From an uncultured Ectothiorhodospiraceae bacterium (lineage in GTDB: Bacteria > Pseudomonadota > Gammaproteobacteria > UBA9214): a stretch of 64,000 nucleotides of DNA. The notes under the pieces were generated by a model that saw nothing but the letters and a program-made list of their open reading frames with translations, searched no databases and was not told the origin of the DNA. This document shows positions 1-64,000 of the stretch, piece after piece. How positions within the stretch are numbered: the stretch's first letter is position 1; each line of letters opens with the position of its first letter. The position numbers and the translations under genes were made by a program. The DNA lies in contig CAZMAK010000001.1 of NCBI GenBank assembly GCA_964564245.1, forward strand, positions 48,989 through 112,988. Reading direction: 5' to 3'.

Positions 1-1
1 G

Positions 2-176
2 TTTCTCGACGGCACCGCGGCGCTGCACCGGCTGAACCCGTTCTTCACGCGCAGTGAGGGCCCCGGGCTGCAACGCACCTATACCTTCGACTACAGCGTC
101 GACGGTTTCGGCCGCCGTACCGGCTGCGTGATCCTGCGCAACCGCCGGATCACCACCGTGTTGCTCGATGGCTGAT
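2..176 (+). CDS. 3' end of a gene of unknown function (partial; start is before the window)
   Basis: Open frame from the window edge ending at TGA 174-176. The ATGGCTGA overlap with the next ORF start at 168 suggests translational coupling. Confidence 0.3.
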
Positions 177-536
177 ACCCCGCTTTCGGTGGATGAATTC
201 CGTGCCGGACTGGCTGACCGCGGGGAGGACTACCAGCTGCTCGGGCGACACGGGGATGACGAGGTCCGCATCCGCTTTACCGGCACCTTCGAGGGTGCAG
301 ACATCCTCTGGGATGCCACGCTACGGGCACAGGGCAAACACCACCCGGGCAGGCAGTTCATCGACATTGCCGGAAGCGGGCATCCACTGCGGCGTATCGT
401 GGTCGGGCTGAACGTGGACACCCTCGACCGGGCGACCCTGCTCAAAACAATCATCATGGTCAGGAACTACAAACGGCTGCATACCGGGCGCCACGAGTTC
501 GGCAAGCCGGGTGATCGGGACGCCACGCTGTTATAA
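168..536 (+). CDS. hypothetical protein (122 aa)
   Basis: ORF track. The ATG overlaps the upstream stop. No recognisable motif. Confidence 0.4.
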   Translation: MADTPLSVDEFRAGLADRGEDYQLLGRHGDDEVRIRFTGTFEGADILWDATLRAQGKHHPGRQFIDIAGSGHPLRRIVVGLNVDTLDRATLLKTIIMVRNYKRLHTGRHEFGKPGDRDATLL

Positions 537-569
537 TCCCCCTCAGCCGGACCATCCCAGGAATGCAGC

Positions 570-809
570 ATGCCCTATTACATCTACATCGTGACCAGCA
601 ACTTGTCATCGGCATCGAAGTCGGTCACCCGGGTCAGCGAGTTTGACAGCTTCAAGCAGGCAAAATCCGAAGTCAGGCGACTGCGTACGGAACAGCCACT
701 GGCGGATAACCAGATCTACAAGGTCATGTTCGCGGATGATGAGGCCGAGGCGGAAAAGAAACTCAGGGAAGTGCGCGAGGAACCCATTGCCAGGGAATGG
801 GAAAAATAG
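570..809 (+). CDS. small hypothetical protein (79 aa) with a highly charged C-terminal half
   Basis: ORF track. 33-nt gap after the previous gene, same strand. KE-rich helix-like C-terminus. Confidence 0.4.
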   Translation: MPYYIYIVTSNLSSASKSVTRVSEFDSFKQAKSEVRRLRTEQPLADNQIYKVMFADDEAEAEKKLREVREEPIAREWEK

Positions 810-821
810 CATCCGGCGACC

Positions 822-1286
822 ATGGACGAGCAGCAGTACAAGACCACCTATCTGGCCGTCAATGAACGGCGCTGCGTATTTGAAAAGGCGATCAGTTCAC
901 GACGCAGCACGTGCAGCAAGTCGGTGCGTTTCCACATTGCGGACCGGGAAGGGATTTCCTGCAAATCCGCCGCGGGCAACGCGCTGTGCACGGAATTGCT
1001 GAGCCTGATGCGCAGCAATGCCCGGTTTGCCCTGCACCTGACGCATGCCGAGGGACCGTTGCCGCATGCCAAGGAGATCCGGGTTCAGACGGGTGGCATG
1101 CTGGGGCTGCAGTCGGTCCTGTATCCCGACCGGCAGGGGCTGACGGATGTCGATGACATCATCGGCCTGATCGATGCCGGCCTGCAACGCTACAGCAGCC
1201 TGGAACGGTTCCCCTTCGAGCAGATCGTCCAGAACATCGTGCACTTCGAGGGCCGCCGGAAACACGGCAGCCGCGACGAGGACTGA
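822..1286 (+). CDS. hypothetical protein (154 aa) with four Cys
   Basis: ORF track. 12-nt gap after the previous gene. Fourth member of a co-directional cluster of unknown genes. Confidence 0.4.
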   Translation: MDEQQYKTTYLAVNERRCVFEKAISSRRSTCSKSVRFHIADREGISCKSAAGNALCTELLSLMRSNARFALHLTHAEGPLPHAKEIRVQTGGMLGLQSVLYPDRQGLTDVDDIIGLIDAGLQRYSSLERFPFEQIVQNIVHFEGRRKHGSRDED

Positions 1287-1305
1287 TCGGGCCGCTCCGG
1301 CGCCG

Positions 1306-1980
1306 TCACTTGCCGCCCAGGAATATCGTGTCACTGACCACCGGACTGAGCGTTTCGACCACGGCATCGTTCAGCGTGGAATGCCGACGCACCTGGAAAT
1401 AGACGCGCTTGGTGCCGCTGCCGGGACTCAGCACGAATGGGGACGAGGCTGTGAAGTCCTGCCAGCTGGCATCACTGAAATCGGCGTGCTCGCTGGCACG
1501 GTACTGGGTCACCTTGCCGGACACGGAGGCATCTAGCGTCACCTTGCCTGACCCGGTCCGGGCCGCACCCCGGTTGATCACGAAATGCGTGACCTGCAAC
1601 CCGCCATGCCGCTGCGCGCTCGCCGTGCCTGACGTGCTGCAGACCGGTCCGCCACCACCACCGGTCAGTGAAAGCACCAGCATGCGACTGGTACTGGATG
1701 TGACCAGTCGTTCCTGTTCCGATTTGTAACCGTCCCTGGACGCGGTGACCAGTAACTCTGCACGCGGCAGGGATTCAAACACGACGTACCCGTTGGCATC
1801 CGTGACCTTGCCCCCGAACTGGTCAATCCGCGCCTGTGTCCCCAGGCAGACCGAGACCCCGGCCATGGGCTTGCTTGCACCCCGCTCAAACACACGCACC
1901 CGCAGATCCGCTGCCTGGACTGCCTGCAGCGCAGCGAAGTACAGCAGTACCGCCGACATCACACACCCTAGCCGTTTCAT
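1306..1980 (-). CDS. secreted protein with a carboxypeptidase-regulatory-like (transthyretin-like) beta-sandwich domain
   Basis: Signal peptide MKRLGCVMSAVLLYFAALQAVQA. Segment DLRVRVFERG...GVSVCLG...TDANGYVVFESL is typical of CarbopepD_reg-like domains. Start chosen at MKRL inside the track ORF. Confidence 0.5.
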   Translation of the reverse strand: MKRLGCVMSAVLLYFAALQAVQAADLRVRVFERGASKPMAGVSVCLGTQARIDQFGGKVTDANGYVVFESLPRAELLVTASRDGYKSEQERLVTSSTSRMLVLSLTGGGGGPVCSTSGTASAQRHGGLQVTHFVINRGAARTGSGKVTLDASVSGKVTQYRASEHADFSDASWQDFTASSPFVLSPGSGTKRVYFQVRRHSTLNDAVVETLSPVVSDTIFLGGK

Positions 1981-2110
1981 AGACACACCCCGCCGTGATA
2001 GGTCACACATTCACCGGTCATTACCGGGAACCGGTTCATTAAACATCCATCGGCATCAATAACAGAATATTGACAGAATTACCCGGACTGTCCGCACATT
2101 CCCCCGGCAT

Positions 2111-2668
2111 TCAGTCCCCCGTGCCCACCGGCGGCCGCGCTGCCAGTTCCAGCAGGACCTTGCGCAGGTCCGCTTCCAGGACCGGGAAACTCAACGCGTG
2201 GTGGACCGGGAGCCGGTCACGCAACTTGTTGAACGGAGAACTGAATTCTTCCTCGTAGAATACGATCACCCGGGTGCCGGGTAAACGTTGCACCACCGCC
2301 AGCAGGGACTCCAGGCTACTGGTCCGGTCGCGGAAATCGGACTGAAAGTTGTATTCCGCCACGATTACGTCGGGACAGCGCCGTCTGATCCCGGCGATGG
2401 CCTTGCGCATGCGCGTCTCGACGATCACCTCATAGCCGAGGCTTTCGTAGACCGGCCGGAAATTCGGATATCCACCCAGTTCGATGATGGAAAGCAGGAG
2501 TTTCTGTCCCGGTTGATCGCCCACGCTGCCGTCTCGAATCAGTGCGCGGCGTGCCGCCGGCAGGACGAATCCGTCGCCGGCCATGCCCTGGCGAACCGTG
2601 CAGATGCACCTGCCCGGACCCGGCCAGGCGCTCCGCCGTCCACTGCCTGCCGGAAATGGATCGGACAC
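2111..2668 (-). CDS. CheY-like pseudo-receiver domain protein (non-canonical)
   Basis: Alternating beta/alpha pattern: LLLSIIE, YEVIVE, DVIVAEYNF, RVIVFYEE. The phospho-acceptor Asp position holds Glu. GTG start per track; alternative ATG (MAGDGF) near 2584. Confidence 0.3.
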   Translation of the reverse strand: MSDPFPAGSGRRSAWPGPGRCICTVRQGMAGDGFVLPAARRALIRDGSVGDQPGQKLLLSIIELGGYPNFRPVYESLGYEVIVETRMRKAIAGIRRRCPDVIVAEYNFQSDFRDRTSSLESLLAVVQRLPGTRVIVFYEEEFSSPFNKLRDRLPVHHALSFPVLEADLRKVLLELAARPPVGTGD

Positions 2669-2679
2669 ATCCCGTCAAG

Positions 2680-2862
2680 ACACTGACGATATATATCTAT
2701 CCGATTGTATTTATTTAAAAATATTTTCATCTCCATATTTTTTAATATTTTATTAATTTAGATATTGCTTATTTAAGCGTTTGCTTATATATTTATTACT
2801 GTCCTTGCTGACAACACAAATTCCAACCAACTCATACACAAACTGACTGACAGGAGAACGAC
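2680..2862 (+). promoter_or_regulatory. AT-rich promoter island upstream of the Gly/Tyr-repeat protein gene
   Basis: About 180 bp of AT-rich sequence (tatatatctat...atttatttaaaaatatttt...) in an otherwise GC-rich window. RBS CAGGAG 7 nt before the ATG at 2863. Exact -35/-10 not assignable. Confidence 0.4.
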
Positions 2863-3204
2863 ATGAAGACTATCGCAACAGTAATTACGGCCGCCACTCT
2901 GGCAATCGCCTCTACCGCCGCTTCCGCCTGGGGCTGGGGTCCTTACGGCAACAACGGTTACAACAACAACGGCTGGGGCGACGGCTGGGGCGACGGCGAC
3001 GTCGACGGCGGCTTTAACATGAACTTCAGCGGGCACGGTAGCGGTCGTGGCTACGGTCGTGGCTACGGTCGTGGCTACAACAGCTACTACGATGGTTATG
3101 CCCCCTACGGCTATGCCCCCTACGGCTACGCCCCTTACGGCTATGCCCCGGCTCCCGCTCCGGTCGCCCCGGCTGCCCCGGCTACCGACACGACGACCAG
3201 GTAA
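2863..3204 (+). CDS. secreted Gly/Tyr-rich tandem-repeat protein, sulfur-globule-envelope-protein-like
   Basis: Signal peptide [22 protein letters not shown]. Mature part is low-complexity: (GYGR)x3, (YAPYG)x4, GWGDG repeats, Pro/Ala tail. Has RBS, AT-rich promoter and intrinsic terminator. Size and composition match Sgp proteins of purple sulfur bacteria. Functional call is an inference. Confidence 0.55.
3043..3078 (+). repeat. 3 x 12-nt tandem repeat (ggtcgtggctac) encoding (GRGY)3
   Basis: Read directly in the sequence, in frame with the sgp-like ORF. Confidence 0.85.
3097..3150 (+). repeat. 3.5 x 15-nt tandem repeat (tatgccccctacggc) encoding (YAPYG)n
   Basis: Read directly in the sequence, with minor third-position variation. 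Confidence 0.85.
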
Positions 3205-3232
3205 CACGGTCTGTCAACCCGGTAAGGCCGGA

Positions 3233-3263
3233 CGGGGGGACCAGCAGGTCCCCCCGTGTTTTT
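3233..3263 (+). terminator. rho-independent terminator of the sgp-like gene
   Basis: 10-bp GC stem cggggggacc/ggtcccccc(g) with a 4-nt loop, followed by gtTTTTTat. Lies 29 nt after the TAA at 3202-3204. Confidence 0.65.
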
Positions 3264-3289
3264 ATCTGCGGGAAGAACCGGTACGGACC

Positions 3290-3622
3290 CTACTCGGGTG
3301 GCATGTCGGTCAGGTTGGTCTGACAAAGCACCCCGCGCATGGTGCCGATCAGGTCAAGCAGCTTGTCGTTGCTGACACTGTAGTAGATCCGGTTGGCGTC
3401 ACGGCGTGAACGAACGATGTTCTTGTTGCGCAACTGGTCCAGGTGCTGGGAGACATTGCTTTGTGAGGTACCGATCTTCTCGACGATCTCACCCACGGAC
3501 ATCTCCTGGTTACCCAGGGTGCAGAGGATCTTCCAGCGCAGTGGATGTCCCATCGCCTTGAGGGCTTCAGCAGTGAGTGTGATATCCTCTTCCGGCAGGT
3601 TTTCTTCGATGTCCGCCATCAA
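3290..3622 (-). CDS. ArsR/SmtB-family HTH transcriptional regulator (two-Cys, SqrR/BigR-like arrangement)
   Basis: HTH segment MSVGEIVEKIGTSQSNVSQHLDQLRNKNIV is typical of ArsR. Cys in alpha2 (KILCTL) and near the C-terminus (GVLCQT). RBS AGGAG 6 nt upstream of the ATG. Confidence 0.8.
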   Translation of the reverse strand: MMADIEENLPEEDITLTAEALKAMGHPLRWKILCTLGNQEMSVGEIVEKIGTSQSNVSQHLDQLRNKNIVRSRRDANRIYYSVSNDKLLDLIGTMRGVLCQTNLTDMPPE

Positions 3623-3695
3623 TTGCTCCTGGTCATGCTGTTCCTAGTGTACGATCTGTCCCTCGACCTGCAAACCGTGACCCTCCCTGGCCGGT

Positions 3696-4547
3696 TCAGC
3701 AGGACTCCATACGAGTATACCCCGTCATATCCTTTGCAATGCAGATTATGTCCGTGATTACACCGTTCTCATCCTTGATCGCGGTACGGGAAAACAGGAT
3801 CGGCACCCGGCGCTGGTCCTTGGCGATAAAGCTTGCCTCGATGCTGCTGATGGTACCGGTCCGGATCAGCGCCTCCAGCCAGGTACCCATGAATGCATTG
3901 GCCCGCTCGGCCTCTTCCTCTTCGAACACGTCACCGATCGCCATGCCCAGGAGCTCGCTCTCCGGGTAATCCAGCAGGTGGCAGGTGCTCGGATTGACGG
4001 CGGTGATTTTTCCTACGGGGTCAAGCACCAGCAACGCCTCGCCCATGTTGCTGATGATCTTTTCCAGGTAGGTACGCGCCTCGCGCAGCTCACGGGTCCG
4101 CTCCTCGACCAGCGCCTCGAGCCGCGTGTTGAGTTCGCGCTCCTTCTCGATCAGCCGCAGGTAGGTGCTGATCTTGTTGATGAGCTGGTTGTCGTCGATC
4201 GGCTTCAGCAGGTAGTCGGCGGCACCGACTTCATAGCCCTTCTGCTGGAATTCATCGGTCTTGTAGGCCGCGGTAAGAAAGATGATCGGGATATCCCGGG
4301 TTTTCTGGCGTACCTTGAGCATGGAGGCCGTCTGGAAGCCATCCATCTCCGGCATCTGTACATCCAGCACGATCAGGTCGATGCGGGGATTGTGCAGCGC
4401 GATGTCCAGTGCGGCCTGCCCGGAATTCGCCTCCAGCACCTCGACGTCCATGTAGCGGTTGATCAGCGCCCGCAGTGTAAACAGGTTGTTCTCGATATCA
4501 TCGACGATCAGGATCCGAAAACCGGCGTAACGTTTCCTGTCTCCCAT
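3696..4547 (-). CDS. response regulator, receiver plus PAS domain
   Basis: ILIVDD...DLIVLDVQMPEMDG...IIFLTA receiver motifs. C-terminal PAS-like region. Stop/start overlap with the upstream kinase. Confidence 0.8.
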   Translation of the reverse strand: MGDRKRYAGFRILIVDDIENNLFTLRALINRYMDVEVLEANSGQAALDIALHNPRIDLIVLDVQMPEMDGFQTASMLKVRQKTRDIPIIFLTAAYKTDEFQQKGYEVGAADYLLKPIDDNQLINKISTYLRLIEKERELNTRLEALVEERTRELREARTYLEKIISNMGEALLVLDPVGKITAVNPSTCHLLDYPESELLGMAIGDVFEEEEAERANAFMGTWLEALIRTGTISSIEASFIAKDQRRVPILFSRTAIKDENGVITDIICIAKDMTGYTRMESC

Positions 4548-6898
4548 CAGATTTCCCCGCTGCTGTTGCCGGTGCCGAGATAGCGGTCCAGCAGTGATTT
4601 CAGTTCTGTTGTGTCAAGCGGCTTGATGACGCAGTCGTTGGCGCCGGATTCCCTGCACATGCGCAGATCCCTTTCGTCTCCCACGGCGGTCAGTGCGATG
4701 ATCGGCAGATTCTGCAGCTGCGGCTGCCCGCGGATACGCCGGATGGTTTCGTAGCCATCCATGCCGGGCATCATTATATCCATAAACACCAGGCTGAATT
4801 CACCGTCGGTGGACAGTGTTTCCAGCGCCTCCGGGCCATCGCCGGCGGCCATGACCTGCAGGTTCCAGCCCTCCAGCAACGGCGTCAGGGCCAGCAGGTT
4901 ACGCACATCATCGTCGACCAGCAATACCCGTGCCGCGCCGTAATCGGCCGCGGGAATCGCCTGTTCCGCCGGCTTGCCGGGACGGACCGCCGGGAGCGGC
5001 CCGGCCGGCATGTCATTCGTATCGGCGGGCATCTCGGCAGGCAGGTACAGGGTGAAACTCGATCCGGTACCGGGTGTGCTCTCTGCGCGGATGTCACCGC
5101 CGAGCAACCAGGCCAGTTCACGGCTGATCGTCAGCCCCAGCCCGGTGCCGCCAAAGCGCCGGCTGGTCGAGCCGTCCGCCTGCTTGAAGGCCTCGAACAC
5201 CAGGTCGAGCTTGTCCGGGGCGATGCCGATCCCGGTATCCGTGACCCGGATACACACCGGGTAACTGATGCCACCCGCCGATTCCTCGCCCAGCAGCTCG
5301 AAACGGATGCCGCCATGGCTGGTGAACTTGACCGCATTCGACAGAAAATTGATGAGGATCTGGCGGATTTTCTCGCCATCGCTGATGACCGTCTCCGGGG
5401 CCGCGGGATCCACCGTGAGTTGCAGGGTCAGCCGCTTTTCATCCAGTTGCGGCCGCATCAGGTCCTGCACATGATCCAGCAAGCTGCGCAACTGCACCGG
5501 CTCCCTGACCAGGGTCATCTGCCGGGCCTCCACGCGGGACAGGTCCAGGATATTGTCGATGAGCGCCTTCAGGTCGGTACCGGCGTCATGGATGACCCGC
5601 GCCTGGCGGACCTTGTCCTCCGGCAGATTTCCTTCCGCGAGCATCTTGGAAAGCAGCAGGATGGAATTCAGCGGGGTGCGTAACTCGTGACTGACGTTGG
5701 CCAGGAATTCCGACTTGTAGCGATTCGATTCCTCGAGCTCGGCGGCGTAGTCATGCAGGGCACGGGTGTTGGCTGCGTGGGTTGCGGCCAGCCGCGTCAG
5801 GTTCTGTCCCAGTTCCTGCAATTCCCGCGGCTGGGACCAGGCGAACACCACGCCCTCGTCCCGCTCCAGCACCCGGGCGATCCGGTCGGTCAGTTCCTGT
5901 CCCAGACGCTCGATCCTGACCGCGATCAGCCGGGCCACCACGAACACCACCACCAGCAGGCCGACCACGATCAGCACGACACGCAGTTCCACCGCACGCT
6001 GCAGGGTGGCCAGTGGCGACGCGTCCACGCTGCGCCCGACCCAGAGCGTGCCGTAGTCCTGCGTATAGAACAGGGGCACCCATAACACCTGCTGGTTGCC
6101 GTATTCCCACAGGCCCAGTTCCCCCTTGCTGAACAGCTGCTGCAGACCCTGGAAGTCATCGAATGCGGAACTGCGCCGGGTCTCACCGTTCGCCGAGGGC
6201 AGGTACTGGCCGTCTCCGAGCACCCAGTAATTGCCCCGGTAGGCACTGGCCAGCCCGCCCAGGTCGAGATACACGATGACCGTGCCGCGCGGCTCGGGCA
6301 TCTCGCCCGATTCCGTGGGCATGGCCGGTATCATGACCGGGCTGATCAGGCTCATCTGCATGAACCGGTTTGGCGCGGTCACGCTGGCACCGCGGTCAAA
6401 CATGATCGGCCCGTTCATGACGGCGCCCGGACGCAGGGTCTTGCTGGCCTCGAGCAGTTCCGGGTTGATGGCCGCGTGCTTTTTCTTCCGGACCTCCATG
6501 CGCCCCGTGCTCTTGTTGCGATCCAGCCAGAACTCCGGGCTCCCGTCGGTCCTGAGAAACAGGATCTGCGTTACGTCCAGCTGGTCACTCAACACCTGGT
6601 TCACCCAGTTCACGTACGCTTTCCGGGAAGCATCGAGTTCCTGCTGATTCTGTTTCGACGTGGTGGTGCGCAACAACCCGGGCTCAGGCATCTTGGCAAG
6701 CAGTCTTGCCGTCTCGTGACGCCGCGCAAGGTGCTGGTCCAGGTCGCTGAACTCGGCGCGCAGGTTCTGCAGGTGTGCCTTGTGATACAGCAATTCGATC
6801 TTGTCAAAGATCATCGGTACATTGATCACGAATGAAACCAGCAGCGGTACCATGCTGAACAGGATCAGGTACAGGGAAATCCGGGTACGCAGCTTCAT
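4547..6898 (-). CDS. hybrid sensor histidine kinase (periplasmic sensor, TM, HisKA, HATPase, C-terminal receiver)
   Basis: H-box SHELRTPLNS. HATPase G-boxes DTGIGI and GGTGLGL. C-terminal VLLVDDD...MDIMMPGMDG receiver. Confidence 0.85.
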   Translation of the reverse strand: MKLRTRISLYLILFSMVPLLVSFVINVPMIFDKIELLYHKAHLQNLRAEFSDLDQHLARRHETARLLAKMPEPGLLRTTTSKQNQQELDASRKAYVNWVNQVLSDQLDVTQILFLRTDGSPEFWLDRNKSTGRMEVRKKKHAAINPELLEASKTLRPGAVMNGPIMFDRGASVTAPNRFMQMSLISPVMIPAMPTESGEMPEPRGTVIVYLDLGGLASAYRGNYWVLGDGQYLPSANGETRRSSAFDDFQGLQQLFSKGELGLWEYGNQQVLWVPLFYTQDYGTLWVGRSVDASPLATLQRAVELRVVLIVVGLLVVVFVVARLIAVRIERLGQELTDRIARVLERDEGVVFAWSQPRELQELGQNLTRLAATHAANTRALHDYAAELEESNRYKSEFLANVSHELRTPLNSILLLSKMLAEGNLPEDKVRQARVIHDAGTDLKALIDNILDLSRVEARQMTLVREPVQLRSLLDHVQDLMRPQLDEKRLTLQLTVDPAAPETVISDGEKIRQILINFLSNAVKFTSHGGIRFELLGEESAGGISYPVCIRVTDTGIGIAPDKLDLVFEAFKQADGSTSRRFGGTGLGLTISRELAWLLGGDIRAESTPGTGSSFTLYLPAEMPADTNDMPAGPLPAVRPGKPAEQAIPAADYGAARVLLVDDDVRNLLALTPLLEGWNLQVMAAGDGPEALETLSTDGEFSLVFMDIMMPGMDGYETIRRIRGQPQLQNLPIIALTAVGDERDLRMCRESGANDCVIKPLDTTELKSLLDRYLGTGNSSGEI

Positions 6899-6998
6899 CC
6901 GTCACCTTCGGGACAGCAATTGCTCATATGACCGCCTGGACCGGCGGACAACACTGTAACACGGGCGGCACGGGGTTCCGCCACTGCCAGGCCGCCCG

Positions 6999-7751
6999 CT
7001 AGTCCAGGTAGCGTGCCTGCCACTCCAGGAACTTGCCATGGGCATAGGCGGCATAGGACTCCGGGTCGGAAAACCGTGCGGGGTCGATGGGATCGTAGAT
7101 ATAGAAGTTCACCCGGTTATTGCGGGTGGTGCTCATATGCCAGATCTTGTGCAGCAGGGTCTGGGGATCGCGCCATTCAAAATCGTCCTGGGACTCGTAG
7201 TGGAGGAATACCGGCAGGATCGGAATGCCGCTACGCAGGGAAATGTCGAACGCCCCGTAACGGAATGACTCGAAGATGCGCCGGCCCTTGCAGCCGCCCT
7301 CCGGATACAGTGCGATGTTCCTGCCGTTGCGCAGTTCACGATCGATTTCCTCCGCCGCGGCATTGCGCGATTCCTTCGACTCACGCTGCACGTAGAGCGA
7401 CCCGGAGGCGGTGCTGATGCGACCGACGATCCACCAGTCCCTGACCTCGATCTTGGCCAGCGAATGCACCGGAAACACCGCCGGTATCCCGATATCCTCG
7501 AACGCCGAGGGATGGTTCGCGATCAGGATGTACTGCTTCGGCAGGCCCTTGCCGGTGTATTTCTGGTGGACCCGCAGATCGACCCCCAGTGCTCGCACGA
7601 AACTGCGCGCCCAGAAGCGGAACAGCGGGAAGTAGCAGGTACCGACCAGCGCCCGCGGCAGCCATGACAGCAGGTACATGAACAGGGTGAACACGGCGAG
7701 CTCCGTCCAGCAGAGGATTCGCCAGGCCAGTCTGGATACGAAACGGATCAC
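6999..7751 (-). CDS. lysophospholipid (1-acyl-glycerol-3-phosphate-type) acyltransferase
   Basis: NHPSAFED (HX4-5D-like) and YPEGG motifs. N-terminal TM segment. Directly downstream of the secretin gene on the same strand. Confidence 0.7.
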   Translation of the reverse strand: MIRFVSRLAWRILCWTELAVFTLFMYLLSWLPRALVGTCYFPLFRFWARSFVRALGVDLRVHQKYTGKGLPKQYILIANHPSAFEDIGIPAVFPVHSLAKIEVRDWWIVGRISTASGSLYVQRESKESRNAAAEEIDRELRNGRNIALYPEGGCKGRRIFESFRYGAFDISLRSGIPILPVFLHYESQDDFEWRDPQTLLHKIWHMSTTRNNRVNFYIYDPIDPARFSDPESYAAYAHGKFLEWQARYLD

Positions 7752-7900
7752 CGCCCCTGCCTGCTCCTGTCGTTACCCGACGCCTGCATCTTAGCAGTCA
7801 CGTACCACACCTTGCCACAGGCGGCACGGGGCCGGCGCCCGGCATGCCGGGCCACGTGCCGGTACCGTACTGTCCCGCACGAAGGTGTTCCAGGCACCGG

Positions 7901-9307
7901 CTAGTACAGTACCCCGCTGTCCGCATCTTTCCCCGGGGCCGCCGTCCTGCTCCGTGTATCGCCCAGCAGACTCTTCAGCGAGTCCTCGATGTAACCGTGA
8001 TTGTTCAGCTCATGGTCGATTTCCCGGGGCCGCTTCTCGAGCTGCTCGGCCGCCGCGGCGACCTTCGGTGCATTTCCGCCGTCCAGCGGGACCTTGTCAT
8101 TATCGATCAGGTAGGGTGTCACCAGCACGATCAGCTCCGAGTTGTCGCTCTTGTGCAGGTCGTTCGAAAACAGCCTGCCGAGCACCGGAATATCGCCAAG
8201 CACCGGCACGCCTTCGCGGTTGCTGTTGTCATTGCGGGTGATCAGGCCGCCGATGAACACCGTCTGCCCGCTTTCAACCAGCATGGAAGTGGTAACCTCC
8301 GCCGTCGTCTGGTTGAGGACGTCCCCGCCGCTGACCTCGGGGTGTATGTTCAGGAAAATCCGCCCCTCCCCGTCCACGGACGGCTTGACCTTCATGATGA
8401 CACCCACTTCCTGGAACTGGACCGAGGTGGTGGTGACGTTGTCGATGGTGGTGGTGACGTTATAACCGAGTCGTTTGCCGATGATGGTTTCCGCCTCCTG
8501 GTCTTCCAGTGCCAGCAGCTTCGGCGTGGACAGGGTGCGGGTGCGGCCGCGCGTACGCAGGCTGTCCAGGAAGGCCTGTACGTTGGGGGTGACATAGTTG
8601 AAGTACAGACCGGGTGAACCCGCGTTCCCCAGACCCTGGGTACCGATCGTGGCGTCACCGGAGCGAAACACCCGGGTCCAGTCCAGGCCCCAGGATTCCT
8701 GGTCGGTCAGCGATACCTCCAGTATCTTCGCCTCGATCAGGATCTGGCGCGGCTGGCGGTCCACTGCGCGGAGCATCCGTTCCACGCGGCCGAGGAAGTA
8801 CGGTGTGTCCTCGACGATCAGCAACCGCCGCTCCGGCAGCGTCGTGATCTGTCCGTAACTCGACAGGTGTGACTTGAGGATCCCGGCCACCACCTCGGGG
8901 TCGGAATACTGCACCTTGTAGGTGCGCACCTCGGTCGGTCCGCCCGGATCGGACTTGCCGGCCTGGTCGCGTTCCACGATGAAGTAACTGCCATTGCGGC
9001 GTTCCACACCGTACCCGGCCGAGGAGGCGATCGAACGGATGGCGGCATCGACCTCCACGCCGTACAGGTTGACGGAAACCTTGCCCTTGACGTTTTCGGA
9101 AAGCAGGATGTTCACGCGCGCGGTACGCGACAGCATCTCCATGACCTCCGCGATGCCCACATTGCGCAGGGTCAGCGTGATCTTGCCGTCATGGTAGATA
9201 TCCTCCGGCGCAGCGCCGTGTGCCGGCAGGGCCAGCAACAGCCACACCACCGGCAGCAACAGCGCCGGCGCGAGCCGGGATCTACCATGTTCCGCTTGTC
9301 TTTGCAT
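7901..9307 (-). CDS. type IV pilus/MSHA-type secretin (GspD/PilQ/MshL family)
   Basis: Signal peptide. Secretin C-domain motifs VPVLGDIPVLGRLF and LIVLVTPYL. Start chosen at MQRQAEHG, with GGAGAGG just upstream. The track ORF extends to 9385. Confidence 0.85.
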   Translation of the reverse strand: MQRQAEHGRSRLAPALLLPVVWLLLALPAHGAAPEDIYHDGKITLTLRNVGIAEVMEMLSRTARVNILLSENVKGKVSVNLYGVEVDAAIRSIASSAGYGVERRNGSYFIVERDQAGKSDPGGPTEVRTYKVQYSDPEVVAGILKSHLSSYGQITTLPERRLLIVEDTPYFLGRVERMLRAVDRQPRQILIEAKILEVSLTDQESWGLDWTRVFRSGDATIGTQGLGNAGSPGLYFNYVTPNVQAFLDSLRTRGRTRTLSTPKLLALEDQEAETIIGKRLGYNVTTTIDNVTTTSVQFQEVGVIMKVKPSVDGEGRIFLNIHPEVSGGDVLNQTTAEVTTSMLVESGQTVFIGGLITRNDNSNREGVPVLGDIPVLGRLFSNDLHKSDNSELIVLVTPYLIDNDKVPLDGGNAPKVAAAAEQLEKRPREIDHELNNHGYIEDSLKSLLGDTRSRTAAPGKDADSGVLY

Positions 9308-9701
9308 CCTCTCCGACCCCGGCCAGCGGCCTGACCCTGATTTCGCGTTGTACCCCGTTGTTATCGAGTACCACCCTGTCTTCATTAACGGCCATCAGCC
9401 GGTAACCATTGATTTCCTCTCCGATACCGACGATCTTCCCGCCGATATTCGCCAGTGAGTGCGGCCCGGCCAGCACAACCCCGCGCAGTTCCATGGAATC
9501 GTTACCGCCACCGGACTTGACACCGCCCCCGGCAGCGGCGGTTTGCGGTGGCACAAACGGGTTGATGTGCAGTTTCGTGTCGGGTTCCGACGCAAACCCG
9601 GCAAACGGCGGCAGCCACAGCGCCAGCAGCAACCCCAACGTGCGCCCGGCGGCCTGCCGGAACCGGTCTCCACGGGGCTGTTTCCCGCTGCGCTCAGTCA
9701 T
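9282..9701 (-). CDS. PilP/MshK-like periplasmic pilus assembly protein
   Basis: Signal peptide LGLLLALWLPPFAGFA. C-terminal beta-rich region GVVLAGPHSLANIGGKIVGIGEEINGYRLMAVNEDRVVL. Position between the PilO-like gene and the secretin. Start ATG at 9701 with GGGAGG RBS. Confidence 0.45.
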   Translation of the reverse strand: MTERSGKQPRGDRFRQAAGRTLGLLLALWLPPFAGFASEPDTKLHINPFVPPQTAAAGGGVKSGGGNDSMELRGVVLAGPHSLANIGGKIVGIGEEINGYRLMAVNEDRVVLDNNGVQREIRVRPLAGVGEDAKTSGTW

Positions 9702-10257
9702 CCTGCGCCTCCCGGTAGGAAACGATCGTGAAGGTGGCGACCACCCGCCGTGCCGTGTCGGCCGGCGGCCCCGCGGCAAGTTTGAACTGCTGGACCACCA
9801 CGTAGCCCAGTTCTTCACGCAAGTCCTGCAACCACTGGTACAGATCGAAGTAATCACCCGAAACCCGCACGTTGAACGTCACTTCCTCGAACACCTGCAC
9901 CTTGTCGCCCAGGCCGGGCGTCACGCTCAGCAGCTCGACATGATTGCGCCAGGAAATCTCCTGTAGCCGGCCGATGACGAAGGACTCCATCTGGTTCTTC
10001 GGCAGGTCGACCATATCCCCGTGCAACTGCCGGTTCAGCGTATCGACGCGGTCCTGCAAGCGGCTCATCTCGCCCTGCAGGGAATCGCCCTTGGCGGCCA
10101 CGCCTTCCAGCAGCCTGAGCGTGGCCAGCGATTCGCGGTAGGCCCTGGCCTGCGGCCACACGACGTAGCTCACCAGCGCGATAACCAGCGTCAGTGCCAG
10201 CGCGGACATCAGCAGCACGACGGTACGGGGCGGGACCCTTTGCAGGATGGCTTCCAT
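9694..10257 (-). CDS. PilO/MshJ-like inner-membrane pilus assembly protein
   Basis: Single N-terminal TM, coiled-coil, C-terminal beta domain. Gene order M-N-O-P-secretin. Confidence 0.55.
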   Translation of the reverse strand: MEAILQRVPPRTVVLLMSALALTLVIALVSYVVWPQARAYRESLATLRLLEGVAAKGDSLQGEMSRLQDRVDTLNRQLHGDMVDLPKNQMESFVIGRLQEISWRNHVELLSVTPGLGDKVQVFEEVTFNVRVSGDYFDLYQWLQDLREELGYVVVQQFKLAAGPPADTARRVVATFTIVSYREAQDD

Positions 10258-10907
10258 CAGTCTTTCGTCTCGTGCGTATTGACGGTCACGGCGAGATTGA
10301 AATCCACAAACTGGGTCCTGTCGACCAGCGTGGTATTGATGATCCGCACATCCTGGATCTCCGGCTGCCGGTACATGCGCCTGACGAATTCCGACAGCGC
10401 GGAGTAGTCTTTCGCCTGGCCATGGATCTGCATCCGCGTCTCGATCTTCCAGGCCTCGTTGCTCTGCTTGCCATCGGTGGCCGGAATGACGATGAAATAG
10501 CCGTTGCTGGCCGTCTCCGGCCTGTGCTCGACCACGCTCCCGGCCCGGTTGAAATCCCAGGACAGGAACCAGACATCGCCTTCCACCATGGCCCGGTCGA
10601 CCGCCTCGAACATGGCGGAGGCCACCGCGCCTCCGCGCAGCCCGCGCAGCAGCACCAGCCGGCTTTCCAGTTCGGCGCGTTTCCGGTCCAGCTGCGTGAA
10701 CCGCTCGCGCTGTTGCGCCGACACCGCCTGGCGCGCCTGCAGGCCGGCGATCAACCGTCCGGTCCTGATCGCCTGGTAATGCAGCACGCCCAGTGCCAGC
10801 AGCAGGACGACCACCGCCAGTGCGACCGCCACGCCAATATTGAGCGCCTTGCCCTGCAGCCAGATACGACTGCGATAGTCGGCGGGTATCAGGTCGATTT
10901 CAGCCAT
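10257..10907 (-). CDS. PilN-like inner-membrane pilus assembly protein
   Basis: N-terminal IDLIP motif (like the INLLP of PilN), then a TM and a coiled-coil. 8-nt overlap with the PilM-like gene. Confidence 0.6.
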   Translation of the reverse strand: MAEIDLIPADYRSRIWLQGKALNIGVAVALAVVVLLLALGVLHYQAIRTGRLIAGLQARQAVSAQQRERFTQLDRKRAELESRLVLLRGLRGGAVASAMFEAVDRAMVEGDVWFLSWDFNRAGSVVEHRPETASNGYFIVIPATDGKQSNEAWKIETRMQIHGQAKDYSALSEFVRRMYRQPEIQDVRIINTTLVDRTQFVDFNLAVTVNTHETKD

Positions 10908-12036
10908 TTTCGATCAGCCCGTTCATGGCCAGACCGGTGGCAATGGCGATCTCGGGGGAAGGCATGGCAACCGTCACCGGCTGCCTGCCGGCCGTCCGGC
11001 AAAACACCTGCAGCGGATTCGGAATGGTCTGGACCTCGAGCCTGATCAGCGAATTCAGCAGCGCGTCCACGCCGCGCCAGCGCGCCAGGCTGCCCAGCAG
11101 GTAGATACGGCCGATCGGTTCACCGCGTGTCTGTGAGGCGGCGTAGATCAGGGTGCGATTGATCTCCTCGGCGAGCTTGAGAAAATCCGGCTTGAGGATT
11201 TCCTGCAGTGTCACGGAAGTCTCGCGGTCGATCGTGCCGTCTTCACCGGCCCCGCCCTTTACCTGCGGGTCGAGGCTGTTGCCGGCAACCAGCCGCCGCA
11301 CCGGCTCGGTCTCCATGTCCAGCGCTTTGGCCACATGATCCAGCAAGCGGTTCTCGCCGAACCGGACCTCCTGGTCGAACAGCAGGCGCGCACCGGAAAT
11401 CACCGTCATGAAGCTCGACTCACGGCCGAAATTGATCGCCAGCACGTTCTGGTGCTCGCCGCGTTCCCCCATTGCACTGACCAGGCGGCGAATGGCGGAC
11501 GGCCCGATTTCCAGGTGTTGCGTCTCGAGTCCGCTCTTGCGCAGCAGCTCGAGATAGCGGATGACGCGTTCACGCGGGGCGACTGCGACGATCGCCAGGC
11601 GCTCCTCCATACCCTGTTCCGGACGCACCGGCAGATAATCGATCACGTAGTCACTCAGTTCGCCATCGAGCCGCTCCTCCAGAAGCTTCAGGATCGAGAC
11701 GTCGTCCGAGCCGCCCTCGGTAACCGTGTAGGACAGCGGCATGATTTTCACGTCGGAAGACGGCAGTGTCGTGACGATGGCCCGTCCGCGGAACGCATCC
11801 TGCCGCAGTGCCTCGCGCACCAGCGACCGGAACCGTTTCGGCTCGGCCAGCAGATCGTCCAGCGTCCCGGTATAGGGCAGCGAGGCGCTGGCGTGCAGGG
11901 AGATCTCGCCGCTGTGGTCCACGGCAAGCTGCACCAGGTGCAGGGCATGCAGTGCGCACTCCACGCCGATGAACCCGGTACGCCGCGCATTGGCGCCCGG
12001 GCGAACACGGTGCAGGACTTCTGCCAGCGCAGCCAT
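10900..12036 (-). CDS. PilM/MshI-like actin-fold cytoplasmic pilus assembly protein
   Basis: About 380 aa, the size and first position of pilM in pilMNOPQ-type operons. No TM. Confidence 0.6.
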   Translation of the reverse strand: MAALAEVLHRVRPGANARRTGFIGVECALHALHLVQLAVDHSGEISLHASASLPYTGTLDDLLAEPKRFRSLVREALRQDAFRGRAIVTTLPSSDVKIMPLSYTVTEGGSDDVSILKLLEERLDGELSDYVIDYLPVRPEQGMEERLAIVAVAPRERVIRYLELLRKSGLETQHLEIGPSAIRRLVSAMGERGEHQNVLAINFGRESSFMTVISGARLLFDQEVRFGENRLLDHVAKALDMETEPVRRLVAGNSLDPQVKGGAGEDGTIDRETSVTLQEILKPDFLKLAEEINRTLIYAASQTRGEPIGRIYLLGSLARWRGVDALLNSLIRLEVQTIPNPLQVFCRTAGRQPVTVAMPSPEIAIATGLAMNGLIENG

Positions 12037-12184
12037 TGCGGTATCTCTCCCCTTACCCCCGCGATTTCGCGTAGGTTACTGTCTTGAAAAAGGAATCCAG
12101 TACACCGTGATCGGCCGGGCAGGTGCGATCTTGAGGCAGTGTTGCGGGGGCATAAAGGGGGTTGCCCCGGGAAACGGCGACCGG

Positions 12185-13372
12185 TCAGGCCCGGCCCGAG
12201 CCCTGTGCGCGCGGCGGGTCAGCCAGCACCCGGCTGATGATATTGGCGGTCTGGTGGTGCCCGTCCTTGCGGGCCTTGGCGGTGTACAGGGCCTCATCGG
12301 CCTCGTGGTAGATATGTTCCTGCGAGTACTCGATGCCTGCCGGTACACTGGCCAGCCCCACGCTCAGCCAGATGGTCATGCCATTCTGCGGATTCGCTGC
12401 GCGCAGGGCGTCCTGGATCTGTTTCAGACAGGCGATGATCAGCTGCTCCGGCTGCTCATTGATAAACAGCAGCGCGAACTCGTCACCCCCCATGCGGATC
12501 AGGTAACCGTCATCCGCCAGCGCCCGGGTAAAGTGCAGGCTGATACTGCGCAGCACCTCGTCACCGAAATCATGGCCGCAGCAGTCATTGACGGGTTTGA
12601 AGTTATCCACGTCCAGATAGGCAAAATGGAAGGTCCTGTGCTCCGCGTGCCACGCCGCGGTTTTCTCCTCGAAGGTGTTTTTCAGGAACCGCCGGTTCCA
12701 GGCGCCGGTGAGCGGGTCCTTGTTGGACAGGTGCAACATCTTGCGATTCGCCTGCTCCAGCTCGTAACGGGTCTGCACTTCGGACTTGCGGATGGTCATG
12801 TTGCGCGTGACCAGCAGCAGGCTGATCATGCCGGCGCCGACCATGATGAACTGCAACGACCAGAGCGTGGCCATATCGAACCGTTCATAGGACGCCAGGG
12901 TGGACACGGTGAAGGTCAGGTAGATCAGGCCGGTCACCAGCAGCGCCTCGCGCAGCCCCCACGGCACCAGCGGGGCGACCATGAACAGCAGCGCCACACT
13001 GCCCAGCGTCACCTGGTTGAAGTCGCCGGTCTTGTGCGCCAGCAGCACGAAGGCCGTGCCACTGATCATCAGCAGGCTGGTCCCGAGCATGTACAGGGAG
13101 CTGGTATCGCGTGCGACACGTGCCGACACCATGATGTGCGTGGACAGCAGGGCAAGCAGGCCGCTGGTATAGACGGTGAAGTGCGAATACCCGAGGGCAT
13201 AGAACAGCAACGCGCTGGCACTGTAGATGCACAGCAGCACCACGCCCAGCATGACCAGGCCATGGCGGGTTTCCTCCAGTGTCACGCTACGAGCGTACAG
13301 CGCCACGTCATCCGAGTCGTAACTCGATGAAGACCATGACTTTTTCAGCATTTTTGACAGGGCGTTATACAC
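12185..13372 (-). CDS. membrane-anchored diguanylate cyclase (multi-TM N-domain plus GGDEF)
   Basis: RMGGDEFALL GGDEF motif with upstream NKDPLTGAWNRR. Six predicted TM helices N-terminal. Confidence 0.85.
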   Translation of the reverse strand: MYNALSKMLKKSWSSSSYDSDDVALYARSVTLEETRHGLVMLGVVLLCIYSASALLFYALGYSHFTVYTSGLLALLSTHIMVSARVARDTSSLYMLGTSLLMISGTAFVLLAHKTGDFNQVTLGSVALLFMVAPLVPWGLREALLVTGLIYLTFTVSTLASYERFDMATLWSLQFIMVGAGMISLLLVTRNMTIRKSEVQTRYELEQANRKMLHLSNKDPLTGAWNRRFLKNTFEEKTAAWHAEHRTFHFAYLDVDNFKPVNDCCGHDFGDEVLRSISLHFTRALADDGYLIRMGGDEFALLFINEQPEQLIIACLKQIQDALRAANPQNGMTIWLSVGLASVPAGIEYSQEHIYHEADEALYTAKARKDGHHQTANIISRVLADPPRAQGSGRA

Positions 13373-13524
13373 ACCACCGTTATCGGCAGTACGCCGTTAA
13401 ACCATAGCGGGAGAAGCGTGACGCCGAATCCACCTGATACGCAGACAAAACAGATACATGGCCGCCCAAGAGCCGGGCCTTCAGGATCGTTATCCGGAAC
13501 CGCAGGGGAGCGTTTCACGGACCT

Positions 13525-14427
13525 TCAGACCCCGATCGCGAAGCGCGAACCCGGATGCATGCCCTTGGAGCCGGGAAAGATGAGGTACATGACCCCATCG
13601 AGCTGGCATTCGACCGCTTCCCGGATGGCCGCGCACCGCGCGGCTGTCAGGCCGGTGGCCAGCCAGGCAAACTGGGGCACCCGTGACACGAAGGCGTTGT
13701 ACTCGTCCTCATCGGCCTGGCCGACATCGCTTAACAGCCCGGCAAGATGCACAATCGAGGCCTCCAGGGAATAGTCAGCCGATTGCCCGGGGGTATTGTG
13801 CAACTTTACCGGTTCCCACAGGCCTTTCGGCAGTCCCCACTGCTGCAGCAGGTCCCCGCCCAGCCGGGCATAATCAAAGCCGATCACCGCACCTTCCACC
13901 TCGTGCAGCGGGATACCTTCCGTCCGGGCACGCAGCAGGGCCGCCCGGGATTCGTCCGGAATCGACTGGTACATGACCAGGTGCCCGATATCGCGCAGTA
14001 GACCGGCGACGAACAGCCGCTCGCTATCCAGCATGTTGCAACTGGCCGCCAGCAGGCGTGCAGCCGCGGCGCAATATACGCTGCGTGTCCAGAAGGCATG
14101 CATATCCATCACCTCGATGGAAATGCCGGCAAAGGTCTGCGCCACCGAGGTGGCCAGTACCAGGTCGTGCACCTGCTGCGAACCGAGCATGCCGACAGCG
14201 CGCGAAATGGTTTCAACCTTCACGGAAAGGCCGAAATAGGGACTGTTGACCTGGCGCAGCAGGCGTGTGGCGATGGCCGGATCCGTACTGATGACTTCCT
14301 CGATGTCGGCGACAGCATAGTCGGGATCATCCAGCACCGCCTTCAGGCGTAGATAAACGGCCGGCAGCGTCAGCAACTGTGCCTTTGTAGTGACTTTTTC
14401 CCAGAGGCTATTGGTCGGCTGATCCAT
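13525..14427 (-). CDS. HDOD-domain signalling protein
   Basis: HDOD hallmark segments LPAVYLRLKAVLDDPDYAVADIEEVISTDPAIATRLLRQVNSPYFGL and LLRDIGHLVM. Confidence 0.8.
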   Translation of the reverse strand: MDQPTNSLWEKVTTKAQLLTLPAVYLRLKAVLDDPDYAVADIEEVISTDPAIATRLLRQVNSPYFGLSVKVETISRAVGMLGSQQVHDLVLATSVAQTFAGISIEVMDMHAFWTRSVYCAAAARLLAASCNMLDSERLFVAGLLRDIGHLVMYQSIPDESRAALLRARTEGIPLHEVEGAVIGFDYARLGGDLLQQWGLPKGLWEPVKLHNTPGQSADYSLEASIVHLAGLLSDVGQADEDEYNAFVSRVPQFAWLATGLTAARCAAIREAVECQLDGVMYLIFPGSKGMHPGSRFAIGV

Positions 14428-14488
14428 CAGTCGCCCTCCTTTCGTCTCTTATCGGCCACACAAGCGCAGTCCTGACCAGCTTGTTACC

Positions 14489-15419
14489 GGGTCGGACCTG
14501 TTTATCAGACTGATCCTCAAGCAATAAGTGTTCATATTTGGCTAAGGTATGGACCCTAAGCGTCGTTTCCAGGCTAAAAACGCAGTTTCAAGGAGGACAT
14601 GGATGCCTCGTGCACATCGCTATTTCCTGCCAGGCCATATCTGGCACATCACGCATCGCTGCCACAAGCGGCAGTTCCTGCTCAAGTTTGCGAAGGACCG
14701 CAGGGCCTGGGTGTACTGGCTCTATCAGGCACGCAAACGCTTTAACCTGTGCGTACTGAACTATGTTGTGACATCAAACCATATCCATTTGCTGGTTAAG
14801 GACACGGGGCGCGGAGAGATCTCGCGCAGTATGCAGTTGATTGCCGGGCGTGTGGCGCAACAGTTCAACCGACGCAAGGCACGCAAAGGCGCCTACTGGG
14901 AGGATCGCTATCATGCAACCGCCGTGCAGTCGGACGGACATCTGGCAAGGTGCATGGTCTACATCGACCTGAACATGGTCCGGGCCGGGGTGGTGGCACA
15001 TCCAGCGGACTGGGTGCATGCGGGTTACAACGAAATCCAGTCGTTGCCGAAGCGCTACCGCTGCGTCGATGTGGCAGCACTTTCCGCATTACTGGATTTT
15101 ACCGATGCGGATAGCTTGCGCGACGGACTGCGCACGCGAGTGGAACTGGCGCTTGCGAAGGGTAATCTGGAGCGCGACCCAGCGTGGACCATGAGTATCG
15201 CCGTGGGACAGCGCGACTACCTGGACGCGATCGGGCTCGAACTGAAGCTCAGTCATCCGGGGCGGAGGATTGAGGGAGACGCAGATCTATTATGCTTGCG
15301 GGAGGAACCGAGCAGTTATTCGAGCTAAAAAGTGCCAGAAAAGTATGGTCCAAGCTGAGAAATCAGTCGCTCAACCGCATTATGTGATTACTTATCAGGA
15401 TATTGGGAAGGTCCGACCC
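14489..15419 (+). mobile_element. REPtron-like unit: RAYT gene bracketed by inverted REP-like repeats
   Basis: Perfect 11-bp inverted repeat GGGTCGGACCT (14489-14499) / AGGTCCGACCC (15409-15419) flanks the transposase gene. The same core CAGGTCCGAC recurs in the 21-bp repeats at 23726-23747, 23875-23895 and 36807-36827. Confidence 0.5.
14603..15328 (+). CDS. REP-associated tyrosine transposase (RAYT; IS200/IS605-like Y1 HUH transposase)
   Basis: HUH motif NHIHLLV and catalytic-Tyr region GAYWEDRYH. AAGGAGG RBS 6 nt before ATG 14603. The track ORF starts further upstream at 14549. Confidence 0.8.
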   Translation: MPRAHRYFLPGHIWHITHRCHKRQFLLKFAKDRRAWVYWLYQARKRFNLCVLNYVVTSNHIHLLVKDTGRGEISRSMQLIAGRVAQQFNRRKARKGAYWEDRYHATAVQSDGHLARCMVYIDLNMVRAGVVAHPADWVHAGYNEIQSLPKRYRCVDVAALSALLDFTDADSLRDGLRTRVELALAKGNLERDPAWTMSIAVGQRDYLDAIGLELKLSHPGRRIEGDADLLCLREEPSSYSS

Positions 15420-15476
15420 CGTAATGCGCTCCGGGCTTTCTGCAGCAGGATGCGGCCAGCCCTTCCGGCGTTGCGC

Positions 15477-18400
15477 TCACGGCGTGCACTGGATCTGGAT
15501 GTTGTCGAACCAGACTTCATCAGCCCACCCCAGCGTGGAAGAGCTGAGCAGCCGGATGGCGGTCGTACCCGAAATATAGGCACTGATATCCTGGCTGAAC
15601 GACCGGTAGCCGTAATCCGTACCCCAGCCCTGGAAGCGGGTGAGTTCGGTCCACGGCCCCGCCGACCCGTTGCTGGACACCTGCAGGGCCACATAATCGC
15701 TGCTGGTATCCAGCTGGTTGCGGCGATACTGCAATGACAACGTAGCCGTGGTCGCACCCGCCAGGTTGGCCTCGCGCAGCACACCCTCACCACCCCCGTC
15801 GTTATCCCGCACGCGCAGCTGGTTGGTCCCCGGCGTGGCGCTGGCGGTCGAATCGGCCCCGACCCATTCATCACCCGACTGCGCACCGTCTGCCTCGTTG
15901 ACCTCCTGCCAGTCGCCGGTCCAGCTAAGTGTGCCGTCATTGCCGGAATAGTTGTGTGCATTGAAGTCGTCGCGGTAGGTGCCACTGCACCCTCCGCCAC
16001 CGCCGCCACCGCCACCGCCGCCACCGCCACCGGTCGGTGGCACCTGGTCGGCATCCACCAGCACGATACCGCGCGGACGGCTCAGGCCGGAGGAGACGAT
16101 GGTCTCCACGTTGCCGCCGTCGGGATCGGAGCGCTGCACCCGCTGGTTGAGCGCATCGACCCAGTAGATCCGGTCGTGGTCCGCATCGTAGGCGATGTCC
16201 TGTGGCGCGTTCAGCCCGGTCACGATGGTTTCCATGTTGCTGCCGTCGAGGTTGGCGCGCCTGATCCAGTCGTTGCTGGCCCCGCCGGTCCAGTACATCT
16301 TGCCGTTTACCAGGTCCAGCGCACTGCCGACGGCGCCGGTCGGCCCGGTCGTGAGCGTGGTCACGGAGCTGCCATTGACTTTCATGCTCGATACCCGGCC
16401 ACTGCCGAACTCGGTCAGGTACATCTTGCCTGCGGACTTGTCCAGGCTGAGATAGGACGGCCGGTTCAGGGTATTGTTGACGAGCGTGGCGCCGCTGCCA
16501 TCGAGGTTGGCGCTCATGACCCGGCTGGAACCGTTGTCGTGGGTCCAGTACATCTTTCCGCCGGCCACATCCAGCTTGATGTCGAAGGTCACGTAGGCAT
16601 CATTATAGACGACCTCGCTGTTGCTGCCGTCCAGGTTCGCGCGCCGGATCTGGTAATTGTTGGTCCAGTAGAGCTTGCCGTTGACGGTGTCGATATCCAG
16701 CCCGGTCGGGCGGTCCAGCCCGGTCAGTACATCCTCCACATCGCTGCCGTCCTCGTCCGAGCGCTGGATCTTGTTGGCGACATCATCGGTCCAGTACACC
16801 TTCTTCGGCGGGACGGCCGGCACTCCGTCCATGCCCCACTGGATGGCACGCTGCACCAGCAGGCGGCCGTTGTTGTTGAGGTAGTCCCAGTTGAACTTGC
16901 CGGCCCGCCCGACCGGGACCGAGATGATACGAGCAACTGCATTACCACCGCCGAACATCTGTGCACCGGCTTCGATGGCCGAGAGTCCGGTGGCCCCGTT
17001 CAGACGGCCTAACGCCTGCAGGCCCGGCGCCGGGTTGGCGGTGACGGTCGCACCCTCCATAGCGAGGTTCCCGAGCGGGATCACGCCGAGCGGGAACAGC
17101 GCGGTGATGAACTGGGTGTTATCGGCGATCCCGATACTGTCGGTGACGGTGTAGCTGCCAGGATCGGCCACCCCGAGATTATCGTACTGCTCGGCCGGTT
17201 CGGTGATGACGGCGATGGGCGCCCTTTTCAGCCGGTTGCCAAGCGTGGCATCCGCCACGGTGTTGGAAACGTACACGGCATCGTTAGCCCCCATGGCAGC
17301 ATTCATGGTGGACTGGTCGACTCCATCGTCGATCAGTGTCACCACGTAGCCCCAGGACTCGAACAGGGTTTTGCGGGTGATATCCGCGGCGGCGGGAGCG
17401 GCCGCGTTCCCGACCACCAGCAGCAGGCGACCGCTGCCCTGTGGCAACTGGCAGACCACCCCGCATTCGCAGGCAAAGGTCAGCGTGAGTTGCGGGTGCT
17501 GCGCCGCAGCGGGGCTGTCGCTGCTGGTGAAGTCGATATCGCCGGCATTGCCACCGCCCTCGCGTAACAGGAAACCAAAGTTGGGGGCACCATCCAGCCA
17601 GTCCTGGACCTGTGCAGTGACATCCCACTCGTACCAGCCAGGCGCCATGGTGGGCAGGGTTACGCTGTCAATGACCGCGGCATCATAGTCACCGCCGGGG
17701 TTATTCCAGGCGGTCAACCCATCGTAGCTCTGGTAGGTCACACCCGCACCGGGCGGTGGCACCTGGTTGTCAAAGCTGCCTTCCACCCAGGCATGGGTAA
17801 CCCGGTGCAGATCAAGCCGGCCGTTGGACACACCGGAGCCGCCTTCCAGGTACAGACCCAGGTGGGCATCGGTGATGCGCGCGCCGGGCGGCAATACCTC
17901 CAGCGCAAAGCGCAGCAGCACATTGCGGTCATTCTTGATGTTCAGAATGGAGGAAGCACCGAAATTCGTGTTCTTGTGGGCACCGGCCCAGACAAAGGCA
18001 TCCTGCAGCTCGGCACCCGGCTGCAGGGTCGCCGAACTGACCGGCTGATAGAGCGGAATATCGTTACGAACGATGGTGTAGCTGGCACCACTGTCCAGCG
18101 TACCGGTTGCGGTCACCGCGGCGCGGTTGGACAAATTGCCATCCGTATACCTGACCTCCAGGTATGGCCGGTGACTGGCATCGCTGTCTTCCTTGCTGGC
18201 GAACTCCGTGGTATCCGTGCCGAGCAGCGTGGAAGACACGATAAGTACGCCGTAGTTCGGCTGCGCGCCACTGACCCAGCCCTGCACCAGCGCGGTCAGG
18301 TTGACATCGGCATACTGATCCTGCGGCGTGCCGGCCGGGATGCTGGCGACCGTCGAGGCATCGAAACTGGTACCGATGCTGTTCCAGGTCACCGTGGCCT

Positions 18401-18983
18401 CGTCCCAGGACGCGGTCACGCGGTGCACTGTCACCGGCAAGGTGTGTTTGAACCGGGTGACATACCAGTGCGCCACGGCGGACACGATCGTGGCACTGGC
18501 CGGGATGCCGGCATTCTCGATGTCGAAGCGGTAGTAGGGCCGGTCGTAGTTGCCGCCGAGCAGGTTGCTTTCCAGGCGCAGCGTGCCGTCGCTGCCGTGG
18601 TTGGCGTTGCCGTTGTTCTTGTCGATCCAGGCATCGTCGCTGACCGGCACACTGACGTTCGAGATCGTACTGCCCACCTTGTTGACAGTGATGGTGGTCG
18701 AATAGTGATGGGCGCCGAACGGCACGCTGGACAGACCGGTATAGGGACCGCAACCGGCTGTATCGATCTGCTGCAGGGTATGTTGCAGGCCGGCCCTGGC
18801 GACGTACTCCGCCTGCGTGTGCCCGGCCACGGTGCCGGTGGCATTGAGTTCGACTGCAGAGCCATGATTGATCATGAAGGCGACCACGGCAACCAGTGCG
18901 ATCAGCAGCACCACCGGCAGCAGCACGAAACCACGCCGGTCGTTTGCACAGGCCACACGCCGTGTCGATCTGACTCGACTCAC
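15477..18983 (-). CDS. giant minor-pilin/adhesin fusion: GspK/PilX-like N-terminus, two carbohydrate-binding-like domains, YWTD beta-propeller, Gly14 linker, C-terminal lectin-like domain
   Basis: N-terminal RRGFVLLPVVLLIALVAVVAF is a pseudopilin-type helix lacking Glu5, as in GspK. Two copies of a beta-sandwich module ending W(D/V)E(A/G)T/S..W.N. Six YWTD/YWT(N/H) repeats (YWTDDVANKIQRSD, LYWTNNYQIRRANLDGSN, MYWTHDNGSSRVMSANLDGS and others), as in LDL-receptor class B propellers. Gly14 tract. Stop overlaps the upstream pseudopilin start. Confidence 0.7.
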   Translation of the reverse strand: MSRVRSTRRVACANDRRGFVLLPVVLLIALVAVVAFMINHGSAVELNATGTVAGHTQAEYVARAGLQHTLQQIDTAGCGPYTGLSSVPFGAHHYSTTITVNKVGSTISNVSVPVSDDAWIDKNNGNANHGSDGTLRLESNLLGGNYDRPYYRFDIENAGIPASATIVSAVAHWYVTRFKHTLPVTVHRVTASWDEATVTWNSIGTSFDASTVASIPAGTPQDQYADVNLTALVQGWVSGAQPNYGVLIVSSTLLGTDTTEFASKEDSDASHRPYLEVRYTDGNLSNRAAVTATGTLDSGASYTIVRNDIPLYQPVSSATLQPGAELQDAFVWAGAHKNTNFGASSILNIKNDRNVLLRFALEVLPPGARITDAHLGLYLEGGSGVSNGRLDLHRVTHAWVEGSFDNQVPPPGAGVTYQSYDGLTAWNNPGGDYDAAVIDSVTLPTMAPGWYEWDVTAQVQDWLDGAPNFGFLLREGGGNAGDIDFTSSDSPAAAQHPQLTLTFACECGVVCQLPQGSGRLLLVVGNAAAPAAADITRKTLFESWGYVVTLIDDGVDQSTMNAAMGANDAVYVSNTVADATLGNRLKRAPIAVITEPAEQYDNLGVADPGSYTVTDSIGIADNTQFITALFPLGVIPLGNLAMEGATVTANPAPGLQALGRLNGATGLSAIEAGAQMFGGGNAVARIISVPVGRAGKFNWDYLNNNGRLLVQRAIQWGMDGVPAVPPKKVYWTDDVANKIQRSDEDGSDVEDVLTGLDRPTGLDIDTVNGKLYWTNNYQIRRANLDGSNSEVVYNDAYVTFDIKLDVAGGKMYWTHDNGSSRVMSANLDGSGATLVNNTLNRPSYLSLDKSAGKMYLTEFGSGRVSSMKVNGSSVTTLTTGPTGAVGSALDLVNGKMYWTGGASNDWIRRANLDGSNMETIVTGLNAPQDIAYDADHDRIYWVDALNQRVQRSDPDGGNVETIVSSGLSRPRGIVLVDADQVPPTGGGGGGGGGGGGGGCSGTYRDDFNAHNYSGNDGTLSWTGDWQEVNEADGAQSGDEWVGADSTASATPGTNQLRVRDNDGGGEGVLREANLAGATTATLSLQYRRNQLDTSSDYVALQVSSNGSAGPWTELTRFQGWGTDYGYRSFSQDISAYISGTTAIRLLSSSTLGWADEVWFDNIQIQCTP
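15991..16034 (-). repeat. (GGN)14-15 trinucleotide tract encoding a poly-Gly linker
   Basis: Forward strand reads ccTCCGCCACCGCCGCCACCGCCACCGCCGCCACCGCCACC. Protein has TGGGGGGGGGGGGGGC. Confidence 0.8.
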
Positions 18984-19939
18984 AGCGCACCCCCGACCTG
19001 TACCCGGGTATCCAGGCTGACGCTCCGGCCACTGACGGGATCGGTCAGCACCAGCGAGATGGTAACGAGCACCGCGCCGGCGGCGGTCGCCGGCAGACGC
19101 TCGACACGAAACCCGCTGACCTGATCGGCAATGGCGGATTCGATGAAATCGCGCCCGTCCACGACGCCGCTGCCATCCACATCCCAGGGCACCGGCTGAC
19201 GGCGGATCAGCTGTGTACCCTTCAGGTAAAACACCACCGGGTCGAGCCAGTCCTCGTTGCTGGCGCCGTCCTCGTCATCGTCGCTGCTGCTGCCCTCGTC
19301 GACCGTCCCGTCCGCGTCATCGTCGACACCGCAGATGCCCGGACAGCCGTCACCGTTGAGATCAGCACCGGGGTCCTCGTCGGTGTTGCTGTCGTTGTCG
19401 TCGTCGATCCCGTTGACCGGATCGAGGTTGGCGGTCGCCGACTCGTCGTCCGAGTCCGCGGCCCCGTTATCGACCCTGCCGTCCCCGTTATCGTCGATCA
19501 GGTAGATCCCGGGCGCCGCGTCGTTGGTCCAGTCGGCCGGCGGGTCCTCGTCGAAACGGCCGTCGCCGTCATTGTCCGCATCGGGCGTGCCGTTGCCGTC
19601 CAGGTCGGTAACATGATCGAGCGTCACCGCGACCACATTGTTGATGTTCTCCGGGTAGGCGGTCGCGGTATCGTCGTTGAGCGGGACCAGCAGGTGCGGA
19701 CTGCGACCGACCGCCTGCACGATCTGGTCCATGGCAAAGCGCGCATCGCGGTTGAGCGCACCGGTCTCCGAAACCGAGTCGAGGGTATCGAGCACCTGGC
19801 CGGTGACGCCGTTCAGGGCGGCAAGCAGTAGCGCGGACAGGGCCAGCGCCAGCAGCAGTTCGACGAGGGTAAAACCGCGCTGGCAGGCAGACCCCGCCCG
19901 GCTGGAAGCGGCGGGCGAGGGCAATATCGGGCTAGTCAT
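18980..19939 (-). CDS. GspJ/PilW-like minor pilin with an Asp-rich thrombospondin-type-3-like calcium-binding repeat insertion
   Basis: Prepilin motif QRG|FTLVELLLALALSALLLA after a 21-aa leader. Central region has 9 or more DxDxDG/DxDGDG-type repeats (DLDGNGTPDADNDGDGRFDED, DDNGDGRVDNG, DDDADGTVDEG). ATG at 19939 overlaps the upstream gene stop by 8 nt. Confidence 0.65.
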   Translation of the reverse strand: MTSPILPSPAASSRAGSACQRGFTLVELLLALALSALLLAALNGVTGQVLDTLDSVSETGALNRDARFAMDQIVQAVGRSPHLLVPLNDDTATAYPENINNVVAVTLDHVTDLDGNGTPDADNDGDGRFDEDPPADWTNDAAPGIYLIDDNGDGRVDNGAADSDDESATANLDPVNGIDDDNDSNTDEDPGADLNGDGCPGICGVDDDADGTVDEGSSSDDDEDGASNEDWLDPVVFYLKGTQLIRRQPVPWDVDGSGVVDGRDFIESAIADQVSGFRVERLPATAAGAVLVTISLVLTDPVSGRSVSLDTRVQVGGAL

Positions 19940-20423
19940 GGGCACTGCGCAGGGTCTCCAGTGCCGTGTCGCCGATCTCCACCCGCAGCCAGAGCAGGTC
20001 CGCCTCGGTGCCGGTAAACGGGTCAGCATCGCCATCCGCGTTGTCGCTGTCGTAACGCGACAGGTAAACATTGCGGGTCACCGTCCTGCCGTCCTGGAAC
20101 GTGACCGTGTCACTGTAACTGCCCGGCGTGACCCGGCTGCCGGCCGCCGTCGCGGCCGCATCCAGCGCGGCAAACGGCTCTGCCAGCAATTCCTCCATCC
20201 GCCCGGCCACCGCAAAGTGATCCTCGACCCGGTTGGCGTGCGCCCCGGCAGCGGCTTCCCCGGGTGACAGGGCCTCCAGTGCCGGCGCCAGCGCCAGCAT
20301 GATCAGCACGATCGCAATCAGCACCTCGACATAACTGATGCCGGCCATGCGGGCGCAACCGGTTTTACGCACCCTGGCCGGGCGTCTCCCGCACGCCGGC
20401 CGCCACGTCGTTACCCGGTTCAT
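19932..20423 (-). CDS. GspI/PilV-like minor pilin
   Basis: Prepilin-like G|ISYVEVLIAIVLIMLALAP with Glu at +5. The ATG forms an ATGA overlap with the stop of the upstream H-like pilin gene. The track ORF extends further upstream. Confidence 0.5.
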   Translation of the reverse strand: MNRVTTWRPACGRRPARVRKTGCARMAGISYVEVLIAIVLIMLALAPALEALSPGEAAAGAHANRVEDHFAVAGRMEELLAEPFAALDAAATAAGSRVTPGSYSDTVTFQDGRTVTRNVYLSRYDSDNADGDADPFTGTEADLLWLRVEIGDTALETLRSAHD

Positions 20424-20962
20424 TGCACGCTCACCCGGCCGCTGCTGCCGTCCAGGGTCAGTACCCGCTGCCGGCCGGCGATCCTGAACACGAGGCTGGC
20501 CTGCTCCAGGAACACCGGGTACGGTTTGCGGCAGTACGGTGTACCGTGGCCGTCGAACAGCGTTTCTCCGGTGCTCGAACAACTGCCGTGGTATCGGGCG
20601 CTGCTGCTGACCGAATCCACGGCCAGGTACGGCTGTGCCGCCAGGTCCACCGTGTAGGGCTGCCTGCTGAGCGGGTCACGCATGTCATACACCGGTGTCG
20701 GCGGGCTGGTAGTCATGTCGGCACTGAACAGGCGGATGGCCGGCGGGTCCGTGGTGATGGCAAAACCATGGGGAATGCCGGTGCGGATCGCCTCGTTGCG
20801 TGCGAAGCGGATGGCGTCGGCAAAGGCCTGGCTGGCGGCATCCAGCCGCTCCGGACCGGTCGACGACAAAAAAGGGATTGCCGCACTCGCGGCAATCCCC
20901 AGTATTGCGATGACAACCAGCAGCTCTACAAGAGTCAGGCCATGACTACGCAACGCCCGCAT
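20420..20962 (-). CDS. GspH/FimT-like minor pilin
   Basis: MRALRSHG|LTLVELLVVIAILGIAA prepilin signal. Size and position after the major pilin fit GspH/FimT. Confidence 0.65.
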   Translation of the reverse strand: MRALRSHGLTLVELLVVIAILGIAASAAIPFLSSTGPERLDAASQAFADAIRFARNEAIRTGIPHGFAITTDPPAIRLFSADMTTSPPTPVYDMRDPLSRQPYTVDLAAQPYLAVDSVSSSARYHGSCSSTGETLFDGHGTPYCRKPYPVFLEQASLVFRIAGRQRVLTLDGSSGRVSVQ

Positions 20963-20995
20963 CGGTACCGGTTCTCATGCATGCGAGGCTGCGGG

Positions 20996-21574
20996 TCAGT
21001 AGGCGTCGAACTGGGTGCCGCTACTGTCCTTGGACGTGTCATCGGCGATGAACTTGCCGGAGGTGGTGTCATAGCGCCAGCCCCCGCCCGCAGCGGCAGC
21101 GGTCATGTCCAGATCCCCGGTGGTCTCGATGGCCACGGTACCGTTGTGGGTCACCGGATTGGCCGGCAGGTCACCCTTGATGTAGGGGCCGAACGGATAT
21201 TCCACGGCAGCCGTATCCGTTGTATCGGAAATGCTGCAGGTCTGACCGGTGGAATTGGAATAGTATTTCAGCTGCTCGACCACCGCTGCCTGGCTGTCGG
21301 CGGCGCCACTGCCGACCGTACCACCGGTGCAGGTACCGCCACTCGAGGCCACCGCACCCGGGAACGCCCCGCTGTGCTGCTGGGTATACAGGTCAATGGC
21401 GCTGCGGATGCCGGACAGGTCGGAACGCAGTGCCGAGGCGGCGGCATCACCCGTCGAGGAGGCGAACTGCGGCACCACGATCGCGGCCAGGATGGCCAGG
21501 ATGATGGCGACGATCAACAATTCAACAAGGGTAAAACCTTCCTGGTTTGCCCTGTTCCCGTGTAGCGTAGTCAT
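20996..21574 (-). CDS. major type IV pilin / pseudopilin (MshA/GspG-like)
   Basis: Leader MTTLHGNRANQEG then FTLVELLIVAIILAILAAIVVPQF. C-terminal Cys pairs. AGGAG RBS 7 nt before the ATG at 21574. First gene of the G-H-I-J-K series. Confidence 0.75.
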   Translation of the reverse strand: MTTLHGNRANQEGFTLVELLIVAIILAILAAIVVPQFASSTGDAAASALRSDLSGIRSAIDLYTQQHSGAFPGAVASSGGTCTGGTVGSGAADSQAAVVEQLKYYSNSTGQTCSISDTTDTAAVEYPFGPYIKGDLPANPVTHNGTVAIETTGDLDMTAAAAGGGWRYDTTSGKFIADDTSKDSSGTQFDAY

Positions 21575-21882
21575 GGTTAACTCCTGTTCGCCCATATAGT
21601 ATGGTTTGGACAAACGGGGTATCGGCAAGTACCCGGGCGGCTTTAAAATATCAGGTTAATTAAGAGCTTCCAGCCACCCACCGCCATGACCGATGCTCTC
21701 CCGGCGAGCAACCGGATTTAACCATATAAACAGTGGGTTATCTATCTTCCGGACCTGGCTGACGGTGGCAAATCGCTTCAGGCTCGCCAGCTTGCAGAGC
21801 TGTGTGCGGGTAACTACTATAGCCCTGCATACGAGAAAACATATTCTTGCGCATACACAATAATGATTACGGAGGCTCTGTC

Positions 21883-22608
21883 ATGCAATTATTACGCACT
21901 GGCTGCGTGGTTCTCGCCTGTCTCGCAGGAGTTTCTCTAGAGGCCAACGCCCTCACCATTGACTTCGGCACGGTTAAGGATGCCAACGTGCAAAGCGACA
22001 GTTCCGGTCCGCTCGGGGGTGGCAGCGCAATCCTCGATCCCTTTACAAACAGTAGCTACAGCATCGATTCCTACATCGGATTTGATATCGCTGACTTTCA
22101 GTCGCTCGGAAACCCGGCTGTCGACGTTTCCCTCGATCTGTATGGCTTTGCTGCAAGAACCTCGCTGGTCCTGAATATCTATGGACTGAACGATCTGGTA
22201 TCTCCCGGCTGGTCAGAAAGCACCATCGACTGGACCAATGCACCCGGAATACAGTCAGATTCGATTGATCCTGCCACAACGACCCTGTTGTTTTCGGGGT
22301 CGGTCAGCTATACAGCGAATAACGTCATCAGCTTCAGTGACAGTTCTTTTGCTGATTTCATTAACAGCGACACAGATGGCCTGGTCACCTTCATTCTCAC
22401 GCAGCCAACCGCTACCAGCGAAAACCACGCATTCAGCAGCAAGGAATCCTCTGGCAATCCCGCTATCGGTCTCCCGGGTGACTATGCGCCCACACTGCAC
22501 ATTACAGCAGCGCCCGTCCCCGCCGCTGTCTGGCTGTTCGGTTCCGGCCTGCTGGGGCTGATCGTTGTGGCGCGGCGCCGGCACCGCGCCTCAGTGCACC
22601 GCCTGTGA
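21883..22608 (+). CDS. PEP-CTERM-anchored secreted protein with a carbohydrate-binding-like beta-sandwich domain
   Basis: Signal peptide MQLLRTGCVVLACLAGVSLEA. Domain ending WSESTIDWTNAPG is the same module as in the giant pilin-adhesin. C-terminus PVPAAVWLFGSGLLGLIVVARRRHR matches the PEP-CTERM sorting-signal architecture (VPxx, TM, RRR). GGAGG RBS before ATG 21883. Confidence 0.6.
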   Translation: MQLLRTGCVVLACLAGVSLEANALTIDFGTVKDANVQSDSSGPLGGGSAILDPFTNSSYSIDSYIGFDIADFQSLGNPAVDVSLDLYGFAARTSLVLNIYGLNDLVSPGWSESTIDWTNAPGIQSDSIDPATTTLLFSGSVSYTANNVISFSDSSFADFINSDTDGLVTFILTQPTATSENHAFSSKESSGNPAIGLPGDYAPTLHITAAPVPAAVWLFGSGLLGLIVVARRRHRASVHRL

Positions 22609-23715
22609 CAGCTTGAAGATCGGCAGGATCAGCGAACTCACGATCAGACCGACCACGGCACCCATGACGATCAGCATGACCGGTTCCACCATGCGCGAGA
22701 AGGTTGCCAGGTTGCGCGCCAGTTCGCGTTCGTAATAGAGCGCGATCCGCCCCAGCACCAGCGGCAGCTTGCCGGTTTCCTCCCCGGTGGTCACCATCTG
22801 GCTCACCATCGGTGGAATGAAACTCGCGGTCTGGAATGCAGCGGAAAAACCGCCGCCCTCGTTGACCGTTTCCTCCAGCCCGGTCAGGAAGCGGCGGAAC
22901 TCCCGGTTGGCAACCACCTCACGGCAGGCGGACAGGGCGTCCGGCACGCTCACGCCATGTTCCAGCGACAGGCCCAGTACCCGCAGCGACTGGATCAGGT
23001 ATATCCGGGTATAGATGTCGCGCAGGCCGAAGGCCGACAGCTTGAACCGGTCGAGCGCGGCACGACCGGCGTCACTTCGAAGCCACCACACCAGCAGGGC
23101 CACTGCAACCGCCACGCCGGCGCCCAGTTCCGGCCAGTACCGGACAAGGAAATGACTGAACCGCATCAGTACCAGCGTGGTGACCGGCAGCTTGTCGGCA
23201 ATGCTGGCAAACATGACGGCGAACTTCGGGAACACCTCCATCAGCACGAACACCACGACAAACAGCGAGAATGCGATCAGGAAGGCCGGGTAGGACAGGG
23301 CGGAAGTCACGGTACGGCGCAGCTCCATCCGCTTCTCGTCCATGTTTTTCAGCTCCAGCAGCACACTGTCCAGAAAGCCGCCCTGCTCCGCGGCCGCGAC
23401 CAGCGTGACGTAACTGACCGGGAACATGTCCGGGAAGTGGGTCAGTGCCCGGGAAAAGGAATTCCCGCTGGTCACCTGTTCCTGCAGCCGGTTGATGATG
23501 GCCGCCATGGCCGGATTCGCGACCTGTTTGCCCAGCGCGTTCAGCGCGGCATGCAGGGGGGTGCCCGTCTCCAGCAACAGCGACAGCTGCTCGGTAAAGA
23601 AGATACGGTCCTGCACACCGGGCCTGTGTCGCGCAAACAGTCGCGTGCGCGGTTTCGGAGTTGCCAGTGCGGCCTTCCGGGCAGTCTCCCGCAACGCGGT
23701 TATTTCAAGCGCCAT
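22591..23715 (-). CDS. type II/IV secretion platform protein (GspF/PilC/MshG family)
   Basis: Two T2SS-F repeats and three TM segments. Conserved C-terminus GE(E)TGKL...L...YYERE. Confidence 0.85.
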   Translation of the reverse strand: MALEITALRETARKAALATPKPRTRLFARHRPGVQDRIFFTEQLSLLLETGTPLHAALNALGKQVANPAMAAIINRLQEQVTSGNSFSRALTHFPDMFPVSYVTLVAAAEQGGFLDSVLLELKNMDEKRMELRRTVTSALSYPAFLIAFSLFVVVFVLMEVFPKFAVMFASIADKLPVTTLVLMRFSHFLVRYWPELGAGVAVAVALLVWWLRSDAGRAALDRFKLSAFGLRDIYTRIYLIQSLRVLGLSLEHGVSVPDALSACREVVANREFRRFLTGLEETVNEGGGFSAAFQTASFIPPMVSQMVTTGEETGKLPLVLGRIALYYERELARNLATFSRMVEPVMLIVMGAVVGLIVSSLILPIFKLSQAVH

Positions 23716-23725
23716 GCGGGTGACT

Positions 23726-23895
23726 CCTGGGAGCCTGTCGGGCCTGGGCGATCGTAGCGAGCCGTGTGGGAGAACGAGGCCATTTTTCCGATCGTTCGAG
23801 GAGAATAGCCGTCGCTATTTGACGAGGAGGAGCGGAACAATGGACCGCTGTCCCACCGGCGCAGTAGATCAGTCCCAGGTCCGACAGGCTCCTAG
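23726..23895. mobile_element. MITE/REPIN-like element (about 170 bp) with 21-bp terminal inverted repeats
   Basis: CCTGGGAGCCTGTCGGGCCTGG (23726-23747) and its near-perfect inverted copy CCAGGTCCGACAGGCTCCTAG (23875-23895) bound the ATPase-platform intergenic region. 19 of 21 positions match. The left repeat contributes part of the platform gene RBS. The right repeat contains the ATPase stop codon. Confidence 0.55.
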
Positions 23896-25931
23896 ACATT
23901 GATGACACGGGAAACCTCCTCGATCGTGGTTTCACCCGCCCGCACGTGATCCAGGCCATCGACAAACAGATTGCGGAAATCCCGCTCATGTAGATGCCGG
24001 TGCAGCTCGTCGCGCCCCGGACTGGTGGTGATCAGGCGTTGCAACGATTCATCACATTGCAGCACCTCGTGTATACCCATGCGCCCGCGATAGCCGGAAT
24101 CGTAGCATTCGTTACAGCCACGCCCGCGCGCCAGCTGCACCTGCCCGTCCCAGCCGAACCGGCTGATCAGGCCCGGTTCGGCCACATAGCGCGTCTTGCA
24201 GGCCGGGCAGATGACGCGGACCAGCCGTTGCGCAACCACGCCGATCAGTGCGGAGGACAGCAGATACGGTTCCACGTCCATATCGATCATGCGCGTGATT
24301 GCGCCGATCGCATGATTGGTGTGCAGGGTCGACAGCACCAGATGGCCGGTCAGGGCCGCCTGCACGGCGATTTCCGCCGTCTCGCGGTCACGGATCTCAC
24401 CCACCATCACGATATCCGGATCCTGGCGCAGCGTGTGGCGCAGGATGGTGGAGAAGGTCAGGCCGATGTGCTCATGCACCTCGTTCTGGTTGACCACCTC
24501 GATCTGGTATTCGACCGGATCCTCGATGGTCACGATGTTCTTTTCCATGCTGTTGAGGTAGTTCAGCGCGGCATACAGCGAGGTGGTCTTGCCGCTGCCG
24601 GTCGGTCCGGTGACCAGGATCAGTCCGTGGCTGCTGTCGAGCAGGGACTTGAACAGGGTCAGGTTGCCCGCGCTCATGCCGAGCTTGTTGACGTCCAGCA
24701 GCGAACGGTTCTTGTCCAGCACGCGCAATACCACCTTCTCCCCGAACAGGCCCGGCAGTGAACTGAAGCGCAGGTCCACCGCGCGACCCTGGGTACGTAC
24801 CTGGATACGGCCGTCCTGCGGCATGCGACGCTCGGCGATATCCAGGTTGGCCATCACCTTGAGACGGGAGACAATGGCCGGGTGGTATTCGGCACTGAGC
24901 GTGGTGACCTCGTACAACACCCCGTCGATACGGAAGCGTACGCGGGTCCGGTTTCGTGACGGCTCGATGTGAATGTCGCTGGCGCCGTCACGGATCGCGC
25001 GCTGGACCAGCGAATTGACCAGGTTGACGATCGGACTGCCTTCCGCCATCTCGTCGATCGCGGCGTAGTCGTCGCGGGCAATATTCTCGACCACGGTAAA
25101 GTCGGCATCGACATCGCCGATCAGTTCAATGGTGTCCACGTTACCTGCGTAGGCATCGTTGAGGGCGTTCAGGATGTCCTCGCGCCGTGCAATCACCGGC
25201 TGCACGCGGCAACCGGAAAGCTTCTCGACCTCGGCGAACGCGGGCATGGCCTGCGGGTCCGAGGTGGCCAGGAACAGCACATCATGTATCTTCTGCAGCG
25301 GCAGCATCTGCAGGCGTTTCGCAACCCGCATGTCGATGATTCCCGTCACGGCAGGATCGTAGATACCGGCACGCAGGCGCACGCAGGGAATCGACAGCTG
25401 TTCACCCAGCGCGGTCAGCACGTCCTGATCGGACACCCACCCCTTGTCGATGATGATCTGCCCCATGCGCCGCGACGTCCGCTTCTGCAGCTCGATCGCC
25501 TCGGCAATACGTTCCTCCGTGATCAGACCCCGTTCCAGCAGGATATCTCCCAGGCGTTGTGTCCCGCCGCTGCGCGTAGTGCGTTGCACGGGGTCCACGT
25601 CCACCATGGGGACATAACTGGAAAACGAGGTAAGCGTCAGGATATCCAGCACGATCGTGTTGGCTCGCGCCAGCTTCAGCCAGCCGCCCTGCCGTACCGC
25701 CTGTTCCTGGATGTCTACCAGCGCCTCCAGCGCCGCACTGTTGAGCAGCTTGACCGATCCCAGGTCCACTACGAGCTGTGCATCGCCCGGTCGCATGCTT
25801 TCGTTCGCGGCGGCCGTCAGCGCCCGGATATCCTCATCACTGAGCAACGAGGTACGTGGCACCAGCTGGGTCATCACGCCCACGCGGGTACGCAACACCT
25901 CGCTCGTCAGATATTCGGGTGAAACACTCAT
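23892..25931 (-). CDS. pilus extension ATPase of the GspE/MshE family with N-terminal STAS-like domain and MshEN-type c-di-GMP-binding motifs
   Basis: Walker A GPTGSGKT, Asp box, His box, CPACK Zn motif. MshEN motif RLGDILLERGLITEERIAEAIELQKRT at about residue 118. The preceding 110 aa (LVVDLGSVKLLNSAALEALVDIQEQAVRQGGWLKLARANTIVLDILTLTSF) align with SpoIIAA-type STAS domains. 679 aa, versus about 575 aa for canonical MshE. Confidence 0.9.
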   Translation of the reverse strand: MSVSPEYLTSEVLRTRVGVMTQLVPRTSLLSDEDIRALTAAANESMRPGDAQLVVDLGSVKLLNSAALEALVDIQEQAVRQGGWLKLARANTIVLDILTLTSFSSYVPMVDVDPVQRTTRSGGTQRLGDILLERGLITEERIAEAIELQKRTSRRMGQIIIDKGWVSDQDVLTALGEQLSIPCVRLRAGIYDPAVTGIIDMRVAKRLQMLPLQKIHDVLFLATSDPQAMPAFAEVEKLSGCRVQPVIARREDILNALNDAYAGNVDTIELIGDVDADFTVVENIARDDYAAIDEMAEGSPIVNLVNSLVQRAIRDGASDIHIEPSRNRTRVRFRIDGVLYEVTTLSAEYHPAIVSRLKVMANLDIAERRMPQDGRIQVRTQGRAVDLRFSSLPGLFGEKVVLRVLDKNRSLLDVNKLGMSAGNLTLFKSLLDSSHGLILVTGPTGSGKTTSLYAALNYLNSMEKNIVTIEDPVEYQIEVVNQNEVHEHIGLTFSTILRHTLRQDPDIVMVGEIRDRETAEIAVQAALTGHLVLSTLHTNHAIGAITRMIDMDVEPYLLSSALIGVVAQRLVRVICPACKTRYVAEPGLISRFGWDGQVQLARGRGCNECYDSGYRGRMGIHEVLQCDESLQRLITTSPGRDELHRHLHERDFRNLFVDGLDHVRAGETTIEEVSRVINV

Positions 25932-28135
25932 TGGATGCAGCGCCGGGACCCGCCGGTATGCAGGGACTCCAGGTAGCCCGTCAGGGGTGACGGCCTGTCG
26001 ATGCCGTATCCCTGCAGATAGTCCACGCCCATCCGCGTCAACTGTTCGGCAATGGCGTCGTTTTCCACGTATTCGGCAATCGTCTTCAGTCCCATGACGT
26101 GACCGATCTGTATGACGGAAGCCACCATGGCGGAAGACACCGGGTCCTCGAGTATCTGCCGCACGAAGGAGCCGTCGATCTTCACGTACTCGACCGGCAG
26201 GCCCTTCAGGTAACTGAACGAACTCAATCCGGTCCCGAAGTCATCCAGCGAGAAACGGCAACCGATCGCCTTCAGTTGCCCGATGATCGCTAGCGCCGCC
26301 TCCCGGTTACCGATCGCGGCCGTTTCGGTCACCTCGAAACAGAGACAGTCCGGTGCAATGCGGTACTCACCGATCTTTCCGGTAATGTAGGTCGCAAGCT
26401 CCAGGTCGGCAAGCGACTGTCCGGACAGGTTGATGGAGACGATGCCCTGCCCCGCACTCCCGGCGATGCCGGCCTCGGCCAGGCTGGCCAGGGTTGCATT
26501 GATCACCCAGCGATCGATGGACGGCATCAGGTTGAACTGTTCCGCCGCCGGCAGGAAGCTGTCCGGGCTGAGCAGGTGACCGTCCTCGTCGACCAGCCGC
26601 ATCAGTACCTCGAAATGGAACTGTTCGCCGTTCGCGGAAACCGGCCGGATGGTCTGGCAATGCAGCATGACCCGGTCTTCGCGCAATGCCCTCTGGATAC
26701 TCGCCACGCACTGGATGTTACTACGCCGCGTCGCCAGCCCGGTGTCATCCTCACCAAATGCCTGGATCTGGCCGGTGCCCAGCTCCTTGGCGGCCGCGCG
26801 CGCGAGCTCGGCTGATTCCATCGCCTCACCGGCACTGGCGGTCTGCGGCCCGACCATGACCACACCGGTAGCCATCTGCAGGTCGATGGAGGCGGAATCC
26901 AGGTGTATCTGGTCACGCTGCACATGATCGCGCAACATGTACGCGACCCTCACACCCTGATCGATCCCGGTCCTTTCCAGCAGTACGCCATAGCGGCCCT
27001 CGCCGAGATACCCGATGGTATCCGTACCGCGCAGCTTGTTGCGCAACTTCTCGCCGACGATACGTATGACGGTGTCACCGGCCTTGCGGCCGTAGGTCTC
27101 GTTGATGACCTGCAGGCGCCCGATGTCGATATTCAGCAGACAGTGGTGCAGACCTTCACCGCTGGCATCCTGTATGGCCCGCTGCAGCACGGTCTCGAAG
27201 GCATGCGGGTTCATCAGTCCGGTCAGCGTATCGTAGTTGGCCTGCGTGATCTTGGCGATTTTCCGGCCCATGACCTTGAGCAGGTTGCGGTCGCTGTTGA
27301 AAAAGTCCGGCCGGTAGATGTGGTTAAGACAGACCAGCACCCCCTCGATCTCGCCACGGGCGTTGACTACCGGGCAAGACAGCAGCTTGTAGGGGATATC
27401 GAGGGAGAGTTCCTCACGTCGCTGGTCATAGAGTTCATTGATCAGCAGGCAATCGGGCTGTGTAATGGCATACGGCAGGAACTTCCCGGCCAGCACCTCG
27501 AACAGCTCATCGGGATGCAGTACCGGATCGCGCGGGCCGGCGGCATACAGGGTGCGCCTCCGGTCCGGGTAAAACAGCGCCACCATGTCGACATCGAGAT
27601 ACTCGACGTAGCTTTCGACCAGCGATGTCAGTGCGACATTTTCCTGCTCGATGCTGGCGCTCTCTTCCACATCGTAGACCAGGTTCAGCTCGTCGTAGCG
27701 ACCGGCCAGTTCCCTGGCCATGGTATCCAGTTCGACAGTCAGGCGGTATTCCTTTTCCACACACCCCACGATACAGGCGAAGGCCGCGTTCACGGCGGCA
27801 TCCAGCCCGTCGGCGGGCAGCTCGTCACCGGGATCACCCGTGCCGATGAGCCATCCTGCGCACCTGTCGGCCGGTGTGCGGATTTCCATCAGGCAGGTGA
27901 TGATCCCGTCGTTGCGTTCCACCACAAGCCGCCGGCCGGTAGCCGGCACTGCATGGATTCCCGCCGCATCGACGTTGAAGCGTGTCCGGGAAATCTGCGC
28001 AGCGTTGTCCGTATCACCGTCCAGTACCAGCCCGGCACAGTCACACACGTAGAGATCCAGGCCACGCGGCAGTAGCTGGCGCAGCAGCGCGAAATAGTTC
28101 CCTAAACCGATCTGGCTCAACGGACCTGCCGGCAT
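25928..28135 (-). CDS. c-di-GMP phosphodiesterase: sensor (GAF/PAS-like), degenerate GGDEF, EAL
   Basis: EAL-domain motifs EVLMRL, DDFGTG, KIDGSF. The GGDEF position reads GEGRYGV, which is degenerate. ATGA-type overlap with the ATPase start (25928/25931). Confidence 0.85.
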   Translation of the reverse strand: MPAGPLSQIGLGNYFALLRQLLPRGLDLYVCDCAGLVLDGDTDNAAQISRTRFNVDAAGIHAVPATGRRLVVERNDGIITCLMEIRTPADRCAGWLIGTGDPGDELPADGLDAAVNAAFACIVGCVEKEYRLTVELDTMARELAGRYDELNLVYDVEESASIEQENVALTSLVESYVEYLDVDMVALFYPDRRRTLYAAGPRDPVLHPDELFEVLAGKFLPYAITQPDCLLINELYDQRREELSLDIPYKLLSCPVVNARGEIEGVLVCLNHIYRPDFFNSDRNLLKVMGRKIAKITQANYDTLTGLMNPHAFETVLQRAIQDASGEGLHHCLLNIDIGRLQVINETYGRKAGDTVIRIVGEKLRNKLRGTDTIGYLGEGRYGVLLERTGIDQGVRVAYMLRDHVQRDQIHLDSASIDLQMATGVVMVGPQTASAGEAMESAELARAAAKELGTGQIQAFGEDDTGLATRRSNIQCVASIQRALREDRVMLHCQTIRPVSANGEQFHFEVLMRLVDEDGHLLSPDSFLPAAEQFNLMPSIDRWVINATLASLAEAGIAGSAGQGIVSINLSGQSLADLELATYITGKIGEYRIAPDCLCFEVTETAAIGNREAALAIIGQLKAIGCRFSLDDFGTGLSSFSYLKGLPVEYVKIDGSFVRQILEDPVSSAMVASVIQIGHVMGLKTIAEYVENDAIAEQLTRMGVDYLQGYGIDRPSPLTGYLESLHTGGSRRCIQ

Positions 28136-28527
28136 TGCCGCTCTCCTCCGGAATCGTCGTTGCTGAAATATTCCTTCAGCCTGGCCAGCAGCCGGCGGAT
28201 GCTTACCGGCTTCTCCAGAAAGTCCAGGTTGCCTATGCCCTGTGACCAGCGGCGGAGTTCGTCTTCCGCGCGCGCGGACAGGACATAGATGCCGAAGCTG
28301 CGCCCGGGCATCTCCTCGGCGATCCGGTCACACAGGTCCCTGCCGCTCATCTGCGGCATATCGATGTCCGTGATCAGCAGATCCGGGGGATTGCCGCGGA
28401 TTTTTTCCAGGGCCTGGCAGCCGTTACAGGCCTCGTCCGTCGAATAGCCGGCCGCGTCCAGCGCCAGCTTCAGCACCCGGATCACATGTGGTTCGTCGTC
28501 AACGAGCAGAATTCGTTTCCCGGTCAT
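28117..28527 (-). CDS. single-domain response regulator (receiver only)
   Basis: ILLVDDE...DLLITDIDMPQMSG...K receiver motifs. No output domain. Overlaps the kinase stop and the PDE start. Confidence 0.8.
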   Translation of the reverse strand: MTGKRILLVDDEPHVIRVLKLALDAAGYSTDEACNGCQALEKIRGNPPDLLITDIDMPQMSGRDLCDRIAEEMPGRSFGIYVLSARAEDELRRWSQGIGNLDFLEKPVSIRRLLARLKEYFSNDDSGGERQCRQVR

Positions 28528-30383
28528 ACCGCCCGCCTCAGCAGTTCAGCTTCCTTGTCGAACTCGATGACAAATTCCGATCCTTCGCCAGGCGCGCTGT
28601 TCACCGTCAGTGTCCCGTGGTGAAGCTGGATGATCTCGCGCGCCAGCGCCAGCCCGAGACCATGCCCGCTCCTGCGGGACACCTCTTCGTTCTGCGAACG
28701 ATAGAACTTGTCGAATATCTTCTCCTGCTCCTCCGGCGAGATACCGATCCCCTTGTCCCGGACGGATACTCGCACGGTCCGTTCCGTTTCCTCGACGGCC
28801 ATCCTGACCATGCCGTGCTCGTCGCTGTACTTGATCGCATTGGTCAGCAGGTTATTGACAGCGATACGGATCAGGTCCTTGTCCAGCGCCACCGGGCTGA
28901 TCTCGTGGGGCAGGTCGAGCTGGAAATCGATGTGCTTTTCCTGCCCCCCGCGGGCACAGGCATTGAAGGTGTCCTCGAGCAGGTCCCGCAGCTTCACCCG
29001 CTTGCGCTCGATGGATATGCTGCCGGTCTCGATCTTGGTGATGCTGAGGATGTTATTGATCAGCAGGGCAAGCCGTTCGACCTCGTCATGAATGATATTG
29101 GCCGCCTCGATGCGGAACTGTTCGCGTCCGCCCTCCGCGCCCTGCAGCATCTCGCTGTACATCGCCAGGACATTCAGCGGCGTCTTCAGTTCGTGTGAAA
29201 CGTGCGCAACGAACTCTCCACTGCTGTCCCGCGCCAGTTTCTCCGCGGTGATGTCACGGAACACGACCAGGGTACCGGGCGGCTCGGCGGTATCCTGCGG
29301 GGAAAACAGCGGGTAGGGGGAAATCGCGAAGGTGCGGCCCGGCAGCGATCCCGGCGTGTATTCGAGCGCATCGCTGTGATACCCGTGACTCCTGCGACCA
29401 CCCTGGCCGGAAAGAAAGGCAATGATCCCGGGATCCTTGCACCATTCCACCGGCTTCTTGCCGACGATATCCCGGTTGCTGACATCCAGCAGCTGTCCAA
29501 CCCTGGCATTGGCGAGACTCACGGTACCGCTTTCATCCAGCACCAGGACTGCCTCCGGGAACGATTGCAGCACGGACTCGACACGCGAACGCCGGTAACC
29601 AAGCAGCTTTGCCGAGGTCTCCAGCTGTGTACGATCCTCCTCCAGCTCGCCGATCCGGTGTTGAGACGCATCGATGAAGCGGTTGAAACGCTCCATGAAA
29701 TCCTGCAATTCCGCACTCGCGGCAAGCTCCACGCTGCCGGCAAGCCCGTTGCCGCCCATCAGTGTGTCCAGTCGCGTATTGACCTCCCGGACGGGACGCA
29801 CCTCCCTGCGCAACAGAAGATAAAACAGCGGGGTCAGCAAGAAGATCGGCAGGGCGAAGCTCGCCACAAATTCCAGCTGGTCCGGCCTTGGTCCGACGAC
29901 AGGCTGCAGGTATCCGAGACGGACATACCCGGCAAGCTGGTCATGCTCGAACAGCGGGGCATGAAATTCGATCATCTTCCGGTTACTGCCGGGCATCACC
30001 AGACGGCGTTGCCCGACCCAGCCGGCGGGCTCGGTTGGCAACGATGCGGCAGGGACGACGACATCGTTTCCGGCGATCTCCTCCACCATGCGGCCCCCGG
30101 CATCCACGATCTCCAGATAGGCCAGGTCCGAGGTGCCGCGTATCTGCTGCAGGATGGAAAGGATCCCGGCCTTGCCGGTCTCCGGGACAAACCGGGCGTA
30201 GGGGATACGCGTCAGGATGCGGACCAGGCTGGCGCCCTGGCTTTGTATGTTGTTTTCCTCACTGCGCTGCTGGTAGCGAAACAGCAACAGGACGGTGATC
30301 GCGATCACCGCCAGCGACGCAACGATCATGGTCAGCCCGAGTCGCTCTTTTCTCCATGCGCTCGCCAACCTGCTGAGAGGCAT
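28524..30383 (-). CDS. sensor histidine kinase (periplasmic sensor, HAMP, PAS, HisKA, HATPase)
   Basis: H-box VSHELKTPLN. G-boxes DKGIGI and GHGLGL. Two TM segments flanking a roughly 150-aa periplasmic region. Confidence 0.85.
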   Translation of the reverse strand: MPLSRLASAWRKERLGLTMIVASLAVIAITVLLLFRYQQRSEENNIQSQGASLVRILTRIPYARFVPETGKAGILSILQQIRGTSDLAYLEIVDAGGRMVEEIAGNDVVVPAASLPTEPAGWVGQRRLVMPGSNRKMIEFHAPLFEHDQLAGYVRLGYLQPVVGPRPDQLEFVASFALPIFLLTPLFYLLLRREVRPVREVNTRLDTLMGGNGLAGSVELAASAELQDFMERFNRFIDASQHRIGELEEDRTQLETSAKLLGYRRSRVESVLQSFPEAVLVLDESGTVSLANARVGQLLDVSNRDIVGKKPVEWCKDPGIIAFLSGQGGRRSHGYHSDALEYTPGSLPGRTFAISPYPLFSPQDTAEPPGTLVVFRDITAEKLARDSSGEFVAHVSHELKTPLNVLAMYSEMLQGAEGGREQFRIEAANIIHDEVERLALLINNILSITKIETGSISIERKRVKLRDLLEDTFNACARGGQEKHIDFQLDLPHEISPVALDKDLIRIAVNNLLTNAIKYSDEHGMVRMAVEETERTVRVSVRDKGIGISPEEQEKIFDKFYRSQNEEVSRRSGHGLGLALAREIIQLHHGTLTVNSAPGEGSEFVIEFDKEAELLRRAV

Positions 30384-30708
30384 TCCATTACTCCGATCAG
30401 GAAATGTTACAAGGAGGATAGCGGCAGAAAATCACATGGCTTGAACAAGTTATGTTCACCGCAGTGACGTGGAATCACCCCGCCGGGAGGCAGGCTCACC
30501 GTACACGGAAGTCCGGTGGCCAGGAGGAAGGCAGGCGCCTGTCCCCCGGAATCAGGAAACGGGGTCGTACGGCAGGATCACCGGGGGTGGGGACCACCGC
30601 CGGGGGAACATCACCGGCTTCATCCGGCCCGTCCAGGGACCGGCCCGGCGCCAGCGCGAACCTGGATCCCGACGCGGGTACGCAGACCGCGTGCCCGCGT
30701 CCGGCCGG

Positions 30709-31527
30709 TCAGTGGATGTCCGCCAGCAGGTTTGCGATCACGGCCCCGTCCAGCGGTTCCAGGCCATGCTGTACCGGCAAGGTCACCAGGGTTGAACGCC
30801 CGCGCAGCGCCGGCACGTTGTTCATGTCCTGACTGTAGGCCGGCACGATGTAGTCCCCGGGGCCGTTACTGGCTCGCACCACGGAGAAGTATTTGATGTC
30901 CGGATGCGGCTGGTTATTCAGCCAGTACAGGAGGGATCCGGGCCGTGGCCGGACCAGATCCACATACAGGCTCCGGGAACGCATGGCCGTGTGATAGGTT
31001 GCACCGCCAAAAAAGTCGGTAACCAGCGAAACCGGAAACGGGATGTCCGTGGCATCCAGTGCCTCTTCCGCCCGGTCGGTACCCAGGTGCGGAGCGGCGA
31101 TCGTGATCAGGGCCTTCACGTCTTTGGCCCCGCCACGCACCAGTGCCGCCCGCGCCACGACGCCACCGGCAGAGTGCCCGACCAGTATGATCGGCTCGCC
31201 GGGATGATTTGTCCTGATCGATCCCAGGATGTCGTTCAGGAGGTATACCTGGACCAGGATCGGGGCCTCCGATGGCAGGTCAACCGAGTAGACCTTGTGC
31301 GCGGCCTGTGCACCCGGGGCCGGGACCAGCTGCTCACCGCCCGGTCCGGCGACATAGATACCGGCCGGCTCCCAGCCATGCTGCTGCAGGACCGAGGTTA
31401 CACCGCTGCGGTCCCAGGAACCGGCGTCTCCCAGGTAGCCGTGCACCAGCAACACGATGTCGGCACGGGCCGGTTGCACCACCAGGCCGGACAACAGAAT
31501 CAGCCAAACCATCATCCTCTTTTTCAT
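30709..31527 (-). CDS. secreted alpha/beta-hydrolase (lipase/esterase-like)
   Basis: Signal peptide. Nucleophile elbow GHSAGG. LVHGY oxyanion region. Confidence 0.7.
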   Translation of the reverse strand: MKKRMMVWLILLSGLVVQPARADIVLLVHGYLGDAGSWDRSGVTSVLQQHGWEPAGIYVAGPGGEQLVPAPGAQAAHKVYSVDLPSEAPILVQVYLLNDILGSIRTNHPGEPIILVGHSAGGVVARAALVRGGAKDVKALITIAAPHLGTDRAEEALDATDIPFPVSLVTDFFGGATYHTAMRSRSLYVDLVRPRPGSLLYWLNNQPHPDIKYFSVVRASNGPGDYIVPAYSQDMNNVPALRGRSTLVTLPVQHGLEPLDGAVIANLLADIH

Positions 31528-32072
31528 GATTCACCTACCGTATTTTCCGGGTTTCGATCACACCACACTGCCTTCGCAACTTCCTTGCGCATCATCAACT
31601 GCATTGAGGCCGGCCACGTCGCCTCATCCACCCGCTCGAAGCCCGGGAACGGGTCCGGTCTGCGCCTCACCCGCCACCCTGCCAGGCAATCCATCCGGCG
31701 AGCAGACAGTGGCCATGGCCACAACATGATAAATATATAAGCAAATACTAAATTAGACAAGCGGGGATCATCACCAACCGCCTGTCCCCGGCTCCTGGAT
31801 TTGTCCAAGCATTAACATCGAGTTAGCAGACATTCCGCAGGACGGATCGTGAAACATCGTCCAAGTCGGGACCAACGCAGCGACGGTATTCCGGCAGGAT
31901 GGGGTAATATTATTTATATATCATATAGTTATGTAAGCTCCCCCGACCGGCTGAAAAAATATTTTTTTGATAACGCCATATACCAACATTACCCGATTCC
32001 GATATTCCAGCATTTTCAGACCACTACATCACTCCCCTCGGACAGTGCCAAATTCGCGTCAATCTATTGTGG

Positions 32073-32101
32073 TTGACAGGCCACGGCACAGAAGGCGTAA
32101 T
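32073..32101 (+). promoter_or_regulatory. candidate sigma-70 promoter (TTGACA-17nt-CGTAAT) in an AT-rich island
   Basis: TTGACA at 32073-32078. 17-nt spacer. CGTAAT at 32096-32101. Lies about 40 nt upstream of the small ORF RBS. Confidence 0.35.
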
Positions 32102-32140
32102 CATTACTCATTGATCGAACCTTGTTACCAGGAGCGTCTC

Positions 32141-32335
32141 TTGGAAAACATAACCTTCGATGTTGATGAGTTGGCCCTGCTGGACGAGGTTGAACAGGCG
32201 CGACGCCTTGAAGAGGCGGAACGCCGGATCGATGAAGTGCAACGTGCTGCCGCTGGTGATCCCGATTCACTCCTGTGGGTCAAACAGCAGCGACAATACC
32301 TAGTGGATATGCAGCATTTGATATTTACGTGTTAG
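32141..32335 (+). CDS. small helical protein (64 aa, TTG start) or small-RNA transcription unit
   Basis: AGGAG (32130-32134), 6-nt spacer, TTG 32141. LENITFDVDELALLDEVEQARRLEEAERRIDEVQRAAAGDPDSLLWVKQQRQYLVDMQHLIFTC. Followed by a strong terminator. The track ORF extends upstream through AT-rich DNA and is probably not translated there. Confidence 0.35.
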   Translation: MENITFDVDELALLDEVEQARRLEEAERRIDEVQRAAAGDPDSLLWVKQQRQYLVDMQHLIFTC

Positions 32336-32359
32336 CCCGACACGAACCTCCATTTCCGA

Positions 32360-32384
32360 CCCGCCTTCCCGGCGGGTTTTTTTT
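32360..32384 (+). terminator. rho-independent terminator
   Basis: CCCGCC / ttccc / GGCGGG stem-loop followed by a T8 run. Lies 25 nt after the TAG at 32333-32335. Confidence 0.75.
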
Positions 32385-32464
32385 GCGCCGCCCGGCCGGC
32401 CCCGATCGCAATCTCCGCTGGCCGCGGGTACCCTGAACACTGGTACGGATCCGGCAGGTACACC

Positions 32465-32956
32465 ATGCAAATCTGGCTGGCCAATGAACTGCTGCTGATG
32501 CTGGTGGTCGTCAACGGGGCTCCCGTCGCTCTGGGGCTGCTCGCCCGGCGCCGGCTGGATACACCGGTGGACGGCGGACTGGTCCTGCGGGACGGCCGCC
32601 GGCTGCTGGGGCCTTCCAAAACCGTGCGCGGAGTCATTGCCGCCATCCTGGCGGGCAGTGCAGCGGCCCCGCTGGCCGATCTCACGTACCTGCAAGGGGC
32701 CATTTTCGGTAGCCTGGCCATGGCCGGTGACCTTGTCTCCAGTTTTCTGAAGCGACGGCTGGGCCATGCATCGAGCCATTCCTGCCCCGTGCTGGACCAG
32801 TTACCGGAGTCCCTGTTGCCCCTGCTGGTGGTCAACCCGCACCTGCACGCCGGCCCGCCGGAAATCCTGGTTGCGGCGGCGGCCTTCACCGTGATCGACC
32901 TGCTGGTTACCCGGATCATTCGACCGGTCAACCGGCGTGCAGGTGATGCAGGGTGA
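32465..32956 (+). CDS. CarS-like (CDP-archaeol-synthase family, DUF46) CTP-transferase membrane protein
   Basis: Family signature blocks: NGAPV, DGG, GPSKTVRG, GDLVSSFLKRRLG, LDQLPE. Confidence 0.6.
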   Translation: MQIWLANELLLMLVVVNGAPVALGLLARRRLDTPVDGGLVLRDGRRLLGPSKTVRGVIAAILAGSAAAPLADLTYLQGAIFGSLAMAGDLVSSFLKRRLGHASSHSCPVLDQLPESLLPLLVVNPHLHAGPPEILVAAAAFTVIDLLVTRIIRPVNRRAGDAG

Positions 32957-33953
32957 TCTCGGGCGGGCAGTTGAGCCGGATATCCGCCACGCAGGCACCG
33001 GAACCGACCGAGGTATATCCGTGCATGGCCAGGTAACGCCACGCCCCCTTGCAATATTTCCTGCTGCAGGACACGTTACAGACCAGTGCAATCCCGCCCG
33101 GCAGACAAATCTGGCCGCCATGGGTATGGCCGCACAGAACGACGTTGAATTCGGCATGTGCCGCTGAACGATAGATTTCCGGGCTGTGCGACAGCAGGAT
33201 CGATACCACGTCATCGGGGATCGAATCCGCCGTCTTTTCCAGGTTGTCCGCCCTGAAGTAATGCGGGTCATCGATACCGGCCAGATAGATATGCTGCCCG
33301 TCCCGCTCCAGCGCCACGTGCTCGTTCATCAGCATGCGGATTCCCATCTGTTCCATCGCCGGTACCATGCGAATGCTGTCGTGATTGCCCAGCACCGCGT
33401 ACACCTCCCTGTCCAGCGAAGTCCGTAGCTGGCGCAGGCCTTCCAGTGCCGGCTCACAGGGACCGAACGTCTCGGCCCGGTAATCACCGGTCAGCACGCA
33501 TACGTCATACTCGAGATCACGCACCGCGGCTGCCAGCACATGCGGAAAGTCCGGCGCGATGTCCAGGTGCAGGTCGGAAATGTGCAACAGGGTAAAACCC
33601 TCGAATGCAGCCGGCAGGCGCTCCAGCGCAATGTGATTGTGCCGCACCCTGATCCGCCGGGCATTGCGCCGGCTGCGGCCACCGAGCAAGGCCAGCCCGA
33701 GGAGCACGTGCACTAACGGGCGCAGTGCCCGCCAGTTCTCGATGTGAAAGAAATTACGGCCCTGTCCGAACAGCCGGTGCTCGTAAACCCGTTCCATGCC
33801 CAGGCGCTGCCGCAAATGGACCCTGCCTACGCGAGCCTGCAGCGCCTGCAGGGTTTGCTCATCAGGCTCGAAGCGTTGCATGCAGGCATTTTGGGTTTCC
33901 GTTGCCGGTAATGCAATCCTCGTCCGGTCCACAAACCCCGGATGCGGCAGCAC
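32928..33953 (-). CDS. calcineurin-like metallophosphoesterase (membrane-associated)
   Basis: LHISDLHLD, VLTGDY, VLGNHDS and VVLCGHTHGGQ motifs. 3' end overlaps the CarS-like gene by 29 nt (convergent). Confidence 0.7.
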   Translation of the reverse strand: MLPHPGFVDRTRIALPATETQNACMQRFEPDEQTLQALQARVGRVHLRQRLGMERVYEHRLFGQGRNFFHIENWRALRPLVHVLLGLALLGGRSRRNARRIRVRHNHIALERLPAAFEGFTLLHISDLHLDIAPDFPHVLAAAVRDLEYDVCVLTGDYRAETFGPCEPALEGLRQLRTSLDREVYAVLGNHDSIRMVPAMEQMGIRMLMNEHVALERDGQHIYLAGIDDPHYFRADNLEKTADSIPDDVVSILLSHSPEIYRSAAHAEFNVVLCGHTHGGQICLPGGIALVCNVSCSRKYCKGAWRYLAMHGYTSVGSGACVADIRLNCPPEITLHHLHAG

Positions 33954-34285
33954 CGGCAGGTGCTCCGCCCGCAGTGCCGGCCGGCAAACCGCGGTTTGCC
34001 GGCGACCGCTTGCCAGTCAGTGACTTTCTCGAAGACGGAGCGCGAATCCCGAGCGCGTCCCGCGTCAACGGCAACGAACGAACCGACGCGGGCAATCCTC
34101 ACCGGCCCGCCAGGCGGTGCGGCCTGCCGGGAAACGGATGGAGGACAATACCGTCTCATCGAAACCCGGCCTCGACCCGTCCGGCGAAGACTTCCTTCAA
34201 TGGCATGTGAAATGCATGGTTTATACCATACTCACTGCACAACCCGACCTGCGCATCCCGCCCAGGGCAACATGGAGATTTCAGT

Positions 34286-34510
34286 ATGAAAACACTTGAA
34301 CTTCAGTTAATTACAGTTGGGTTGGATGATGGAAAACAGGGCGTGTTCGTGGGCCTGCCACTGGTAACCTCGCAAACGGCAGAAGATTGCGGGCAGGTGG
34401 AAAACATCTGGTTTTCCAATATAAAAGAAGTACCTGACAGCCTGACCATGGAAGAGTTGATGGCACTGATCGGAAAGCAGCTGTTCGACAAGCTGTCCAC
34501 CCTCCAGTGA
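34286..34510 (+). CDS. small hypothetical protein (74 aa)
   Basis: GGAGA RBS 7 nt before the ATG. No recognised motif. Confidence 0.35.
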   Translation: MKTLELQLITVGLDDGKQGVFVGLPLVTSQTAEDCGQVENIWFSNIKEVPDSLTMEELMALIGKQLFDKLSTLQ

Positions 34511-34690
34511 GGTCGAAAAGTCATTTTTCTGTCATTTCATGACCCTTGTGGCCAAGATTTGTCAACAATATGACGTTATTTGCCCCGACCGGGTGTTGTC
34601 ACGGCGCCTTGCCTGAAGCCGGTCCGTGCCGGGCGCGTGGATTCTTGTATATAATCACGCCCGCACTGAACCCGAAAACGGTACCGACCC

Positions 34691-34948
34691 ATGGCGCGCG
34701 TCAAGATCTTCAGTACGGCCAGTTGCCCCTTTTGTACCAAGGCCAAGCAGCTGCTGACCCGGTGGAACATCCCCTTTGAGGAGGCCATGATCGACTCCGA
34801 CGTGACGGCACGACGCGAATTCGCGGCCGTCACGAACGGCGCGCGCACGGTTCCCCAGATTATCATCGACGGTGTCTGCATCGGCGGCTTCACGGAGCTG
34901 ACCGAACTGCACATGGATGACCAGCTGGATCACCTGGTAGAACGATAA
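34691..34948 (+). CDS. grxC: glutaredoxin 3
   Basis: CPFC active site. TVPQIIIDG and GG motifs. 85 aa. Confidence 0.85.
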   Translation: MARVKIFSTASCPFCTKAKQLLTRWNIPFEEAMIDSDVTARREFAAVTNGARTVPQIIIDGVCIGGFTELTELHMDDQLDHLVER

Positions 34949-35064
34949 TCCTCCGCAGGCCGGGAGCACTGCCGGAACACCCGGGCTGCGCAGGCCGGTC
35001 CATCCTCCCGAACCACTGCCACCCCGCCCCTCTGCAATACGGGTTCCGCCGATCCCGGCCGCGC

Positions 35065-35087
35065 TACTTGCCTTCTACAGGCAAGTA
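35065..35087 (+). promoter_or_regulatory. perfect 8-bp inverted repeat TACTTGCC-N7-GGCAAGTA (candidate operator or hairpin)
   Basis: Read directly. Lies 47 nt upstream of the ATG at 35134. No flanking U-run, so not a convincing terminator. Confidence 0.3.
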
Positions 35088-35133
35088 TCGTCCAATAGCA
35101 ATTAAGAAAAAAATATGCCCCTGGAGAAACCGG

Positions 35134-35559
35134 ATGGACTATTCCAACATCATCACCCCCAAGCGTCTGACGAACATGCAGAATATGGAAGTACAGGTGA
35201 ATGGTCCGGACGGCGCCAATCGACTTTATATCTATACGGGCATGGCCGAGGTCGAACTATGTGGTGGCCTGCCTCATCCGCGCTGGTCGCTGGAGGTCGT
35301 CTGTTTCGATATCGGCAGGAAGTATGACTGCGACAGCGGGGAGTCCGTCGTCAAGATCGTTGCCTCCGCCGCCCTGGCGGGCGGGCGCACGGATGGTGTC
35401 GCCAGTTTCGCCGGCTGGCAGATTTTCGGCGCGGCCGGAGAATTCGACGATTCCGACTGCACGGTACGCATGAACATCGCGGCCGGCGCGCGTGATACCC
35501 AGGCCTTCCTGGAACAGATCAGTTTCCAGGTCCATGTACTGGCGAAAGTCCTTTCCTGA
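35134..35559 (+). CDS. hypothetical protein (141 aa)
   Basis: GGAG RBS 7 nt before the ATG. The track ORF starts earlier with TTG at 35068. Confidence 0.4.
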   Translation: MDYSNIITPKRLTNMQNMEVQVNGPDGANRLYIYTGMAEVELCGGLPHPRWSLEVVCFDIGRKYDCDSGESVVKIVASAALAGGRTDGVASFAGWQIFGAAGEFDDSDCTVRMNIAAGARDTQAFLEQISFQVHVLAKVLS

Positions 35560-35668
35560 CAGACCGCTTTCGCACCACAACGGAAACAGCCTGCCGGCAA
35601 CTCACCCGCCAGACGGGATCGGCCGCGTGGCGGGCCACGCAGCGTATGGCGCCGGCCAGGCAGGCGGG

Positions 35669-35917
35669 TTACTGCGCCGCTCTCAGCCGTACACGCCAGC
35701 GTGCCGGGAATTCCAGTATTCCGCGTGAACGGCGTAACGCACGCAGATACAACCGGGAGGCACGGAAGCCCTCGCGGAACGACTGTTTCATAAATTCGAC
35801 CCGGTCCAGCTGACCACCCTTGAGGCCGTGGCGAAAACCGGCACAGAAACGCTCCTTGATCAGGTGTGGCGGAATACGGATACCGACATCATCGGGGCCA
35901 GGATAACAATAGTCCAT
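35669..35917 (-). CDS. small hypothetical protein (82 aa, Arg-rich C-terminus)
   Basis: GAGGTG RBS 5 nt before the ATG. No motif recognised. Confidence 0.3.
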   Translation of the reverse strand: MDYCYPGPDDVGIRIPPHLIKERFCAGFRHGLKGGQLDRVEFMKQSFREGFRASRLYLRALRRSRGILEFPARWRVRLRAAQ

Positions 35918-36084
35918 GGCTGCACCTCACTGGATAAAGATAGCAACAATCAGGGTATCGGCTACCTCCGCCGACCATTAAATTGCTGCAACGGACTGAT
36001 ACAAATAAACTTAATCGCCACTGAAACAATTACATCCGGACGCTGTCCATTAGCATTACCGCTCACCCACAGGCAGAACTCGCT

Positions 36085-36705
36085 ATGAATACATCCCTGA
36101 TCCGGCGCTGGTGCATGGCAATCGCCTGTGCCGGAATTCTCGTCACTCCCTTCGTGAGGGCTGACGGTCCGGCACCGGGCAGTGCCGTGGCCACATTCGC
36201 CGGCGGCTGTTTCTGGTGCATGGAACCGCCCTTCGACAAACTCGACGGCGTCATCTCCACCACCGCGGGTTACACCGGTGGTGACAAGGAAAACCCGACC
36301 TACAAGGAAGTTTCAAAGGGCGGTACAGGACATGCCGAATCGGTACAGATCGTTTATGACCCGAAACGGATCAGCTATGAAAAGCTGCTGGACGTGTTCT
36401 GGCACAACGTCGACCCGACCAGCGCCGGAGGCCAGTTCTGCGACTGGGGTAACCAGTACCGCAGCGAAATCTTCTACCATGACGCGCAACAGAAGCGGCT
36501 TGCGGAAGCCTCGAAGGCCGCACTCGAAAAGTCCAAACCGTTCAAGGAACCGATCGTCACGAAAATCACCGCGGCCGGAAAATTCTGGCCGGCCGAGGAA
36601 TACCACCAGCACTACTACAAGAAGAATCCGTTACGCTACAAGTTCTACCGCTACGGGTGCGGCCGTGACAAACGGCTGGAAGAACTGTGGGGCAAGGCTG
36701 AATAG
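36085..36705 (+). CDS. msrA: peptide methionine sulfoxide reductase MsrA (periplasmic, with signal peptide)
   Basis: GCFWC active-site motif. Conserved YHQ and E-Y-HQ-Y C-terminal motifs. N-terminal signal peptide. Confidence 0.9.
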   Translation: MNTSLIRRWCMAIACAGILVTPFVRADGPAPGSAVATFAGGCFWCMEPPFDKLDGVISTTAGYTGGDKENPTYKEVSKGGTGHAESVQIVYDPKRISYEKLLDVFWHNVDPTSAGGQFCDWGNQYRSEIFYHDAQQKRLAEASKAALEKSKPFKEPIVTKITAAGKFWPAEEYHQHYYKKNPLRYKFYRYGCGRDKRLEELWGKAE

Positions 36706-36806
36706 GCCGGGACAGACCACCCGGCGCTACAACCATGGACAGTACCGGCAGGACGCTACGGGAGATGCGGCCGTTTCTGCCAGCCACACCCCGCCGGACA
36801 TCCAGG

Positions 36807-36827
36807 CCAGGTCCGACAGGCTCCTAG
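36807..36827. repeat. solo copy of the 21-bp REP-like repeat CCAGGTCCGACAGGCTCCTAG
   Basis: Exact 21-mer identity with 23875-23895. Again overlaps the TAG stop (CTA at 36824-36826) of a minus-strand gene. Upstream flank shows partial similarity to the interior of the 23.7-kb element. Confidence 0.7.
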
Positions 36828-37009
36828 TGCCAGAAGAAAAACTCGACGGTCGGATTGCGATAATGCCGCTGTAACTTGCGCTCGTAGTGCGAGATCGCGA
36901 TGACCAGCACTCCCGCCACAACCAGCAACGTGGCGACGATAATCGATAACAGCGGCGGGTAGAGCACCAGCAGCAACCCGGCGAGAATCAGTACCACTCC
37001 TGCAATCAT
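36824..37009 (-). CDS. small two-TM membrane protein (DUF3096-like)
   Basis: MIAGVVLILAGLLLVLYPPLLSIIVATLLVVAGVLVIAIS. Start chosen at an internal Met of the track ORF. Confidence 0.4.
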   Translation of the reverse strand: MIAGVVLILAGLLLVLYPPLLSIIVATLLVVAGVLVIAISHYERKLQRHYRNPTVEFFFWH

Positions 37010-37079
37010 GTTACGCTCCGGATAGTAGTTACCTGTCTGAACCTCGGGGCAAACACGAACAAAATCAAGTGGCACTCCG

Positions 37080-38120
37080 ATGAAAAAGGTCGTCATACAC
37101 ACGCCCGGGGGCTATGACCGCCTGCAGGTCGAAACCCACCCGGATCCCACACCGGCGCCACAGGAAGTACTGATCCGTGTGGCGGTGTGTGGTATCAACT
37201 TTGCCGACTGTGTGACCCGCATGGGACTGTATGCCTCGGCCCGCCACTACGTCGGTTACCCGGTCACGCCCGGATTTGAGGTTGCCGGAACCGTGCTGGC
37301 AACCGGCAGCGACATCAGTGGACCGTCACCCGGCACACCGGTGTTCGCCGTCACCCGCTTCAACGGCTATGCCTCGCAGGTTTGCGTGCCCTGTCACCAG
37401 GTCTTCCCGGTTCCGGAAGCGCTCACCCTCGAGCAGGCGGCGGCCCTGCCCGCCGCCGGGCTGACGGCGTGGTACGCACTGGGCGAACTTGCCCATGCCC
37501 GTCCCGGCGACCGGGTGCTGGTACATTCGGCCGCCGGCGGGGTCGGCAGCATGCTGGTCCAGATCGGCAAGCTGCTCGGCTGTCATGTCACCGGCGTCGT
37601 CGGTGCCGCGCACAAAACGGCTGCCGTGCAGGCACTGGGCGCCGAGGACGTGATCGACAAGTCCACGCATGCACTCTGGCCGGAAGCGGAACGGCTCGCG
37701 CCGGAGGGTTATGACGTCATTCTCGACGCAAACGGTGTTGCCACCCTGCGCGAGAGCTATCGGCACCTGGCCGCCACCGGGAGACTGGTGGTATATGGTT
37801 TTCACAGCATGCTGGTCACGCGCCATGGCCGGCCCGACCGGTTGCGACTCGCACTGGACTGGTTGCGCACCCCGCGCTTCAGCCCCTTTGACCTGACCAC
37901 CCGCAACCGCAGCGTCTCGGGCTTCAACCTGAGTTTCCTGTTCGAGCGGACAGCACTGCTGCAGCGCGGCATCGGGCAGTTGCTCGAATGGACCACGGCC
38001 GGACGCCTGCAGGTACCGCCGATCACCACCTTCCGGTTCGAATCCGTGGCCGAGGCACAGCGCGCGCTGGAATCGCGCCAGACCACCGGGAAGCTGGTAT
38101 TGCTGGTCGACGCGCCGTGA
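37080..38120 (+). CDS. zinc-independent MDR-family NADPH:quinone oxidoreductase
   Basis: GVNFAD-like block. AAGGVG cofactor-binding motif. 346 aa. Confidence 0.8.
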   Translation: MKKVVIHTPGGYDRLQVETHPDPTPAPQEVLIRVAVCGINFADCVTRMGLYASARHYVGYPVTPGFEVAGTVLATGSDISGPSPGTPVFAVTRFNGYASQVCVPCHQVFPVPEALTLEQAAALPAAGLTAWYALGELAHARPGDRVLVHSAAGGVGSMLVQIGKLLGCHVTGVVGAAHKTAAVQALGAEDVIDKSTHALWPEAERLAPEGYDVILDANGVATLRESYRHLAATGRLVVYGFHSMLVTRHGRPDRLRLALDWLRTPRFSPFDLTTRNRSVSGFNLSFLFERTALLQRGIGQLLEWTTAGRLQVPPITTFRFESVAEAQRALESRQTTGKLVLLVDAP

Positions 38121-38287
38121 TTAACCGGTTCGCCGCCACCCGCACAGCCGGAACCCGTCTCAGGCAGGTAAACCGGATGCCAGGAACAGGCGCAGACACG
38201 GCGGGGAGCGGAGTTTACCCGTGTAACCGTGCACCGCAGCCGGGTCCACCACACCGCATTGGCGCCCGCCGGCATTCAGGACGGGTA

Positions 38288-38872
38288 TTATCGGTCGCCG
38301 CCTGTCAGCACACGTTCGATGCGCCGGTCCGGGACCAGCCAGATCAGTGCCACCAGCACATACAGACCGATGGAGATCCACTGCGACCGGAATGCGGACG
38401 CAATGGCCAGCGCATAGATGGCCGGTGACAGCTTGCCTTTCCAGTCCCTGCCGATCGCCTTCTTCAGCAGGGACCCGCTGCCCTGCGAGGCGATGATCAC
38501 CTGCTGCAGGATCCAGTAGGCGATGGCGGCCATCAGCAGCACCACGCCGTAAACGGCGGCCGGCACGGCGGAGAAGTGATTCTCACCCATCCAGCCCGTG
38601 GTGAACGGGATCAGCGACAGCCAGAACAGCAGGTGAAGATTCGCCCACAGCATCGGACCGGTCACCTCCCGGCTGGCATGCAGCATGTGATGATGGTTGT
38701 TCCAGTAGATCCCCAGGTAGATGAAACTCAGCACGTAGCTCAGAAACACCGGCAGCAGTGGCACGAGCGCTGCCAGGCTGTCGCCGTGGGGAACCTTCAG
38801 TTCCAGTACCATGATGGTGATGATGATGGCGATGACGCCGTCACTGAATGCCTCGATCCTGTTCTTGTTCAT
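38288..38872 (-). CDS. TMEM175/DUF1211-family putative K+ channel
   Basis: RIEAFSDGVIAIIITIMVLEL (RxxxFSD signature). Six TM segments. Confidence 0.7.
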   Translation of the reverse strand: MNKNRIEAFSDGVIAIIITIMVLELKVPHGDSLAALVPLLPVFLSYVLSFIYLGIYWNNHHHMLHASREVTGPMLWANLHLLFWLSLIPFTTGWMGENHFSAVPAAVYGVVLLMAAIAYWILQQVIIASQGSGSLLKKAIGRDWKGKLSPAIYALAIASAFRSQWISIGLYVLVALIWLVPDRRIERVLTGGDR

Positions 38873-38879
38873 GCCCGGC

Positions 38880-40276
<1,397 letters not shown>

Positions 40277-40280
<4 letters not shown>

Positions 40281-42013
40281 TCCTCCTCCACGATGGTAAA
40301 GCGCATGGCAAAACGGGCGCCCGGCCCGCTGTCGGGCACCAGTACCAGTGTCGCGCCGCTGGCCTCGACCAGGGTATTGGCCAGCGTCAGCCCGAGTCCG
40401 CTGCCCTGCGCCCGGGTCGTGAAGAACGGCTCGAACAGCCGCGTCATCAACTCCAACGGGATACCCGGCCCGCTGTCCTGCAGATAAATCACCACCTCCT
40501 TTCCTTCCACGGTCGAGCCGGCACGCAGCGTTCCCGCCCCCTCCATCGCCTCCAGTGCATTGCGCACCAGGTTGACCCAGGCCTGCTGCAGCAGGTCCGC
40601 ATCGGCGCGAATGCGGTGCTCACCGTGTGTGTAGTTGCTGATGACCGTCACGCCGTCGCGTCCGGTAAGCATCAGTTGCAGGGCCCGCTCCAGCGGCCCT
40701 GCGGGATCGATCAGCATCAGCTGCGGCTTGCGGTGGCGGGCCAGTTGCTGGAAATCGCGGAGAAACTGGTCCAGCCGCTGGCATTCCTCGCGAATCATGC
40801 GCAACAGGTCGGCGCGCCTGGCCGGGTCGTCCGTTGTCTCCAGCAACCGGGAGGCGGTATTGATCACGCCCACCGGGTTGCGGATCTCGTGCGCGAGGGC
40901 CAGCGAAAGCTCACCGAGAGAGGCAATCTTGTCGCGCTGGAAATCCCGCAACTGCTGATCACGACTCTCGCGCAGTGTCGCAGCCATACTGTTGAAGGCG
41001 CGCGCCAGGTCACCGATCTCGTCACGCCAGGCAATCGGTACGCTCGCCCGGAAATCCTGGGCCGCCACCTTCATCACGCCTTCCCGCAGCAGGGTGACCG
41101 GGCGTACCAGCAGCCGTGACAGCAGCAGACCGGTGCTGGCCGCCAGCAGCGTACCCAGCAGTACCACGGCCAGGGTGACTGCCGCCTGGTCGGTCAGGAA
41201 ACGGGCGCCGCCATGGCGTTCCAGGCCACTGAACAGCACCGCCTCCACCCGCCCGCCGGAGTCGGCGACCGGCGTATAGAGGCCCCAGTACTCCCCGTTC
41301 TCCGCCGTATCGCTGTAGTAGTCGTGCTGCTGCTTGAGGCGCTCGAACGCGACCGGTGGCAGACGCAGCCTGAGCGGGCTGCCTTCCCCGGAAAAGGCCT
41401 TGGCGAAATCCCCGTCACGGGGATAGAACAGACGGGTCTTGAGTCCGCTCATGCGACTGAGACGGCCCAGCAGTGCCTGGTCGAATACGGTACCGAACAC
41501 CAGCCGGTAGTGTTTGGGATGATCGTGGGGGTAACGCACGATGGTGACGGCGGCAAGCAGGCTCTTGCTCCCCTGGTTGGCCTTGAGCACGGCGGTACTC
41601 TGCCCGGGCTCCCAGGCGCTGCCGAGCATGACCTTTGAGGAAGAATAGATCTGACGTCCGCGGGGGTCATACACCTGGATCAGGTTGATGCCGAGCTCCC
41701 GCGCCAGCGGCTCCAGCTGGTGCGGGATCGGAGACTGGCCGGCGACGAACCGGGGTGCCTGCCCGCCGGACAGGTGATCGAACAGGTCGGCAAACAACTG
41801 GCCGTTCTTGTTCAGGGTGTCCAGCCAGTTGCTGTTTACCTGCGCCGCCTCCCGGATCCAGCGTTCGATGGAGTCATCCATGCGGCCGGCCACCCATGCG
41901 GCAGAGAGCAGGCCCGTCACCACCATGGGCACCAGGATGATCACCAGTACGACCAGCAGTACCTTGCGCTGGAGTCGGTTCAGGTGTAACGCGGCTAGCA
42001 GGCTACAAGACAC
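40277..42013 (-). CDS. sensor histidine kinase partner of the NtrC-family regulator
   Basis: HEIRNPVG H-box. HATPase G-boxes. Periplasmic sensor region between two TMs. 4-nt overlap with the regulator gene. Confidence 0.85.
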
Positions 42014-42120
42014 GGGTTTCCTTCAAATTTTGTAGATCAGAATTTTAGCAATTTTTTATAAACGAAACATAAATATTCATAACCTGTTGTTTCATAGTAG
42101 TAATAATTTGAATTTTTTGC

Positions 42121-42136
42121 TGGCCTGCATTTTGCA
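42121..42136 (+). promoter_or_regulatory. candidate sigma-54 (-24/-12) promoter TGGCCTGCATTTTGCA
   Basis: GG and GC dinucleotides are separated by exactly 10 nt, and the TTGCA -12 element matches the TGGCAC-N5-TTGCA consensus. Lies in the AT-rich divergent region between the NtrC-like operon and the Sel1-SulP-ClC genes. Confidence 0.4.
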
Positions 42137-42181
42137 GGAGATCTGGTGCACCAACTCATCCCGCTAGGCAAGACACATACC

Positions 42182-43093
42182 ATGCTACACACAGATGACA
42201 GGAACAAGCGTCTCACAATGACACTGTGGAGCGGTCTGCTCGTGGTCGGCCTGATTGCCTTCCTGGCCGCCCGCGCCGGTGGAATCACCGCCGAGAACGA
42301 ACTCGACTGGCTCACCAGGCTGGCCACGCAGGGCGATGCAGGCGCCCAGCTGCAACTCGGGCTGGCCTATCGTGACGGCCGCTACGGACTGCGCCCGGAC
42401 CCGCGGACCAGCCTCCACTGGCTCACTGCCGCCGGTCAGGCCGGCGATCCCTACGCCGCGGACATGGTCGCCAATGACTACGCCCACGGCACCGGCATCG
42501 CGCACGACATGCAGCAGGCGGCGTTCTGGTGGGCACTGGCCGCCCGCGGCGGCAATGCCGACGCCCAGACAAACCTGGGTGAATACCTGCTGTCCAGTGG
42601 CCGTGACGACCAGGCCGTTGAGTGGCTGCGTAATGCCGCGAGCCGTGGCGACACCCGCGCTCGCACCGACCTGGCGCACCTGTATCGCGAGGACGTGCTG
42701 TCCGAACAGGAGCTGCCCGATGCCGACCTGCTGCGTGGCAACAACCCGTTCGCCGTACTGGGTGAGGAGTTCGATTCCCACGGCCTGAAAACCCTGTTCG
42801 CCATCTGGCACGCCATGCAGAACGACGCGCCGCTGCTGCAATCGTCAGACAAGCTGCTGCAGCGCGCAATCAGCGGCGACCCGCTTGCCGAGTACCAGCT
42901 GGGACTGCGTTACCGCGATGGCGCCTGGGCGGTCAGGCGCGACCCGGTCAAGGCCCGGGTCTGGCTGGAGCGTGCAGCGACCGCCGGCAATCGCAATGCC
43001 GCCGAGGCGCTGGCACAACTGAAGCAGAGCGGCGCGCCTGAGCAATCACCGCCCGGACACATCCTCCAGGCAAACCAGACAACCAATCATTAA
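42182..43093 (+). CDS. Sel1-repeat (TPR-like) protein with N-terminal membrane anchor
   Basis: Repeated AxxxLGxxY..G motifs (GDAGAQLQLGLAYRDG, NADAQTNLGEYLL, DTRARTDLAHLYRED). Start placed at the first ATG downstream of the predicted sigma-54 transcription start. The track GTG at 42146 is less likely. Confidence 0.65.
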   Translation: MLHTDDRNKRLTMTLWSGLLVVGLIAFLAARAGGITAENELDWLTRLATQGDAGAQLQLGLAYRDGRYGLRPDPRTSLHWLTAAGQAGDPYAADMVANDYAHGTGIAHDMQQAAFWWALAARGGNADAQTNLGEYLLSSGRDDQAVEWLRNAASRGDTRARTDLAHLYREDVLSEQELPDADLLRGNNPFAVLGEEFDSHGLKTLFAIWHAMQNDAPLLQSSDKLLQRAISGDPLAEYQLGLRYRDGAWAVRRDPVKARVWLERAATAGNRNAAEALAQLKQSGAPEQSPPGHILQANQTTNH

Positions 43094-43114
43094 CCACCCC
43101 CAAGGAACCCGTTT

Positions 43115-44953
43115 ATGACCAAACCGGAATACCCTGTGTGGCTGCAGAGAGTGCTGCCCGTGCTTAACTGGAAGGAACGTATTACCAGGGACACGCTTCG
43201 CGCCGACCTGATCGCCGGACTGACTGTCGCGATCGTGGTGGTGCCGCAGGCAATGGCCTTCGCCTCCATCGCCGGCATGCCGCCGCAGTACGGCCTCTAC
43301 GCGGGCATGATCCCGCCCATCATTGCCGCCCTCTTCGGCTCCTCCTGGCACCTGATGTCGGGACCGACCACCGCGGCCTCCATCGTGCTGCTTTCCTCAC
43401 TGAGCGCCTTTGCCGAGCCGATGACACCGCAGTACGTCCAGCTCGCCTTCACACTCACCCTGATGGTCGGTGTGATCGAACTGACGCTCGGGCTGGCGCG
43501 CATGGGGACACTGGTCAACTTCATCTCCCACTCGGTGGTGGTAGGCTTTACCACCGGCGCCGCCATTCTGATTGCCGCCAAGCAGCTGAAGAACTTTTTC
43601 GGCGTACCGATCCCGCGCGAAGGTCACCTGTTCGCGACCCTGGAACACTTCGTGCACCAGATCCCCAACATCAACGGCTACATCACGGCAATCGCCATGC
43701 TGACCCTGGTCTCCGGCCTGGTCGTGAAGGCCTTCTATCCCAGGGCGCCGTTTCTGATCGTGGGGCTGTTCTCCGGCACCTTCCTCAGCGTGGGCCTCAA
43801 CCATTTCCTCGGCACCGACGTCACCCACGTCAGTACCGTCGGCGCGCTGCCACAGACCCTGCCGCCACTGTCAATGCCGGACTTCTCCTACGCCACGATG
43901 CACAAGCTCGTCCCCGCCGCCCTGGCGATGACCCTGTTCGCGCTGACCGAGGCGGTCTCCATCGGCCGCGCCATCGGCATCCGCAGCGGCCAGCTGATCG
44001 ACGGCAACCAGGAGTTCATCGGACAGGGCCTGTCCAATATCGCGGGCAGCTTCTTTTCCGCCTACGTGGCCACCGGCTCGTTCAACCGCACCAGCCTCAA
44101 CTACCAGGCCGGCGCGAAGACGCCGGTGAGCGCCATGACCGCCGGGGTCCTGGAGATCTTTATCGTGCTGGCGATCGCCCCGCTGGTCGCCTACCTGCCC
44201 AACGCGGCGATGGCGGGCATCCTGTTTACCGTCGCCTGGGGCCTGATCGACTTTGTGGCTATCAGGCACATCCTGCATACCACCCATTCGGAACGGGCGG
44301 TGTTCATCACCACCTTCGTCGCGACCCTCACCCTCGACCTGGTGTTTGCCATCATGCTTGGCATCCTGCTGTCGCTGGTGCTGTACCTGATGCGGGTTTC
44401 CAAGCCGCATATTGTCAGCCGCGTACCCGACCCGCATCTGCCCAACCGCAAGTTTTCCAGCGTGGTGGAAGGCAATCACCTGACCGAGTGTCCGCAGCTG
44501 CACATCATGCGCATTGACGGTTCACTGTTTTTCGGCTCGGTGGCCTACATCCGCGAAAAATTCGCGCGTCTGGCCAAGCAGAAACCGGAACAGAAACACC
44601 TGGCCATCGTGGCACAGGGCATCAGCTTCGTGGACATCGCCGCCGCCGACGTGCTGGCCAACGAGGCGGAACGGCGGCGCGCCAGCGGCGGCGGTTTATA
44701 TCTTATCAACCCCAAGGACGGACTGTGGCGATCCCTTGAGGAATGCCATGCGCTGGAGAAGATCGGCACCAACAACATCTTCCGCAGCAAGTCGGCGGCA
44801 CTGCACGGCATCTTCCAGAAACTGGACAAGAAGGTCTGCAGCAATTGCAGTCTGAGCACCTTCCGGGAATGTGCCAGTGTCAACTGCAACTGCAAACCGG
44901 ACCCGGCGGCAACTGAATCGGTATTGCCGGTCGAAACCCTGGCAAGCGCCTGA
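43115..44953 (+). CDS. SulP-family anion transporter with C-terminal STAS domain and Cys-rich tail
   Basis: SulP signature region around LTVAIVVVPQAMAFASIAGMPPQYGLY. C-terminal STAS. Extra tail CSNCSLSTFRECASVNCNC. Confidence 0.9.
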   Translation: MTKPEYPVWLQRVLPVLNWKERITRDTLRADLIAGLTVAIVVVPQAMAFASIAGMPPQYGLYAGMIPPIIAALFGSSWHLMSGPTTAASIVLLSSLSAFAEPMTPQYVQLAFTLTLMVGVIELTLGLARMGTLVNFISHSVVVGFTTGAAILIAAKQLKNFFGVPIPREGHLFATLEHFVHQIPNINGYITAIAMLTLVSGLVVKAFYPRAPFLIVGLFSGTFLSVGLNHFLGTDVTHVSTVGALPQTLPPLSMPDFSYATMHKLVPAALAMTLFALTEAVSIGRAIGIRSGQLIDGNQEFIGQGLSNIAGSFFSAYVATGSFNRTSLNYQAGAKTPVSAMTAGVLEIFIVLAIAPLVAYLPNAAMAGILFTVAWGLIDFVAIRHILHTTHSERAVFITTFVATLTLDLVFAIMLGILLSLVLYLMRVSKPHIVSRVPDPHLPNRKFSSVVEGNHLTECPQLHIMRIDGSLFFGSVAYIREKFARLAKQKPEQKHLAIVAQGISFVDIAAADVLANEAERRRASGGGLYLINPKDGLWRSLEECHALEKIGTNNIFRSKSAALHGIFQKLDKKVCSNCSLSTFRECASVNCNCKPDPAATESVLPVETLASA

Positions 44954-45073
44954 CCGTACACCCGTTCCCGGCACCGTGGTGTCCGGGGACGGGCCCTTGA
45001 TCTGTTCCGATACATCCGGAATACCCGCCGGCGGCAGCCCGGCGGCACACACACTGAAAGGAACCTGACCCGC

Positions 45074-46435
45074 ATGTCTCATCGTCATGGCCCCCCGTTA
45101 CGCCATCACATCCGGCGCAGCCAGCGCAAATTCCTGTCACGCTTCGCCTGGAAGACACGGCTGGTGCTGTGGGCCGGTGCCCTGCTGGTGGGCCTGATCT
45201 GTGCCGTGTTCGCCCTGCTGGCCGACCAGGCCGACCACGTGTTTCGCTATCTGACCACATTCGGCCCCTGGGTGCCGCTGGTCGTGACCCCGCTGACACT
45301 GGCCGGACTGGCGTGGGCGACCCGCAACCTCTTTCCCGGCTCGCAGGGCAGCGGCATCCCGCAGGCCATTGCCGCGCTCGAATCGAGCCGCAAGGGTGCC
45401 GTGCTGTCGCTGCGTATCGCCGCCGGAAAGATCCTGCTGACACTGCTCGGCCTGGTGGCGGGCGCCTCGATCGGACGCGAGGGGCCATCGGTGCACATCG
45501 GCGCCTCGATCCTGTACTCGCTGGGCCGCATCGCGCGTTTCCCGCCACGCTACATGGAACGCGGCCTCATCCTCGCCGGCGGTGCGGCGGGTATCGCGGC
45601 GGCGTTCAACACCCCGCTGGCCGGTATCGTGTTTGCCATCGAGGAGATGAGCAAGAGCTTCGAGCAGCGCGCCAGCGGCATCGTGACCATCGGCGTGGTC
45701 ATCGCCGGTGTCACCGCGCTGGCCACGCTCGGGCCGTACCACTACTTCGGCACTTCCGATGCCTTCATGCCGGATACCGCGAGCTGGCTGGCGATCCCGG
45801 TCTGCGGCGTGATCGGCGGCCTGCTCGGCGGGCTGTTTTCCAGTGCGCTGGTCGAAGGCTCGCGCCGGCTCACCCCGGTCGTGCGTCATCACCCCTACCT
45901 GGTCGCGTTTGCCTGTGGGCTGGTGGTCGCCGTCATCGCATACTTTTCCGACTACAGCTCCTCGGGCACCGGCTACGCCACCGCGAAGTCCATCATCACC
46001 GGCACGGCCGACTGGGATCCGCTCTATCCCGTGCTGAAATTCGGATCCACACTGGCCTCCTATCTGAGCGGTATTCCGGGCGGCATCTTCGCCCCCTCGC
46101 TGGCCACCGGCGCGGGTGTCGGCGCCAATCTCGGTCACTGGCTCCCGATCGCCCCGGTCTCCGTGATGATCATCCTCGGCATGGTGGGCTATTTCTCGGG
46201 TGTCGTGCAGTCACCGATCACGGCCTTCATCATCGTCACGGAGATGATCAACGACCAGGACATGCTGCTGGCCCTGATCGCGACCTCCTTCATTGCCTAC
46301 GGGGCGTCACGCCTGGTGTGTCCGCAGCCCATCTATCATGCCCTGTCGCAGGCGTTCCTCAGGTCAGAAGCGGAGACACAGGGCGCCGGCAAGCCGGACC
46401 TGCCCGCACCGGGATCCGCACGTCAGGAGGGCTGA
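45074..46435 (+). CDS. ClC-family chloride channel/transporter (no CBS domains)
   Basis: GSGIP and GREGP selectivity-filter motifs. 10-12 TM. Confidence 0.85.
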   Translation: MSHRHGPPLRHHIRRSQRKFLSRFAWKTRLVLWAGALLVGLICAVFALLADQADHVFRYLTTFGPWVPLVVTPLTLAGLAWATRNLFPGSQGSGIPQAIAALESSRKGAVLSLRIAAGKILLTLLGLVAGASIGREGPSVHIGASILYSLGRIARFPPRYMERGLILAGGAAGIAAAFNTPLAGIVFAIEEMSKSFEQRASGIVTIGVVIAGVTALATLGPYHYFGTSDAFMPDTASWLAIPVCGVIGGLLGGLFSSALVEGSRRLTPVVRHHPYLVAFACGLVVAVIAYFSDYSSSGTGYATAKSIITGTADWDPLYPVLKFGSTLASYLSGIPGGIFAPSLATGAGVGANLGHWLPIAPVSVMIILGMVGYFSGVVQSPITAFIIVTEMINDQDMLLALIATSFIAYGASRLVCPQPIYHALSQAFLRSEAETQGAGKPDLPAPGSARQEG

Positions 46436-46486
46436 GCCACAGGCAACCCGTGCAGCGCGCCACTGCAGCCCGCAGGGCGCTACCGG

Positions 46487-47536
46487 TCACTGTTTCACAG
46501 GCAGGACGCAACGCCGGATTTCCGGACTGTTGCCGGCCGGGACCAGGTTTTCGAAAAACTGTCGCGTGGCCATTTCCCAGGTGTGCTTCAATGCCTCCGC
46601 GCGGCAACGTTCGCGCGAGAGGTCCAGTGCGGCAAGCGCCGCCCGGCCCAGATCCATGTCCAGAAACCCCGTCTCTTCGTGCGTGACCACGTCGACCGGC
46701 CCGGTCACCGGGAAGGCCGCCACCGGTACCCCGCAGGCCATCGCCTCCAGCATCACCAGCCCGAAGGTATCGGTGAGACTGGGAAACACGAACACATCCG
46801 CCGCGGCGATGTAACGTGACAGCTCCCGTCCGAACCGATAGCCGGCAAACAGTACCTCCGGATAACGGCGGCGCAATTCCGCCAGGCGCGGTCCGTCACC
46901 GATGATGCACTTGCTGCCCGGCAGTTCAAGCCGCAGGAACGCGTCGAGATTCTTCTCCACGGCAACGCGGCCGGCACAGGCAAACAACGGGCGCGGCACC
47001 GCCAGCGGCTCCCGCTCGTCCGGGGTAAAGAGCGCCGTATCCACGCCACGCGACCAGCGCACGATGTGGCTGAAATTCCACCGCTTCAGCAACCGCTCCT
47101 GGCTGGCCGTGGCCACCATGGTGCGTTGTGCGGAATTGTGAAAGCGCCGCATGAAGGCATAGGAAACGGCAAGCGGTACCGGCACACGCCTGCGGATGTA
47201 TTCCGGAAACTGGGTATGGTACGACGTGGTGAATGCCAGACCGTTACAGAGACAGTACCGGCGCGCAGCCTGCCCAAGCGGCCCCTCGGTCGCAATGTGG
47301 ATGTGGTCCGGTGCCAGCGCGGCCAGTTGCTTCGCGACGGCGCGGTAGGGACGGAACGACAGCCGGATCTCCGGATAGGTCGGGCACGAAAAGGTGCGAT
47401 GGTCCTGCGGCGTCAGCATGGTGACCCGGTGACCCAGGTCTTGCAGGCTGCCACGGGTCTGGTTCAGGGAATTGACCACACCGTTGACCTGGGGCGCCCA
47501 GGCGTCCGTGATGATCGCAATCGAGGCTGCACTCAT
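46487..47536 (-). CDS. GT4-family glycosyltransferase
   Basis: C-terminal EX7E region FPSLTDTFGLVMLEAMACGVPV. N-terminal MSAASIAIITDAWAPQVNGV. Start chosen at an internal Met of the longer track ORF. Confidence 0.8.
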   Translation of the reverse strand: MSAASIAIITDAWAPQVNGVVNSLNQTRGSLQDLGHRVTMLTPQDHRTFSCPTYPEIRLSFRPYRAVAKQLAALAPDHIHIATEGPLGQAARRYCLCNGLAFTTSYHTQFPEYIRRRVPVPLAVSYAFMRRFHNSAQRTMVATASQERLLKRWNFSHIVRWSRGVDTALFTPDEREPLAVPRPLFACAGRVAVEKNLDAFLRLELPGSKCIIGDGPRLAELRRRYPEVLFAGYRFGRELSRYIAAADVFVFPSLTDTFGLVMLEAMACGVPVAAFPVTGPVDVVTHEETGFLDMDLGRAALAALDLSRERCRAEALKHTWEMATRQFFENLVPAGNSPEIRRCVLPVKQ

Positions 47537-47657
47537 GGCCCACCCGGCATGCAGGCCGGCAGATCCGCTTCGGAACCACGAGTATCTCGCGGCTACATGG
47601 CAGTTTGATGGTGTTTTTGTTACCGGTCCGTGACAGCCGCCGGCATCGCGCCGTGTC

Positions 47658-48305
47658 ATGCAAGGTACACACAACCTTCATGAAACTGTTGCATTGGCGG
47701 CGCATGCTGGCTCACGGGTCAGAACAGGGATGCAACTCATGGCATTGGAAACCTGTGGCAGACTGGGCAGCTTCGCCCGGAAACTCGACAACGTGGACGT
47801 CAGCCTGTGCGCGAGGCTGAACCGGTTCAGCCGCACACCACTGGTACGGGACCTGTTTCGCATCATCAGCCGCGTCGGTGACGGCGTGTTGTGGTACTGC
47901 ATGATGGCCGTCCTGCCGGTGATCGGTGGCTACAGCGGCCTCGTGGCTACCCTGCACATGGCCGGCACCGCCCTGGCCGGGCTGGCCATCTACAGGATCA
48001 CCAAGCTGCTGTCCGGGCGCGAACGCCCCTACGTCCAGCACGGTGACCAGGTCGCCTGCGTGATGCCTCCGCTCGACCGGTACAGCTTCCCGTCCGGCCA
48101 TACCCTGCACGCCGTCAGCTTCACGATGGTCCTGTACGGCTATTTCCCGCAGATGATCTGGGTGCTGATGCCGCTGACCGCACTGATCGCGCTGTCACGC
48201 ATGATCCTGGGACTGCACTACCCGAGCGATGTGCTGGCCGGAGCCGCAATCGGCGCGGCACTGGCGCTGGTGAGTTTCAGGCTGCCGCTGCCAGCGGCCT
48301 GCTGA
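47658..48305 (+). CDS. PAP2-family lipid phosphatase
   Basis: KxxxxxxRP (KLLSGRERP), PSGH and SRxxxxxHxxxD (SRMILGLHYPSD) motifs. True start may be an internal Met around 47730. Confidence 0.75.
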   Translation: MQGTHNLHETVALAAHAGSRVRTGMQLMALETCGRLGSFARKLDNVDVSLCARLNRFSRTPLVRDLFRIISRVGDGVLWYCMMAVLPVIGGYSGLVATLHMAGTALAGLAIYRITKLLSGRERPYVQHGDQVACVMPPLDRYSFPSGHTLHAVSFTMVLYGYFPQMIWVLMPLTALIALSRMILGLHYPSDVLAGAAIGAALALVSFRLPLPAAC

Positions 48306-48334
48306 GCCGGGGGTACCCTGCGCATGGCCCCGAC

Positions 48335-48718
48335 TCAGGCCGGGGCGAAGAAATTCTGGTAAATGATCAGACCCCAGCAGATTGCCGTCATCCACAGGCT
48401 GATGAACACCGCCGCCGAACCCATGTCCTTGGCACGTCCGGACAGCTGGTGGATGTCCGCGCCGATCCGGTCCACGACCGCCTCGACGGCCGAGTTCAGC
48501 AGTTCCACCACCAGCACGAACAGGCAGGTACCGATCAGCAGGCCACGTTCCACCGCCGAGTGGCCGACCCAGAGCGCCGCCGGCACCAGGAACAGGCACA
48601 ACACCAGTTCCTGGCGAAACGCCGCCTCGTTTTTCCAGGTGGCCCTGATACCGGCAATGGAATAGAGCGCGGCATTCCAGACACGACGCATGCCACCGAC
48701 CTGATTATGATTCGCCAT
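48335..48718 (-). CDS. dgkA: diacylglycerol kinase
   Basis: 127 aa, three TM, ELLNSAVEAVVDR motif. Confidence 0.85.
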   Translation of the reverse strand: MANHNQVGGMRRVWNAALYSIAGIRATWKNEAAFRQELVLCLFLVPAALWVGHSAVERGLLIGTCLFVLVVELLNSAVEAVVDRIGADIHQLSGRAKDMGSAAVFISLWMTAICWGLIIYQNFFAPA

Positions 48719-48840
48719 GCTGGCTCCAGCGTTTGCGGCGCTACAGTGTACCTGCAGTCATTTATCCCGGCCATCCCCGCAACCGTGCAGCGGGGCAGTG
48801 CGTTAATAAATCTGCAATATCCGGCTGCTAGCATCCTGCG

Positions 48841-49659
48841 ATGCCTGAAAATCCTGCGCAGCGGGGGCACAAGAAGGTGCATTACCGGACCATCTGGCTG
48901 TCCGACATCCACCTCGGCACACGTGGCTGCAAGGCCGGCTTCCTGCTCGATTTCCTGCGTTCCACCGAATCCGATCACCTGTACCTCGTCGGCGACATCA
49001 TCGACGGCTGGTCACTGCGCCGCACCTGGTACTGGGACCAGAATCACAACGACGTGGTGCAGAAGATCCTGCGCAAGGCGCGCAAGGGCACCACCGTCAT
49101 CTACGTTCCGGGCAACCACGACGAGTTTGCCCGGCAATACGTGGACCTGATGTTCGGCGGCATCGAGGTCAGGAACCACGTCATCCATGAACTGGCCGAC
49201 GGCCGACGGTTGCTCACCCTGCACGGCGACGAATTCGACGGCGTGGTGCGTTACGCACGCTGGCTGGCGATCCTGGGCGACCTCGCCTACCGGGCAGCAC
49301 TGGCACTGAACCACTGGGTGAACGGCATCCGGCGCCGGCTGGGCTATCCGTACTGGTCGCTGTCGGCCTGTCTCAAGCACAAGGTCAGGAACGCCGTGCA
49401 GTTCATCGACAACTACGAACACCTGGTCGCACGCGAGGCCGGCCTGCACGAGGTCGATGGCGTGGTGTGCGGCCATATCCACAAGGCGGAACTGCGCCAC
49501 ATCGACGGCATCCTGTACTGCAACGACGGCGACTGGGTCGAGAGCTGCACGGCACTGGTCGAGACACTGGAAGGAAACCTGGAAATCCTCCACTGGACGG
49601 ACGCCGGCAACACCGTGTTGTTCAGTTCCGCCACGCTGCAGCCCGCCGTGGCGGCCTGA
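48841..49659 (+). CDS. LpxH-like metallophosphoesterase, PlcP-type phospholipase C candidate
   Basis: WLSDIHLG, LVGDIIDGW, VPGNHDE, LHGDEFD and CGHIHKAE motifs. Followed 24 nt later by a GT4 glycosyltransferase, as in plcP-agt lipid-remodelling operons. Confidence 0.6.
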   Translation: MPENPAQRGHKKVHYRTIWLSDIHLGTRGCKAGFLLDFLRSTESDHLYLVGDIIDGWSLRRTWYWDQNHNDVVQKILRKARKGTTVIYVPGNHDEFARQYVDLMFGGIEVRNHVIHELADGRRLLTLHGDEFDGVVRYARWLAILGDLAYRAALALNHWVNGIRRRLGYPYWSLSACLKHKVRNAVQFIDNYEHLVAREAGLHEVDGVVCGHIHKAELRHIDGILYCNDGDWVESCTALVETLEGNLEILHWTDAGNTVLFSSATLQPAVAA

Positions 49660-49682
49660 ACGCAAGGCGGCGGGGGTTCAGC

Positions 49683-50882
49683 ATGAATATCCTGATGATT
49701 TCCGACGTGTACTTTCCACGGGTCAACGGTGTCTCGACCTCCATCGCCACCTTCCGGCGCAGCCTGCTGGAGTCGGGCCACCGTGTCTGCCTGATTGTCC
49801 CGGACTACCTGCGCGACGCTGGTGACGACCCGGACATCATTCGCATTCCGTCCCGTTATCTCGCGCTGGACCCGGAAGACCGGATGCTGAAGTCCGGCGC
49901 CATCCTGTCTCTCGAGGCCGAACTGCGCACACGCGACCTTGACCTGGTGCATATCCAGACCCCGTTTATCGCACACCGCGTCGGCCTGCAGCTGGCCAGG
50001 CGGCTTGGCCTGCCGGCGGTCGAGACCTGCCACACCTATTTCGAGGAATACCTCTATCACTATGTCTCCTTCCTCCCACGCGGCCTGATGAAGGCCGCGG
50101 CCCGTCATTTCACCCGGGCACAGTGCAACCGCCTGGACGCCGTGATCGTCCCGTCCACGGCGATGCAGGAGGTACTGAAATCCTACGGGGTCAGGGTGCC
50201 GCTATCGATCATCCCGACCGGACTCGATCTGGCGCAGTTCACGGGTGGCTCCGGCGCACGCTTCAGGAAGGCCAACCACATCACCGCACAGCAACCGGTA
50301 CTGGTGTTCGTCGGGCGCGTGGCACATGAGAAAAACATCGGCTTCCTGCTGGATGTGGTGGACCGTCTGCGGCCGGCCTGGCCGGATCTCCTGCTGCTCA
50401 TCGCCGGCGAGGGGCCGGCACGAAACTCCCTGCAGACCCGGGTTTCCCGGGCCGGTCTCAAGGACAATGTCCGCTTTGTGGACTACCTGCCGCGTGGCGA
50501 GCCGCTCTGGGACTGTTTCCGTGCCGGCGACCTCTTTGTTTTCGCCTCACCGACCGAGACCCAGGGACTGGTCCTGCTGGAAGCCATGGCGCTCGGTGTA
50601 CCGGTGGTCTCCACCGCGGTGATGGGTACCCGCGACATCCTGCTGCCCGGACGCGGTTGTCTCGTCGCCGAGGAAGAACCCCGGGCATTCGCCGACCGGG
50701 TGGCGGGGCTGCTGGAGCGGCCGGCACAGCGCCGGCAACTGGCCAGCGAGGCCCGTGACTACGTTAGCGGGTGGTCCGCCGGCGAGATGGCCGCGCGGCT
50801 CGTGACGTTCTATACACAGGTACTCGACAATCCCGCGGCAGCGGCAAGCGGTCAGCCGGAACAGGCGACCCGGACCGGCTGA
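49683..50882 (+). CDS. GT4-family glycosyltransferase (Agt-like glycolipid synthase candidate)
   Basis: MNILMISDVYFPRVNGV N-terminus. VFASPTETQGLVLLEAMALGVPVV EX7E motif. Start at ATG 49683, internal to the track ORF. Confidence 0.8.
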   Translation: MNILMISDVYFPRVNGVSTSIATFRRSLLESGHRVCLIVPDYLRDAGDDPDIIRIPSRYLALDPEDRMLKSGAILSLEAELRTRDLDLVHIQTPFIAHRVGLQLARRLGLPAVETCHTYFEEYLYHYVSFLPRGLMKAAARHFTRAQCNRLDAVIVPSTAMQEVLKSYGVRVPLSIIPTGLDLAQFTGGSGARFRKANHITAQQPVLVFVGRVAHEKNIGFLLDVVDRLRPAWPDLLLLIAGEGPARNSLQTRVSRAGLKDNVRFVDYLPRGEPLWDCFRAGDLFVFASPTETQGLVLLEAMALGVPVVSTAVMGTRDILLPGRGCLVAEEEPRAFADRVAGLLERPAQRRQLASEARDYVSGWSAGEMAARLVTFYTQVLDNPAAAASGQPEQATRTG

Positions 50883-50997
50883 CTTCCACCCTGCCCGGCA
50901 TTCCCGCCAGCGGGATTGCGGCTTGTTCCGCGGCGTCGACGCGTGCAAACTCGGCGCACACATCGGGAGACACAGACCACTCCGGGCCGGGCAGAGC

Positions 50998-51573
50998 ATG
51001 CGATCCTTCATCCGTACCGCAGTCTCACTGACCTGGCTGCTCTGCCTGCCTGCCCTGCAGCTGCCGGCACTCGAGCGGCCGTCGCCGCCAGGCGCCTGGT
51101 ACGAGGACGACCGCATGCTGGTCAGGCTGGTGCCGCGCACGCCCATGCAGATGGCCGCATTCTACGAGGCACGCGGCTTCCCGCCGGCCGCGCTGGACCG
51201 GATCCGGCAGACCTGTTTCATCACCCTGACGGTCCGCAACAAGGGCAGGGAAGTCCTGTGGGTGGACCTGGACCAGTGGAAGTTCTCCAGCCACGGCGAG
51301 GACGTTGACCGCCTCGACCGGGGCTACTGGCAGCAGCAGTGGGACCGGATCAGCCTGCGCCAGGCCAGCCGCTCCACCTTCGGCTGGACCCAGTTCCCGC
51401 CGCTTCGTGACCTGCAGCCGGACGAACCGGCGGGCGGCAACCTCGTCTTCCCGGGTAACCTCGACAGCGTGACCGTCGCGGCCGTGCTGCACACCGGCCC
51501 CGACCGCAATGGCCCGCCGATCCGGCTCGGCTTCGGCAATCTTCCCTGCGCGAAGGGAGACGCCGGATCATGA
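50998..51573 (+). CDS. secreted hypothetical protein
   Basis: Signal peptide MRSFIRTAVSLTWLLCLPALQLPALE. No motif recognised. 4-nt overlap with the following thioredoxin-like gene. Confidence 0.4.
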   Translation: MRSFIRTAVSLTWLLCLPALQLPALERPSPPGAWYEDDRMLVRLVPRTPMQMAAFYEARGFPPAALDRIRQTCFITLTVRNKGREVLWVDLDQWKFSSHGEDVDRLDRGYWQQQWDRISLRQASRSTFGWTQFPPLRDLQPDEPAGGNLVFPGNLDSVTVAAVLHTGPDRNGPPIRLGFGNLPCAKGDAGS

Positions 51574-52109
51574 AGCGCCTGCCCAGCACCATCCTGCTGA
51601 TACTGCTGCTGACGATGGCGACCGGTTACGCGCAATCGCTCCCGCCGGGCGTGATGAGTGTCACCCCGAAACCGGCGCCGGCACTGCAACTGAAGGATCT
51701 CGATGGCCAGGCCCGTGACCTGGCCGCAAGCGCCGGTCACTGGCGTTTCGTGCATTTCTGGGCCAGCTGGTGCGCACCGTGCCGGCGTGAAATGCCCGCC
51801 ATCCAGGCCATGATTCCGCTGCTGAAAGACAGTGGCATGGTGTTCGTACTGGTCAACACGGCCGAGACCGAGGACGAGGTCTTCACCTTTGTCGGGAGCG
51901 TCGCGCCCGACCTCGTCCCGCTGCTGGACAGCGACGGGCTGGTGACCGGGGCCTGGCAACCACGCGGCCTGCCGGCGACCTTCCTGGTCGACCCGGAAGG
52001 CCGCATCCGTTACCAGGCACTGGGCGGACGCGCATGGGACAAACCGCAGTACCGGGAATTCCTGCGCCGGCTGGCAGCTACGCCAGCCAGTCCAGCAGGT
52101 AGTAGATGA
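51570..52109 (+). CDS. TlpA/ResA-like periplasmic thiol:disulfide oxidoreductase
   Basis: Signal peptide. WASWCAPCRREMP thioredoxin-fold active site. Confidence 0.8.
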   Translation: MKRLPSTILLILLLTMATGYAQSLPPGVMSVTPKPAPALQLKDLDGQARDLAASAGHWRFVHFWASWCAPCRREMPAIQAMIPLLKDSGMVFVLVNTAETEDEVFTFVGSVAPDLVPLLDSDGLVTGAWQPRGLPATFLVDPEGRIRYQALGGRAWDKPQYREFLRRLAATPASPAGSR

Positions 52110-52311
52110 ACTGCCCTTCGGAGGACTTCGAAGGCCCGACCACGCGGGCCGCATGCCGCTTGTGGTCCGGGTCAGCGGCCTGCAGGGCGGAGTCCCGGTC
52201 CGGGAAGATCTCCACACACCCGGCCGGGTAGCGCTTGCGGTTCTGGCGTGGTGTGAAGATCACGGCAAAGCGCACCTGTGAAACCCCCGTCTCGGGGTCC
52301 GGTGGCACCAT
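52078..52311 (-). CDS. small hypothetical protein (77 aa)
   Basis: Lies 12 nt downstream of sixA on the same strand. 3' end overlaps the TlpA-like gene (convergent). Start chosen at an internal Met. Confidence 0.3.
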   Translation of the reverse strand: MVPPDPETGVSQVRFAVIFTPRQNRKRYPAGCVEIFPDRDSALQAADPDHKRHAARVVGPSKSSEGQFIYYLLDWLA

Positions 52312-52322
52312 ACCCCGCAGGC

Positions 52323-52799
52323 TCACGCGGACTTCCCGCCACACAGCTTCGGATGCAGCAACCACTGGACGATCCAGTGGTCATCCGCGACCCGCTTCAG
52401 GCAGGCCACGCTGCCGGTGCTGAGCGCCAGTGGCTCACGGTCAACCGCGTTACACAGCAACAGGGCCGCCAGCCTGCCCAGGAATGGCATATGCCCGACC
52501 ACCATGGTGTTCTCCTGCCAGACATCCAGGTCGCGGGCAAATTCCTCCACCGGGTCCATCGGGGCAATTCCGGAGATGCGTTCGATATCGTGCCGGTGGC
52601 GAAGCTGCTTCGCCAGTAACGCCGCCGTCTGCTCGGCACGCAGTCTGCCACTGTGCCAGATCCGGTCGACGTGCACGCCGGCCCTGCCCAGCACGGCAGC
52701 CACCTGGCTGACCTCCCGCACGCCCTGCTCGCTCAGCGGCCGCAATGCATCAGGCGACTGGTCCACCGCGTCACCATGACGTGCCAGGTACAGTTTCAT
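52323..52799 (-). CDS. sixA: phosphohistidine phosphatase SixA
   Basis: N-terminal LYLARHGDA (RHG motif). Histidine-phosphatase fold, about 158 aa. Confidence 0.8.
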   Translation of the reverse strand: MKLYLARHGDAVDQSPDALRPLSEQGVREVSQVAAVLGRAGVHVDRIWHSGRLRAEQTAALLAKQLRHRHDIERISGIAPMDPVEEFARDLDVWQENTMVVGHMPFLGRLAALLLCNAVDREPLALSTGSVACLKRVADDHWIVQWLLHPKLCGGKSA

Positions 52800-53716
52800 G
52801 TCGAGTCACCTCCGTTTGCCCGCGCCCCCGGCACCTCCCGGCCTGCAATGAAGTCTACCGCAGCCGCCACCGTGTGCGCATCGTGCAGGATGCGCCCGTG
52901 TCCGAGGCCACGGGTTTTCAGAAAACGCGCACCCGGCCAGGCCGCTGCGATCCGCTCGCCCTGTTGCCACGGCACACTGCGGTCGTCCTCGTCATGGACC
53001 ACCAGGGCCGGCATCTGCAGATGCTGCACATTGCGCACGGTTGAGATCCGGTCCCAGAAGCCTTGTTCAAAGCGCCGTTCCATGCGTGTGCACAGGTCGG
53101 CAATCACCCGGTCATGCATCTCCAGGGTCTGTGCAAAACCCTCCACCAGGAACTGCGCATCCACCGGCGGGCAGAAACAGACCACGCGTTGCGTGCGCAC
53201 CCCGTGGTTCAGCGCAAAGGCCAGCACCATGCCGCCGAAGGAATGGCTGATCACGGCGTGCGGGGCCGTATACCGGTCCTGGATCGCCTGCAGGACCCCG
53301 GCACATTCCAGGATATTGGTGCTGTGCCCGGACGAACCGCCGTGCCCCGGCAGGTCCATCGCCAGCACCTGGAAACCGGCGGCCGTCAACGGTTCGACAA
53401 AGGCCGCCACCTGGCTGCCACGGCCCGACCAGCCATGGACAAACCACACGACCGGTCCCTGCCCCCAGCGGTGCATCGACACCTGTTTCCCGCCCACCGG
53501 CAGGAATTCCTGGCGGGCATCGAGTACCGCGCGCCTGCCCGCCGCGGACTCCGGGAAGCGCCGGCTGCGGAACCACAGCCAGAGTGCCCAGCGGCCCATC
53601 AGGGACGGCAACACGGCACCGACGCGGCCGAACAGAACGCGCATCAGGCGCAGTGACAACGGTACGTCCCGGGGGGTGGAACGTGCACCGTGCAGTTGTA
53701 CCTTGCGCCTTGCCAT
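52796..53716 (-). CDS. alpha/beta-hydrolase fold protein
   Basis: VWFVHGWSG and SHSFGG nucleophile elbow. ATGA overlap with sixA. Confidence 0.75.
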   Translation of the reverse strand: MARRKVQLHGARSTPRDVPLSLRLMRVLFGRVGAVLPSLMGRWALWLWFRSRRFPESAAGRRAVLDARQEFLPVGGKQVSMHRWGQGPVVWFVHGWSGRGSQVAAFVEPLTAAGFQVLAMDLPGHGGSSGHSTNILECAGVLQAIQDRYTAPHAVISHSFGGMVLAFALNHGVRTQRVVCFCPPVDAQFLVEGFAQTLEMHDRVIADLCTRMERRFEQGFWDRISTVRNVQHLQMPALVVHDEDDRSVPWQQGERIAAAWPGARFLKTRGLGHGRILHDAHTVAAAVDFIAGREVPGARANGGDST

Positions 53717-53926
53717 CTGACCTGTCCTCGGGAATCTGCCACAAGCATAGCCATGACCAGCGGAAACCGCTGCGCCGGCCCGGGAGATCCCGGACCGGCG
53801 GCAAAGGGATTCCGGTTTTCAGGGAAATCAGCCGCTTGCCAGCCGCCCTTCCGGATCGGTCAGAAATCCGTATCATGGCCCGCGACCAGCGCCTGGCATA
53901 ATGCCGGGCCGGAAAGCGGAGCAGTC

Positions 53927-54208
53927 ATGGCAAGTACAGTAGATGAACTGACCATACGGTACGAAGAGGACGGAATCGAAACCGTACGCGAACTCGACAA
54001 GCAGATCCTGACCAGGGGTGCCTGGTCCACGGTGATTTTCCGGTACCAGGACTGGGATCGCAGCAAGGAGGCCTACGGGCCGGACAAGTACAGCATCCGT
54101 CGTTACCAGAAACGCAACGGCGAGTACCAGCAGAAATCGAAGTTCAACATCTCCAGCAAGGACCAGGCCGAAAAGATCATCGCGGCACTGCAGGGCTGGA
54201 TCAAATAA
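53927..54208 (+). CDS. small conserved hypothetical protein (93 aa)
   Basis: GGAG RBS 5 nt before ATG 53927. The track ORF extends upstream and is probably non-coding there. Confidence 0.45.
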   Translation: MASTVDELTIRYEEDGIETVRELDKQILTRGAWSTVIFRYQDWDRSKEAYGPDKYSIRRYQKRNGEYQQKSKFNISSKDQAEKIIAALQGWIK

Positions 54209-54584
54209 CCGGGCCGGACTGCGCATCGGCGGTACGGGCCCGGGCCACATCGGCCGCCGTCACCGCGCATTCCTTCAGCAGCGATTCGAGCAGGGCCCGC
54301 TGCTGCGGGGACGAGCTGCCGGATTCGTGGTCGAGCCGGTCAAAGTAGTACGCCAGTGCCGCCTTCACCATGGCCCGCGGCCGGCGGCTGATGTGTACAC
54401 TGCCGGTCTCCGCGGTAATCCCCTGCTCGATCTGACCGGCCAGTTCCAGCAGGGTGTAACGCGCCACCTGGGCACACTCCGAACCACCGACCGGGTAGGC
54501 GGCATGGGCATAGTCGCGAATCGCGCCACACAACAGGTCCCGAACGGGAATGTCGCACTGAATCCTGAGGTTTCCACGGGCCAT
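54201..54584 (-). CDS. hypothetical protein (127 aa)
   Basis: ORF track only. No motif recognised. Confidence 0.35.
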   Translation of the reverse strand: MARGNLRIQCDIPVRDLLCGAIRDYAHAAYPVGGSECAQVARYTLLELAGQIEQGITAETGSVHISRRPRAMVKAALAYYFDRLDHESGSSSPQQRALLESLLKECAVTAADVARARTADAQSGPVI

Positions 54585-55192
54585 GCGCGAATTCTAGCAG
54601 CCGGGCGGAAGCCCCTGCGCACGTCATCCAGGCGCGGCACCGGCCAGGCTGGCCGGTGCAGAGGATCGGTCTGGATGGGCCGGCCCGACGGCCGGCCGGT
54701 CAGGCGCGGCGGCTAACGCCGGCGCCGGGGACTCTCGTCCGCAAATACGTCGAACAGCTGCTCCTGCAACCAGGCATCTTCCTGCATCACCTCGACCTTG
54801 CGCCGGGCAAGGGCTGCGCGCAGGGCCTTCAGTGCCGCCATGCCTTTACGGCGTTTCTTCCGGCCCGGTTTTCTCTTCGGTGCGATATCGTGCGTGACTG
54901 CGCTCATGCTGCCCCCTGACAGTAGCGTCGATTACCACCCCCGTAACAGGGGTTTCACTGGCTATCGGCCTGTCGGAAAAATGGCTTTAATGACATCCGG
55001 CACACCGGGAGCTGCTGTGTCCGAATGTGCAGATCACGCGTATCCTCCTGTAACGGCTCAGGAATCCAGGCAATCCCGAGGTCATTTCGAGGAACCGCCG
55101 GCGCGCCTGTCACGCACAGGAAAAACTTGTTGAATTACGTTATCTTGAAAGAGCTGAATGAATCGCGATATCCGGCAAGGAGGGTTCTGGCC

Positions 55193-55711
55193 ATGCGAGT
55201 CCTGCGCAACATCATCCTGCAACTGCTTCTTTTGCTTTTCATTAGTCCGGCCCAGGCGGGGCCGGTGTATCGCTGGATCGACGCCGGGGGAATCACCCAT
55301 TTCAGCGAGACACCGCCGGTCGACACGGCGGCCACGGTCCAGGTGCTCGAACTGCCACCACCGCCCCCGTACAACCCGGACGATGACTACTACTCGGTCG
55401 CCAACCAGGCCGCGCGCATGGAAGCGGCCCGGCTGGAACGTGACCGGGTACATGCCGAACAGCTACGCGCCGAGGCCGCCCTGCGGCAGGCACAGGCCGC
55501 CGCGGAACCCGTGCAACCCCCCGCCCCGGCCGAGCCGGTGACAATCCCGGTCTACACCTACCGGCACTTCCGGTATCCCGGCTACGGGTCGCCCCCCCGT
55601 GTCGAGCCCCGCCATCACCGTCATTCCCGGCGGCCCCTGCCGCCCGGCGCAGCACCGCGCCCGTTCGATCCCCGTTTCAACCAGCCCGACCGGTGGCTGC
55701 GGTCGCAGTGA
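55193..55711 (+). CDS. DUF4124-domain secreted protein
   Basis: Signal peptide, then the [17 protein letters not shown] signature. Coiled-coil and Pro-rich tail. AAGGAGGG RBS. Confidence 0.65.
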
Positions 55712-55717
55712 GTCGGC

Positions 55718-56035
55718 TTGACGGCCCTGATACACTGTCCACTGAAACCAGACCCTCCCCCGGACATGACCGAAGAACCGGAAAGCCCGCTCCAGTTTCC
55801 CTGCGCCTTCCCCATCAAGGCCATGGGCAAGGCCGGCTGCGACCTGGACCTCATCGTCGTGGAGATCGTGCGCCGGCACGCGCCGGACCTGCACGAAGGC
55901 GCCATCCACAGCCGGACCAGCGGCCAGGGCAACTACGTGGCGGTGACCGTCACGGTCAACGCCACCAGCCGCGCCCAGCTCGACGCCATCTACCAGGACC
56001 TGGTCGATTGCGAAGCGGTACTGATGGCCCTGTGA
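55718..56035 (+). CDS. ybeD: YbeD/UPF0250-family protein
   Basis: [13 protein letters not shown] motif. Position immediately upstream of lipB, as in ybeD-lipB-lipA. Confidence 0.75.
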
Positions 56036-56046
56036 ACCGGCCGCTC

Positions 56047-56694
56047 ATGGATCCCCTGCCGCACGCCGCCACCGGCGACCGGTTCCCGCTGCGGGTACAA
56101 CGGCCCGGCACGGTGGAGTACCTGCGCTGCTGGCGGGACATGCAGGCATTTACCGAGGCGCGCACCCCGGCCACCCCGGACGAGCTGTGGTTCCTGGAAC
56201 ACCCGCCGGTCTACACGCTGGGACGCAATGGCAAGGATGAGCACCTGCTCGACCCCGGCACCATCCCCGTACTGCGGGTGGACCGCGGCGGACAGGTCAC
56301 CTACCACGGCCCCGGACAGCTGGTGGTCTATACCCTGCTGGACCTGCGGCGCCGCCAACTCGGTGTACAATCCCTCGTCAACCGGCTGGAACAGGCGGTA
56401 ATCGACCTGCTGTCCGGTCACGCCATTCACGCCGAACGGCGCAGTGGTGCGCCGGGTGTCTACGTCGACGGGTGCAAGATCGCCGCGCTGGGGCTGCGGG
56501 TGCGCCGGGGCTGCAGCTTCCACGGACTCAGCCTGAACGTGAACATGGACCTGTCACCGTTTACCCGCATCAACCCGTGCGGCTATCACGGCCTGCAGGT
56601 CACACAACTCGCGGACCTGGGCATCGAGATCAGCCCGGACCAGGTCAGTCATACGTTCCAGGCACACCTGGAATCCCTGTTGCAGGACACATGA
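56047..56694 (+). CDS. lipB: octanoyltransferase LipB
   Basis: [21 protein letters not shown], active-site Lys (CKIAALG) and Cys (PCGY). Confidence 0.9.
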
Positions 56695-57638
56695 TGAACA
56701 GCGACGAAAAGAAACAGCGCGGCGCGGCGAAGACGGCCCGCATTCCGGTCAGGATCGAGACCACGACACGGCCGCTGCGCAAACCCGCGTGGATCCGCGC
56801 ACGCTCGACGGCCGACCCGGCGGTCAGCCGGCTCAAGGGGGTGCTGCGCGAGAACCGGCTGCACACGGTGTGCGAAGAGGCATCCTGCCCGAACATCGGC
56901 GAGTGTTTCTCCGGCGGCACCGCCACCTTCATGATCATGGGCGACATCTGCACCCGCCGCTGTCCGTTCTGCGACGTGGCGCACGGCCGTCCCGATCCAC
57001 TGGACCCGGACGAACCGGAGAACCTCGGCCGTACCATCCGGACCATGGGCCTGCGTTACGTCGTGATCACCTCGGTGGACCGTGACGACCTGCGTGACGG
57101 CGGTGCGGGGCACTTCAGCGCCTGCATCGGCGCCATACGCCGGCACAGCCCGCAGATCCGCATCGAGGTACTGGTGCCGGACTTCCGCGGACGCATGGAC
57201 CGGGCACTGGAAATACTCACCTGCACGCCGCCGGATGTCTTCAACCACAACCTGGAAACGGTACCGGGACTGTACCGCAAGGTGCGACCCGGCTCCGACT
57301 ACCAGTGGTCACTGCAGCTGCTGCAACGCTTCCACGCATTGCACCCGGAGGTGCCGACCAAATCCGGGTTGATGCTGGGCGTGGGTGAAACCATGGAAGA
57401 GGTGGAGCAGGTCATGCGCGACCTGCGTGCGCACGACTGCGACATGCTGACGCTGGGCCAGTATCTGCAACCCAGCGTACATCACCTGCCGGTGGAACGC
57501 TTCGTACATCCGGACGAATTCGAACGGCTGGGCGAACTGGGTCGCGCGCTGGGATTCACGCACGTGGCCAGCGGACCGATGGTGCGTTCGTCCTATCACG
57601 CGGACCGGCAGGCGCAGGACGCTATCGGGGATTCCTGA
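56691..57638 (+). CDS. lipA: lipoyl synthase LipA
   Basis: [12 protein letters not shown] and radical-SAM CTRRCPFC motifs. ATGA overlap with the lipB stop. Confidence 0.95.
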
Positions 57639-59427
57639 ACCCGGTTCCGGCCACGGTTTCCACCGCACCGAACGCACCGTACTCGCGCAGCCAGCGCTCC
57701 ATTTCCTCCGCCGGCAACGCGCTGGTGAAGTAGAAGCCCTGTGCCTCGTCACAACCGCGCTCGCACAGGAAATCGTGCTGCTGCAGGCTTTCCACTCCCT
57801 CGGCGATCACTCGCAGCCGCAGGCTGTGCGCCAGCATGATGATGGCCTCGACAATCGCGGTGACATCCGCGTTGATGGCGATATCGCGTACGAAGGAATT
57901 GTCAATCTTGAGTGTATCGATCGGCAGGCACTTGAGCAGGCTGAGCGAGGAATATCCGGTTCCGAAATCATCCAGGCTGATATGCACACCCGACTGCCTC
58001 AGGTCCCGTAACATCCGGCTGCTGTTATGGATGTCCTCCATGAGTACCGCCTCGGTCAGTTCCAGCTCCAGCCAGCCGGGCGATACCCCGGCGTCCTGCA
58101 GGCCGAGTTCGACCATCTGGGAAAACATGGTCTGCCGGAACTGGCAGGCGGACAGGTTCACCGCCATGCGCAACGGCGCCAGCCCCGCATCGGCCCAGCG
58201 GCGCAACTGCTGGCAGGCACTGCGCAGCACCCATTCCCCGATCGGCACGACCAGCCCGGTTTCCTCGGCCGGCAGCATGAAGTCCTGCGGCAGCAGGATA
58301 CCTTTCTCCGGGTGCCGCCAGCGCAGCAGCGCCTCGAGACCGGACACCGCGCGCGTATGCAGGTCGATCTTGGGCTGGTAATGCACCTCGAATTCGGCAT
58401 TGGACAACGCCTTGCGCAGGCCGTTTTCCATGGCCAGACGCTCGAACGCCGAGGTACTCATCGAATGGGTATAGAACTCGTAGTTGTTCTTGCCGTGTTC
58501 CTTGGTATCGAACATGGCGGTGTCGGCATTGCGCAGCAGTTCTTCCACACTGTCGCCATCATACGGGAACACGGCGATACCGATACTCGTGGTTACCACC
58601 ACTTCCTCGGTACCGATCAGGAACGGCACCGTAATGGCGTCGATGATGCGCCGGGCCACACGCGCGGCGTCCTCGGCCTGCTCGATGTTACTCAGCATGA
58701 CGGTAAACTCGTCGCCGCCCAGCCTGGCAACCGGCACTTCCTCATTCTCCAGTTCACGGCCGATGGCGTCACTGCGCCGCAGGCAGGTCAGCAACTGGCC
58801 GGCCACGCTGCGCAGCAGGCGGTCACCGACCGAGTGGCCGAACGTATCGTTGATGCGCTTGAAGTTGTCGATATCGATGAACAGCACACCCATCAGGCGG
58901 TTGTTGCGCCGGGCCGCCTCCAGCGACTGGTACAGGCGCTCGGTGAACATGCGCCGGTTCGGGAGGTTGGTGAGTGAATCGTAGTAGGCCAGATGATGGA
59001 TGGCCTTGCGGCTCTGGCGCACACTTTCAAAGGCCCGCATGGTACGCAGCAGGTAGCGTACCCGGTGTCCGAGAATGGCGTAATTGAGCGGCTTGGTGAT
59101 GAAGTCCGTGGCACCGACCTCGAAGGCGTGGTCGATGGAATCGATGTCATCCAGTCCGGTCATCATCAGCACCGGAATATGCCGGCCCTCGTCCGTGACC
59201 CGGATCGCCTTGCAGGTATCGAACCCGTCCATGCCGGGCATCAGCACATCCAGCAACACCACGTCAGGCTGGGAGTGGCTGATGAATTCCAGCGCGGCCT
59301 CCCCGGTGTCGGCCTCTTCCACGACCAGTCCGGCCTGGCGCAGGGTCTCGCTGACCAGAACCCGTATCATCGGATCGTCATCGACCACCAGCACCAGCGA
59401 CGTACCCTCGATCACGCGCCCTCCCAT
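57622..59427 (-). CDS. response regulator with receiver, GGDEF and EAL domains
   Basis: LVVDDD...DVLMPGMDG receiver. [15 protein letters not shown] motif. [15 protein letters not shown] and KIDNSF EAL motifs. 3' end overlaps the lipA 3' end by 17 nt (convergent). Confidence 0.9.
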
Positions 59428-62363
59428 CAGGCGACCCCCCGTTTGCGTTCCACCTGCAGCGCGGCGACAACCCGGCGGAACTCGGACTCGACGCGCTGCA
59501 GCAGTGCCACCGCCTCACCGAGTTCGCCGCTGCGACCAAGCTCCTCCAGTTCCCGGCACAGCTCCGCCATACGCGTTGCCCCCAGGTTGGCGCTGCCGGA
59601 TTTCATGCGATGCGCATGCTGGCGCACCTGCTCCGCGTCCTGGTCATCGATGGCCTGGCGCAGCCGGTTCATGACGCCGGGACAATCGGAGAGATACAGC
59701 TCGATGATCTTGTCGAGAATGTCGGGTTTGCCGGACTGCTGCAGGCCACGGATATTGTTCAGGGCGGCGGGTTCCAGGACCACATCCGCCTCCGGAACGC
59801 CGTCACCTGCCGCAGTGGACGGGGCGGACTCGTGCTCGACAGGGTCCGTTCCGGCAAACCAGCGGTTGAGCAGTTCCAGCAGCTGCACCCGCGAGAACGG
59901 CTTGCTCAGGTAATCATCCATGCCGGCCTGCAGGCACTGCTCCCGGTCTCCCTCCATCGCATTGGCCGTGACCGCGATGATCGGCACGTGTCCGCCGTCC
60001 TGCGCCTCCCGCTCACGGCGGCGAATCGCGGCGGTTGCCTCGAAGCCGTCCAGTTCCGGCATCTGGCAATCCATCAGGATAAGGTCGTACTGGCTGTGAT
60101 CCAGTGCCTCCAGTACCTCGCGTCCGTTTGCGGCAAGATCCACGCGGCAACCGAGCATCTCCAGCATGGAGATCGCCACTTCCTGGTTTACCGGGTTGTC
60201 TTCCGCCAGCAACAGCCGGATGTCACCGAGCTGCAGCGAGCCTTCCTCGACGTGCCCGGACCCGGCGGTGGCAGCCGGCAGTTCCGCCGCGCCCAGCAGG
60301 GCGTTGTACAGGTCGGACTGCCGTACCGGTTTGTGCAGATAACTGTGAATACCGCTGACCTGTGCACGGCGGGCATCACCGAAACCGCCCACCGAGGTCA
60401 GCATGATCATCGGCGTTTCCGCCACCAGGCGGTCTGCCTTGATGGCACGCGCCAGGGTGATGCCGTCCATACCCGGCATGTGCATATCCAGAATGGCCAG
60501 GTCGTAGGGATCGTTGCGATCGACGGCGACGCGCAGCATGGCCAGCGCCTGTTTGCCGCCGGAGGCCGATGTATGGCGCAGGCCCCAGGCGGCGGTCTGG
60601 TGCTCGAGGATTGCGCGATTGGTGTCGTTGTCATCCACGATCAACACACGCAGTCCGCGCAGACCGTCATGCCCCCGCCGGCTGTCATCCCGGTCCTCAC
60701 GCTTCTGCAGGCGAATATGGAAGTGAAACACCGATCCCACGTTGAGCTGGCTGGTCACACCGATCTCCCCGCCCATCATTTCCACCAGCCGCCGGGAGAT
60801 CGCCAGGCCAAGCCCGGTACCGCCGTAATGCCGCGTGGTCGAGCCATCCGCCTGGGTAAAGGATTCGAAGATGCGTGAACAGGCCCCGTCGGTCATGCCG
60901 ATACCGGTGTCGCGCACCTCGAACGCCAGTGTGACCTCGTGTTCATCCTGCGCCATCACGCCGAGCCTGACGAACACCTCACCCTGATCGGTGAACTTGA
61001 GGGCATTCCCCACCAGATTGGTCAGGATCTGGCGCAGGCGATTGGGGTCGCCGCTCACTGCAAGCGGGGTATCGGGGGCAATCTCGAGCAGCAGTTCCAG
61101 TCCCTTGCGATGGGCCGACTCGGCCAGCAGCTCCATCACCTCCTCGACTGCTTCGCGCAGGTTGAACTCCAGCATCTCCAGCTCGAGCTTGCCGGCCTCG
61201 ACCTTGGAGAAATCCAGGATGTCGTTGATGACGTGCAGCAGTGCCTTGCCGGAACGATGCACCGTGTTGCAGAACTTTGCCTGCTGCTCGTTGAGACCGG
61301 TTTCCATCAGCAACTCGGTCATGCCCAGCACACCATTCATCGGTGTACGGATCTCGTGGCTCATATTGGCAAGAAACTGGGACTTTGCCAGGCTCGCCTG
61401 TTCCGCCGCATCGCGCGCCCGTTTCAGCTCGCGGTCACGCTCGCGGACCTGCGCCAGCATGTCATTGAAGCCTTCAGTGAGTGCACCGAGCTCGTCATGA
61501 CCCGACCAGCGCGCACGCAGCGAGTAATCGCGCTCTGTCTTGACCCGCTGCATGATGCCGGCCAGCTCCAGCACGGGCTCCGAGATGGAACTCTGCAACA
61601 GGGCGGCCAGTACGAAGGCAACCACGATGGAGATCACCAGGATGGCGCCGATCACCATGAAATCCTGGCGTATCTGGGTACGGATCGGCTGCAGGCTGGA
61701 ATGGATGCCGATAAATCCGAGTAGTTCATGGTCCAGGTGAATCGGTGCCACCAGGTCCAGGCTGTGGCTGCTGAAGCGGTAATCGGCCGGTGCGGCATTA
61801 TCCGGATCGCTGGCATAGCGGTCGAGCCCCGGGCTTTCCAGGACTGGCGTTTTCGCATCCGCCGGGTAACTGGCCAGTACCCCGCCATTGGCACGGCGGA
61901 TGGAGGCACTCAGCACATTCGGCTCCGCCTTCAATGCGGCCAGGGTTTCGATTGCCGCACTCCTGTCGTCGAAGGCCAGCGCCGCGGAACTGTTATGCCC
62001 GATCACATTGGCCAGTGCGGTGAGGCTGTCCACCATCCCGCTGCGGATCCGGATCACGTCGTTGGCCATGAATGCGACCGACGCCAGCATCAGCACCACC
62101 ACACTGATCAGCGCCATCATCAGCATCAGCTTCGCGCGAATGGACTTGTTGTGCAGACGCAGAATATTGCCGTACATGCTCATTCCCTGGTGATGACGGA
62201 TGATCGCTGCTGCCGGATCAAGCAAACTGATCCTGAAACCTATCGGCGTAACCGGGAAAAGTTTGACCCGGCCCGCCCGATGCGGACACCGGCAGGGAAC
62301 AGGGGGGAATACGGGAAATATCTTTTTATTACATGGAGTTGCTAAATATACGATCCCGCGCAA
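59427..62363 (-). CDS. unorthodox hybrid sensor histidine kinase (sensor, TM, HisKA, HATPase, two receivers, Hpt)
   Basis: MSHEIRTPMNG H-box. DTGIGM and GGTGLGL G-boxes. Two receiver domains (VLIVDDND..., LLAEDNPVNQ...). C-terminal Hpt with HAHRMKSGSANLGA. Stop overlaps the start of the REC-GGDEF-EAL gene. Confidence 0.85.
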   Translation of the reverse strand: MRGIVYLATPCNKKIFPVFPPVPCRCPHRAGRVKLFPVTPIGFRISLLDPAAAIIRHHQGMSMYGNILRLHNKSIRAKLMLMMALISVVVLMLASVAFMANDVIRIRSGMVDSLTALANVIGHNSSAALAFDDRSAAIETLAALKAEPNVLSASIRRANGGVLASYPADAKTPVLESPGLDRYASDPDNAAPADYRFSSHSLDLVAPIHLDHELLGFIGIHSSLQPIRTQIRQDFMVIGAILVISIVVAFVLAALLQSSISEPVLELAGIMQRVKTERDYSLRARWSGHDELGALTEGFNDMLAQVRERDRELKRARDAAEQASLAKSQFLANMSHEIRTPMNGVLGMTELLMETGLNEQQAKFCNTVHRSGKALLHVINDILDFSKVEAGKLELEMLEFNLREAVEEVMELLAESAHRKGLELLLEIAPDTPLAVSGDPNRLRQILTNLVGNALKFTDQGEVFVRLGVMAQDEHEVTLAFEVRDTGIGMTDGACSRIFESFTQADGSTTRHYGGTGLGLAISRRLVEMMGGEIGVTSQLNVGSVFHFHIRLQKREDRDDSRRGHDGLRGLRVLIVDDNDTNRAILEHQTAAWGLRHTSASGGKQALAMLRVAVDRNDPYDLAILDMHMPGMDGITLARAIKADRLVAETPMIMLTSVGGFGDARRAQVSGIHSYLHKPVRQSDLYNALLGAAELPAATAGSGHVEEGSLQLGDIRLLLAEDNPVNQEVAISMLEMLGCRVDLAANGREVLEALDHSQYDLILMDCQMPELDGFEATAAIRRREREAQDGGHVPIIAVTANAMEGDREQCLQAGMDDYLSKPFSRVQLLELLNRWFAGTDPVEHESAPSTAAGDGVPEADVVLEPAALNNIRGLQQSGKPDILDKIIELYLSDCPGVMNRLRQAIDDQDAEQVRQHAHRMKSGSANLGATRMAELCRELEELGRSGELGEAVALLQRVESEFRRVVAALQVERKRGVA

Positions 62364-62425
62364 GGGCGTCTGGCCGGTGTTTGCCGCGGCCAGGTATCGG
62401 ACCCGCTCGCAGCCCGCCGCCGCGG

Positions 62426-63466
62426 CTACTCCGGCAGCAGGCGTTCCATCAGATAACCGAGGCAGTCCTGGCGAATGATGTTCGTGTCGAGGGTGAACAT
62501 CGACGGCATGAACGCACGGGTACTGCGCAACACCCCGCCCTCCACCGTGAAATAGCGCGCGTACACCGGCTGGTCGTTCTCGTCGAGCACCTCCAGCGGT
62601 ACCGCCAAGCCATCCCGTACCCGGCCCAGCACGGTCCCGGCCGGCAATTCGCGAAAATTCAGGTGATCGATGTCGGCCACCAGTTGCAGGTCCGCGTCGC
62701 CCGGATCAAAACCGAAACCGACCGACTCCGGCACGTACACCGTGGCGACCGTGTGGAACAGGTCCACGTCGTGTGCCGCCACGGCGTGATGCGGGAACTC
62801 GTGCAGACGCAGTACCGCCTCCAGGAAATCCCGTGCATGCCGGGCACCGTATTCCTGGTCCGGCTTGCCGCATTCGATGGTCACCGCCGGACACAGTGCC
62901 GACATGGCCATCGACTGGACCCCGAGTGGCCGGATGAAATACACCACGGTGCGGCTGAACAGTGCCGCCAGCTGCAGGAAACGGTTGTCGATCCGGTTGA
63001 TACAGGCATAGTGTGGATTGATGCCGGTGTTGTTGTGAATGTCGATACTGGCAAACGGCGCGCGCGCCTGCATGCGGCGCACCACCTCCTGCATCAGGAT
63101 TGCTTCCGCCGCCTCCGGCATGGTGGTGCCCGGCCAGACGCGGTTGTAGTCCGCCTGCCCGTCCAGCCGGCGCAAACCGAGCCCGGCGGCGGCCACATTG
63201 CCGAAAAAGACCGACAGCGCGCGCGGCAACACAGCGTCACGATAGTCCCGCAACAGCATCTGCAACGCCGTCAGCCCCGTGGTCTCGTTGCCATGCGCCA
63301 GTACCGTAACAAATACCGGCTCCGGCTGGCGCCCCGGCAGGTGCAGCAGGGTCGGGCCGCCCAGCAACCGCAGCAGTTCCTCGGCACGCGCTTCCAGCAG
63401 TCCGCCCGGCAGCTCGTGCAATTCATTCAACACGGTCATCACGACTCCGTTATCCGGGTATCCCAT
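62426..63466 (-). CDS. succinylglutamate desuccinylase/aspartoacylase (AstE/AspA) family zinc hydrolase
   Basis: LAHGNETTG (HGNE metal-ligand motif) and DIHNNTG blocks. About 346 aa. Confidence 0.6.
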   Translation of the reverse strand: MGYPDNGVVMTVLNELHELPGGLLEARAEELLRLLGGPTLLHLPGRQPEPVFVTVLAHGNETTGLTALQMLLRDYRDAVLPRALSVFFGNVAAAGLGLRRLDGQADYNRVWPGTTMPEAAEAILMQEVVRRMQARAPFASIDIHNNTGINPHYACINRIDNRFLQLAALFSRTVVYFIRPLGVQSMAMSALCPAVTIECGKPDQEYGARHARDFLEAVLRLHEFPHHAVAAHDVDLFHTVATVYVPESVGFGFDPGDADLQLVADIDHLNFRELPAGTVLGRVRDGLAVPLEVLDENDQPVYARYFTVEGGVLRSTRAFMPSMFTLDTNIIRQDCLGYLMERLLPE

Positions 63467-64000
63467 TCATGTACCGGCAGGCCATCCTGCTGGCGACGGT
63501 AACAGGCCGCCGTGATGGTGGCAGGATCACTGGCGCACTGTGCCGCGGCAGCACGCAGCCAGGCGGCACCGGTCTGGCCGCTTTGGACGCGCGCCTCGAT
63601 GATCGACAGGTAACGTTCGCTGTCCACCCGGTTGATTTCCAGCTGCTGCAGACCGGCCCGTGCCAGTGGTACCAGCTGCTGCAACACCAGTGCCCGCAGG
63701 CTGCCGCGCTGCCCGTCCAGCCAGTGGACCTGTGCATCCAGCCCGTGCTGTGCCGCCGCGTAGAAGTTGTCCCGCGCCGTGGAGAATTCCAGCACGTGCT
63801 CCGGTGCCGTGTCCCGTGCCAGCAGGGATTGCACCAGGCCGTGGAAGAACGCCGCATTGGCGATCATGTCCACGATAGTGGGCCCGGCCGGTATCACGCG
63901 ATGCTCGATACGCAGATGCGGCCTGCCATCGTAATCGAAGCCGATCAGCGGGCGGTTCCAGCGCCAGATGGTACCATTGTGCAGGCGCACATGATCCATC
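63439..64000 (-). CDS. carboxylate-amine ligase-like protein (possible GCS2/YbdK family), C-terminal part only; gene continues beyond the window end
   Basis: Open frame running out of the window on the minus strand. Weak family resemblance only. 3' end overlaps the AstE/AspA-like gene start by 28 nt. Confidence 0.3.
   Translation of the reverse strand, partial: MDHVRLHNGTIWRWNRPLIGFDYDGRPHLRIEHRVIPAGPTIVDMIANAAFFHGLVQSLLARDTAPEHVLEFSTARDNFYAAAQHGLDAQVHWLDGQRGSLRALVLQQLVPLARAGLQQLEINRVDSERYLSIIEARVQSGQTGAAWLRAAAAQCASDPATITAACYRRQQDGLPVHEWDTRITES

Follow-up and report, generated by a model that had tools for sequence, protein, structure and literature searches.

A J-class minor pilin carrying a conserved acidic insertion of putative calcium-binding loops in a type IV filament operon

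In a 64,000-nucleotide stretch of DNA from an uncultured Ectothiorhodospiraceae bacterium (the window), one gene combines an ordinary prepilin N-terminus with a long aspartate-rich tract, raising the question of what such a tract is and what it does on a minor pilin. The gene lies at 18980..19939 on the - strand (as do all features located below), where the original prediction had placed it, and is a real ORF. Its 319-aa product, a minor pilin of the J class (GspJ/PilW position) that bears an acidic insertion, begins with MTSPILPSPAASSRAGSACQRG, followed across the leader/helix junction by FTLVELLLALAL. The normal prepilin N-terminus that had also been proposed was borne out by matches above curated cut-offs to Pfam N_methyl (PF07963; residues 19-42, 31.1 bits versus a cut-off of 21.2) and TIGR02532 (27.9 bits versus 16.3). 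The class III signal peptide (residues 1-22, ending in QRG) and the hydrophobic alpha1 segment, with F23 and E27, are encoded by 19805..19939. The junction reads QRG followed by FTLVELL, with glutamate at +5, and in a 30-sequence alignment of homologues G22 is invariant and E27 nearly so (at least 90%). The ATG overlaps the stop codon (19932) of an I-like gene on its 5′ side, and the stop codon overlaps the GTG (18983) of a K-like gene on its 3′ side, a pattern typical of operon coupling. An alternative ATG at 20071 was rejected as the start codon, since it would create a 140-nt overlap with the I-like gene, whereas a start at 19939 yields both an ordinary leader and the customary overlap of start and stop codons.

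The AF2 model of the protein (pLDDT 77.5, pTM 0.71) comprises a long N-terminal helix and two sheets. [quoted passage not shown] According to the same structural alignment, the globular domain has a GspJ-type fold. The suggested GspJ/PilW-like identity is thus supported by fold and gene order, but the GspJ/PilW sequence models do not recognise the protein. No Pfam model (T2SSJ and PilW included) besides N_methyl matched at E ≤ 1, TIGR01711 (gspJ) scored 14.8 bits against a cut-off of 64.85 over the N-terminal helix only, and the family profile matched pilin N-termini among PDB sequences, with no GspJ chain. The known GspJ/XcpW/EpsJ and PilW proteins (PDB 3nje, 2ret_B, 3ci0_J; Thermus TTHA1219, 5g23) therefore share no sequence-model match with it, and a Foldseek search of the full model against the PDB returned nothing at E ≤ 0.001, with EpsJ at E of about 0.05. 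Taken together, prepilin signal, fold, and operon position identify the protein as a GspJ/PilW-position (J-class) minor pilin. It is about 130 residues longer than the GspJ/PilW class because of the acidic insertion, which in the AF2 model interrupts the scaffold between the second and third beta-strands.

The H-I-J-K minor pilins prime and cap type IV filaments, and to our knowledge the J-class subunit has so far been viewed as a plain structural adaptor. In the window, the gene order runs GGDEF-EAL, MshE-type ATPase, platform protein, major pilin, H-, I-, J- (the protein studied here), and K-like pilins, PilM/N/O/P-like proteins, and secretin. Synteny of the form E-F-G-H-I-J-K-(GGDEF/HDOD)-PilMNOP-secretin was found at about 35 loci from several phyla, and the order major pilin, H, I, J, K recurs at about 30. 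Type II secretion operons contain GspC/L/M; instead of these, this one has PilMNOP and an MshE-type ATPase alongside its GspH-K-like pilins. It is a conserved, c-di-GMP-linked type IV filament operon of an uncharacterised type, and it encodes neither a PilY1 homologue nor a retraction ATPase. The GspH-like pilin in the window was recognised by TIGR01708 (E 2e-11). The translationally coupled I-like minor pilin (19932..20291; AG followed by ISYVEVLIA) has no Pfam/NCBIfam family match, and its position is conserved at about 30 loci. The K-like gene (15477..18983), also translationally coupled, encodes a giant minor pilin of 1168 aa with a GspK-like N-terminus lacking Glu5, two CBM96/DNRLRE domains, and a YWTD beta-propeller (NF033679 DNRLRE, 4.2e-58; PF24517 CBM96, 1.6e-36; Ldl_recept_b, 5e-17); NF037980 (GspK) matched its N-terminus only (E 0.0016). 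In relatives, a CBM96-bearing gene likewise follows the J-class homologue. A PEP-CTERM DNRLRE protein is also encoded within the operon.

The insertion itself spans residues 107-233 (19241..19621), as delimited by composition, AF2, and conservation, and holds about eight 12-residue loops of the Dx[DN]xDG type. Its 127 residues are 30% Asp, with a net charge of about -42; residues 101-235 contain 38 Asp, 6 Glu, 12 Asn, 2 Arg, and no Lys. The roughly 120 residues of DxDxDG / DxDGDG repeats originally reported are therefore present. Seven overlapping Dx[DN]x[DN]G matches start at residues 112, 120, 122, 149, 193, 206, and 220, whereas composition-preserving shuffles gave 0.71 +/- 0.83 and none of 20,000 reached seven, so the array is patterned and goes beyond an Asp-rich composition. 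The repeats are spaced 14-30 residues apart, and the DNA segments encoding the loops are just 68-75% identical to each other. This divergence rules out recent slippage as the source of the tract and suggests that the loop duplications are old and maintained. No helix or strand was predicted for residues 107-233, which were modelled at pLDDT 55-89 in the whole-protein, ion-free AF2 model (70-89 over much of the insert and 55-60 at residues 160-200). Folded alone, the insert gave an unreliable model (pLDDT 50, pTM 0.20); these low values and those at residues 160-200 suggest that it may be partly disordered.

Column conservation computed over 205 aligned sequences gave the loop consensus D-x-D-x-D-G-x-[IV]-D-E-D. 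In most loops, D occupies positions 1, 3, 5, and 9 at frequencies of 0.86-1.00, with lower values for loops 1 and 3b and for certain third positions; G is found at position 6 and I/V at position 8, and variation is seen at positions 2, 4, and 7. At position 9, D reaches 0.93-1.00 in loops 2, 3, 4, and 6 and 0.89 in loop 1, D/N occurs in loops 3b and 7, and Gly in loop 5; E and then D usually come next. Loops 1 and 2 (19541..19606) overlap, extending from D112 to N123 (DLDGNGTPDADN) and from D122 to P133 (DNDGDGRFDEDP), and the region of loop 2 is conserved at D122 (0.97), D124 (0.99), D126 (0.99), G127 (0.91), D130 (0.93), E131 (0.99), and D132 (1.00). In loop 3 (D149-A160, DDNGDGRVDNGA; 19460..19495), D149, D150, and D157 are all at 1.00 and G154 at 0.96, with a hydrophobic residue at V156. 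Loops 3b and 4 are degenerate in the protein studied here. Loop 3b (S163-P174, SDDESATANLDP; 19418..19453) carries S163, S167, and A168 where the family consensus is DDDEDGxxNEDP (D163 0.80, D164 0.95, D165 0.91, E166 0.99, G168 0.53, D173 0.94), and loop 4 (D179-P190, DDDNDSNTDEDP; 19370..19405) has the family consensus DDDGDGx[IV]DEDP (D179 0.98, D181 0.98, D183 0.97, D187 0.97, E188 0.94, D189 0.99). Loop 5 (D193-G204, DLNGDGCPGICG; 19328..19363), conserved at D193 (0.95), N195 (0.88), D197 (0.95), and G201 (0.95), contains a CPGxC pair: C199 and C203 (CPGIC) are the sole cysteines of the insert, occur together in 118 of the 205 homologues (58%), and are missing from distant phyla. Loops 6 (D206-S217, DDDADGTVDEGS) and 7 (D220-W231, DDDEDGASNEDW), encoded by 19247..19324, are conserved at D206 (0.95), D210 (0.89), G211 (0.83), and D214 (0.97), and at D222 (1.00), D224 (0.98), G225 (0.93), E229 (0.94), D230 (0.99), and W231 (0.79), respectively. 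A further 12-residue EF-hand-like loop lies inside the scaffold (D253-D264, DVDGSGVVDGRD; 19148..19183), as indicated by a weak phmmer alignment to the EF loops of calcineurin B; D253, G262, and D264 are conserved among homologues.

Homologue surveys ruled out a strain-specific expansion of the tract. The original prediction would have fallen had the tract been absent from orthologues or unconserved in its spacing; instead, it is conserved with position-specific spacing across phyla. Every one of the 204 near-full-length homologues carries the insert, at a median length of 129 aa, and the more than 200 full-length carriers come from Gammaproteobacteria, Myxococcota, Planctomycetota, Nitrospirota, and other groups, many of them being marine-sediment or symbiont Gammaproteobacteria. 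A scaffold-only profile, free of Asp-rich bias, likewise retrieved mostly insert-bearing proteins of 300-378 aa (117 of the best 120). The family comprises hundreds of proteins from several phyla; within its known protein class, it is a variant that is widespread yet undescribed. Insert length ranges from 18 to about 170 residues, and relatives with no insert are rare: P0198 (218 aa), P0201 (192 aa), and P0258 (155 aa). Scaffold and insert are separable, the insert-less relatives retaining the pilin scaffold and, in P0201 (WDEDGDGIITEQDF) and P0198, its EF-like loop. Since P0198 is located in an operon of the same type, the insert is accessory and dispensable for the existence of the machine.

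To which class of calcium loop the insert might belong can be read from its conserved columns. [quoted passage not shown] 2011, PMC3123361). The conserved columns of the insert (n=205) are these motif positions, and position 9 supplies a downstream acid. The generic loops of EF-hands, dockerins, the integrin/PilY1 "calcium blade", and Tk-subtilisin fit the insert in motif, downstream acid, and hydrophobic position 8. No EF-hand, dockerin, or other calcium domain was recognised by Pfam or NCBIfam in the protein or in 17 isolated inserts, N_methyl being the sole match. Among PDB sequences, the insert matched only calmodulin EF-hand loops (E 0.17), loop-level matches of protein or insert to calmodulin and calcineurin B ranging from 0.17 to 1. 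The insert is nevertheless not an EF-hand, because no helices flank loops in residues 107-233, and it lacks the propeller blade of the integrin/PilY1 type. A known parallel is Tk-subtilisin of Thermococcus, in which an irregular four-Ca insertion is required for folding (PMC3123361); Ca2+ binding by the equally irregular pilin insert is putative. Eight tandem loops inside a pilin are a context not listed in the 2011 survey (PMC3123361). By their residue pattern, the loops appear to be of the Dx[DN]xDG calcium-loop type, and Ca2+ binding may be inferred from it.

The insert is probably a Ca2+-stabilised acidic module with a mainly structural role on the J-like pilin of the H-I-J-K complex. For its Ca2+ binding, stoichiometry, tip location, and role, we infer the following. 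About eight tandem loops, plus a ninth, EF-like loop in the scaffold, would bind Ca2+. Upon export of the prepilin to the Ca2+-containing periplasm, each loop would wrap one, possibly two, ions, and the insert, having no helices or strands of its own, would become ordered only once Ca2+ is bound. In its Ca-loaded state, the insert would be a compact knob of strongly negative charge at the flank of the priming/tip complex, adjoining the K-like subunit and its CBM96 lectin domains of the acidic-polysaccharide type. Most likely, such a Ca2+-stabilised acidic knob without secondary structure sits on the priming/tip complex beside this CBM96-bearing subunit. Primarily, it would let the tip complex fold in a Ca2+-dependent way and withstand proteases and mechanical stress; as a secondary consequence, filament priming may fail when Ca2+ is scarce. 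A structural role is suggested by known filament proteins, because GspG/PulG/OutG and PilY1 need Ca2+ for subunit stability, filament assembly, or the priming complex (PMC13081927, PMC8833165): folding and stability of the major pseudopilin PulG are Ca2+-dependent (PMC13081927), as are priming and tip complexes involving PilY1 (PMC8833165). These proteins have single Ca2+ sites, and none is J-class or bears a tandem array, unlike the putative sites described here. In the literature on calcium-binding, Asp-rich, or EF-hand minor pilins, we found only PilY1 and the major pseudopilin.

Modular type IV pilins include Streptococcus sanguinis PilB, with a metal-binding vWA/MIDAS module, the lectin pilin PilC, and GspK with its inserted alpha-domain (PMC8179133). 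Like them, the protein studied here corresponds to the definition of Raynaud et al. (2021), combining a pilin module with a module also found in unrelated extracellular proteins: giant extracellular proteins from CPR bacteria and GspK-like proteins from Omnitrophota carry the same acidic module, as does an archaeal subtilase (L048), where it lies between the catalytic Asp and His. In PilB and PilC the module is appended, whereas here it is inserted, as in GspK (PMC8179133); it also differs from those of other modular pilins in being a repeat array in a J-class subunit, with no globular domain and no Pfam/NCBIfam model.

Alternatively, the insert might be an adhesive polyanion that binds mineral cations or forms Ca2+ bridges to acidic, alginate-like exopolysaccharides. 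It would then help the K-like tip subunit, through the CBM96 domains of the latter, to attach to matrix or surfaces, and would do more than stabilise its own subunit. We regard this as an unlikely primary role, even though several observations agree with it. The 127 residues carry a net charge of about -42, CBM96/DNRLRE domains are a constant feature of the adjacent K-like subunit, and the operon includes the gene for the PEP-CTERM DNRLRE protein. Alginate is bound by the one CBM96 member that has been characterised, and lyases acting on alginate, hyaluronate, and pectate contain the domain (PMC9971899). The surrounding c-di-GMP genes are typical of attachment and biofilm control, dispensability in some lineages is expected of an accessory ligand-binding module, and the module recurs in the giant CPR proteins and GspK-like proteins of Omnitrophota. 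Conservation, however, is that expected of chelating loops, with fixed D, G, and hydrophobic positions, and goes beyond charge alone; little capacity for bridging would remain if each carboxylate already coordinates a Ca2+ ion of its own. The adhesive reading is compatible with the structural one and partly overlaps it, and should Ca2+ binding prove false, the tract would be a conserved polyanionic decoration.

Less probable still is the earlier suggestion that the insert acts as a calcium sensor tuning filament extension and retraction, which we consider quite doubtful. Its precedent is PilY1 of type IVa pili, whose Ca2+ binding controls pilus biogenesis and twitching (PMC3123361, PMC8833165); the J-like subunit would share the same priming/tip complex, and the operon has no PilY1 homologue. 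Yet at least eight serial, strongly conserved putative sites resemble a structural scaffold rather than a switch, there is no retraction ATPase in the operon, and insert-less relatives run the same operon. In the many marine-sediment or symbiont carriers, living at millimolar Ca2+, the sites would presumably be permanently filled.

That the insert is a true homologue, gained by domain shuffling, of the thrombospondin type 3 repeats or the bacterial TSP3 repeats of OmpA type, which it was first said to resemble, is very improbable. The thrombospondin type 3 "wire" (PDB 1ux6, 1yo8, 3fby) and the TSP3-like repeats of OmpA (5wtl) consist of tandem Asp-rich DxDxDG loops as well, and type 3 repeats fold around many Ca2+ ions with no helices or strands, an overall design idea that the insert may share. 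Motif spacing, high Asp content, and the lack of predicted secondary structure speak for homology, as does one 21-column motif-level hhalign match. The motif and HMM searches confirmed a generic Dx[DN]xDG array but found no Pfam TSP_3 match (none at E ≤ 1 on the protein and none at E ≤ 10 on 17 isolated inserts). The insert profile likewise retrieved no thrombospondin, COMP, or OmpA chain from the PDB at E ≤ 10, whereas a TSP3-like control query found TSP-2, COMP, TSP-1, and OmpA 5wtl at E values of 1e-87 to 8e-6. When the TSP-2/COMP type 3 repeats rebuilt from this control search were compared with the insert, hhalign gave a probability of 1.1%. Type 3 repeats moreover carry a DxxDxC cysteine ladder forming inter-repeat disulfides (DxDxDGxxDxxDxC and DxDxDGxGDxCD, versus DxDxDGx[IV]DED here), and the insert lacks this defining ladder, having just the two cysteines found in 58% of the family. 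Homology at the sequence level is thus largely refuted, and the likeness goes no further than the generic Dx[DN]xDG loop and the absence of predicted helices and strands.

The lack of predicted secondary structure, the pLDDT of 50 of the insert folded alone, and its variable length might suggest that the tract serves no specific function, being either a low-complexity expansion or an acidic linker that is intrinsically disordered. Such a reading is hardly credible in view of position-specific conservation across phyla, tenfold motif enrichment over composition, diverged DNA repeats with no recent slippage, and pLDDT 70-89 over much of the insert in the full-protein model.

Returning to the Ca2+-stabilised structural module, a bolder extension, which we put forward only tentatively and think unlikely to hold in full, is that it is a mobile and previously undescribed module whose folding depends on Ca2+ and which differs from TSP3, EF-hand, dockerin, and RTX. 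Such a module would have been inserted independently into J-class pilins, GspK-like giants, CPR surface proteins, and an archaeal subtilase, making H-I-J-K priming and the deployment of a c-di-GMP-controlled, CBM96-tipped filament conditional on external Ca2+, with Ca2+-bridged capture of acidic exopolysaccharide in addition. If so, these operons would represent an unrecognised class of type IV filament with a built-in ionic checkpoint. Pfam and NCBIfam gave no match on the module in four non-pilin carriers. If the loops do bind Ca2+, a repeat module missing from both databases would become defined, and calcium control of type IV filaments would reach beyond PilY1 and the major pseudopilin; here the J subunit bears a large, strongly conserved, probably multi-calcium module, paired with a lectin-bearing K subunit and c-di-GMP control. 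All members of the family are annotated only as [quoted passage not shown]. Oceanimonas marisflavi, a named strain in RefSeq, carries the operon and, if Ca2+ binding holds, would offer a tractable study system, with the natural insert-less variants for comparison.

An uninterrupted ORF of 319 codons at positions 18980 to 19939 (minus strand) encodes a minor pilin in the GspJ/PilW position (J-like). Its N terminus, which reads MTSPILPSPAASSRAGSACQRG followed directly by FTLVELLLALAL, scores above the curated cutoffs of both the Pfam N_methyl and the TIGR02532 prepilin models, as expected from the original prediction of a pseudopilin. The ATG overlaps the stop codon (19932) of the upstream I-like gene, and the stop codon overlaps the GTG (18983) of the downstream K-like gene; because start and stop codons overlap at both junctions, the three genes are translationally coupled. 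Residues 101 to 235 are rich in Asp (38), Gly (17), and Asn (12) and include 6 Glu; Arg is limited to 2, and Lys is absent. In the insert proper (residues 107 to 233), seven overlapping Dx[DN]x[DN]G motifs were counted, compared to 0.71 ± 0.83 in composition-preserving shuffles, of which 0 of 20,000 reached seven. The pattern is therefore far above what the Asp content would produce, and the earlier description of an Asp-rich motif tract of about 120 residues at these coordinates was correct.

Searching 5.8 billion proteins with this sequence returned 988 matches, the best 120 of which were all 300 to 410 residues long and 52 to 98% identical over approximately 94% of the length. When 50%-identity representatives were searched exhaustively with a profile, 153 clusters matched at an E value of ≤1e-30. 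Since Asp-rich words could bias such searches for homologs, the search was repeated using a scaffold-only profile from which the insert had been removed, and 117 of the 120 best matches were again 300 to 378 residues long. Absence of the tract from orthologs had been named as the outcome that would speak against the original prediction; the tract was present in all 204 near-full-length homologs (median length of 129 residues, 31% Asp), and only a few insert-less relatives were found, so that this check speaks for the prediction. Carriers with varying numbers of units belong to Myxococcota, Planctomycetota, Nitrospirota, Tectomicrobia, and Thermodesulfobacteriota, and further carriers include Sedimenticolaceae, Woeseiaceae, tubeworm endosymbionts, Methylomonas, Ectothiorhodospiraceae, and the named RefSeq strain Oceanimonas marisflavi 102-Na3 (locus L030).

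A 30-sequence alignment shows no variation at many of the tract's Asp and Gly positions, and column statistics from 205 sequences resolve the insert into a recurring 12-residue unit. Asp occupies positions 1, 3, 5, and 9, with a frequency of 0.86 to 1.00 in most loops; the values for loops 1 and 3b and for some third positions are lower. Gly stands at position 6, Ile or Val at position 8, and mostly Glu-Asp at positions 10 and 11, and there is free variation at positions 2, 4, and 7. According to the same statistics, the eight loops (1, 2, 3, 3b, 4, 5, 6, and 7; minus strand) begin at residues 112, 122, 149, 163, 179, 193, 206, and 220, with loops 3b (163) and 4 (179) being somewhat degenerate in the window protein. 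The DNA units coding for these loops are merely 68 to 75% identical to each other, which indicates that the duplications are old and maintained and rules out recent slippage as the origin of the tract. A CPGxC pair in the insert is shared by 58% of the family and is lineage-restricted. In one subgroup (P0020, P0024, P0028, P0036, P0046, P0052, P0059, and P0066), the linker from loop 3 to loop 3b contains an extra adjacent Cys-Cys pair, e.g., AGCCY or KACCY (columns ~237 to 245 of alignment A1); the window protein does not carry this pair.

The insert-less relatives P0198 (218 residues; positions 8001 to 8657 of locus L068), P0201 (192 residues), and P0258 (155 residues) retain the scaffold and an EF-hand-like loop, and some other relatives carry a shortened tract. 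P0198 is encoded in the same operon type as the J-like pilin and is followed by a CBM96-bearing K-like gene. Since these three proteins lack the tract, one of them within the same operon type, the insert is an accessory addition that the machine does not strictly require, and they represent natural controls for its function. The retained loop corresponds in the window protein to a ninth, EF-hand-like stretch of 12 residues, DVDGSGVVDGRD (pattern D-x-D-G-S-G-x-V-D-G-x-D; residues 253 to 264, positions 19148 to 19183, minus strand), located in a hairpin of the C-terminal scaffold sheet. Because it is conserved in ~75% of the family, insert-less members included, one predicted calcium site may already have existed in the scaffold when the array was gained. 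An AlphaFold2 model based on the alignment of 30 sequences (mean pLDDT of 77.5, pTM of 0.71) comprises a long N-terminal helix (residues 25 to 78), two short strands (residues 83 to 85 and 102 to 106), the insert with no helix or strand at all (residues 107 to 233, pLDDT of 55 to 89), and a six-stranded C-terminal sheet (pLDDT of 86 to 96).

Along the minus strand, the operon encodes a GAF-GGDEF-EAL protein, a STAS-MshEN-T2SSE ATPase, and a GspF-type platform protein, then the major pilin, a GspH-like pilin, the I-like pilin (19932 to 20291), the J-like pilin, and a K-like protein, and finally HDOD and GGDEF proteins, PilM, PilN, PilO, a small T2SSC-like protein, and a secretin. This order recurs at approximately 35 loci from different species. 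The assembly ATPase (23892 to 25931, minus strand) has an unusual N terminus, in which a STAS domain and then a MshEN domain of the c-di-GMP-binding type precede the T2SSE core, and the GAF-GGDEF-EAL, GGDEF, and HDOD genes flank the filament operon. The K-position minor pilin (15477 to 18983, minus strand; 1168 residues) has a GspK-like N terminus without Glu5 and carries two CBM96/DNRLRE domains, a TGFb-propeptide-like stretch, and a YWTD (LDL-receptor class B) beta-propeller. In relatives, the J-like gene is also followed by a CBM96-bearing gene, whose C-terminal domains are different ones, for example Laminin_G_3. The part of the K-like gene that lies between the beta-propeller and C-terminal regions contains 14 consecutive glycine codons (GGN; 15990 to 16031, minus strand), which may provide a flexible hinge or be prone to slippage. 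The K-like and HDOD genes are separated by a gene for an IS200-like Y1 transposase (14549 to 15328, plus strand; PF01797, E value of 2e-10). This gene has the appearance of an operon insertion, since in several relatives (e.g., loci L003 and L010) the HDOD gene comes immediately after the K-like one. The interval between the platform and major pilin genes encodes a secreted protein of 253 residues (21847 to 22608, plus strand) that combines a DNRLRE/CBM96 domain with a PEP-CTERM/VPLPA-CTERM sorting signal; its homologs occupy the same place in loci L005 and L032, which hints that the filament is linked to exosortase-dependent matrix proteins.

At the level of sequence, the insert matches the generic Dx[DN]xDG calcium loop, its conserved positions being exactly the ligand positions of the class. 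In such loops, Ca2+ is bound by the Asp side chains, the main-chain oxygen of the next residue, and a downstream acidic residue, and the motif is known in at least sixteen different folds (PMC3123361). The sole PDB sequence matches of the insert were calmodulin EF-hand loops (E value of 0.17), and an EF-hand identity was ruled out because flanking helices are absent from the prediction. The two closest design analogues are the TSP3 "wire" and the irregular four-calcium insertion of Thermococcus subtilisin, which is needed for folding (PMC3123361). As an observation, the insert has good support, and that it is a calcium-binding module is plausible.

Overall, we lean toward the insert being a Ca2+-dependent structural module, which would give the J subunit of the H-I-J-K minor pilin complex an anionic knob. 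The insert would stay unfolded until export and would then order around approximately one Ca2+ per loop, possibly two, yielding a rigid, highly anionic knob within the priming/tip complex, next to the K-like subunit displaying the CBM96 domains. As precedents, PulG, the major pseudopilin, becomes disordered and is degraded when Ca2+ is lacking (PMC13081927), PilY1-containing priming/tip complexes assemble only with Ca2+ (PMC8833165), and folding of Tk-subtilisin depends on its calcium-binding insertion (PMC3123361). What the analysis establishes is the prepilin signal, the fold class, the operon position, and the motif array with its conservation; Ca2+ binding, its stoichiometry, the tip location, and the role are inferences. 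Counting against this reading are the poor in silico folding of the insert modeled alone (pLDDT of 50), the low confidence of residues 160 to 200 in the full-length model, and the natural insert-less relatives.

A more tentative alternative is that the insert is an adhesive, calcium-bridging polyanion cooperating with the CBM96 tip; the characterized CBM96 is an alginate binder (PMC9971899). That it acts as a PilY1-like Ca2+ sensor seems doubtful. True homology to TSP3 is highly improbable, and the TSP3/OmpA-type resemblance originally proposed failed every test at the family level. Pfam TSP_3 matched neither the full protein (E value of ≤1) nor 17 isolated inserts (E value of ≤10), and a PDB search with the insert profile (E value of ≤10) retrieved no thrombospondin, COMP, or OmpA chain, whereas a TSP3-like query used as a positive control recovered TSP-2, COMP, TSP-1, and an OmpA protein (E values of 1e-87 to 8e-6). 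Alignment of the insert to TSP-2/COMP repeats with hhalign gave a probability of 1.1%, and the insert lacks the TSP3-defining cysteine ladder, its sole cysteines being the CPGxC pair; by these comparisons, the insert is not a TSP3 relative. We give equally little credence to a disordered linker without function.

Modular pilins are already known, with 264 architectures listed in one survey and a domain inserted into the sheet of GspK (PMC8179133). In the literature on minor pilins and calcium, we found no J-class minor pilin with a tandem calcium-loop array, no curated family model covers the present family, and its members bear generic database names only. Single Ca2+ sites are known in PilY1 and GspG-type pilins. 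We therefore consider this protein a novel version of a modular pilin. The module, including DxNGDG[CF]PGxxGVDDDxDG and DDDEDGxxDED, also occurs outside the J-like family, and because it is found in unrelated proteins and was matched by no Pfam model in the four such carriers scanned (L045, L048, L050, and L054), the acidic array appears to be a mobile module without a curated model. Giant CPR surface proteins of Peribacteria, Gracilibacteria, and Peregrinibacteria (described as 3700-residue proteins; 1,500 to ~3,900 residues as read) carry it at ~10000 to 10300 in most loci (L050, L052, L060, L063, and L064) and at 6195 to 7085 in L053, L055, and L067, their genes lying 2 to 5 kb downstream of GspE/GspF-like genes. 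It is likewise present in GspK-like giant pseudopilins of Omnitrophota (L054, L057, and L065), in a Dehalococcoidia protein (L045), and in a Thermoplasmatales subtilase, where it lies between the catalytic Asp and His (L048, 8780 to 9034).

Follow-up and report, generated by a model that had tools for sequence, protein, structure and literature searches.

Exosortase substrates of the PEP-CTERM class, including the VPLPA-CTERM variant (TIGR03370), combine a signal peptide with a C-terminal motif, a hydrophobic helix and an Arg cluster. Proteins of this class are abundant in environmental bacteria and few of them have assigned functions. The flocculation protein PepA (NF033554), secreted with a sorting tail in Zoogloea and Aquincola, is a functional precedent for exopolysaccharide being kept bound to cells: it moves the polymer out of the soluble fraction and into the cell-bound one (PMC9850573). 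In hormogonia of Nostoc punctiforme, PEP-CTERM proteins and cyanoexosortase B illustrate how exosortase-sorted proteins cooperate with a type IV pilus in adhesion between the cell surface and polysaccharide, and the PEP-CTERM proteins are required for pilus-driven motility on polysaccharide (PMC12188702). The operons of MSHA-type and T2SS-like filaments with large tip proteins (MshQ, PilY1, GspK) encode an MshEN ATPase, a T2SSF platform protein and G/H/I/J/K-like pseudopilins, together with PilMNOP and a secretin, and are controlled by c-di-GMP enzymes. Finally, the two solved CBM96 modules, both of them appendages of polysaccharide lyases, bind polyanionic glycans: 8WAB binds chondroitin sulfate, and 7VBO, from Defluviitalea phaphyphila Dp0100, binds alginate through a basic groove (PMC9971899).

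The locus described here lies in a 64-kb stretch of DNA (referred to as the window) and encodes a filament system with the same components as the MSHA-type and T2SS-like operons. It differs from them in its gene order, in the STAS domain fused to its ATPase, in the DNRLRE modules and YWTD propeller borne by its GspK-like tip, and in an optional gene for a protein with a sorting tail, placed on the opposite strand between the platform and pilin genes. The product of this small gene has the signal peptide, C-terminal motif, hydrophobic helix and Arg cluster of exosortase substrates of the TIGR03370 type; unlike canonical PEP-CTERM substrates, the window copy has no Pro-Glu-Pro and extends six residues past the basic cluster. 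The small protein is similar in size to PepA and is likewise predicted to be secreted with a sorting tail. Membership of the PepA family was rejected, because NF033554 scores 39.6 bits against a cut-off of 80 and the match is gone without the tail, which indicates unrelated domains. Whereas the link in Nostoc is genetic and regulatory and involves proteins of another phylum that are not CBM96, the gene here is embedded in the pilus operon itself. The CBM96 domain is only 21-23% identical to 7VBO and 8WAB and stands alone on a sorting tail, as opposed to being a lyase appendage.

Our literature searches found nothing on PEP-CTERM genes in pilus or T2SS operons, and no description of a recurrent sorting-tail gene in a filament operon with a tip pseudopilin of the same domain family. 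The domain and the tail are of already known kinds, and the recurrent placement in a filament operon is a modest but real lead. It concerns an orthologous group in physical linkage with a pilus operon under c-di-GMP control, in which the tip protein bears the same lectin family, and offers a compact natural test case for two questions: whether surface proteins and pili cooperate in adhesion or aggregation, and whether a filament machine can serve in export. It also extends CBM96 from polysaccharide lyases, the only proteins on which the domain had been characterised, to pilus tips and a large family of small stand-alone surface proteins. Because the gene is optional and the evidence comes from sequence, the immediate significance is moderate.

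A plus-strand gene within a filament operon

The small gene is an ORF with an ATG start at 21883-22608 on the plus strand, encoding 241 aa. A GGAGG ribosome-binding site (21871-21875) precedes the ATG by seven bases, and gene callers returned the same 241-aa product on independent metagenome contigs of identical sequence. Both neighbours are on the minus strand: the T2SSF platform gene on one side and, divergently at a distance of 308 bp, the major pilin gene on the other. The features of the locus are as follows.

7901-12036, minus strand: PilM, PilN, PilO, a PilP/GspC-like protein and the secretin, assigned to the same system
15477-18983, minus strand: giant GspK-like tip pseudopilin of 1168 aa with a YWTD beta-propeller, a Gly14 linker and two canonical DNRLRE/CBM96 modules
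18980-20962, minus strand: three minor pseudopilins, namely an Asp-rich one of 321 aa (18980-19945), one of 163 aa (19932-20423) and a GspH-like one (20420-20962)
20996-21574, minus strand: major pilin/pseudopilin of the prepilin type, 192 aa (N_methyl 33 bits; GspG-like N-terminus 44.6 bits, below cut-off)
21575-21882, no strand: divergent intergenic region of 308 bp from the pilin start to the small-gene start, containing GGAGG at 21871-21875
21883-21951, plus strand: aa 1-23 of the small protein (MQLLRTGCVVLACLAGVSLEANA), a signal peptide with its predicted cleavage site behind A-N-A
21952-22509, plus strand: acidic CBM96/DNRLRE beta-sandwich, aa 24-209, net charge -18
22510-22587, plus strand: sorting-signal-type tail, aa 210-235, with an APVPAA motif, a hydrophobic helix (VWLFGSGLLGLIVVA) and the basic cluster RRRHR
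22588-22608, plus strand: lineage-specific six-residue extension ASVHRL and stop codon, antisense into the T2SSF 3' end (overlap 22591-22608)
22591-23715, minus strand: T2SSF/PilC-type platform protein, 374 aa (PF00482 177 bits, two repeats)
23892-25931, minus strand: STAS-MshEN-T2SSE assembly ATPase, 679 aa (PF00437 461.7 bits, PF05157 51.8 bits, plus STAS)
25928-30383, minus strand: regulatory genes upstream in the same direction, encoding a GAF-GGDEF-EAL protein, a stand-alone receiver and a PAS histidine kinase

The gene and its 3' overlap with the platform gene are as the sequence-only reading had described them: the stop codon (22606-22608) falls inside the convergent T2SSF gene, giving an overlap of exactly 18 nt. 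Its description of the gene as antisense applies to that overlap; the remainder occupies a slot of its own between two minus-strand transcription units. The overlap is also particular to the lineage of the window. Orthologues stop 0-4 residues past the basic cluster, 73-301 nt from T2SSF, whereas the residues ASVHRL of the window copy read through the complement of the T2SSF terminus. A population variant of the protein ends in ASVPRR instead.

Transcription of the operon runs on the minus strand, the small gene excepted, in the order PAS histidine kinase, stand-alone receiver, GAF-GGDEF-EAL protein, STAS-MshEN-T2SSE ATPase and T2SSF, then past the small gene to the major pilin, the GspH-like pseudopilin, two further minor pseudopilins (the boundaries of the minor pseudopilins come partly from gene calls on identical contigs) and the GspK-like pseudopilin. 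These are followed by an inserted gene of the IS200/RAYT-like kind and by HDOD and GGDEF genes, and the series continues with PilM, PilN, PilO, the PilP/GspC-like protein and the secretin. The order of the regulatory genes recurs in the related loci L001, L004, L008 and L131-L136. Judging from these families and their arrangement, the operon encodes a type IV filament system whose pseudopilins follow a T2SS-like order and whose regulatory module is related to c-di-GMP. The tip pseudopilin scores 196 bits with NF033679 in two stretches and 126 bits with PF24517 in three, and its propeller is recognised by Ldl_recept_b (62.5 bits); its GspK N-terminus is weak (18 bits).

The intergenic region 21575-21882 has a GC content of about 0.50-0.52, compared with 0.62-0.65 in the flanks. 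Local GC is 0.51-0.56, and the GC3 of the small gene is 0.63 versus 0.78-0.82 in the neighbouring genes; L001 and L007 behave likewise, and in low-GC lineages the GC3 of the small gene equals that of its neighbours. The small gene is read away from the promoter region of the pilin, and from the geometry of the two genes it is probably co-expressed with the filament. A sigma-54 promoter shared with the pilin was considered and rejected: the matches in L004, L005 and L008 are only slightly above background, and the 21575-21882 region of the window holds no properly spaced -24/-12 element. The near-background frequency of these sigma-54-like promoters in orthologues, and their absence from the window, count against a surface lectin working alongside the pilus, the role that we favour below.

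Domain and sorting-signal-type tail of the small protein

The signal peptide was assigned by inspection. An n-region Arg, the hydrophobic core and the AxA site are kept in the signal peptides of all orthologues, and an AlphaFold2 model of the small protein places a helix at residues 2-17. A lipoprotein signal was rejected, as the Cys of the signal peptide varies among orthologues while the AxA site is kept. For the domain that follows, the small protein scores 37.8 bits with NF033679 (DNRLRE; cut-off 34) and 33.8 bits with PF24517 (CBM96; cut-off 26). The family score survives removal of the tail (39.0 bits for the tail-less domain), and all orthologues fall between 34.6 and 46.7 bits; NCBI names one of them 'DNRLRE domain-containing protein'. 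When a profile of the orthologues was searched against the PDB, the top matches were both solved CBM96 modules (7VBO, E 1.1e-8; 8WAB, E 5.1e-7). By these profile matches the assignment of a CBM96/DNRLRE beta-sandwich is secure, and the earlier proposal of a secreted beta-sandwich protein is borne out by curated family models as well as by the signal peptide.

That proposal had gone on to identify the domain with the one found in the tip adhesin. This stands at the level of the family, since both proteins pass the family models, and does not extend to direct similarity, which is negligible: the small domain matches the pseudopilin modules with a BLASTP E of 0.73, an hhalign probability of 5.9% and an orthologue HMM score of 3.6 bits. 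Correspondences are visible at the level of motifs (W-x-E-x-T-x-W and F-[AS]-S-K-E...P-x-L), and the pseudopilin modules are acidic too, with net charges of -9 and -13. All orthologous tip pseudopilins carry at least one DNRLRE module, including the 307-aa one of L005. From these comparisons, the small domain is related to the tip modules only distantly, within one family, and they are not copies of one module; the same values led us to reject a recent duplication or exchange between them. Given so little direct similarity, a ligand common to the small protein and the pilus tip, as had been suggested, is a conjecture, and the ligand of the small protein need not equal that of the tip modules. 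Nor can a ligand be transferred from the solved CBM96 modules, because these bind polyanionic glycans and the mature domain of the small protein carries a net charge of -18 in the window copy and -12 to -18 across orthologues (overall charge only). This acidic surface, which differs from the basic groove used by 7VBO (PMC9971899), is a point against a surface-lectin role.

The tail sequence APVPAAVWLFGSGLLGLIVVARRRHR was confirmed to be present. It is tripartite, sits at the extreme C-terminus of a protein with an N-terminal signal peptide, and is the only tail of its type in a six-frame scan of the 64 kb. The Pro-Glu-Pro motif is absent: the window copy has A-P-V-P-A-A, and orthologues have VP[VL]P[AG]A. 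Both sorting-signal models pick up the window tail, each below its cut-off: TIGR03370 (VPLPA-CTERM), the best of them, gives 24.1 (cut-off 25.35), and PF07589, the model for the PEP-CTERM tail proposed by the sequence-only reading, gives 15.7 (cut-off 20.7). With TIGR03370 the orthologues P0002 (26.1), P0006 (34.1) and P0008 (27.8) pass and the copy in L008 reaches 22.1; the orthologous group thus straddles the cut-off. Nine tail residues (P211, P213, W217, L218, S221, G222, L223, G225 and L226) are invariant across orthologues that are only 32-67% identical overall.

The same type of tail is found well beyond this group. Hundreds of otherwise unrelated proteins align to the small protein through the tail alone, and more than 600 genomic matches to the tail pattern occur in gammaproteobacterial metagenome-assembled genomes, often several per genome and on unrelated proteins, in genomes that include Thiohalobacter, Thiogranum, Thiotrichaceae and Ca. 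Thiodiazotropha. Among 79 loci that we fetched, related metagenome-assembled genomes have two or three tail-bearing loci each. An exhaustive profile search returned at least 43 cluster representatives at E <=1e-30 and 1139 at <=1e-10. Within the best 150 relatives, 83 are short proteins with the same layout of signal peptide, domain and tail; 48 of these 83 end in a canonical PEP-CTERM (VPEP, helix, RRR) and 21 have VP[VLI]P[AG]. The small protein is accordingly one member of a large, uncharacterised family of CBM96 proteins of roughly 240 aa, in which PEP-CTERM and VPLPA-CTERM tails are interchangeable.

The nine invariant positions, the occurrence of the tail on unrelated proteins and the existence of homologues with PEP-CTERM tails argue for a true sorting signal as opposed to a plain membrane anchor. 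Alignment and family comparison thus support an exosortase-type sorting signal of the VPLPA-CTERM variant of the PEP-CTERM class. Of the original claim of a PEP-CTERM tail, the exosortase-type tripartite structure is retained; the assignment shifts to a variant without Pro-Glu-Pro that falls below both the TIGR03370 and the PF07589 cut-offs in the window. The connection to PEP-CTERM proper comes from the homologues of the same small architecture, most of which end in the canonical signal.

An exosortase would have to lie in another part of the genome. None was found in the 64-kb window, either by Pfam scans of 30 of its proteins or by a six-frame screen for multi-helix ORFs. Just four ORFs of the window have four or more predicted helices, and all four belong to other families: SulP (a transporter), CLC (a channel), TMEM175 and a GGDEF sensor in the membrane. 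Near the 79 loci with similar tails, no exosortase was found among the 25 listed families of the 33 multi-helix ORFs screened, and ten of those 33, scanned individually against NCBIfam, gave no exosortase match. The literature search found no published processing enzyme for the VPLPA-CTERM variant. The tail scores below both sorting-signal cut-offs and the lack of an exosortase in the window and the loci checked also weigh against a processed surface lectin.

Conservation and loss of the small gene

The window is identical to a metagenome contig (L087). Full-length orthologues of the small gene, 39-68% identical, lie on the same strand and in the same slot relative to T2SSF and the pilin in the window and in L001-L003, L004, L005/L006/L088, L007 and L008, the last of which is a complete 3.3-Mb metagenome-assembled chromosome. 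The claimed position inside a pilus operon therefore holds across six operon lineages; these were found through the gene itself, and the sample is biased towards presence. Across the gene-bearing loci the identity of T2SSF to the window falls to 44-46%, and the small gene has diverged to an extent similar to its neighbours. Where synonymous sites are unsaturated its dN/dS is 0.19-0.31. These values indicate that the small gene is real and under purifying selection, and the synteny indicates that its pairing with the pilus operon is found again in several uncultured bacteria of the marine type. Distant CBM96 relatives (<=36% identity), fetched by patterns derived from the domain, lie outside such operons.

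An independent sample consisted of six related operons reached through T2SSF homologues of 61-70% identity. The small gene is absent from four of these six loci (L132, L133, L135 and L136), where the slot is empty or holds REP-like repeats. In L131 only fragments of the signal peptide and the tail are left. A RAYT (REP-associated tyrosine transposase) gene lies beside the slot in L001, a close relative of L131, and at the position of this gene L131 has a matching 183-aa ORF with no Pfam hit. In L134 another gene fills the slot on the same strand; its secreted product of 226 aa has an unrelated domain but ends in a similar tail (MPLPAAAWLMGSGLLGIF...KRR), which the VPLPA-CTERM model picks up only faintly (13.6 bits). 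CBM96-bearing tip pseudopilins are kept in L132, L134 and L135, which do not have the small CBM96 gene.

Altogether the small gene is absent, decayed or replaced in 6/6 relatives sampled through T2SSF and present in the six lineages found through the gene itself. Frequent loss of this kind makes it an optional accessory and not a core part of the filament system. The most economical reading of the distribution is that the gene is ancestral but dispensable, with recurrent loss, and the slot between T2SSF and the pilin appears, from its occupants, to favour secreted proteins with a sorting tail. That the filament system can dispense with the gene, which is missing from L132, L133, L135 and L136 and decayed in L131, counts against a surface lectin that serves the filament.

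Possible roles beside the filament system

We favour, with moderate confidence, the reading that the small protein is an optional exosortase-type lectin of the surface or matrix, an accessory of a type IV filament system under c-di-GMP and two-component control. In its favour are the family and fold matches of the domain, the sorting-type tail, the shared strand and slot in six lineages, the location of distant CBM96 relatives outside such loci, the purifying selection and the tail-bearing replacement in L134. From the architecture and the described systems we infer how it would be processed and localised: the protein would cross the inner membrane by the Sec pathway and be held there transiently by its C-terminal helix until an exosortase-type enzyme encoded elsewhere in the genome processed the tail. 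The protein would then reach the cell surface or the matrix of exopolysaccharide, the destination proposed for other PEP-CTERM proteins, where it could work beside the pilus as a lectin-like factor in adhesion or aggregation. By analogy with PepA and the hormogonium proteins, it probably contributes to the adhesion or aggregation behaviour of the filament.

The position of the gene could also mean that the neighbouring machine has the small protein as its dedicated cargo: once exported by Sec and processed at the tail, the protein would be driven by the pseudopilus out through the secretin. T2SS substrates are often encoded beside their machine, as pulA is next to pulC-O, and they include GlyGly-CTERM proteins such as VesB; both precedents count for such a role. 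The machine here has a T2SS-like G-H-I-J-K pseudopilin set and a secretin, the small gene is tightly and repeatedly linked to it, and the slot of L134 holds another secreted protein with a tail. [quoted passage not shown] We nevertheless consider a cargo role unlikely. Most related machines do not have the small gene, which implies that the machine has another primary role, and the 1168-aa adhesin-like tip, the separate PilM, PilN and PilO and the long pilin suit an extended pilus better than a secretion piston. A stronger form, in which the T2SS-like filament machine is the outer-membrane export route for the sorting-tail protein of its own operon and the two make up a dedicated machine-cargo pair, seems to us improbable. 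In such a pair, a pseudopilus tipped by lectin modules of the same family may deliver or present a protein of the PEP-CTERM class. If true, it would for the first time give a concrete answer, open to testing, to the question of how such proteins get out of the periplasm.

The tail itself might stay uncleaved, which would make the small protein a C-terminally anchored periplasmic factor for pilus biogenesis, for example one that docks or chaperones the DNRLRE tip pseudopilin. A signal peptide with a single C-terminal helix and a basic cytoplasmic stub would fit an inner-membrane anchor; no exosortase was found in the window or among the listed families near the 79 loci, and the small protein and the tip pseudopilin belong to one domain family. 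A tail that hundreds of unrelated proteins share, and that homologues exchange for canonical PEP-CTERM, is, however, the signature of a sorting signal and not of a specific anchor. DNRLRE tip pseudopilins also occur without the small gene, and the small domain has next to no pairwise similarity to the tip modules; a role in pilus biogenesis thus strikes us as very doubtful. Only slightly less remote, in our judgement, is the proposal that the poorly constrained slot between T2SSF and the pilin collects foreign genes, and that the small gene has no functional tie to the pilus. It would account for the low GC3 of the gene in three high-GC lineages (the window, L001 and L007), for its frequent loss, and for a slot that may be empty, filled by REP repeats, or occupied by a RAYT gene or a different gene. 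Against it, orthologues keep their strand and position where T2SSF is only 44-46% identical and diverge to a similar degree as their neighbours, purifying selection is evident, and GC3 matches that of the neighbours in low-GC lineages. The remnants in L131 indicate loss and not repeated gain, and the replacement in L134 likewise carries a similar tail.

Occupants and decay of the slot beside the platform gene

To the slot between the platform (T2SSF) and major pilin genes, which in the window holds the small gene for the CBM96/DNRLRE protein, we can add the contents of several related operons sampled through T2SSF homologues, together with one further insertion at L001, a locus that has a small-gene orthologue:

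L134, 7316-7996, minus in locus orientation and opposite to T2SSF: gene for a 226-aa secreted protein
L131, 10523-11132: small-gene remnants, signal-peptide and tail fragments only
L135, 7131-7659: gap full of repeats
L136, 7125-7762: gap full of repeats
L001, 9150-9701, between pilin and small gene: REP-associated tyrosine transposase (NF047646, 174.6 bits)

The L134 protein, from an operon whose T2SSF is 63% identical, is encoded in the same slot and on the same strand as the small gene. We found no recognisable domain in it, and its tail is VPLPA-like (MPLPAAAWLMGSGLLGIF...KRR), with a TIGR03370 score of only 13.6 bits. The presence of such a tail at this position on a protein in which no domain is recognised suggests that the slot favours sorting-tail proteins in general, and not CBM96 specifically. 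REP-type repeats are a route by which the slot decays.

Composition, conservation and flanks of the small gene

We compared third-position GC content (GC3) and conservation across the window and five loci with an orthologue (L001, L007, L004, L005 and L008). Small-gene GC3 is 0.50-0.63 against 0.74-0.85 in the neighbouring genes of the three high-GC lineages, and equals that of the neighbours in the three low-GC lineages. In distant comparisons the small gene is better conserved than T2SSF (55-57% versus 44-46%); in the closest comparison it is less conserved (65% versus 88%). Either gene transfer from a lineage with lower GC or a difference in selective constraint may account for this pattern. 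One population variant of the protein, P0244, has ASVPRR as its last residues in place of ASVHRL (window 22588-22605), so the extension beyond the basic cluster, which overlaps T2SSF, varies.

Upstream of the small gene, sigma-54-like -24/-12 elements were detected at a distance of 77-118 nt in three orthologous loci (L004, L005 and L008), and one also lies upstream of the L004 pilin gene; the window has none. In L005, an additional gene follows the small gene on the same strand, and its product has no family match.

L004, 9924 (+) and 9850 (-): sigma-54-like elements
L005, 6337 (+): sigma-54-like element
L008, 9868 (+): sigma-54-like element
L005, 7359-8000 (+): gene for a 213-aa protein with a lipoprotein-type signal (LSGC)

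The case for these putative sigma-54 promoters is weak, because such elements occur at a background rate of 0.1-0.45 per kb per strand.

Pseudopilins and other genes of the window

The 321-aa minor pseudopilin (window 18980-19945, -) matches no family model except the N-methyl motif, and has a long Asp-rich region whose DxDxDG-type repeats (e.g. DLDGNGTPDADNDGDGRFDED) resemble calcium-binding repeats. In the giant tip pseudopilin, the YWTD propeller and the C-terminal domain are connected by a 14-glycine run encoded by a GGN codon repeat (window 15990-16031, -), which may serve as a flexible linker or represent a tract prone to slippage. A comparable poly-Gly run is present in a 943-aa LamG protein of L001.

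A cluster at window 46487-50882, with two GT4 glycosyltransferases, a PAP2 phosphatase and a metallophosphoesterase, is envelope- or polysaccharide-related; neither an exosortase nor a recognisable EPS export gene was found in it. Three genes are inserted between the giant pseudopilin gene and pilM:

14549-15328 (+): IS200/RAYT-like Y1 transposase
13525-14427 (-): HDOD protein
12185-13372 (-): membrane GGDEF protein

As in the window, the tip pseudopilin gene is followed by HDOD and/or GGDEF genes in L132 and L135.

Follow-up and report, generated by a model that had tools for sequence, protein, structure and literature searches.

The control of type IV pili and of T2SS-like machines is known mainly through c-di-GMP (via MshEN, or via FimX with PilZ) and through polar-localisation factors. 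The locus studied here, which lies in a stretch of 64,000 nucleotides (the window), raises the question of whether the motor of such a machine can carry a second regulatory input in its own polypeptide, and from which proteins this input would come. The gene (23892..25931, minus strand) is an ORF of 679 aa in four parts, i.e., a STAS domain (about residues 11–110), a disordered linker, a canonical tandem MshEN c-di-GMP motif (residues 126–178) and a PilB/GspE-type ATPase, as assigned from Pfam and NCBIfam domains and from homologues. The first-pass annotation had proposed this order of STAS, MshEN and GspE/PilB-type ATPase, and domain searches, motifs and a structure model bear it out. A literature search found no description of a STAS domain fused to an MshEN/PilB/GspE-type ATPase, and STAS goes unmentioned in both the MshEN paper (PMC5013675) and a 2024 review of PilB.

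The N-terminal STAS domain

Taken as a single sequence, the STAS core (residues 11–110; 25602..25901, minus strand) gives a Pfam signal that barely exceeds threshold: STAS (PF01740) matches residues 50–109 with 24.9 bits against a gathering cut-off of 22.6, and STAS_2 (PF13466) matches residues 34–102 with 27.6 bits, just under its cut-off of 29.2. However, a profile built from 37 N-termini of the family matches TM1081 (3.9e-7), SpoIIAA (6.6e-7) and RsbV in the PDB, and the AlphaFold model, with block mean pLDDT values of 88–96 over residues 11–110, has the element order β1-β2-α1-β3-α2-β4-α3 (β1 12–17, β2 20–25, α1 32–46, β3 52–56, α2 65–80, β4 84–88, α3 92–100). The top 17 Foldseek matches in the PDB are all single-domain STAS proteins, including TM1081 (rmsd 1.5 Å over 101 columns) and RsbV (TM 0.86–0.87); MlaB and the STAS domains of SulP/SLC26 are also among the fold matches, though weaker than the phosphorylatable anti-sigma antagonists, which are the best matches in both sequence and fold. 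Profiles and model thus identify the N-terminal 110 residues as a genuine STAS domain, as had been supposed for about that length, and the elements named at that time fall on β3 (LVVDL), α2 (SAALEALV...) and β4 (WLKLA). The checks proposed with that claim agree with it, in that STAS, MshEN and T2SSE profiles all match the 679-aa protein and the N-terminal region is confidently predicted to adopt a STAS fold, matching TM1081, RsbV and SpoIIAA. When only the N-terminal 123 residues served as the query, a word-index search returned no homologues; these were recovered by a full-length query and an exhaustive profile search.

The start codon is well supported. Its ATG and the TGA stop of the EAL gene upstream overlap as ATGA, which leaves no space for another upstream start, and the next in-frame methionine, M19, still precedes the STAS domain. 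The N-termini of homologues coincide with that of the window protein (alignment A1). Across the STAS-coding stretch the GC3 in frame is 0.77, and relative to the closest loci 30–33 of its 112 codons carry synonymous changes only, so that the substitution pattern is of the coding type. The first-pass annotation had allowed for a true start downstream of the STAS-like region, or for a sequencing error within it, and the junction, the coincident N-termini and the substitutions speak against both. The protein has an exact database match (P0001), occurs identically on two other metagenome contigs, and has more than 100 full-length homologue clusters. Its extra length of about 100 aa, also remarked on earlier, is confirmed by Geobacter PilB, which aligns only from residue 124/125 onward.

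The MshEN motifs and the ATPase

A linker (residues 111–125; 25557..25601, minus strand) follows the STAS domain; pLDDT falls below 50 at residues 112–125, and indels in alignment A1 show that it varies in length and sequence across the family. The predicted c-di-GMP-binding motifs of MshEN, each of 24 residues, occupy 25398..25556 on the minus strand: the first, RLGDILLERGLITEERIAEAIELQ, lies at residues 126–149 and the second, RMGQIIIDKGWVSDQDVLTALGEQ, at residues 155–178 after a 5-residue spacer. The first had previously been placed at about residue 118, which has to be corrected to residue 126. NCBIfam NF053729 (c-di-GMP motif) matches residues 126–178 with 64.7 bits (cut-off 38), and both motifs satisfy the expression of Wang et al. 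2016 (PMC5013675), [RKPN]hGxxhhxx[GAS]hhxxxxhxxxhxx[QNKRYWST], of which two copies are joined by 5 residues. Within the family, L127, G128, L131, Q149, R155, G157, I159 and Q178 are invariant (alignment A1).

The C-terminal subdomain of MshEN, or N1D, spans residues 180–262 (25146..25394, minus strand; PF05157, E 8e-14), and the N2D and catalytic domain (T2SSE) span residues 296–675 (23907..25046, minus strand; PF00437, E 1.8e-138). The latter contains a Walker A motif (GPTGSGKT, 442–449), a Walker B motif (IVMVGEIRD, 507–515), a His box (TGHLVLSTLH, 528–537) and two CxxC pairs (CPAC at 575 and CNEC at 606). Judged by these motifs, both the predicted c-di-GMP receptor and the ATPase are intact. 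The best PDB match is Geobacter PilB (E 4e-136, residues 124–676). However, the protein scores under the equivalog cut-offs for both GspE (TIGR02533, 593.3 bits vs. 630.25) and PilB (TIGR02538, 567 bits vs. 675.65) and is a member of neither, suggesting that it belongs to a separate clade.

The cassette in the window

The gene that overlaps the start of the STAS-ATPase, and is translationally coupled to it by the ATGA junction, encodes a protein with GAF, degenerate GGDEF (GEGRY) and EAL domains (25928..28135, minus strand; Pfam, motif inspection, junction), whose intact EAL motifs make it a probable c-di-GMP phosphodiesterase; its position is kept in 14 fused loci. Upstream of it are a single-domain response-regulator receiver (REC) of 136 aa (28117..28527, minus strand; Pfam Response_reg, E 6.8e-24) and a membrane sensor histidine kinase (HK) of PAS-HisKA-HATPase_c architecture with the H-box SHELKTPL (28524..30383, minus strand; Pfam, sequence). 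Downstream of the motor gene, a GspF/PilC-type platform protein (22591..23715, minus strand) is assigned by Pfam T2SSF (E 1.4e-52), with NCBIfam GspF under its cut-off. Four pilin or pseudopilin genes (18980..21628, minus strand) are recognised by N_methyl motifs, GspG-/GspH-like matches and synteny; their maximal ORFs are 20996-21628, 20420-20962, 19932-20582 and 18980-20071, of which the last two probably have their true starts downstream of the ORF starts. The next gene (15477..18983, minus strand; Pfam, N-terminal sequence, synteny) encodes a giant protein of 1168 aa with a pilin-like hydrophobic N-terminus, three CBM96 stretches and an LDL-receptor-B/beta-propeller region, which is probably, from its domains, a filament-associated carbohydrate-binding adhesin. 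It follows the pilins in 9 of the 11 loci of one comparison, and also in loci L001 and L002.

Also on the minus strand are genes for an HDOD protein (13525-14427, Pfam) and a membrane GGDEF protein (12185-13372, Pfam and motif), whose intact GGDEF motif marks it as a probable diguanylate cyclase and whose place before PilM recurs in L001, L002 and L019. A block from PilM to a secretin then occupies 7901..12036 on the minus strand, consisting of PilM (10900-12036), PilN (10257-10907), PilO (9694-10257), a small, possibly PilP-like ORF (9282-9857) and the secretin (7901-9385), as recognised by Pfam and by synteny in L016. Among the ORFs of the window that were scanned, none was recognised as a retraction ATPase gene. 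The window also contains a SulP-STAS gene.

A conserved family of fusions

The STAS-MshEN-ATPase fusion is a conserved family. The best 120 clusters, at 61–100% identity, nearly all have precomputed matches to STAS (PF01740 and/or PF13466), MshEN and T2SSE; more than 100 clusters, taken at the 90% identity level, carry the fusion, and 48 of the best 150 representatives at 50% identity are confirmed fusions. It occurs in at least 20 species-representative genomes of sediment Gammaproteobacteria, a lower bound, since the count comes from a single-protein query of 263 aa that reaches close relatives only. Its hosts are Woeseiaceae and sulfur-oxidising Gammaproteobacteria, groups that abound in marine sediments.

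The fusion lies almost always within a single cassette type, in the order HK, REC, GAF-GGDEF*-EAL, STAS-ATPase, GspF, pilins, giant CBM96 protein, PilMNO and secretin, which recurs from the window in 13 further loci (14 fused loci in total). In one divergent subfamily (P0201), whose ATPase part is 46% identical, the same fusion is encoded by an orphan gene that belongs to no pilus cassette and adjoins a gene for a HisKA-REC-cyclase protein.

STAS as a separate, overlapping gene

The main new result is that homologous cassettes elsewhere encode the STAS domain as a separate gene that overlaps the start of the ATPase gene. In these split cassettes (L028; L029-31; L032; L033/34, from Pirellulaceae; L035), which belong to other lineages, Planctomycetes among them, an MshEN-T2SSE gene is immediately preceded by a STAS gene of 111 aa, stop and start overlap as ATGA or GTGA in four of the five loci, and the ATPases have the MshEN motifs at their very start. 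The cassette of L029 is collinear with and homologous to that of the window, with identities of 50% for the ATPase, 31% for the likewise collinear HK, 33% for the REC, 30% for GspF, 35–39% for the pilins and 32% for STAS. The window protein is therefore two adjacent genes joined, and the fusion derives from, or gave rise to, the two-gene STAS-ATPase arrangement.

The REC gene is common to fused and split cassettes, and HK and REC together precede STAS in every fused cassette and in each of the four split lineages for which upstream sequence is visible, whereas the c-di-GMP enzyme next to STAS varies (EAL, HD-GYP, GGDEF or none). If the cassette is defined by a STAS immediately 5′ of an MshEN-ATPase, with an HK and a single-domain REC before and GspF and pilins after, it is present in the window, in the 13 further fused loci and in the split L029-31, L032, L033/34 and L035. 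So defined, it corresponds to no previously described family.

Proposed role of the STAS domain

Conservation of the fusion, together with its split-gene versions, gives good support to the earlier claim that this motor takes a second regulatory input as well as c-di-GMP. Tentatively, and with slightly less than even confidence, we read the protein as the extension motor of a type IV filament (T4P/T2SS-like) machine in which an accessory STAS domain, joined to the N-terminus of an MshE/PilB-type ATPase, relays the state of the HK and REC. STAS would be a regulatory subunit of the motor, binding the ATPase in trans where the genes are split and in cis where they are fused, and would gate the assembly or activity of the motor. 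The state relayed would most likely be that of the co-encoded kinase and receiver, since a single-domain REC lacks an output domain and, once phosphorylated, has to act on another protein. Independently of STAS, MshEN would read c-di-GMP, the local level of which may be set by the GAF-GGDEF*-EAL phosphodiesterase encoded next to the motor and by the membrane GGDEF cyclase. Two inputs would then converge on the motor, i.e., an extracytoplasmic signal via HK, REC and STAS, and c-di-GMP via MshEN. We infer the step from receiver to STAS from gene-neighbourhood conservation only, and three points run against this reading: the receiver could act on the phosphodiesterase or on another target instead, the P0201 fusion is an orphan outside a pilus cassette, and the conservation of Ser65 also fits a phosphorylation switch operated by an unlinked kinase. 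That HK, single-domain REC, STAS and MshEN-ATPase form an unrecognised multi-phylum route acting directly on the filament extension motor is a bolder proposal, which we consider rather unlikely.

The first alternative concerns Ser65 itself. The first-pass annotation had suggested partner switching or a phospho-STAS input, and in its classical form an RsbW/SpoIIAB-type serine kinase would phosphorylate Ser65 and a PP2C phosphatase would reverse this, the genes of both lying elsewhere in the genome, and the phosphorylation state would set whether STAS releases or inhibits the motor. The codon AGT of Ser65 (25737..25739, minus strand) stands at the N-terminus of helix α2, as in SpoIIAA, and an HMM alignment places it at the phospho-serine Ser58 of that protein. 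The residue is conserved at 90% or more in alignment A1, and the serine is kept in 14/14 fused and 25/29 stand-alone STAS sequences, the latter with a motif (DSxGLE) close to the canonical DSSGLG. The phosphorylatable nature of the top sequence and fold matches points the same way, as does the HmpU/V/W switch that governs T4P-dependent motility in Nostoc (PMC6495340). However, the fused family has NSAALE, which lacks the two canonical glycines, in four relatives the position of Ser65 is occupied by Gly, and structure alone can be enough to conserve Ser or Gly at a helix N-cap. The search for the partners that had been proposed found neither an RsbW-type kinase (HATPase_c_2 without HisKA) nor a PP2C/SpoIIE phosphatase among the window ORFs that were scanned, and the fused and split cassettes examined likewise have none within about 10 kb. 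Classical partner switching is thus unsupported by the gene context, which supplies the phospho-acceptor position without its cognate kinase and phosphatase, and offers HK and REC as companions instead. The sole GHKL proteins among these window ORFs and cassettes are histidine kinases containing HisKA. The cassette histidine kinase was considered as a STAS kinase (HATPase_c_2, 32.8 bits) and rejected, as it has HisKA with a canonical H-box; HATPase_c_2 cross-matches are usual within the GHKL superfamily. On balance we hold classical switching to be unlikely, although Ser65 itself may be phosphorylated.

An equally unlikely alternative is that STAS is a local scaffold, docking the GAF-GGDEF*-EAL protein and/or the GGDEF cyclase on the motor so that MshEN reads a private pool of c-di-GMP. 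This would account for the coupling (ATGA) of the phosphodiesterase gene to the STAS-ATPase, kept in all fused cassettes, for the HD-GYP and/or GGDEF genes immediately upstream of STAS in split cassettes, and for STAS domains of the same type fused to GGDEF-EAL (P0125) and HD-GYP (P0207), and it has a precedent in the STAS protein HsbA, which binds the cyclase HsbD (PMC5085249). However, the Planctomycete cassettes L033 and L034, as well as L032, have REC, HK, STAS and ATPase without a c-di-GMP enzyme between, the variation among EAL, HD-GYP and GGDEF is hard to square with one conserved docking surface, and P0125 may be a frameshift artefact at an overlapping junction.

More doubtful still is a constitutive structural subunit, which would stabilise the ATPase hexamer or dock it to the PilM/PilN/GspF platform, much as MlaB serves the MlaF ATPase, and carry no signal. 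Coupled translation and fusion do point to a constant 1:1 ratio of STAS to ATPase, the fold matches include MlaB, and the N-terminal site is where the platform-binding domains of GspE/PilB lie, such as the N1E domain that docks GspE to GspL. However, the neighbours of STAS are always signalling genes (HK, REC, c-di-GMP enzymes) rather than structural ones, the vast majority of PilB, GspE and MshE motors function without the domain, and one subfamily is an orphan gene away from platform genes. Finally, an artefact, i.e., chance similarity or a mis-framed or non-coding region joined on by a sequencing error or a wrong start, has in its favour the marginal single-sequence Pfam scores but is refuted, to a negligible residual chance, by the recurrence of the identical protein, the homologous clusters with the same N-terminus and architecture, the agreement of profile, model and fold search, the coding-type substitutions and the junction.

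On our preferred reading of STAS as a relay, the domain is hard-wired to the motor here and a coupled gene in distant phyla, which would make it a new class of motor regulator. Two-component signalling would then be tied directly to filament assembly, and a candidate class of targets would be at hand for orphan STAS outputs, for example HmpV in the motility of the cyanobacterium Nostoc. If the bolder proposal of a multi-phylum route is true, such motors would be two-input devices for an environmental signal and c-di-GMP, and STAS proteins would be a general class of direct PilB/MshE regulators. The two arrangements, fused and split, predict that STAS binds the ATPase and that the receiver or the c-di-GMP enzyme binds STAS. 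Since the filament is predicted to carry the giant carbohydrate-binding protein, the system may matter for attachment to particles or polysaccharide.

Comparison with known systems

The window protein can be set against four groups of known systems. First, HsbA of Pseudomonas aeruginosa is a STAS protein that binds the cyclase HsbD and has a non-sigma output (PMC5085249), and HmpV of Nostoc punctiforme is the STAS output of a partner switch needed for T4P-driven motility, its effector being undefined (PMC6495340). Both resemble the window system in that a STAS protein feeds c-di-GMP signalling or T4P motility, and they are compared at the level of the STAS fold; both include a dedicated kinase and phosphatase (HsbR; HmpW and HmpU), such as were not found in the window cassette, and their STAS is neither fused nor adjacent to the pilus ATPase. 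Second, SpoIIAA, RsbV and TM1081 share with the window STAS the fold and element order (rmsd 1.5–1.7 Å), profile similarity and the serine at the phospho-serine position, whereas the window STAS has NSAALE rather than DSSGLG, its partner, by fusion here or as the adjacent gene in split cassettes, is a secretion-type ATPase and not an anti-sigma kinase, and its neighbourhood has no RsbW-type kinase or PP2C phosphatase. Third, MlaB, which regulates MlaF, and the C-terminal STAS domains of SulP/SLC26 are likewise accessory or regulatory STAS parts of a transport machine rather than of a sigma factor pathway; however, the ATPase MlaF is of the ABC class, whereas that of the window belongs to the PilT/GspE-like family. 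Fourth, MshE of the Vibrio cholerae MSHA pilus, PilB of Geobacter and Myxococcus, and Thermus PilF have the same tandem 24-residue motifs with a 5-residue spacer, the same N2D and catalytic domain with Walker A/B, His box and tetracysteine site, and a GspF/PilC gene beside them, to all of which the window protein adds an N-terminal STAS domain of about 110 residues and a linker.

Domain architecture and the STAS fold

The gene at 23892..25931 on the minus strand is an open reading frame encoding a 679-aa protein, in which Pfam profiles match the T2SSE domain at residues 296-675 (E 1.8e-138), the MshEN domain at residues 180-262 (E 8e-14) and STAS (PF01740) at residues 50-109, the last with 24.9 bits vs. 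a cut-off of 22.6; STAS_2 lies slightly under its cut-off at residues 34-102 (27.6 vs. 29.2 bits). The 53-residue MshE-type c-di-GMP motif of NCBIfam covers residues 126-178 (64.7 bits vs. a cut-off of 38), and the relaxed 24-residue c-di-GMP motif defined by Wang et al. 2016 (PMC5013675) has two matches, at 126-149 and at 155-178, separated by the canonical 5 residues. The Walker A, Walker B and His box motifs and both CxxC pairs of the ATPase are intact. The MshEN part conforms to the sequence definition of a c-di-GMP receptor, and the N-terminal part is a STAS domain by both fold and profile. The first-pass annotation had described this order of STAS, MshEN and ATPase correctly, but had placed the first motif at about residue 118 rather than 126.

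Because the single-sequence STAS score is marginal, a profile was built from an alignment (A2) of 37 family N-termini. Among solved structures, this profile matches TM1081 (3.9e-7), SpoIIAA (6.6e-7 and 1.1e-6), TM1442 and RsbV. AlphaFold2, run on the same alignment, gave a confident model of the region (pLDDT 83 on average, with block means of 88-96 across residues 11-110) with the element order b1 12-17, b2 20-25, a1 32-46, b3 52-56, a2 65-80, b4 84-88 and a3 92-100, followed by a disordered linker at residues 112-125. The top Foldseek matches of this model in the PDB are all STAS proteins, i.e., TM1081 (rmsd 1.5 Å over 101 columns), RsbV (TM 0.86-0.87), and then SpoIIAA, RsbS, MlaB and SLC26 STAS domains. 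The N-terminal STAS domain initially recognized by eye is thus upheld by the above-cut-off PF01740 match, the family profile, the model and Foldseek, with a predicted fold nearest to TM1081, RsbV and SpoIIAA.

The start codon is sound: the ATG shares bases with the TGA that ends the upstream gene (caATGAgt), the next in-frame methionine, M19, also precedes the domain, and homologues begin at the same position. Identical 679-aa proteins are present on two other metagenome contigs. The STAS stretch has a GC3 of 0.77 in frame vs. 0.42 in frame 3; compared with the closest loci, 30-33 of its 112 codons differ synonymously only, and, per site, third positions have changed at about 2.4 times the rate of positions 1 and 2. 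A wrong start or a mis-framed stretch is ruled out by the ATGA overlap, the homologous N-termini, the identical proteins and this coding-type substitution.

The fused family and its cassette

A full-length search gave, among the matches listed, 120 homologue clusters at 61-100% identity, nearly all of about 681 aa and nearly all with precomputed STAS, MshEN and T2SSE matches; in the source records they are called, among others, 'PilB', 'ATPase, T2SS/T4P/T4SS family' and, in one case, 'STAS domain-containing protein'. The fusion occurs in at least 20 species-representative genomes, all of uncultured Gammaproteobacteria, including Ectothiorhodospiraceae, Woeseiaceae and Woeseia sp., and one cluster (P0119) bears the name of Candidatus Thiodiazotropha. 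Residues G18, P25, D56, L57, G82, G83 and K86 are invariant across the family, and S65 and W84 nearly so.

The window and 13 other fused loci share one gene order: a sensor histidine kinase (PAS-HisKA-HATPase), a single-domain receiver (REC), a GAF-GGDEF-EAL protein, the STAS-ATPase, GspF, four pilins, a giant CBM96 protein, an HDOD protein (in some loci only), a membrane GGDEF protein, PilM, PilN and PilO, and a secretin. One related locus (L016) keeps the head and the first pilin, after which PilMNO and the secretin follow at once. The upstream GAF-GGDEF-EAL enzyme of the window is probably a phosphodiesterase, since its GGDEF motif is degenerate (GEGRY) and its EAL motifs are intact (EVL, DDFGTG, KID, EYVE, QGY); the GGDEF motif of the downstream membrane protein is intact. 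In L006 (10001-12050), from the closest species-representative genome, the STAS-ATPase reads as two ORFs of 445 and 328 aa and the giant protein is in fragments, which would reflect a frameshift in the assembly or a pseudogene.

A split form of the same pair

Searched exhaustively with HMMER, the STAS profile matched 314 of 1.84 billion representatives at E <= 1e-10. The fusion recurs: among the best 150 of these 314, 48 are confirmed fusions with MshEN or ATPase sequence after the STAS, 65 are fragments, short or ambiguous, of which 23 carry the GGW hallmark of the fused family, 17 have other architectures and 20 are STAS proteins of 111 aa that stand alone and end in a conserved xRSF(L) tail. 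In every case with readable context, the stand-alone STAS gene lies directly 5′ of an MshEN-T2SSE gene. The order is GGDEF, STAS, ATPase in L028; histidine kinase, REC, GAF-HD-GYP, GAF-GGDEF, STAS, MshEN-ATPase, PilT-like, GspF, pilins, PilM in L029-L031; REC, histidine kinase, STAS and a truncated gene in L032; REC, histidine kinase, STAS, MshEN-ATPase, GspF and, further on, secretin in Pirellulaceae and Planctomycetales MAGs (L033/L034); and histidine kinase, REC, HD-GYP, STAS, MshEN-ATPase, GspF, pilin, PilO, secretin in L035. In four of five split loci, the STAS gene ends and the ATPase gene begins within a shared ATGA or GTGA.

The L029 cassette is collinear and homologous with that of the window, with identities of 50% for the ATPase (569 residues; window residues 121-677), 31% for the histidine kinase (603 residues), 33% for REC, 30% for GspF, 35-39% for the pilins and 32% for the STAS (window residues 13-107). 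The split ATPases, 44-51% identical, start right at the MshEN motifs. Since the STAS and an ATPase beginning at MshEN are separate genes in the split cassettes, the window protein has probably arisen by fusion of two neighbouring genes with coupled translation in an older cassette; fission, the opposite event, is the less favored alternative. A single-nucleotide change where the two genes overlap would suffice to join them. As is usual for a pair that exists both fused and split, we infer that the STAS and the ATPase cooperate physically.

The other architectures include FHA-STAS repeats, triple STAS with TPR, an HD-GYP-STAS protein with the same STAS type (P0207) and a GGDEF-EAL-STAS-MshEN protein (P0125), in which a frameshift may have joined the upstream phosphodiesterase to the rest. 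The STAS domains of the repeat proteins (P0246, P0217, P0269, P0204, P0219 and P0252) are related ones; the FHA-STAS-FHA-STAS proteins have about 590 aa and the triple-STAS proteins 710-1587 aa. A divergent STAS-MshEN-T2SSE subfamily (P0201, loci L026/L027), 46% identical in the ATPase part, is an orphan gene outside any pilus cluster, adjoining a HisKA-REC-nucleotidyl-cyclase gene and an FHA gene; this context is neither a clean fit nor a clean contradiction of the reading that follows.

Possible roles of the STAS domain

In fused and split cassettes with visible upstream sequence, the constant companions of the STAS-ATPase pair are the sensor histidine kinase and the single-domain receiver. 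The c-di-GMP enzyme varies (EAL, HD-GYP or GGDEF); the Planctomycete cassettes and L032 have none. We tentatively favor the STAS as a regulatory subunit of the motor, which would most probably relay the state of the kinase/receiver pair, because a receiver without an output domain needs a protein target; MshEN would read c-di-GMP independently of the STAS.

The first-pass annotation had envisaged a partner-switching or phospho-STAS input besides c-di-GMP. The second input is well supported by conservation and by the split loci, but a classical partner switch has no support from the gene context: the scanned ORFs of the window and all the cassettes yielded neither an RsbW-type kinase nor a PP2C phosphatase. 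Switching through phospho-Ser65 by an unlinked kinase is left as an unlikely variant. Ser65 aligns with SpoIIAA Ser58, the serine is conserved in 14 of 14 fused and 25 of 29 stand-alone sequences, and the stand-alone proteins carry DSxGLE; however, the motif reads NSAALE in the fused family, Gly takes this position in four relatives, and a helix N-cap residue may be kept for structural reasons.

Similarly improbable is a STAS that serves as a scaffold for local c-di-GMP signalling, as the HsbA-HsbD precedent (PMC5085249), the P0125 and P0207 fusions and the ATGA coupling of the STAS-ATPase to the phosphodiesterase gene might suggest, whereas some cassettes lack any c-di-GMP enzyme. A purely structural subunit, by analogy with MlaB-MlaF, seems more doubtful still.

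Other genes of the cassette and its surroundings

The giant CBM96 protein (15477-18983, minus strand, 1168 aa) has a pilin-like hydrophobic N-terminus (RRGFVLLPVVLLIALVAVVAF), GspK-like with no Glu5, three CBM96 stretches, disaggregatase-related repeats and an LDL-receptor class B/beta-propeller region. It is kept 3′ of the pilins in most related cassettes, with 1117-1520 aa there, and may be a carbohydrate-binding adhesin at the filament tip. The fourth pilin (18980-20071, minus strand) has a long Asp-rich region of DxDxDG-type repeats (e.g., DNDGDGRFDEDP, DDNGDGRVDNG, DLNGDGCPG), resembling calcium-binding thrombospondin type 3 repeats. GspF and the pilins are separated by a small CBM96 gene on the opposite strand (21847-22608, plus strand), the product of which has a PEP-CTERM-like C-terminus (...APVPAAVWLFGSGLLGLIVVARRRHR); L001 has a 226-aa counterpart in the same place and orientation, and L002 has none. 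An IS200-like/Y1 transposase gene (PF01797; 14549-15328, plus strand), which may be a REP-associated tyrosine transposase, sits between the giant protein and the HDOD gene, and L011 has a weakly similar gene in a different place.

Signalling genes occur on both sides of the cassette: a CHASE8-HAMP hybrid kinase (two REC and Hpt) and a REC-GGDEF-EAL protein at 57622-62363 (minus strand), and a hybrid histidine kinase and REC-PAS at 3696-6898 (minus strand), directly after the secretin and an acyltransferase. An ordinary SulP sulfate permease (43115-44953, plus strand), followed by a CLC channel gene, carries a second, unrelated STAS at its C-terminus (45.6 bits). A sulfur globule protein (PF17228, E 4.5e-19; 2863-3204, plus strand) suggests that the source organism is a sulfur-oxidizing gammaproteobacterium, in agreement with the names Ectothiorhodospiraceae and Ca. 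Thiodiazotropha among the relatives.

Comparison with known systems

Geobacter PilB is the best match of the ATPase part (E 4e-136, residues 124-676), which scores under the NCBIfam equivalog cut-offs of both GspE and PilB. Compared with a partner-switching module, two defining features, the kinase and the phosphatase, are missing from the sequence available. Our literature search found no paper linking STAS to PilB, GspE or MshE, and neither the MshEN paper (PMC5013675) nor a 2024 PilB review mentions STAS. The nearest functional precedent is Nostoc HmpV, a STAS protein that forms the output of a partner switch on which T4P-driven motility depends, and the effector of HmpV was described as currently undefined (PMC6495340). 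Automated annotation already recognizes the domain, as seen in the single name 'STAS domain-containing protein' and in the precomputed Pfam matches; thus, the architecture is in the databases, yet uninterpreted. While the motor family and the domain are both known, their regulatory arrangement is undescribed, and it is conserved in fused and split form across phyla.
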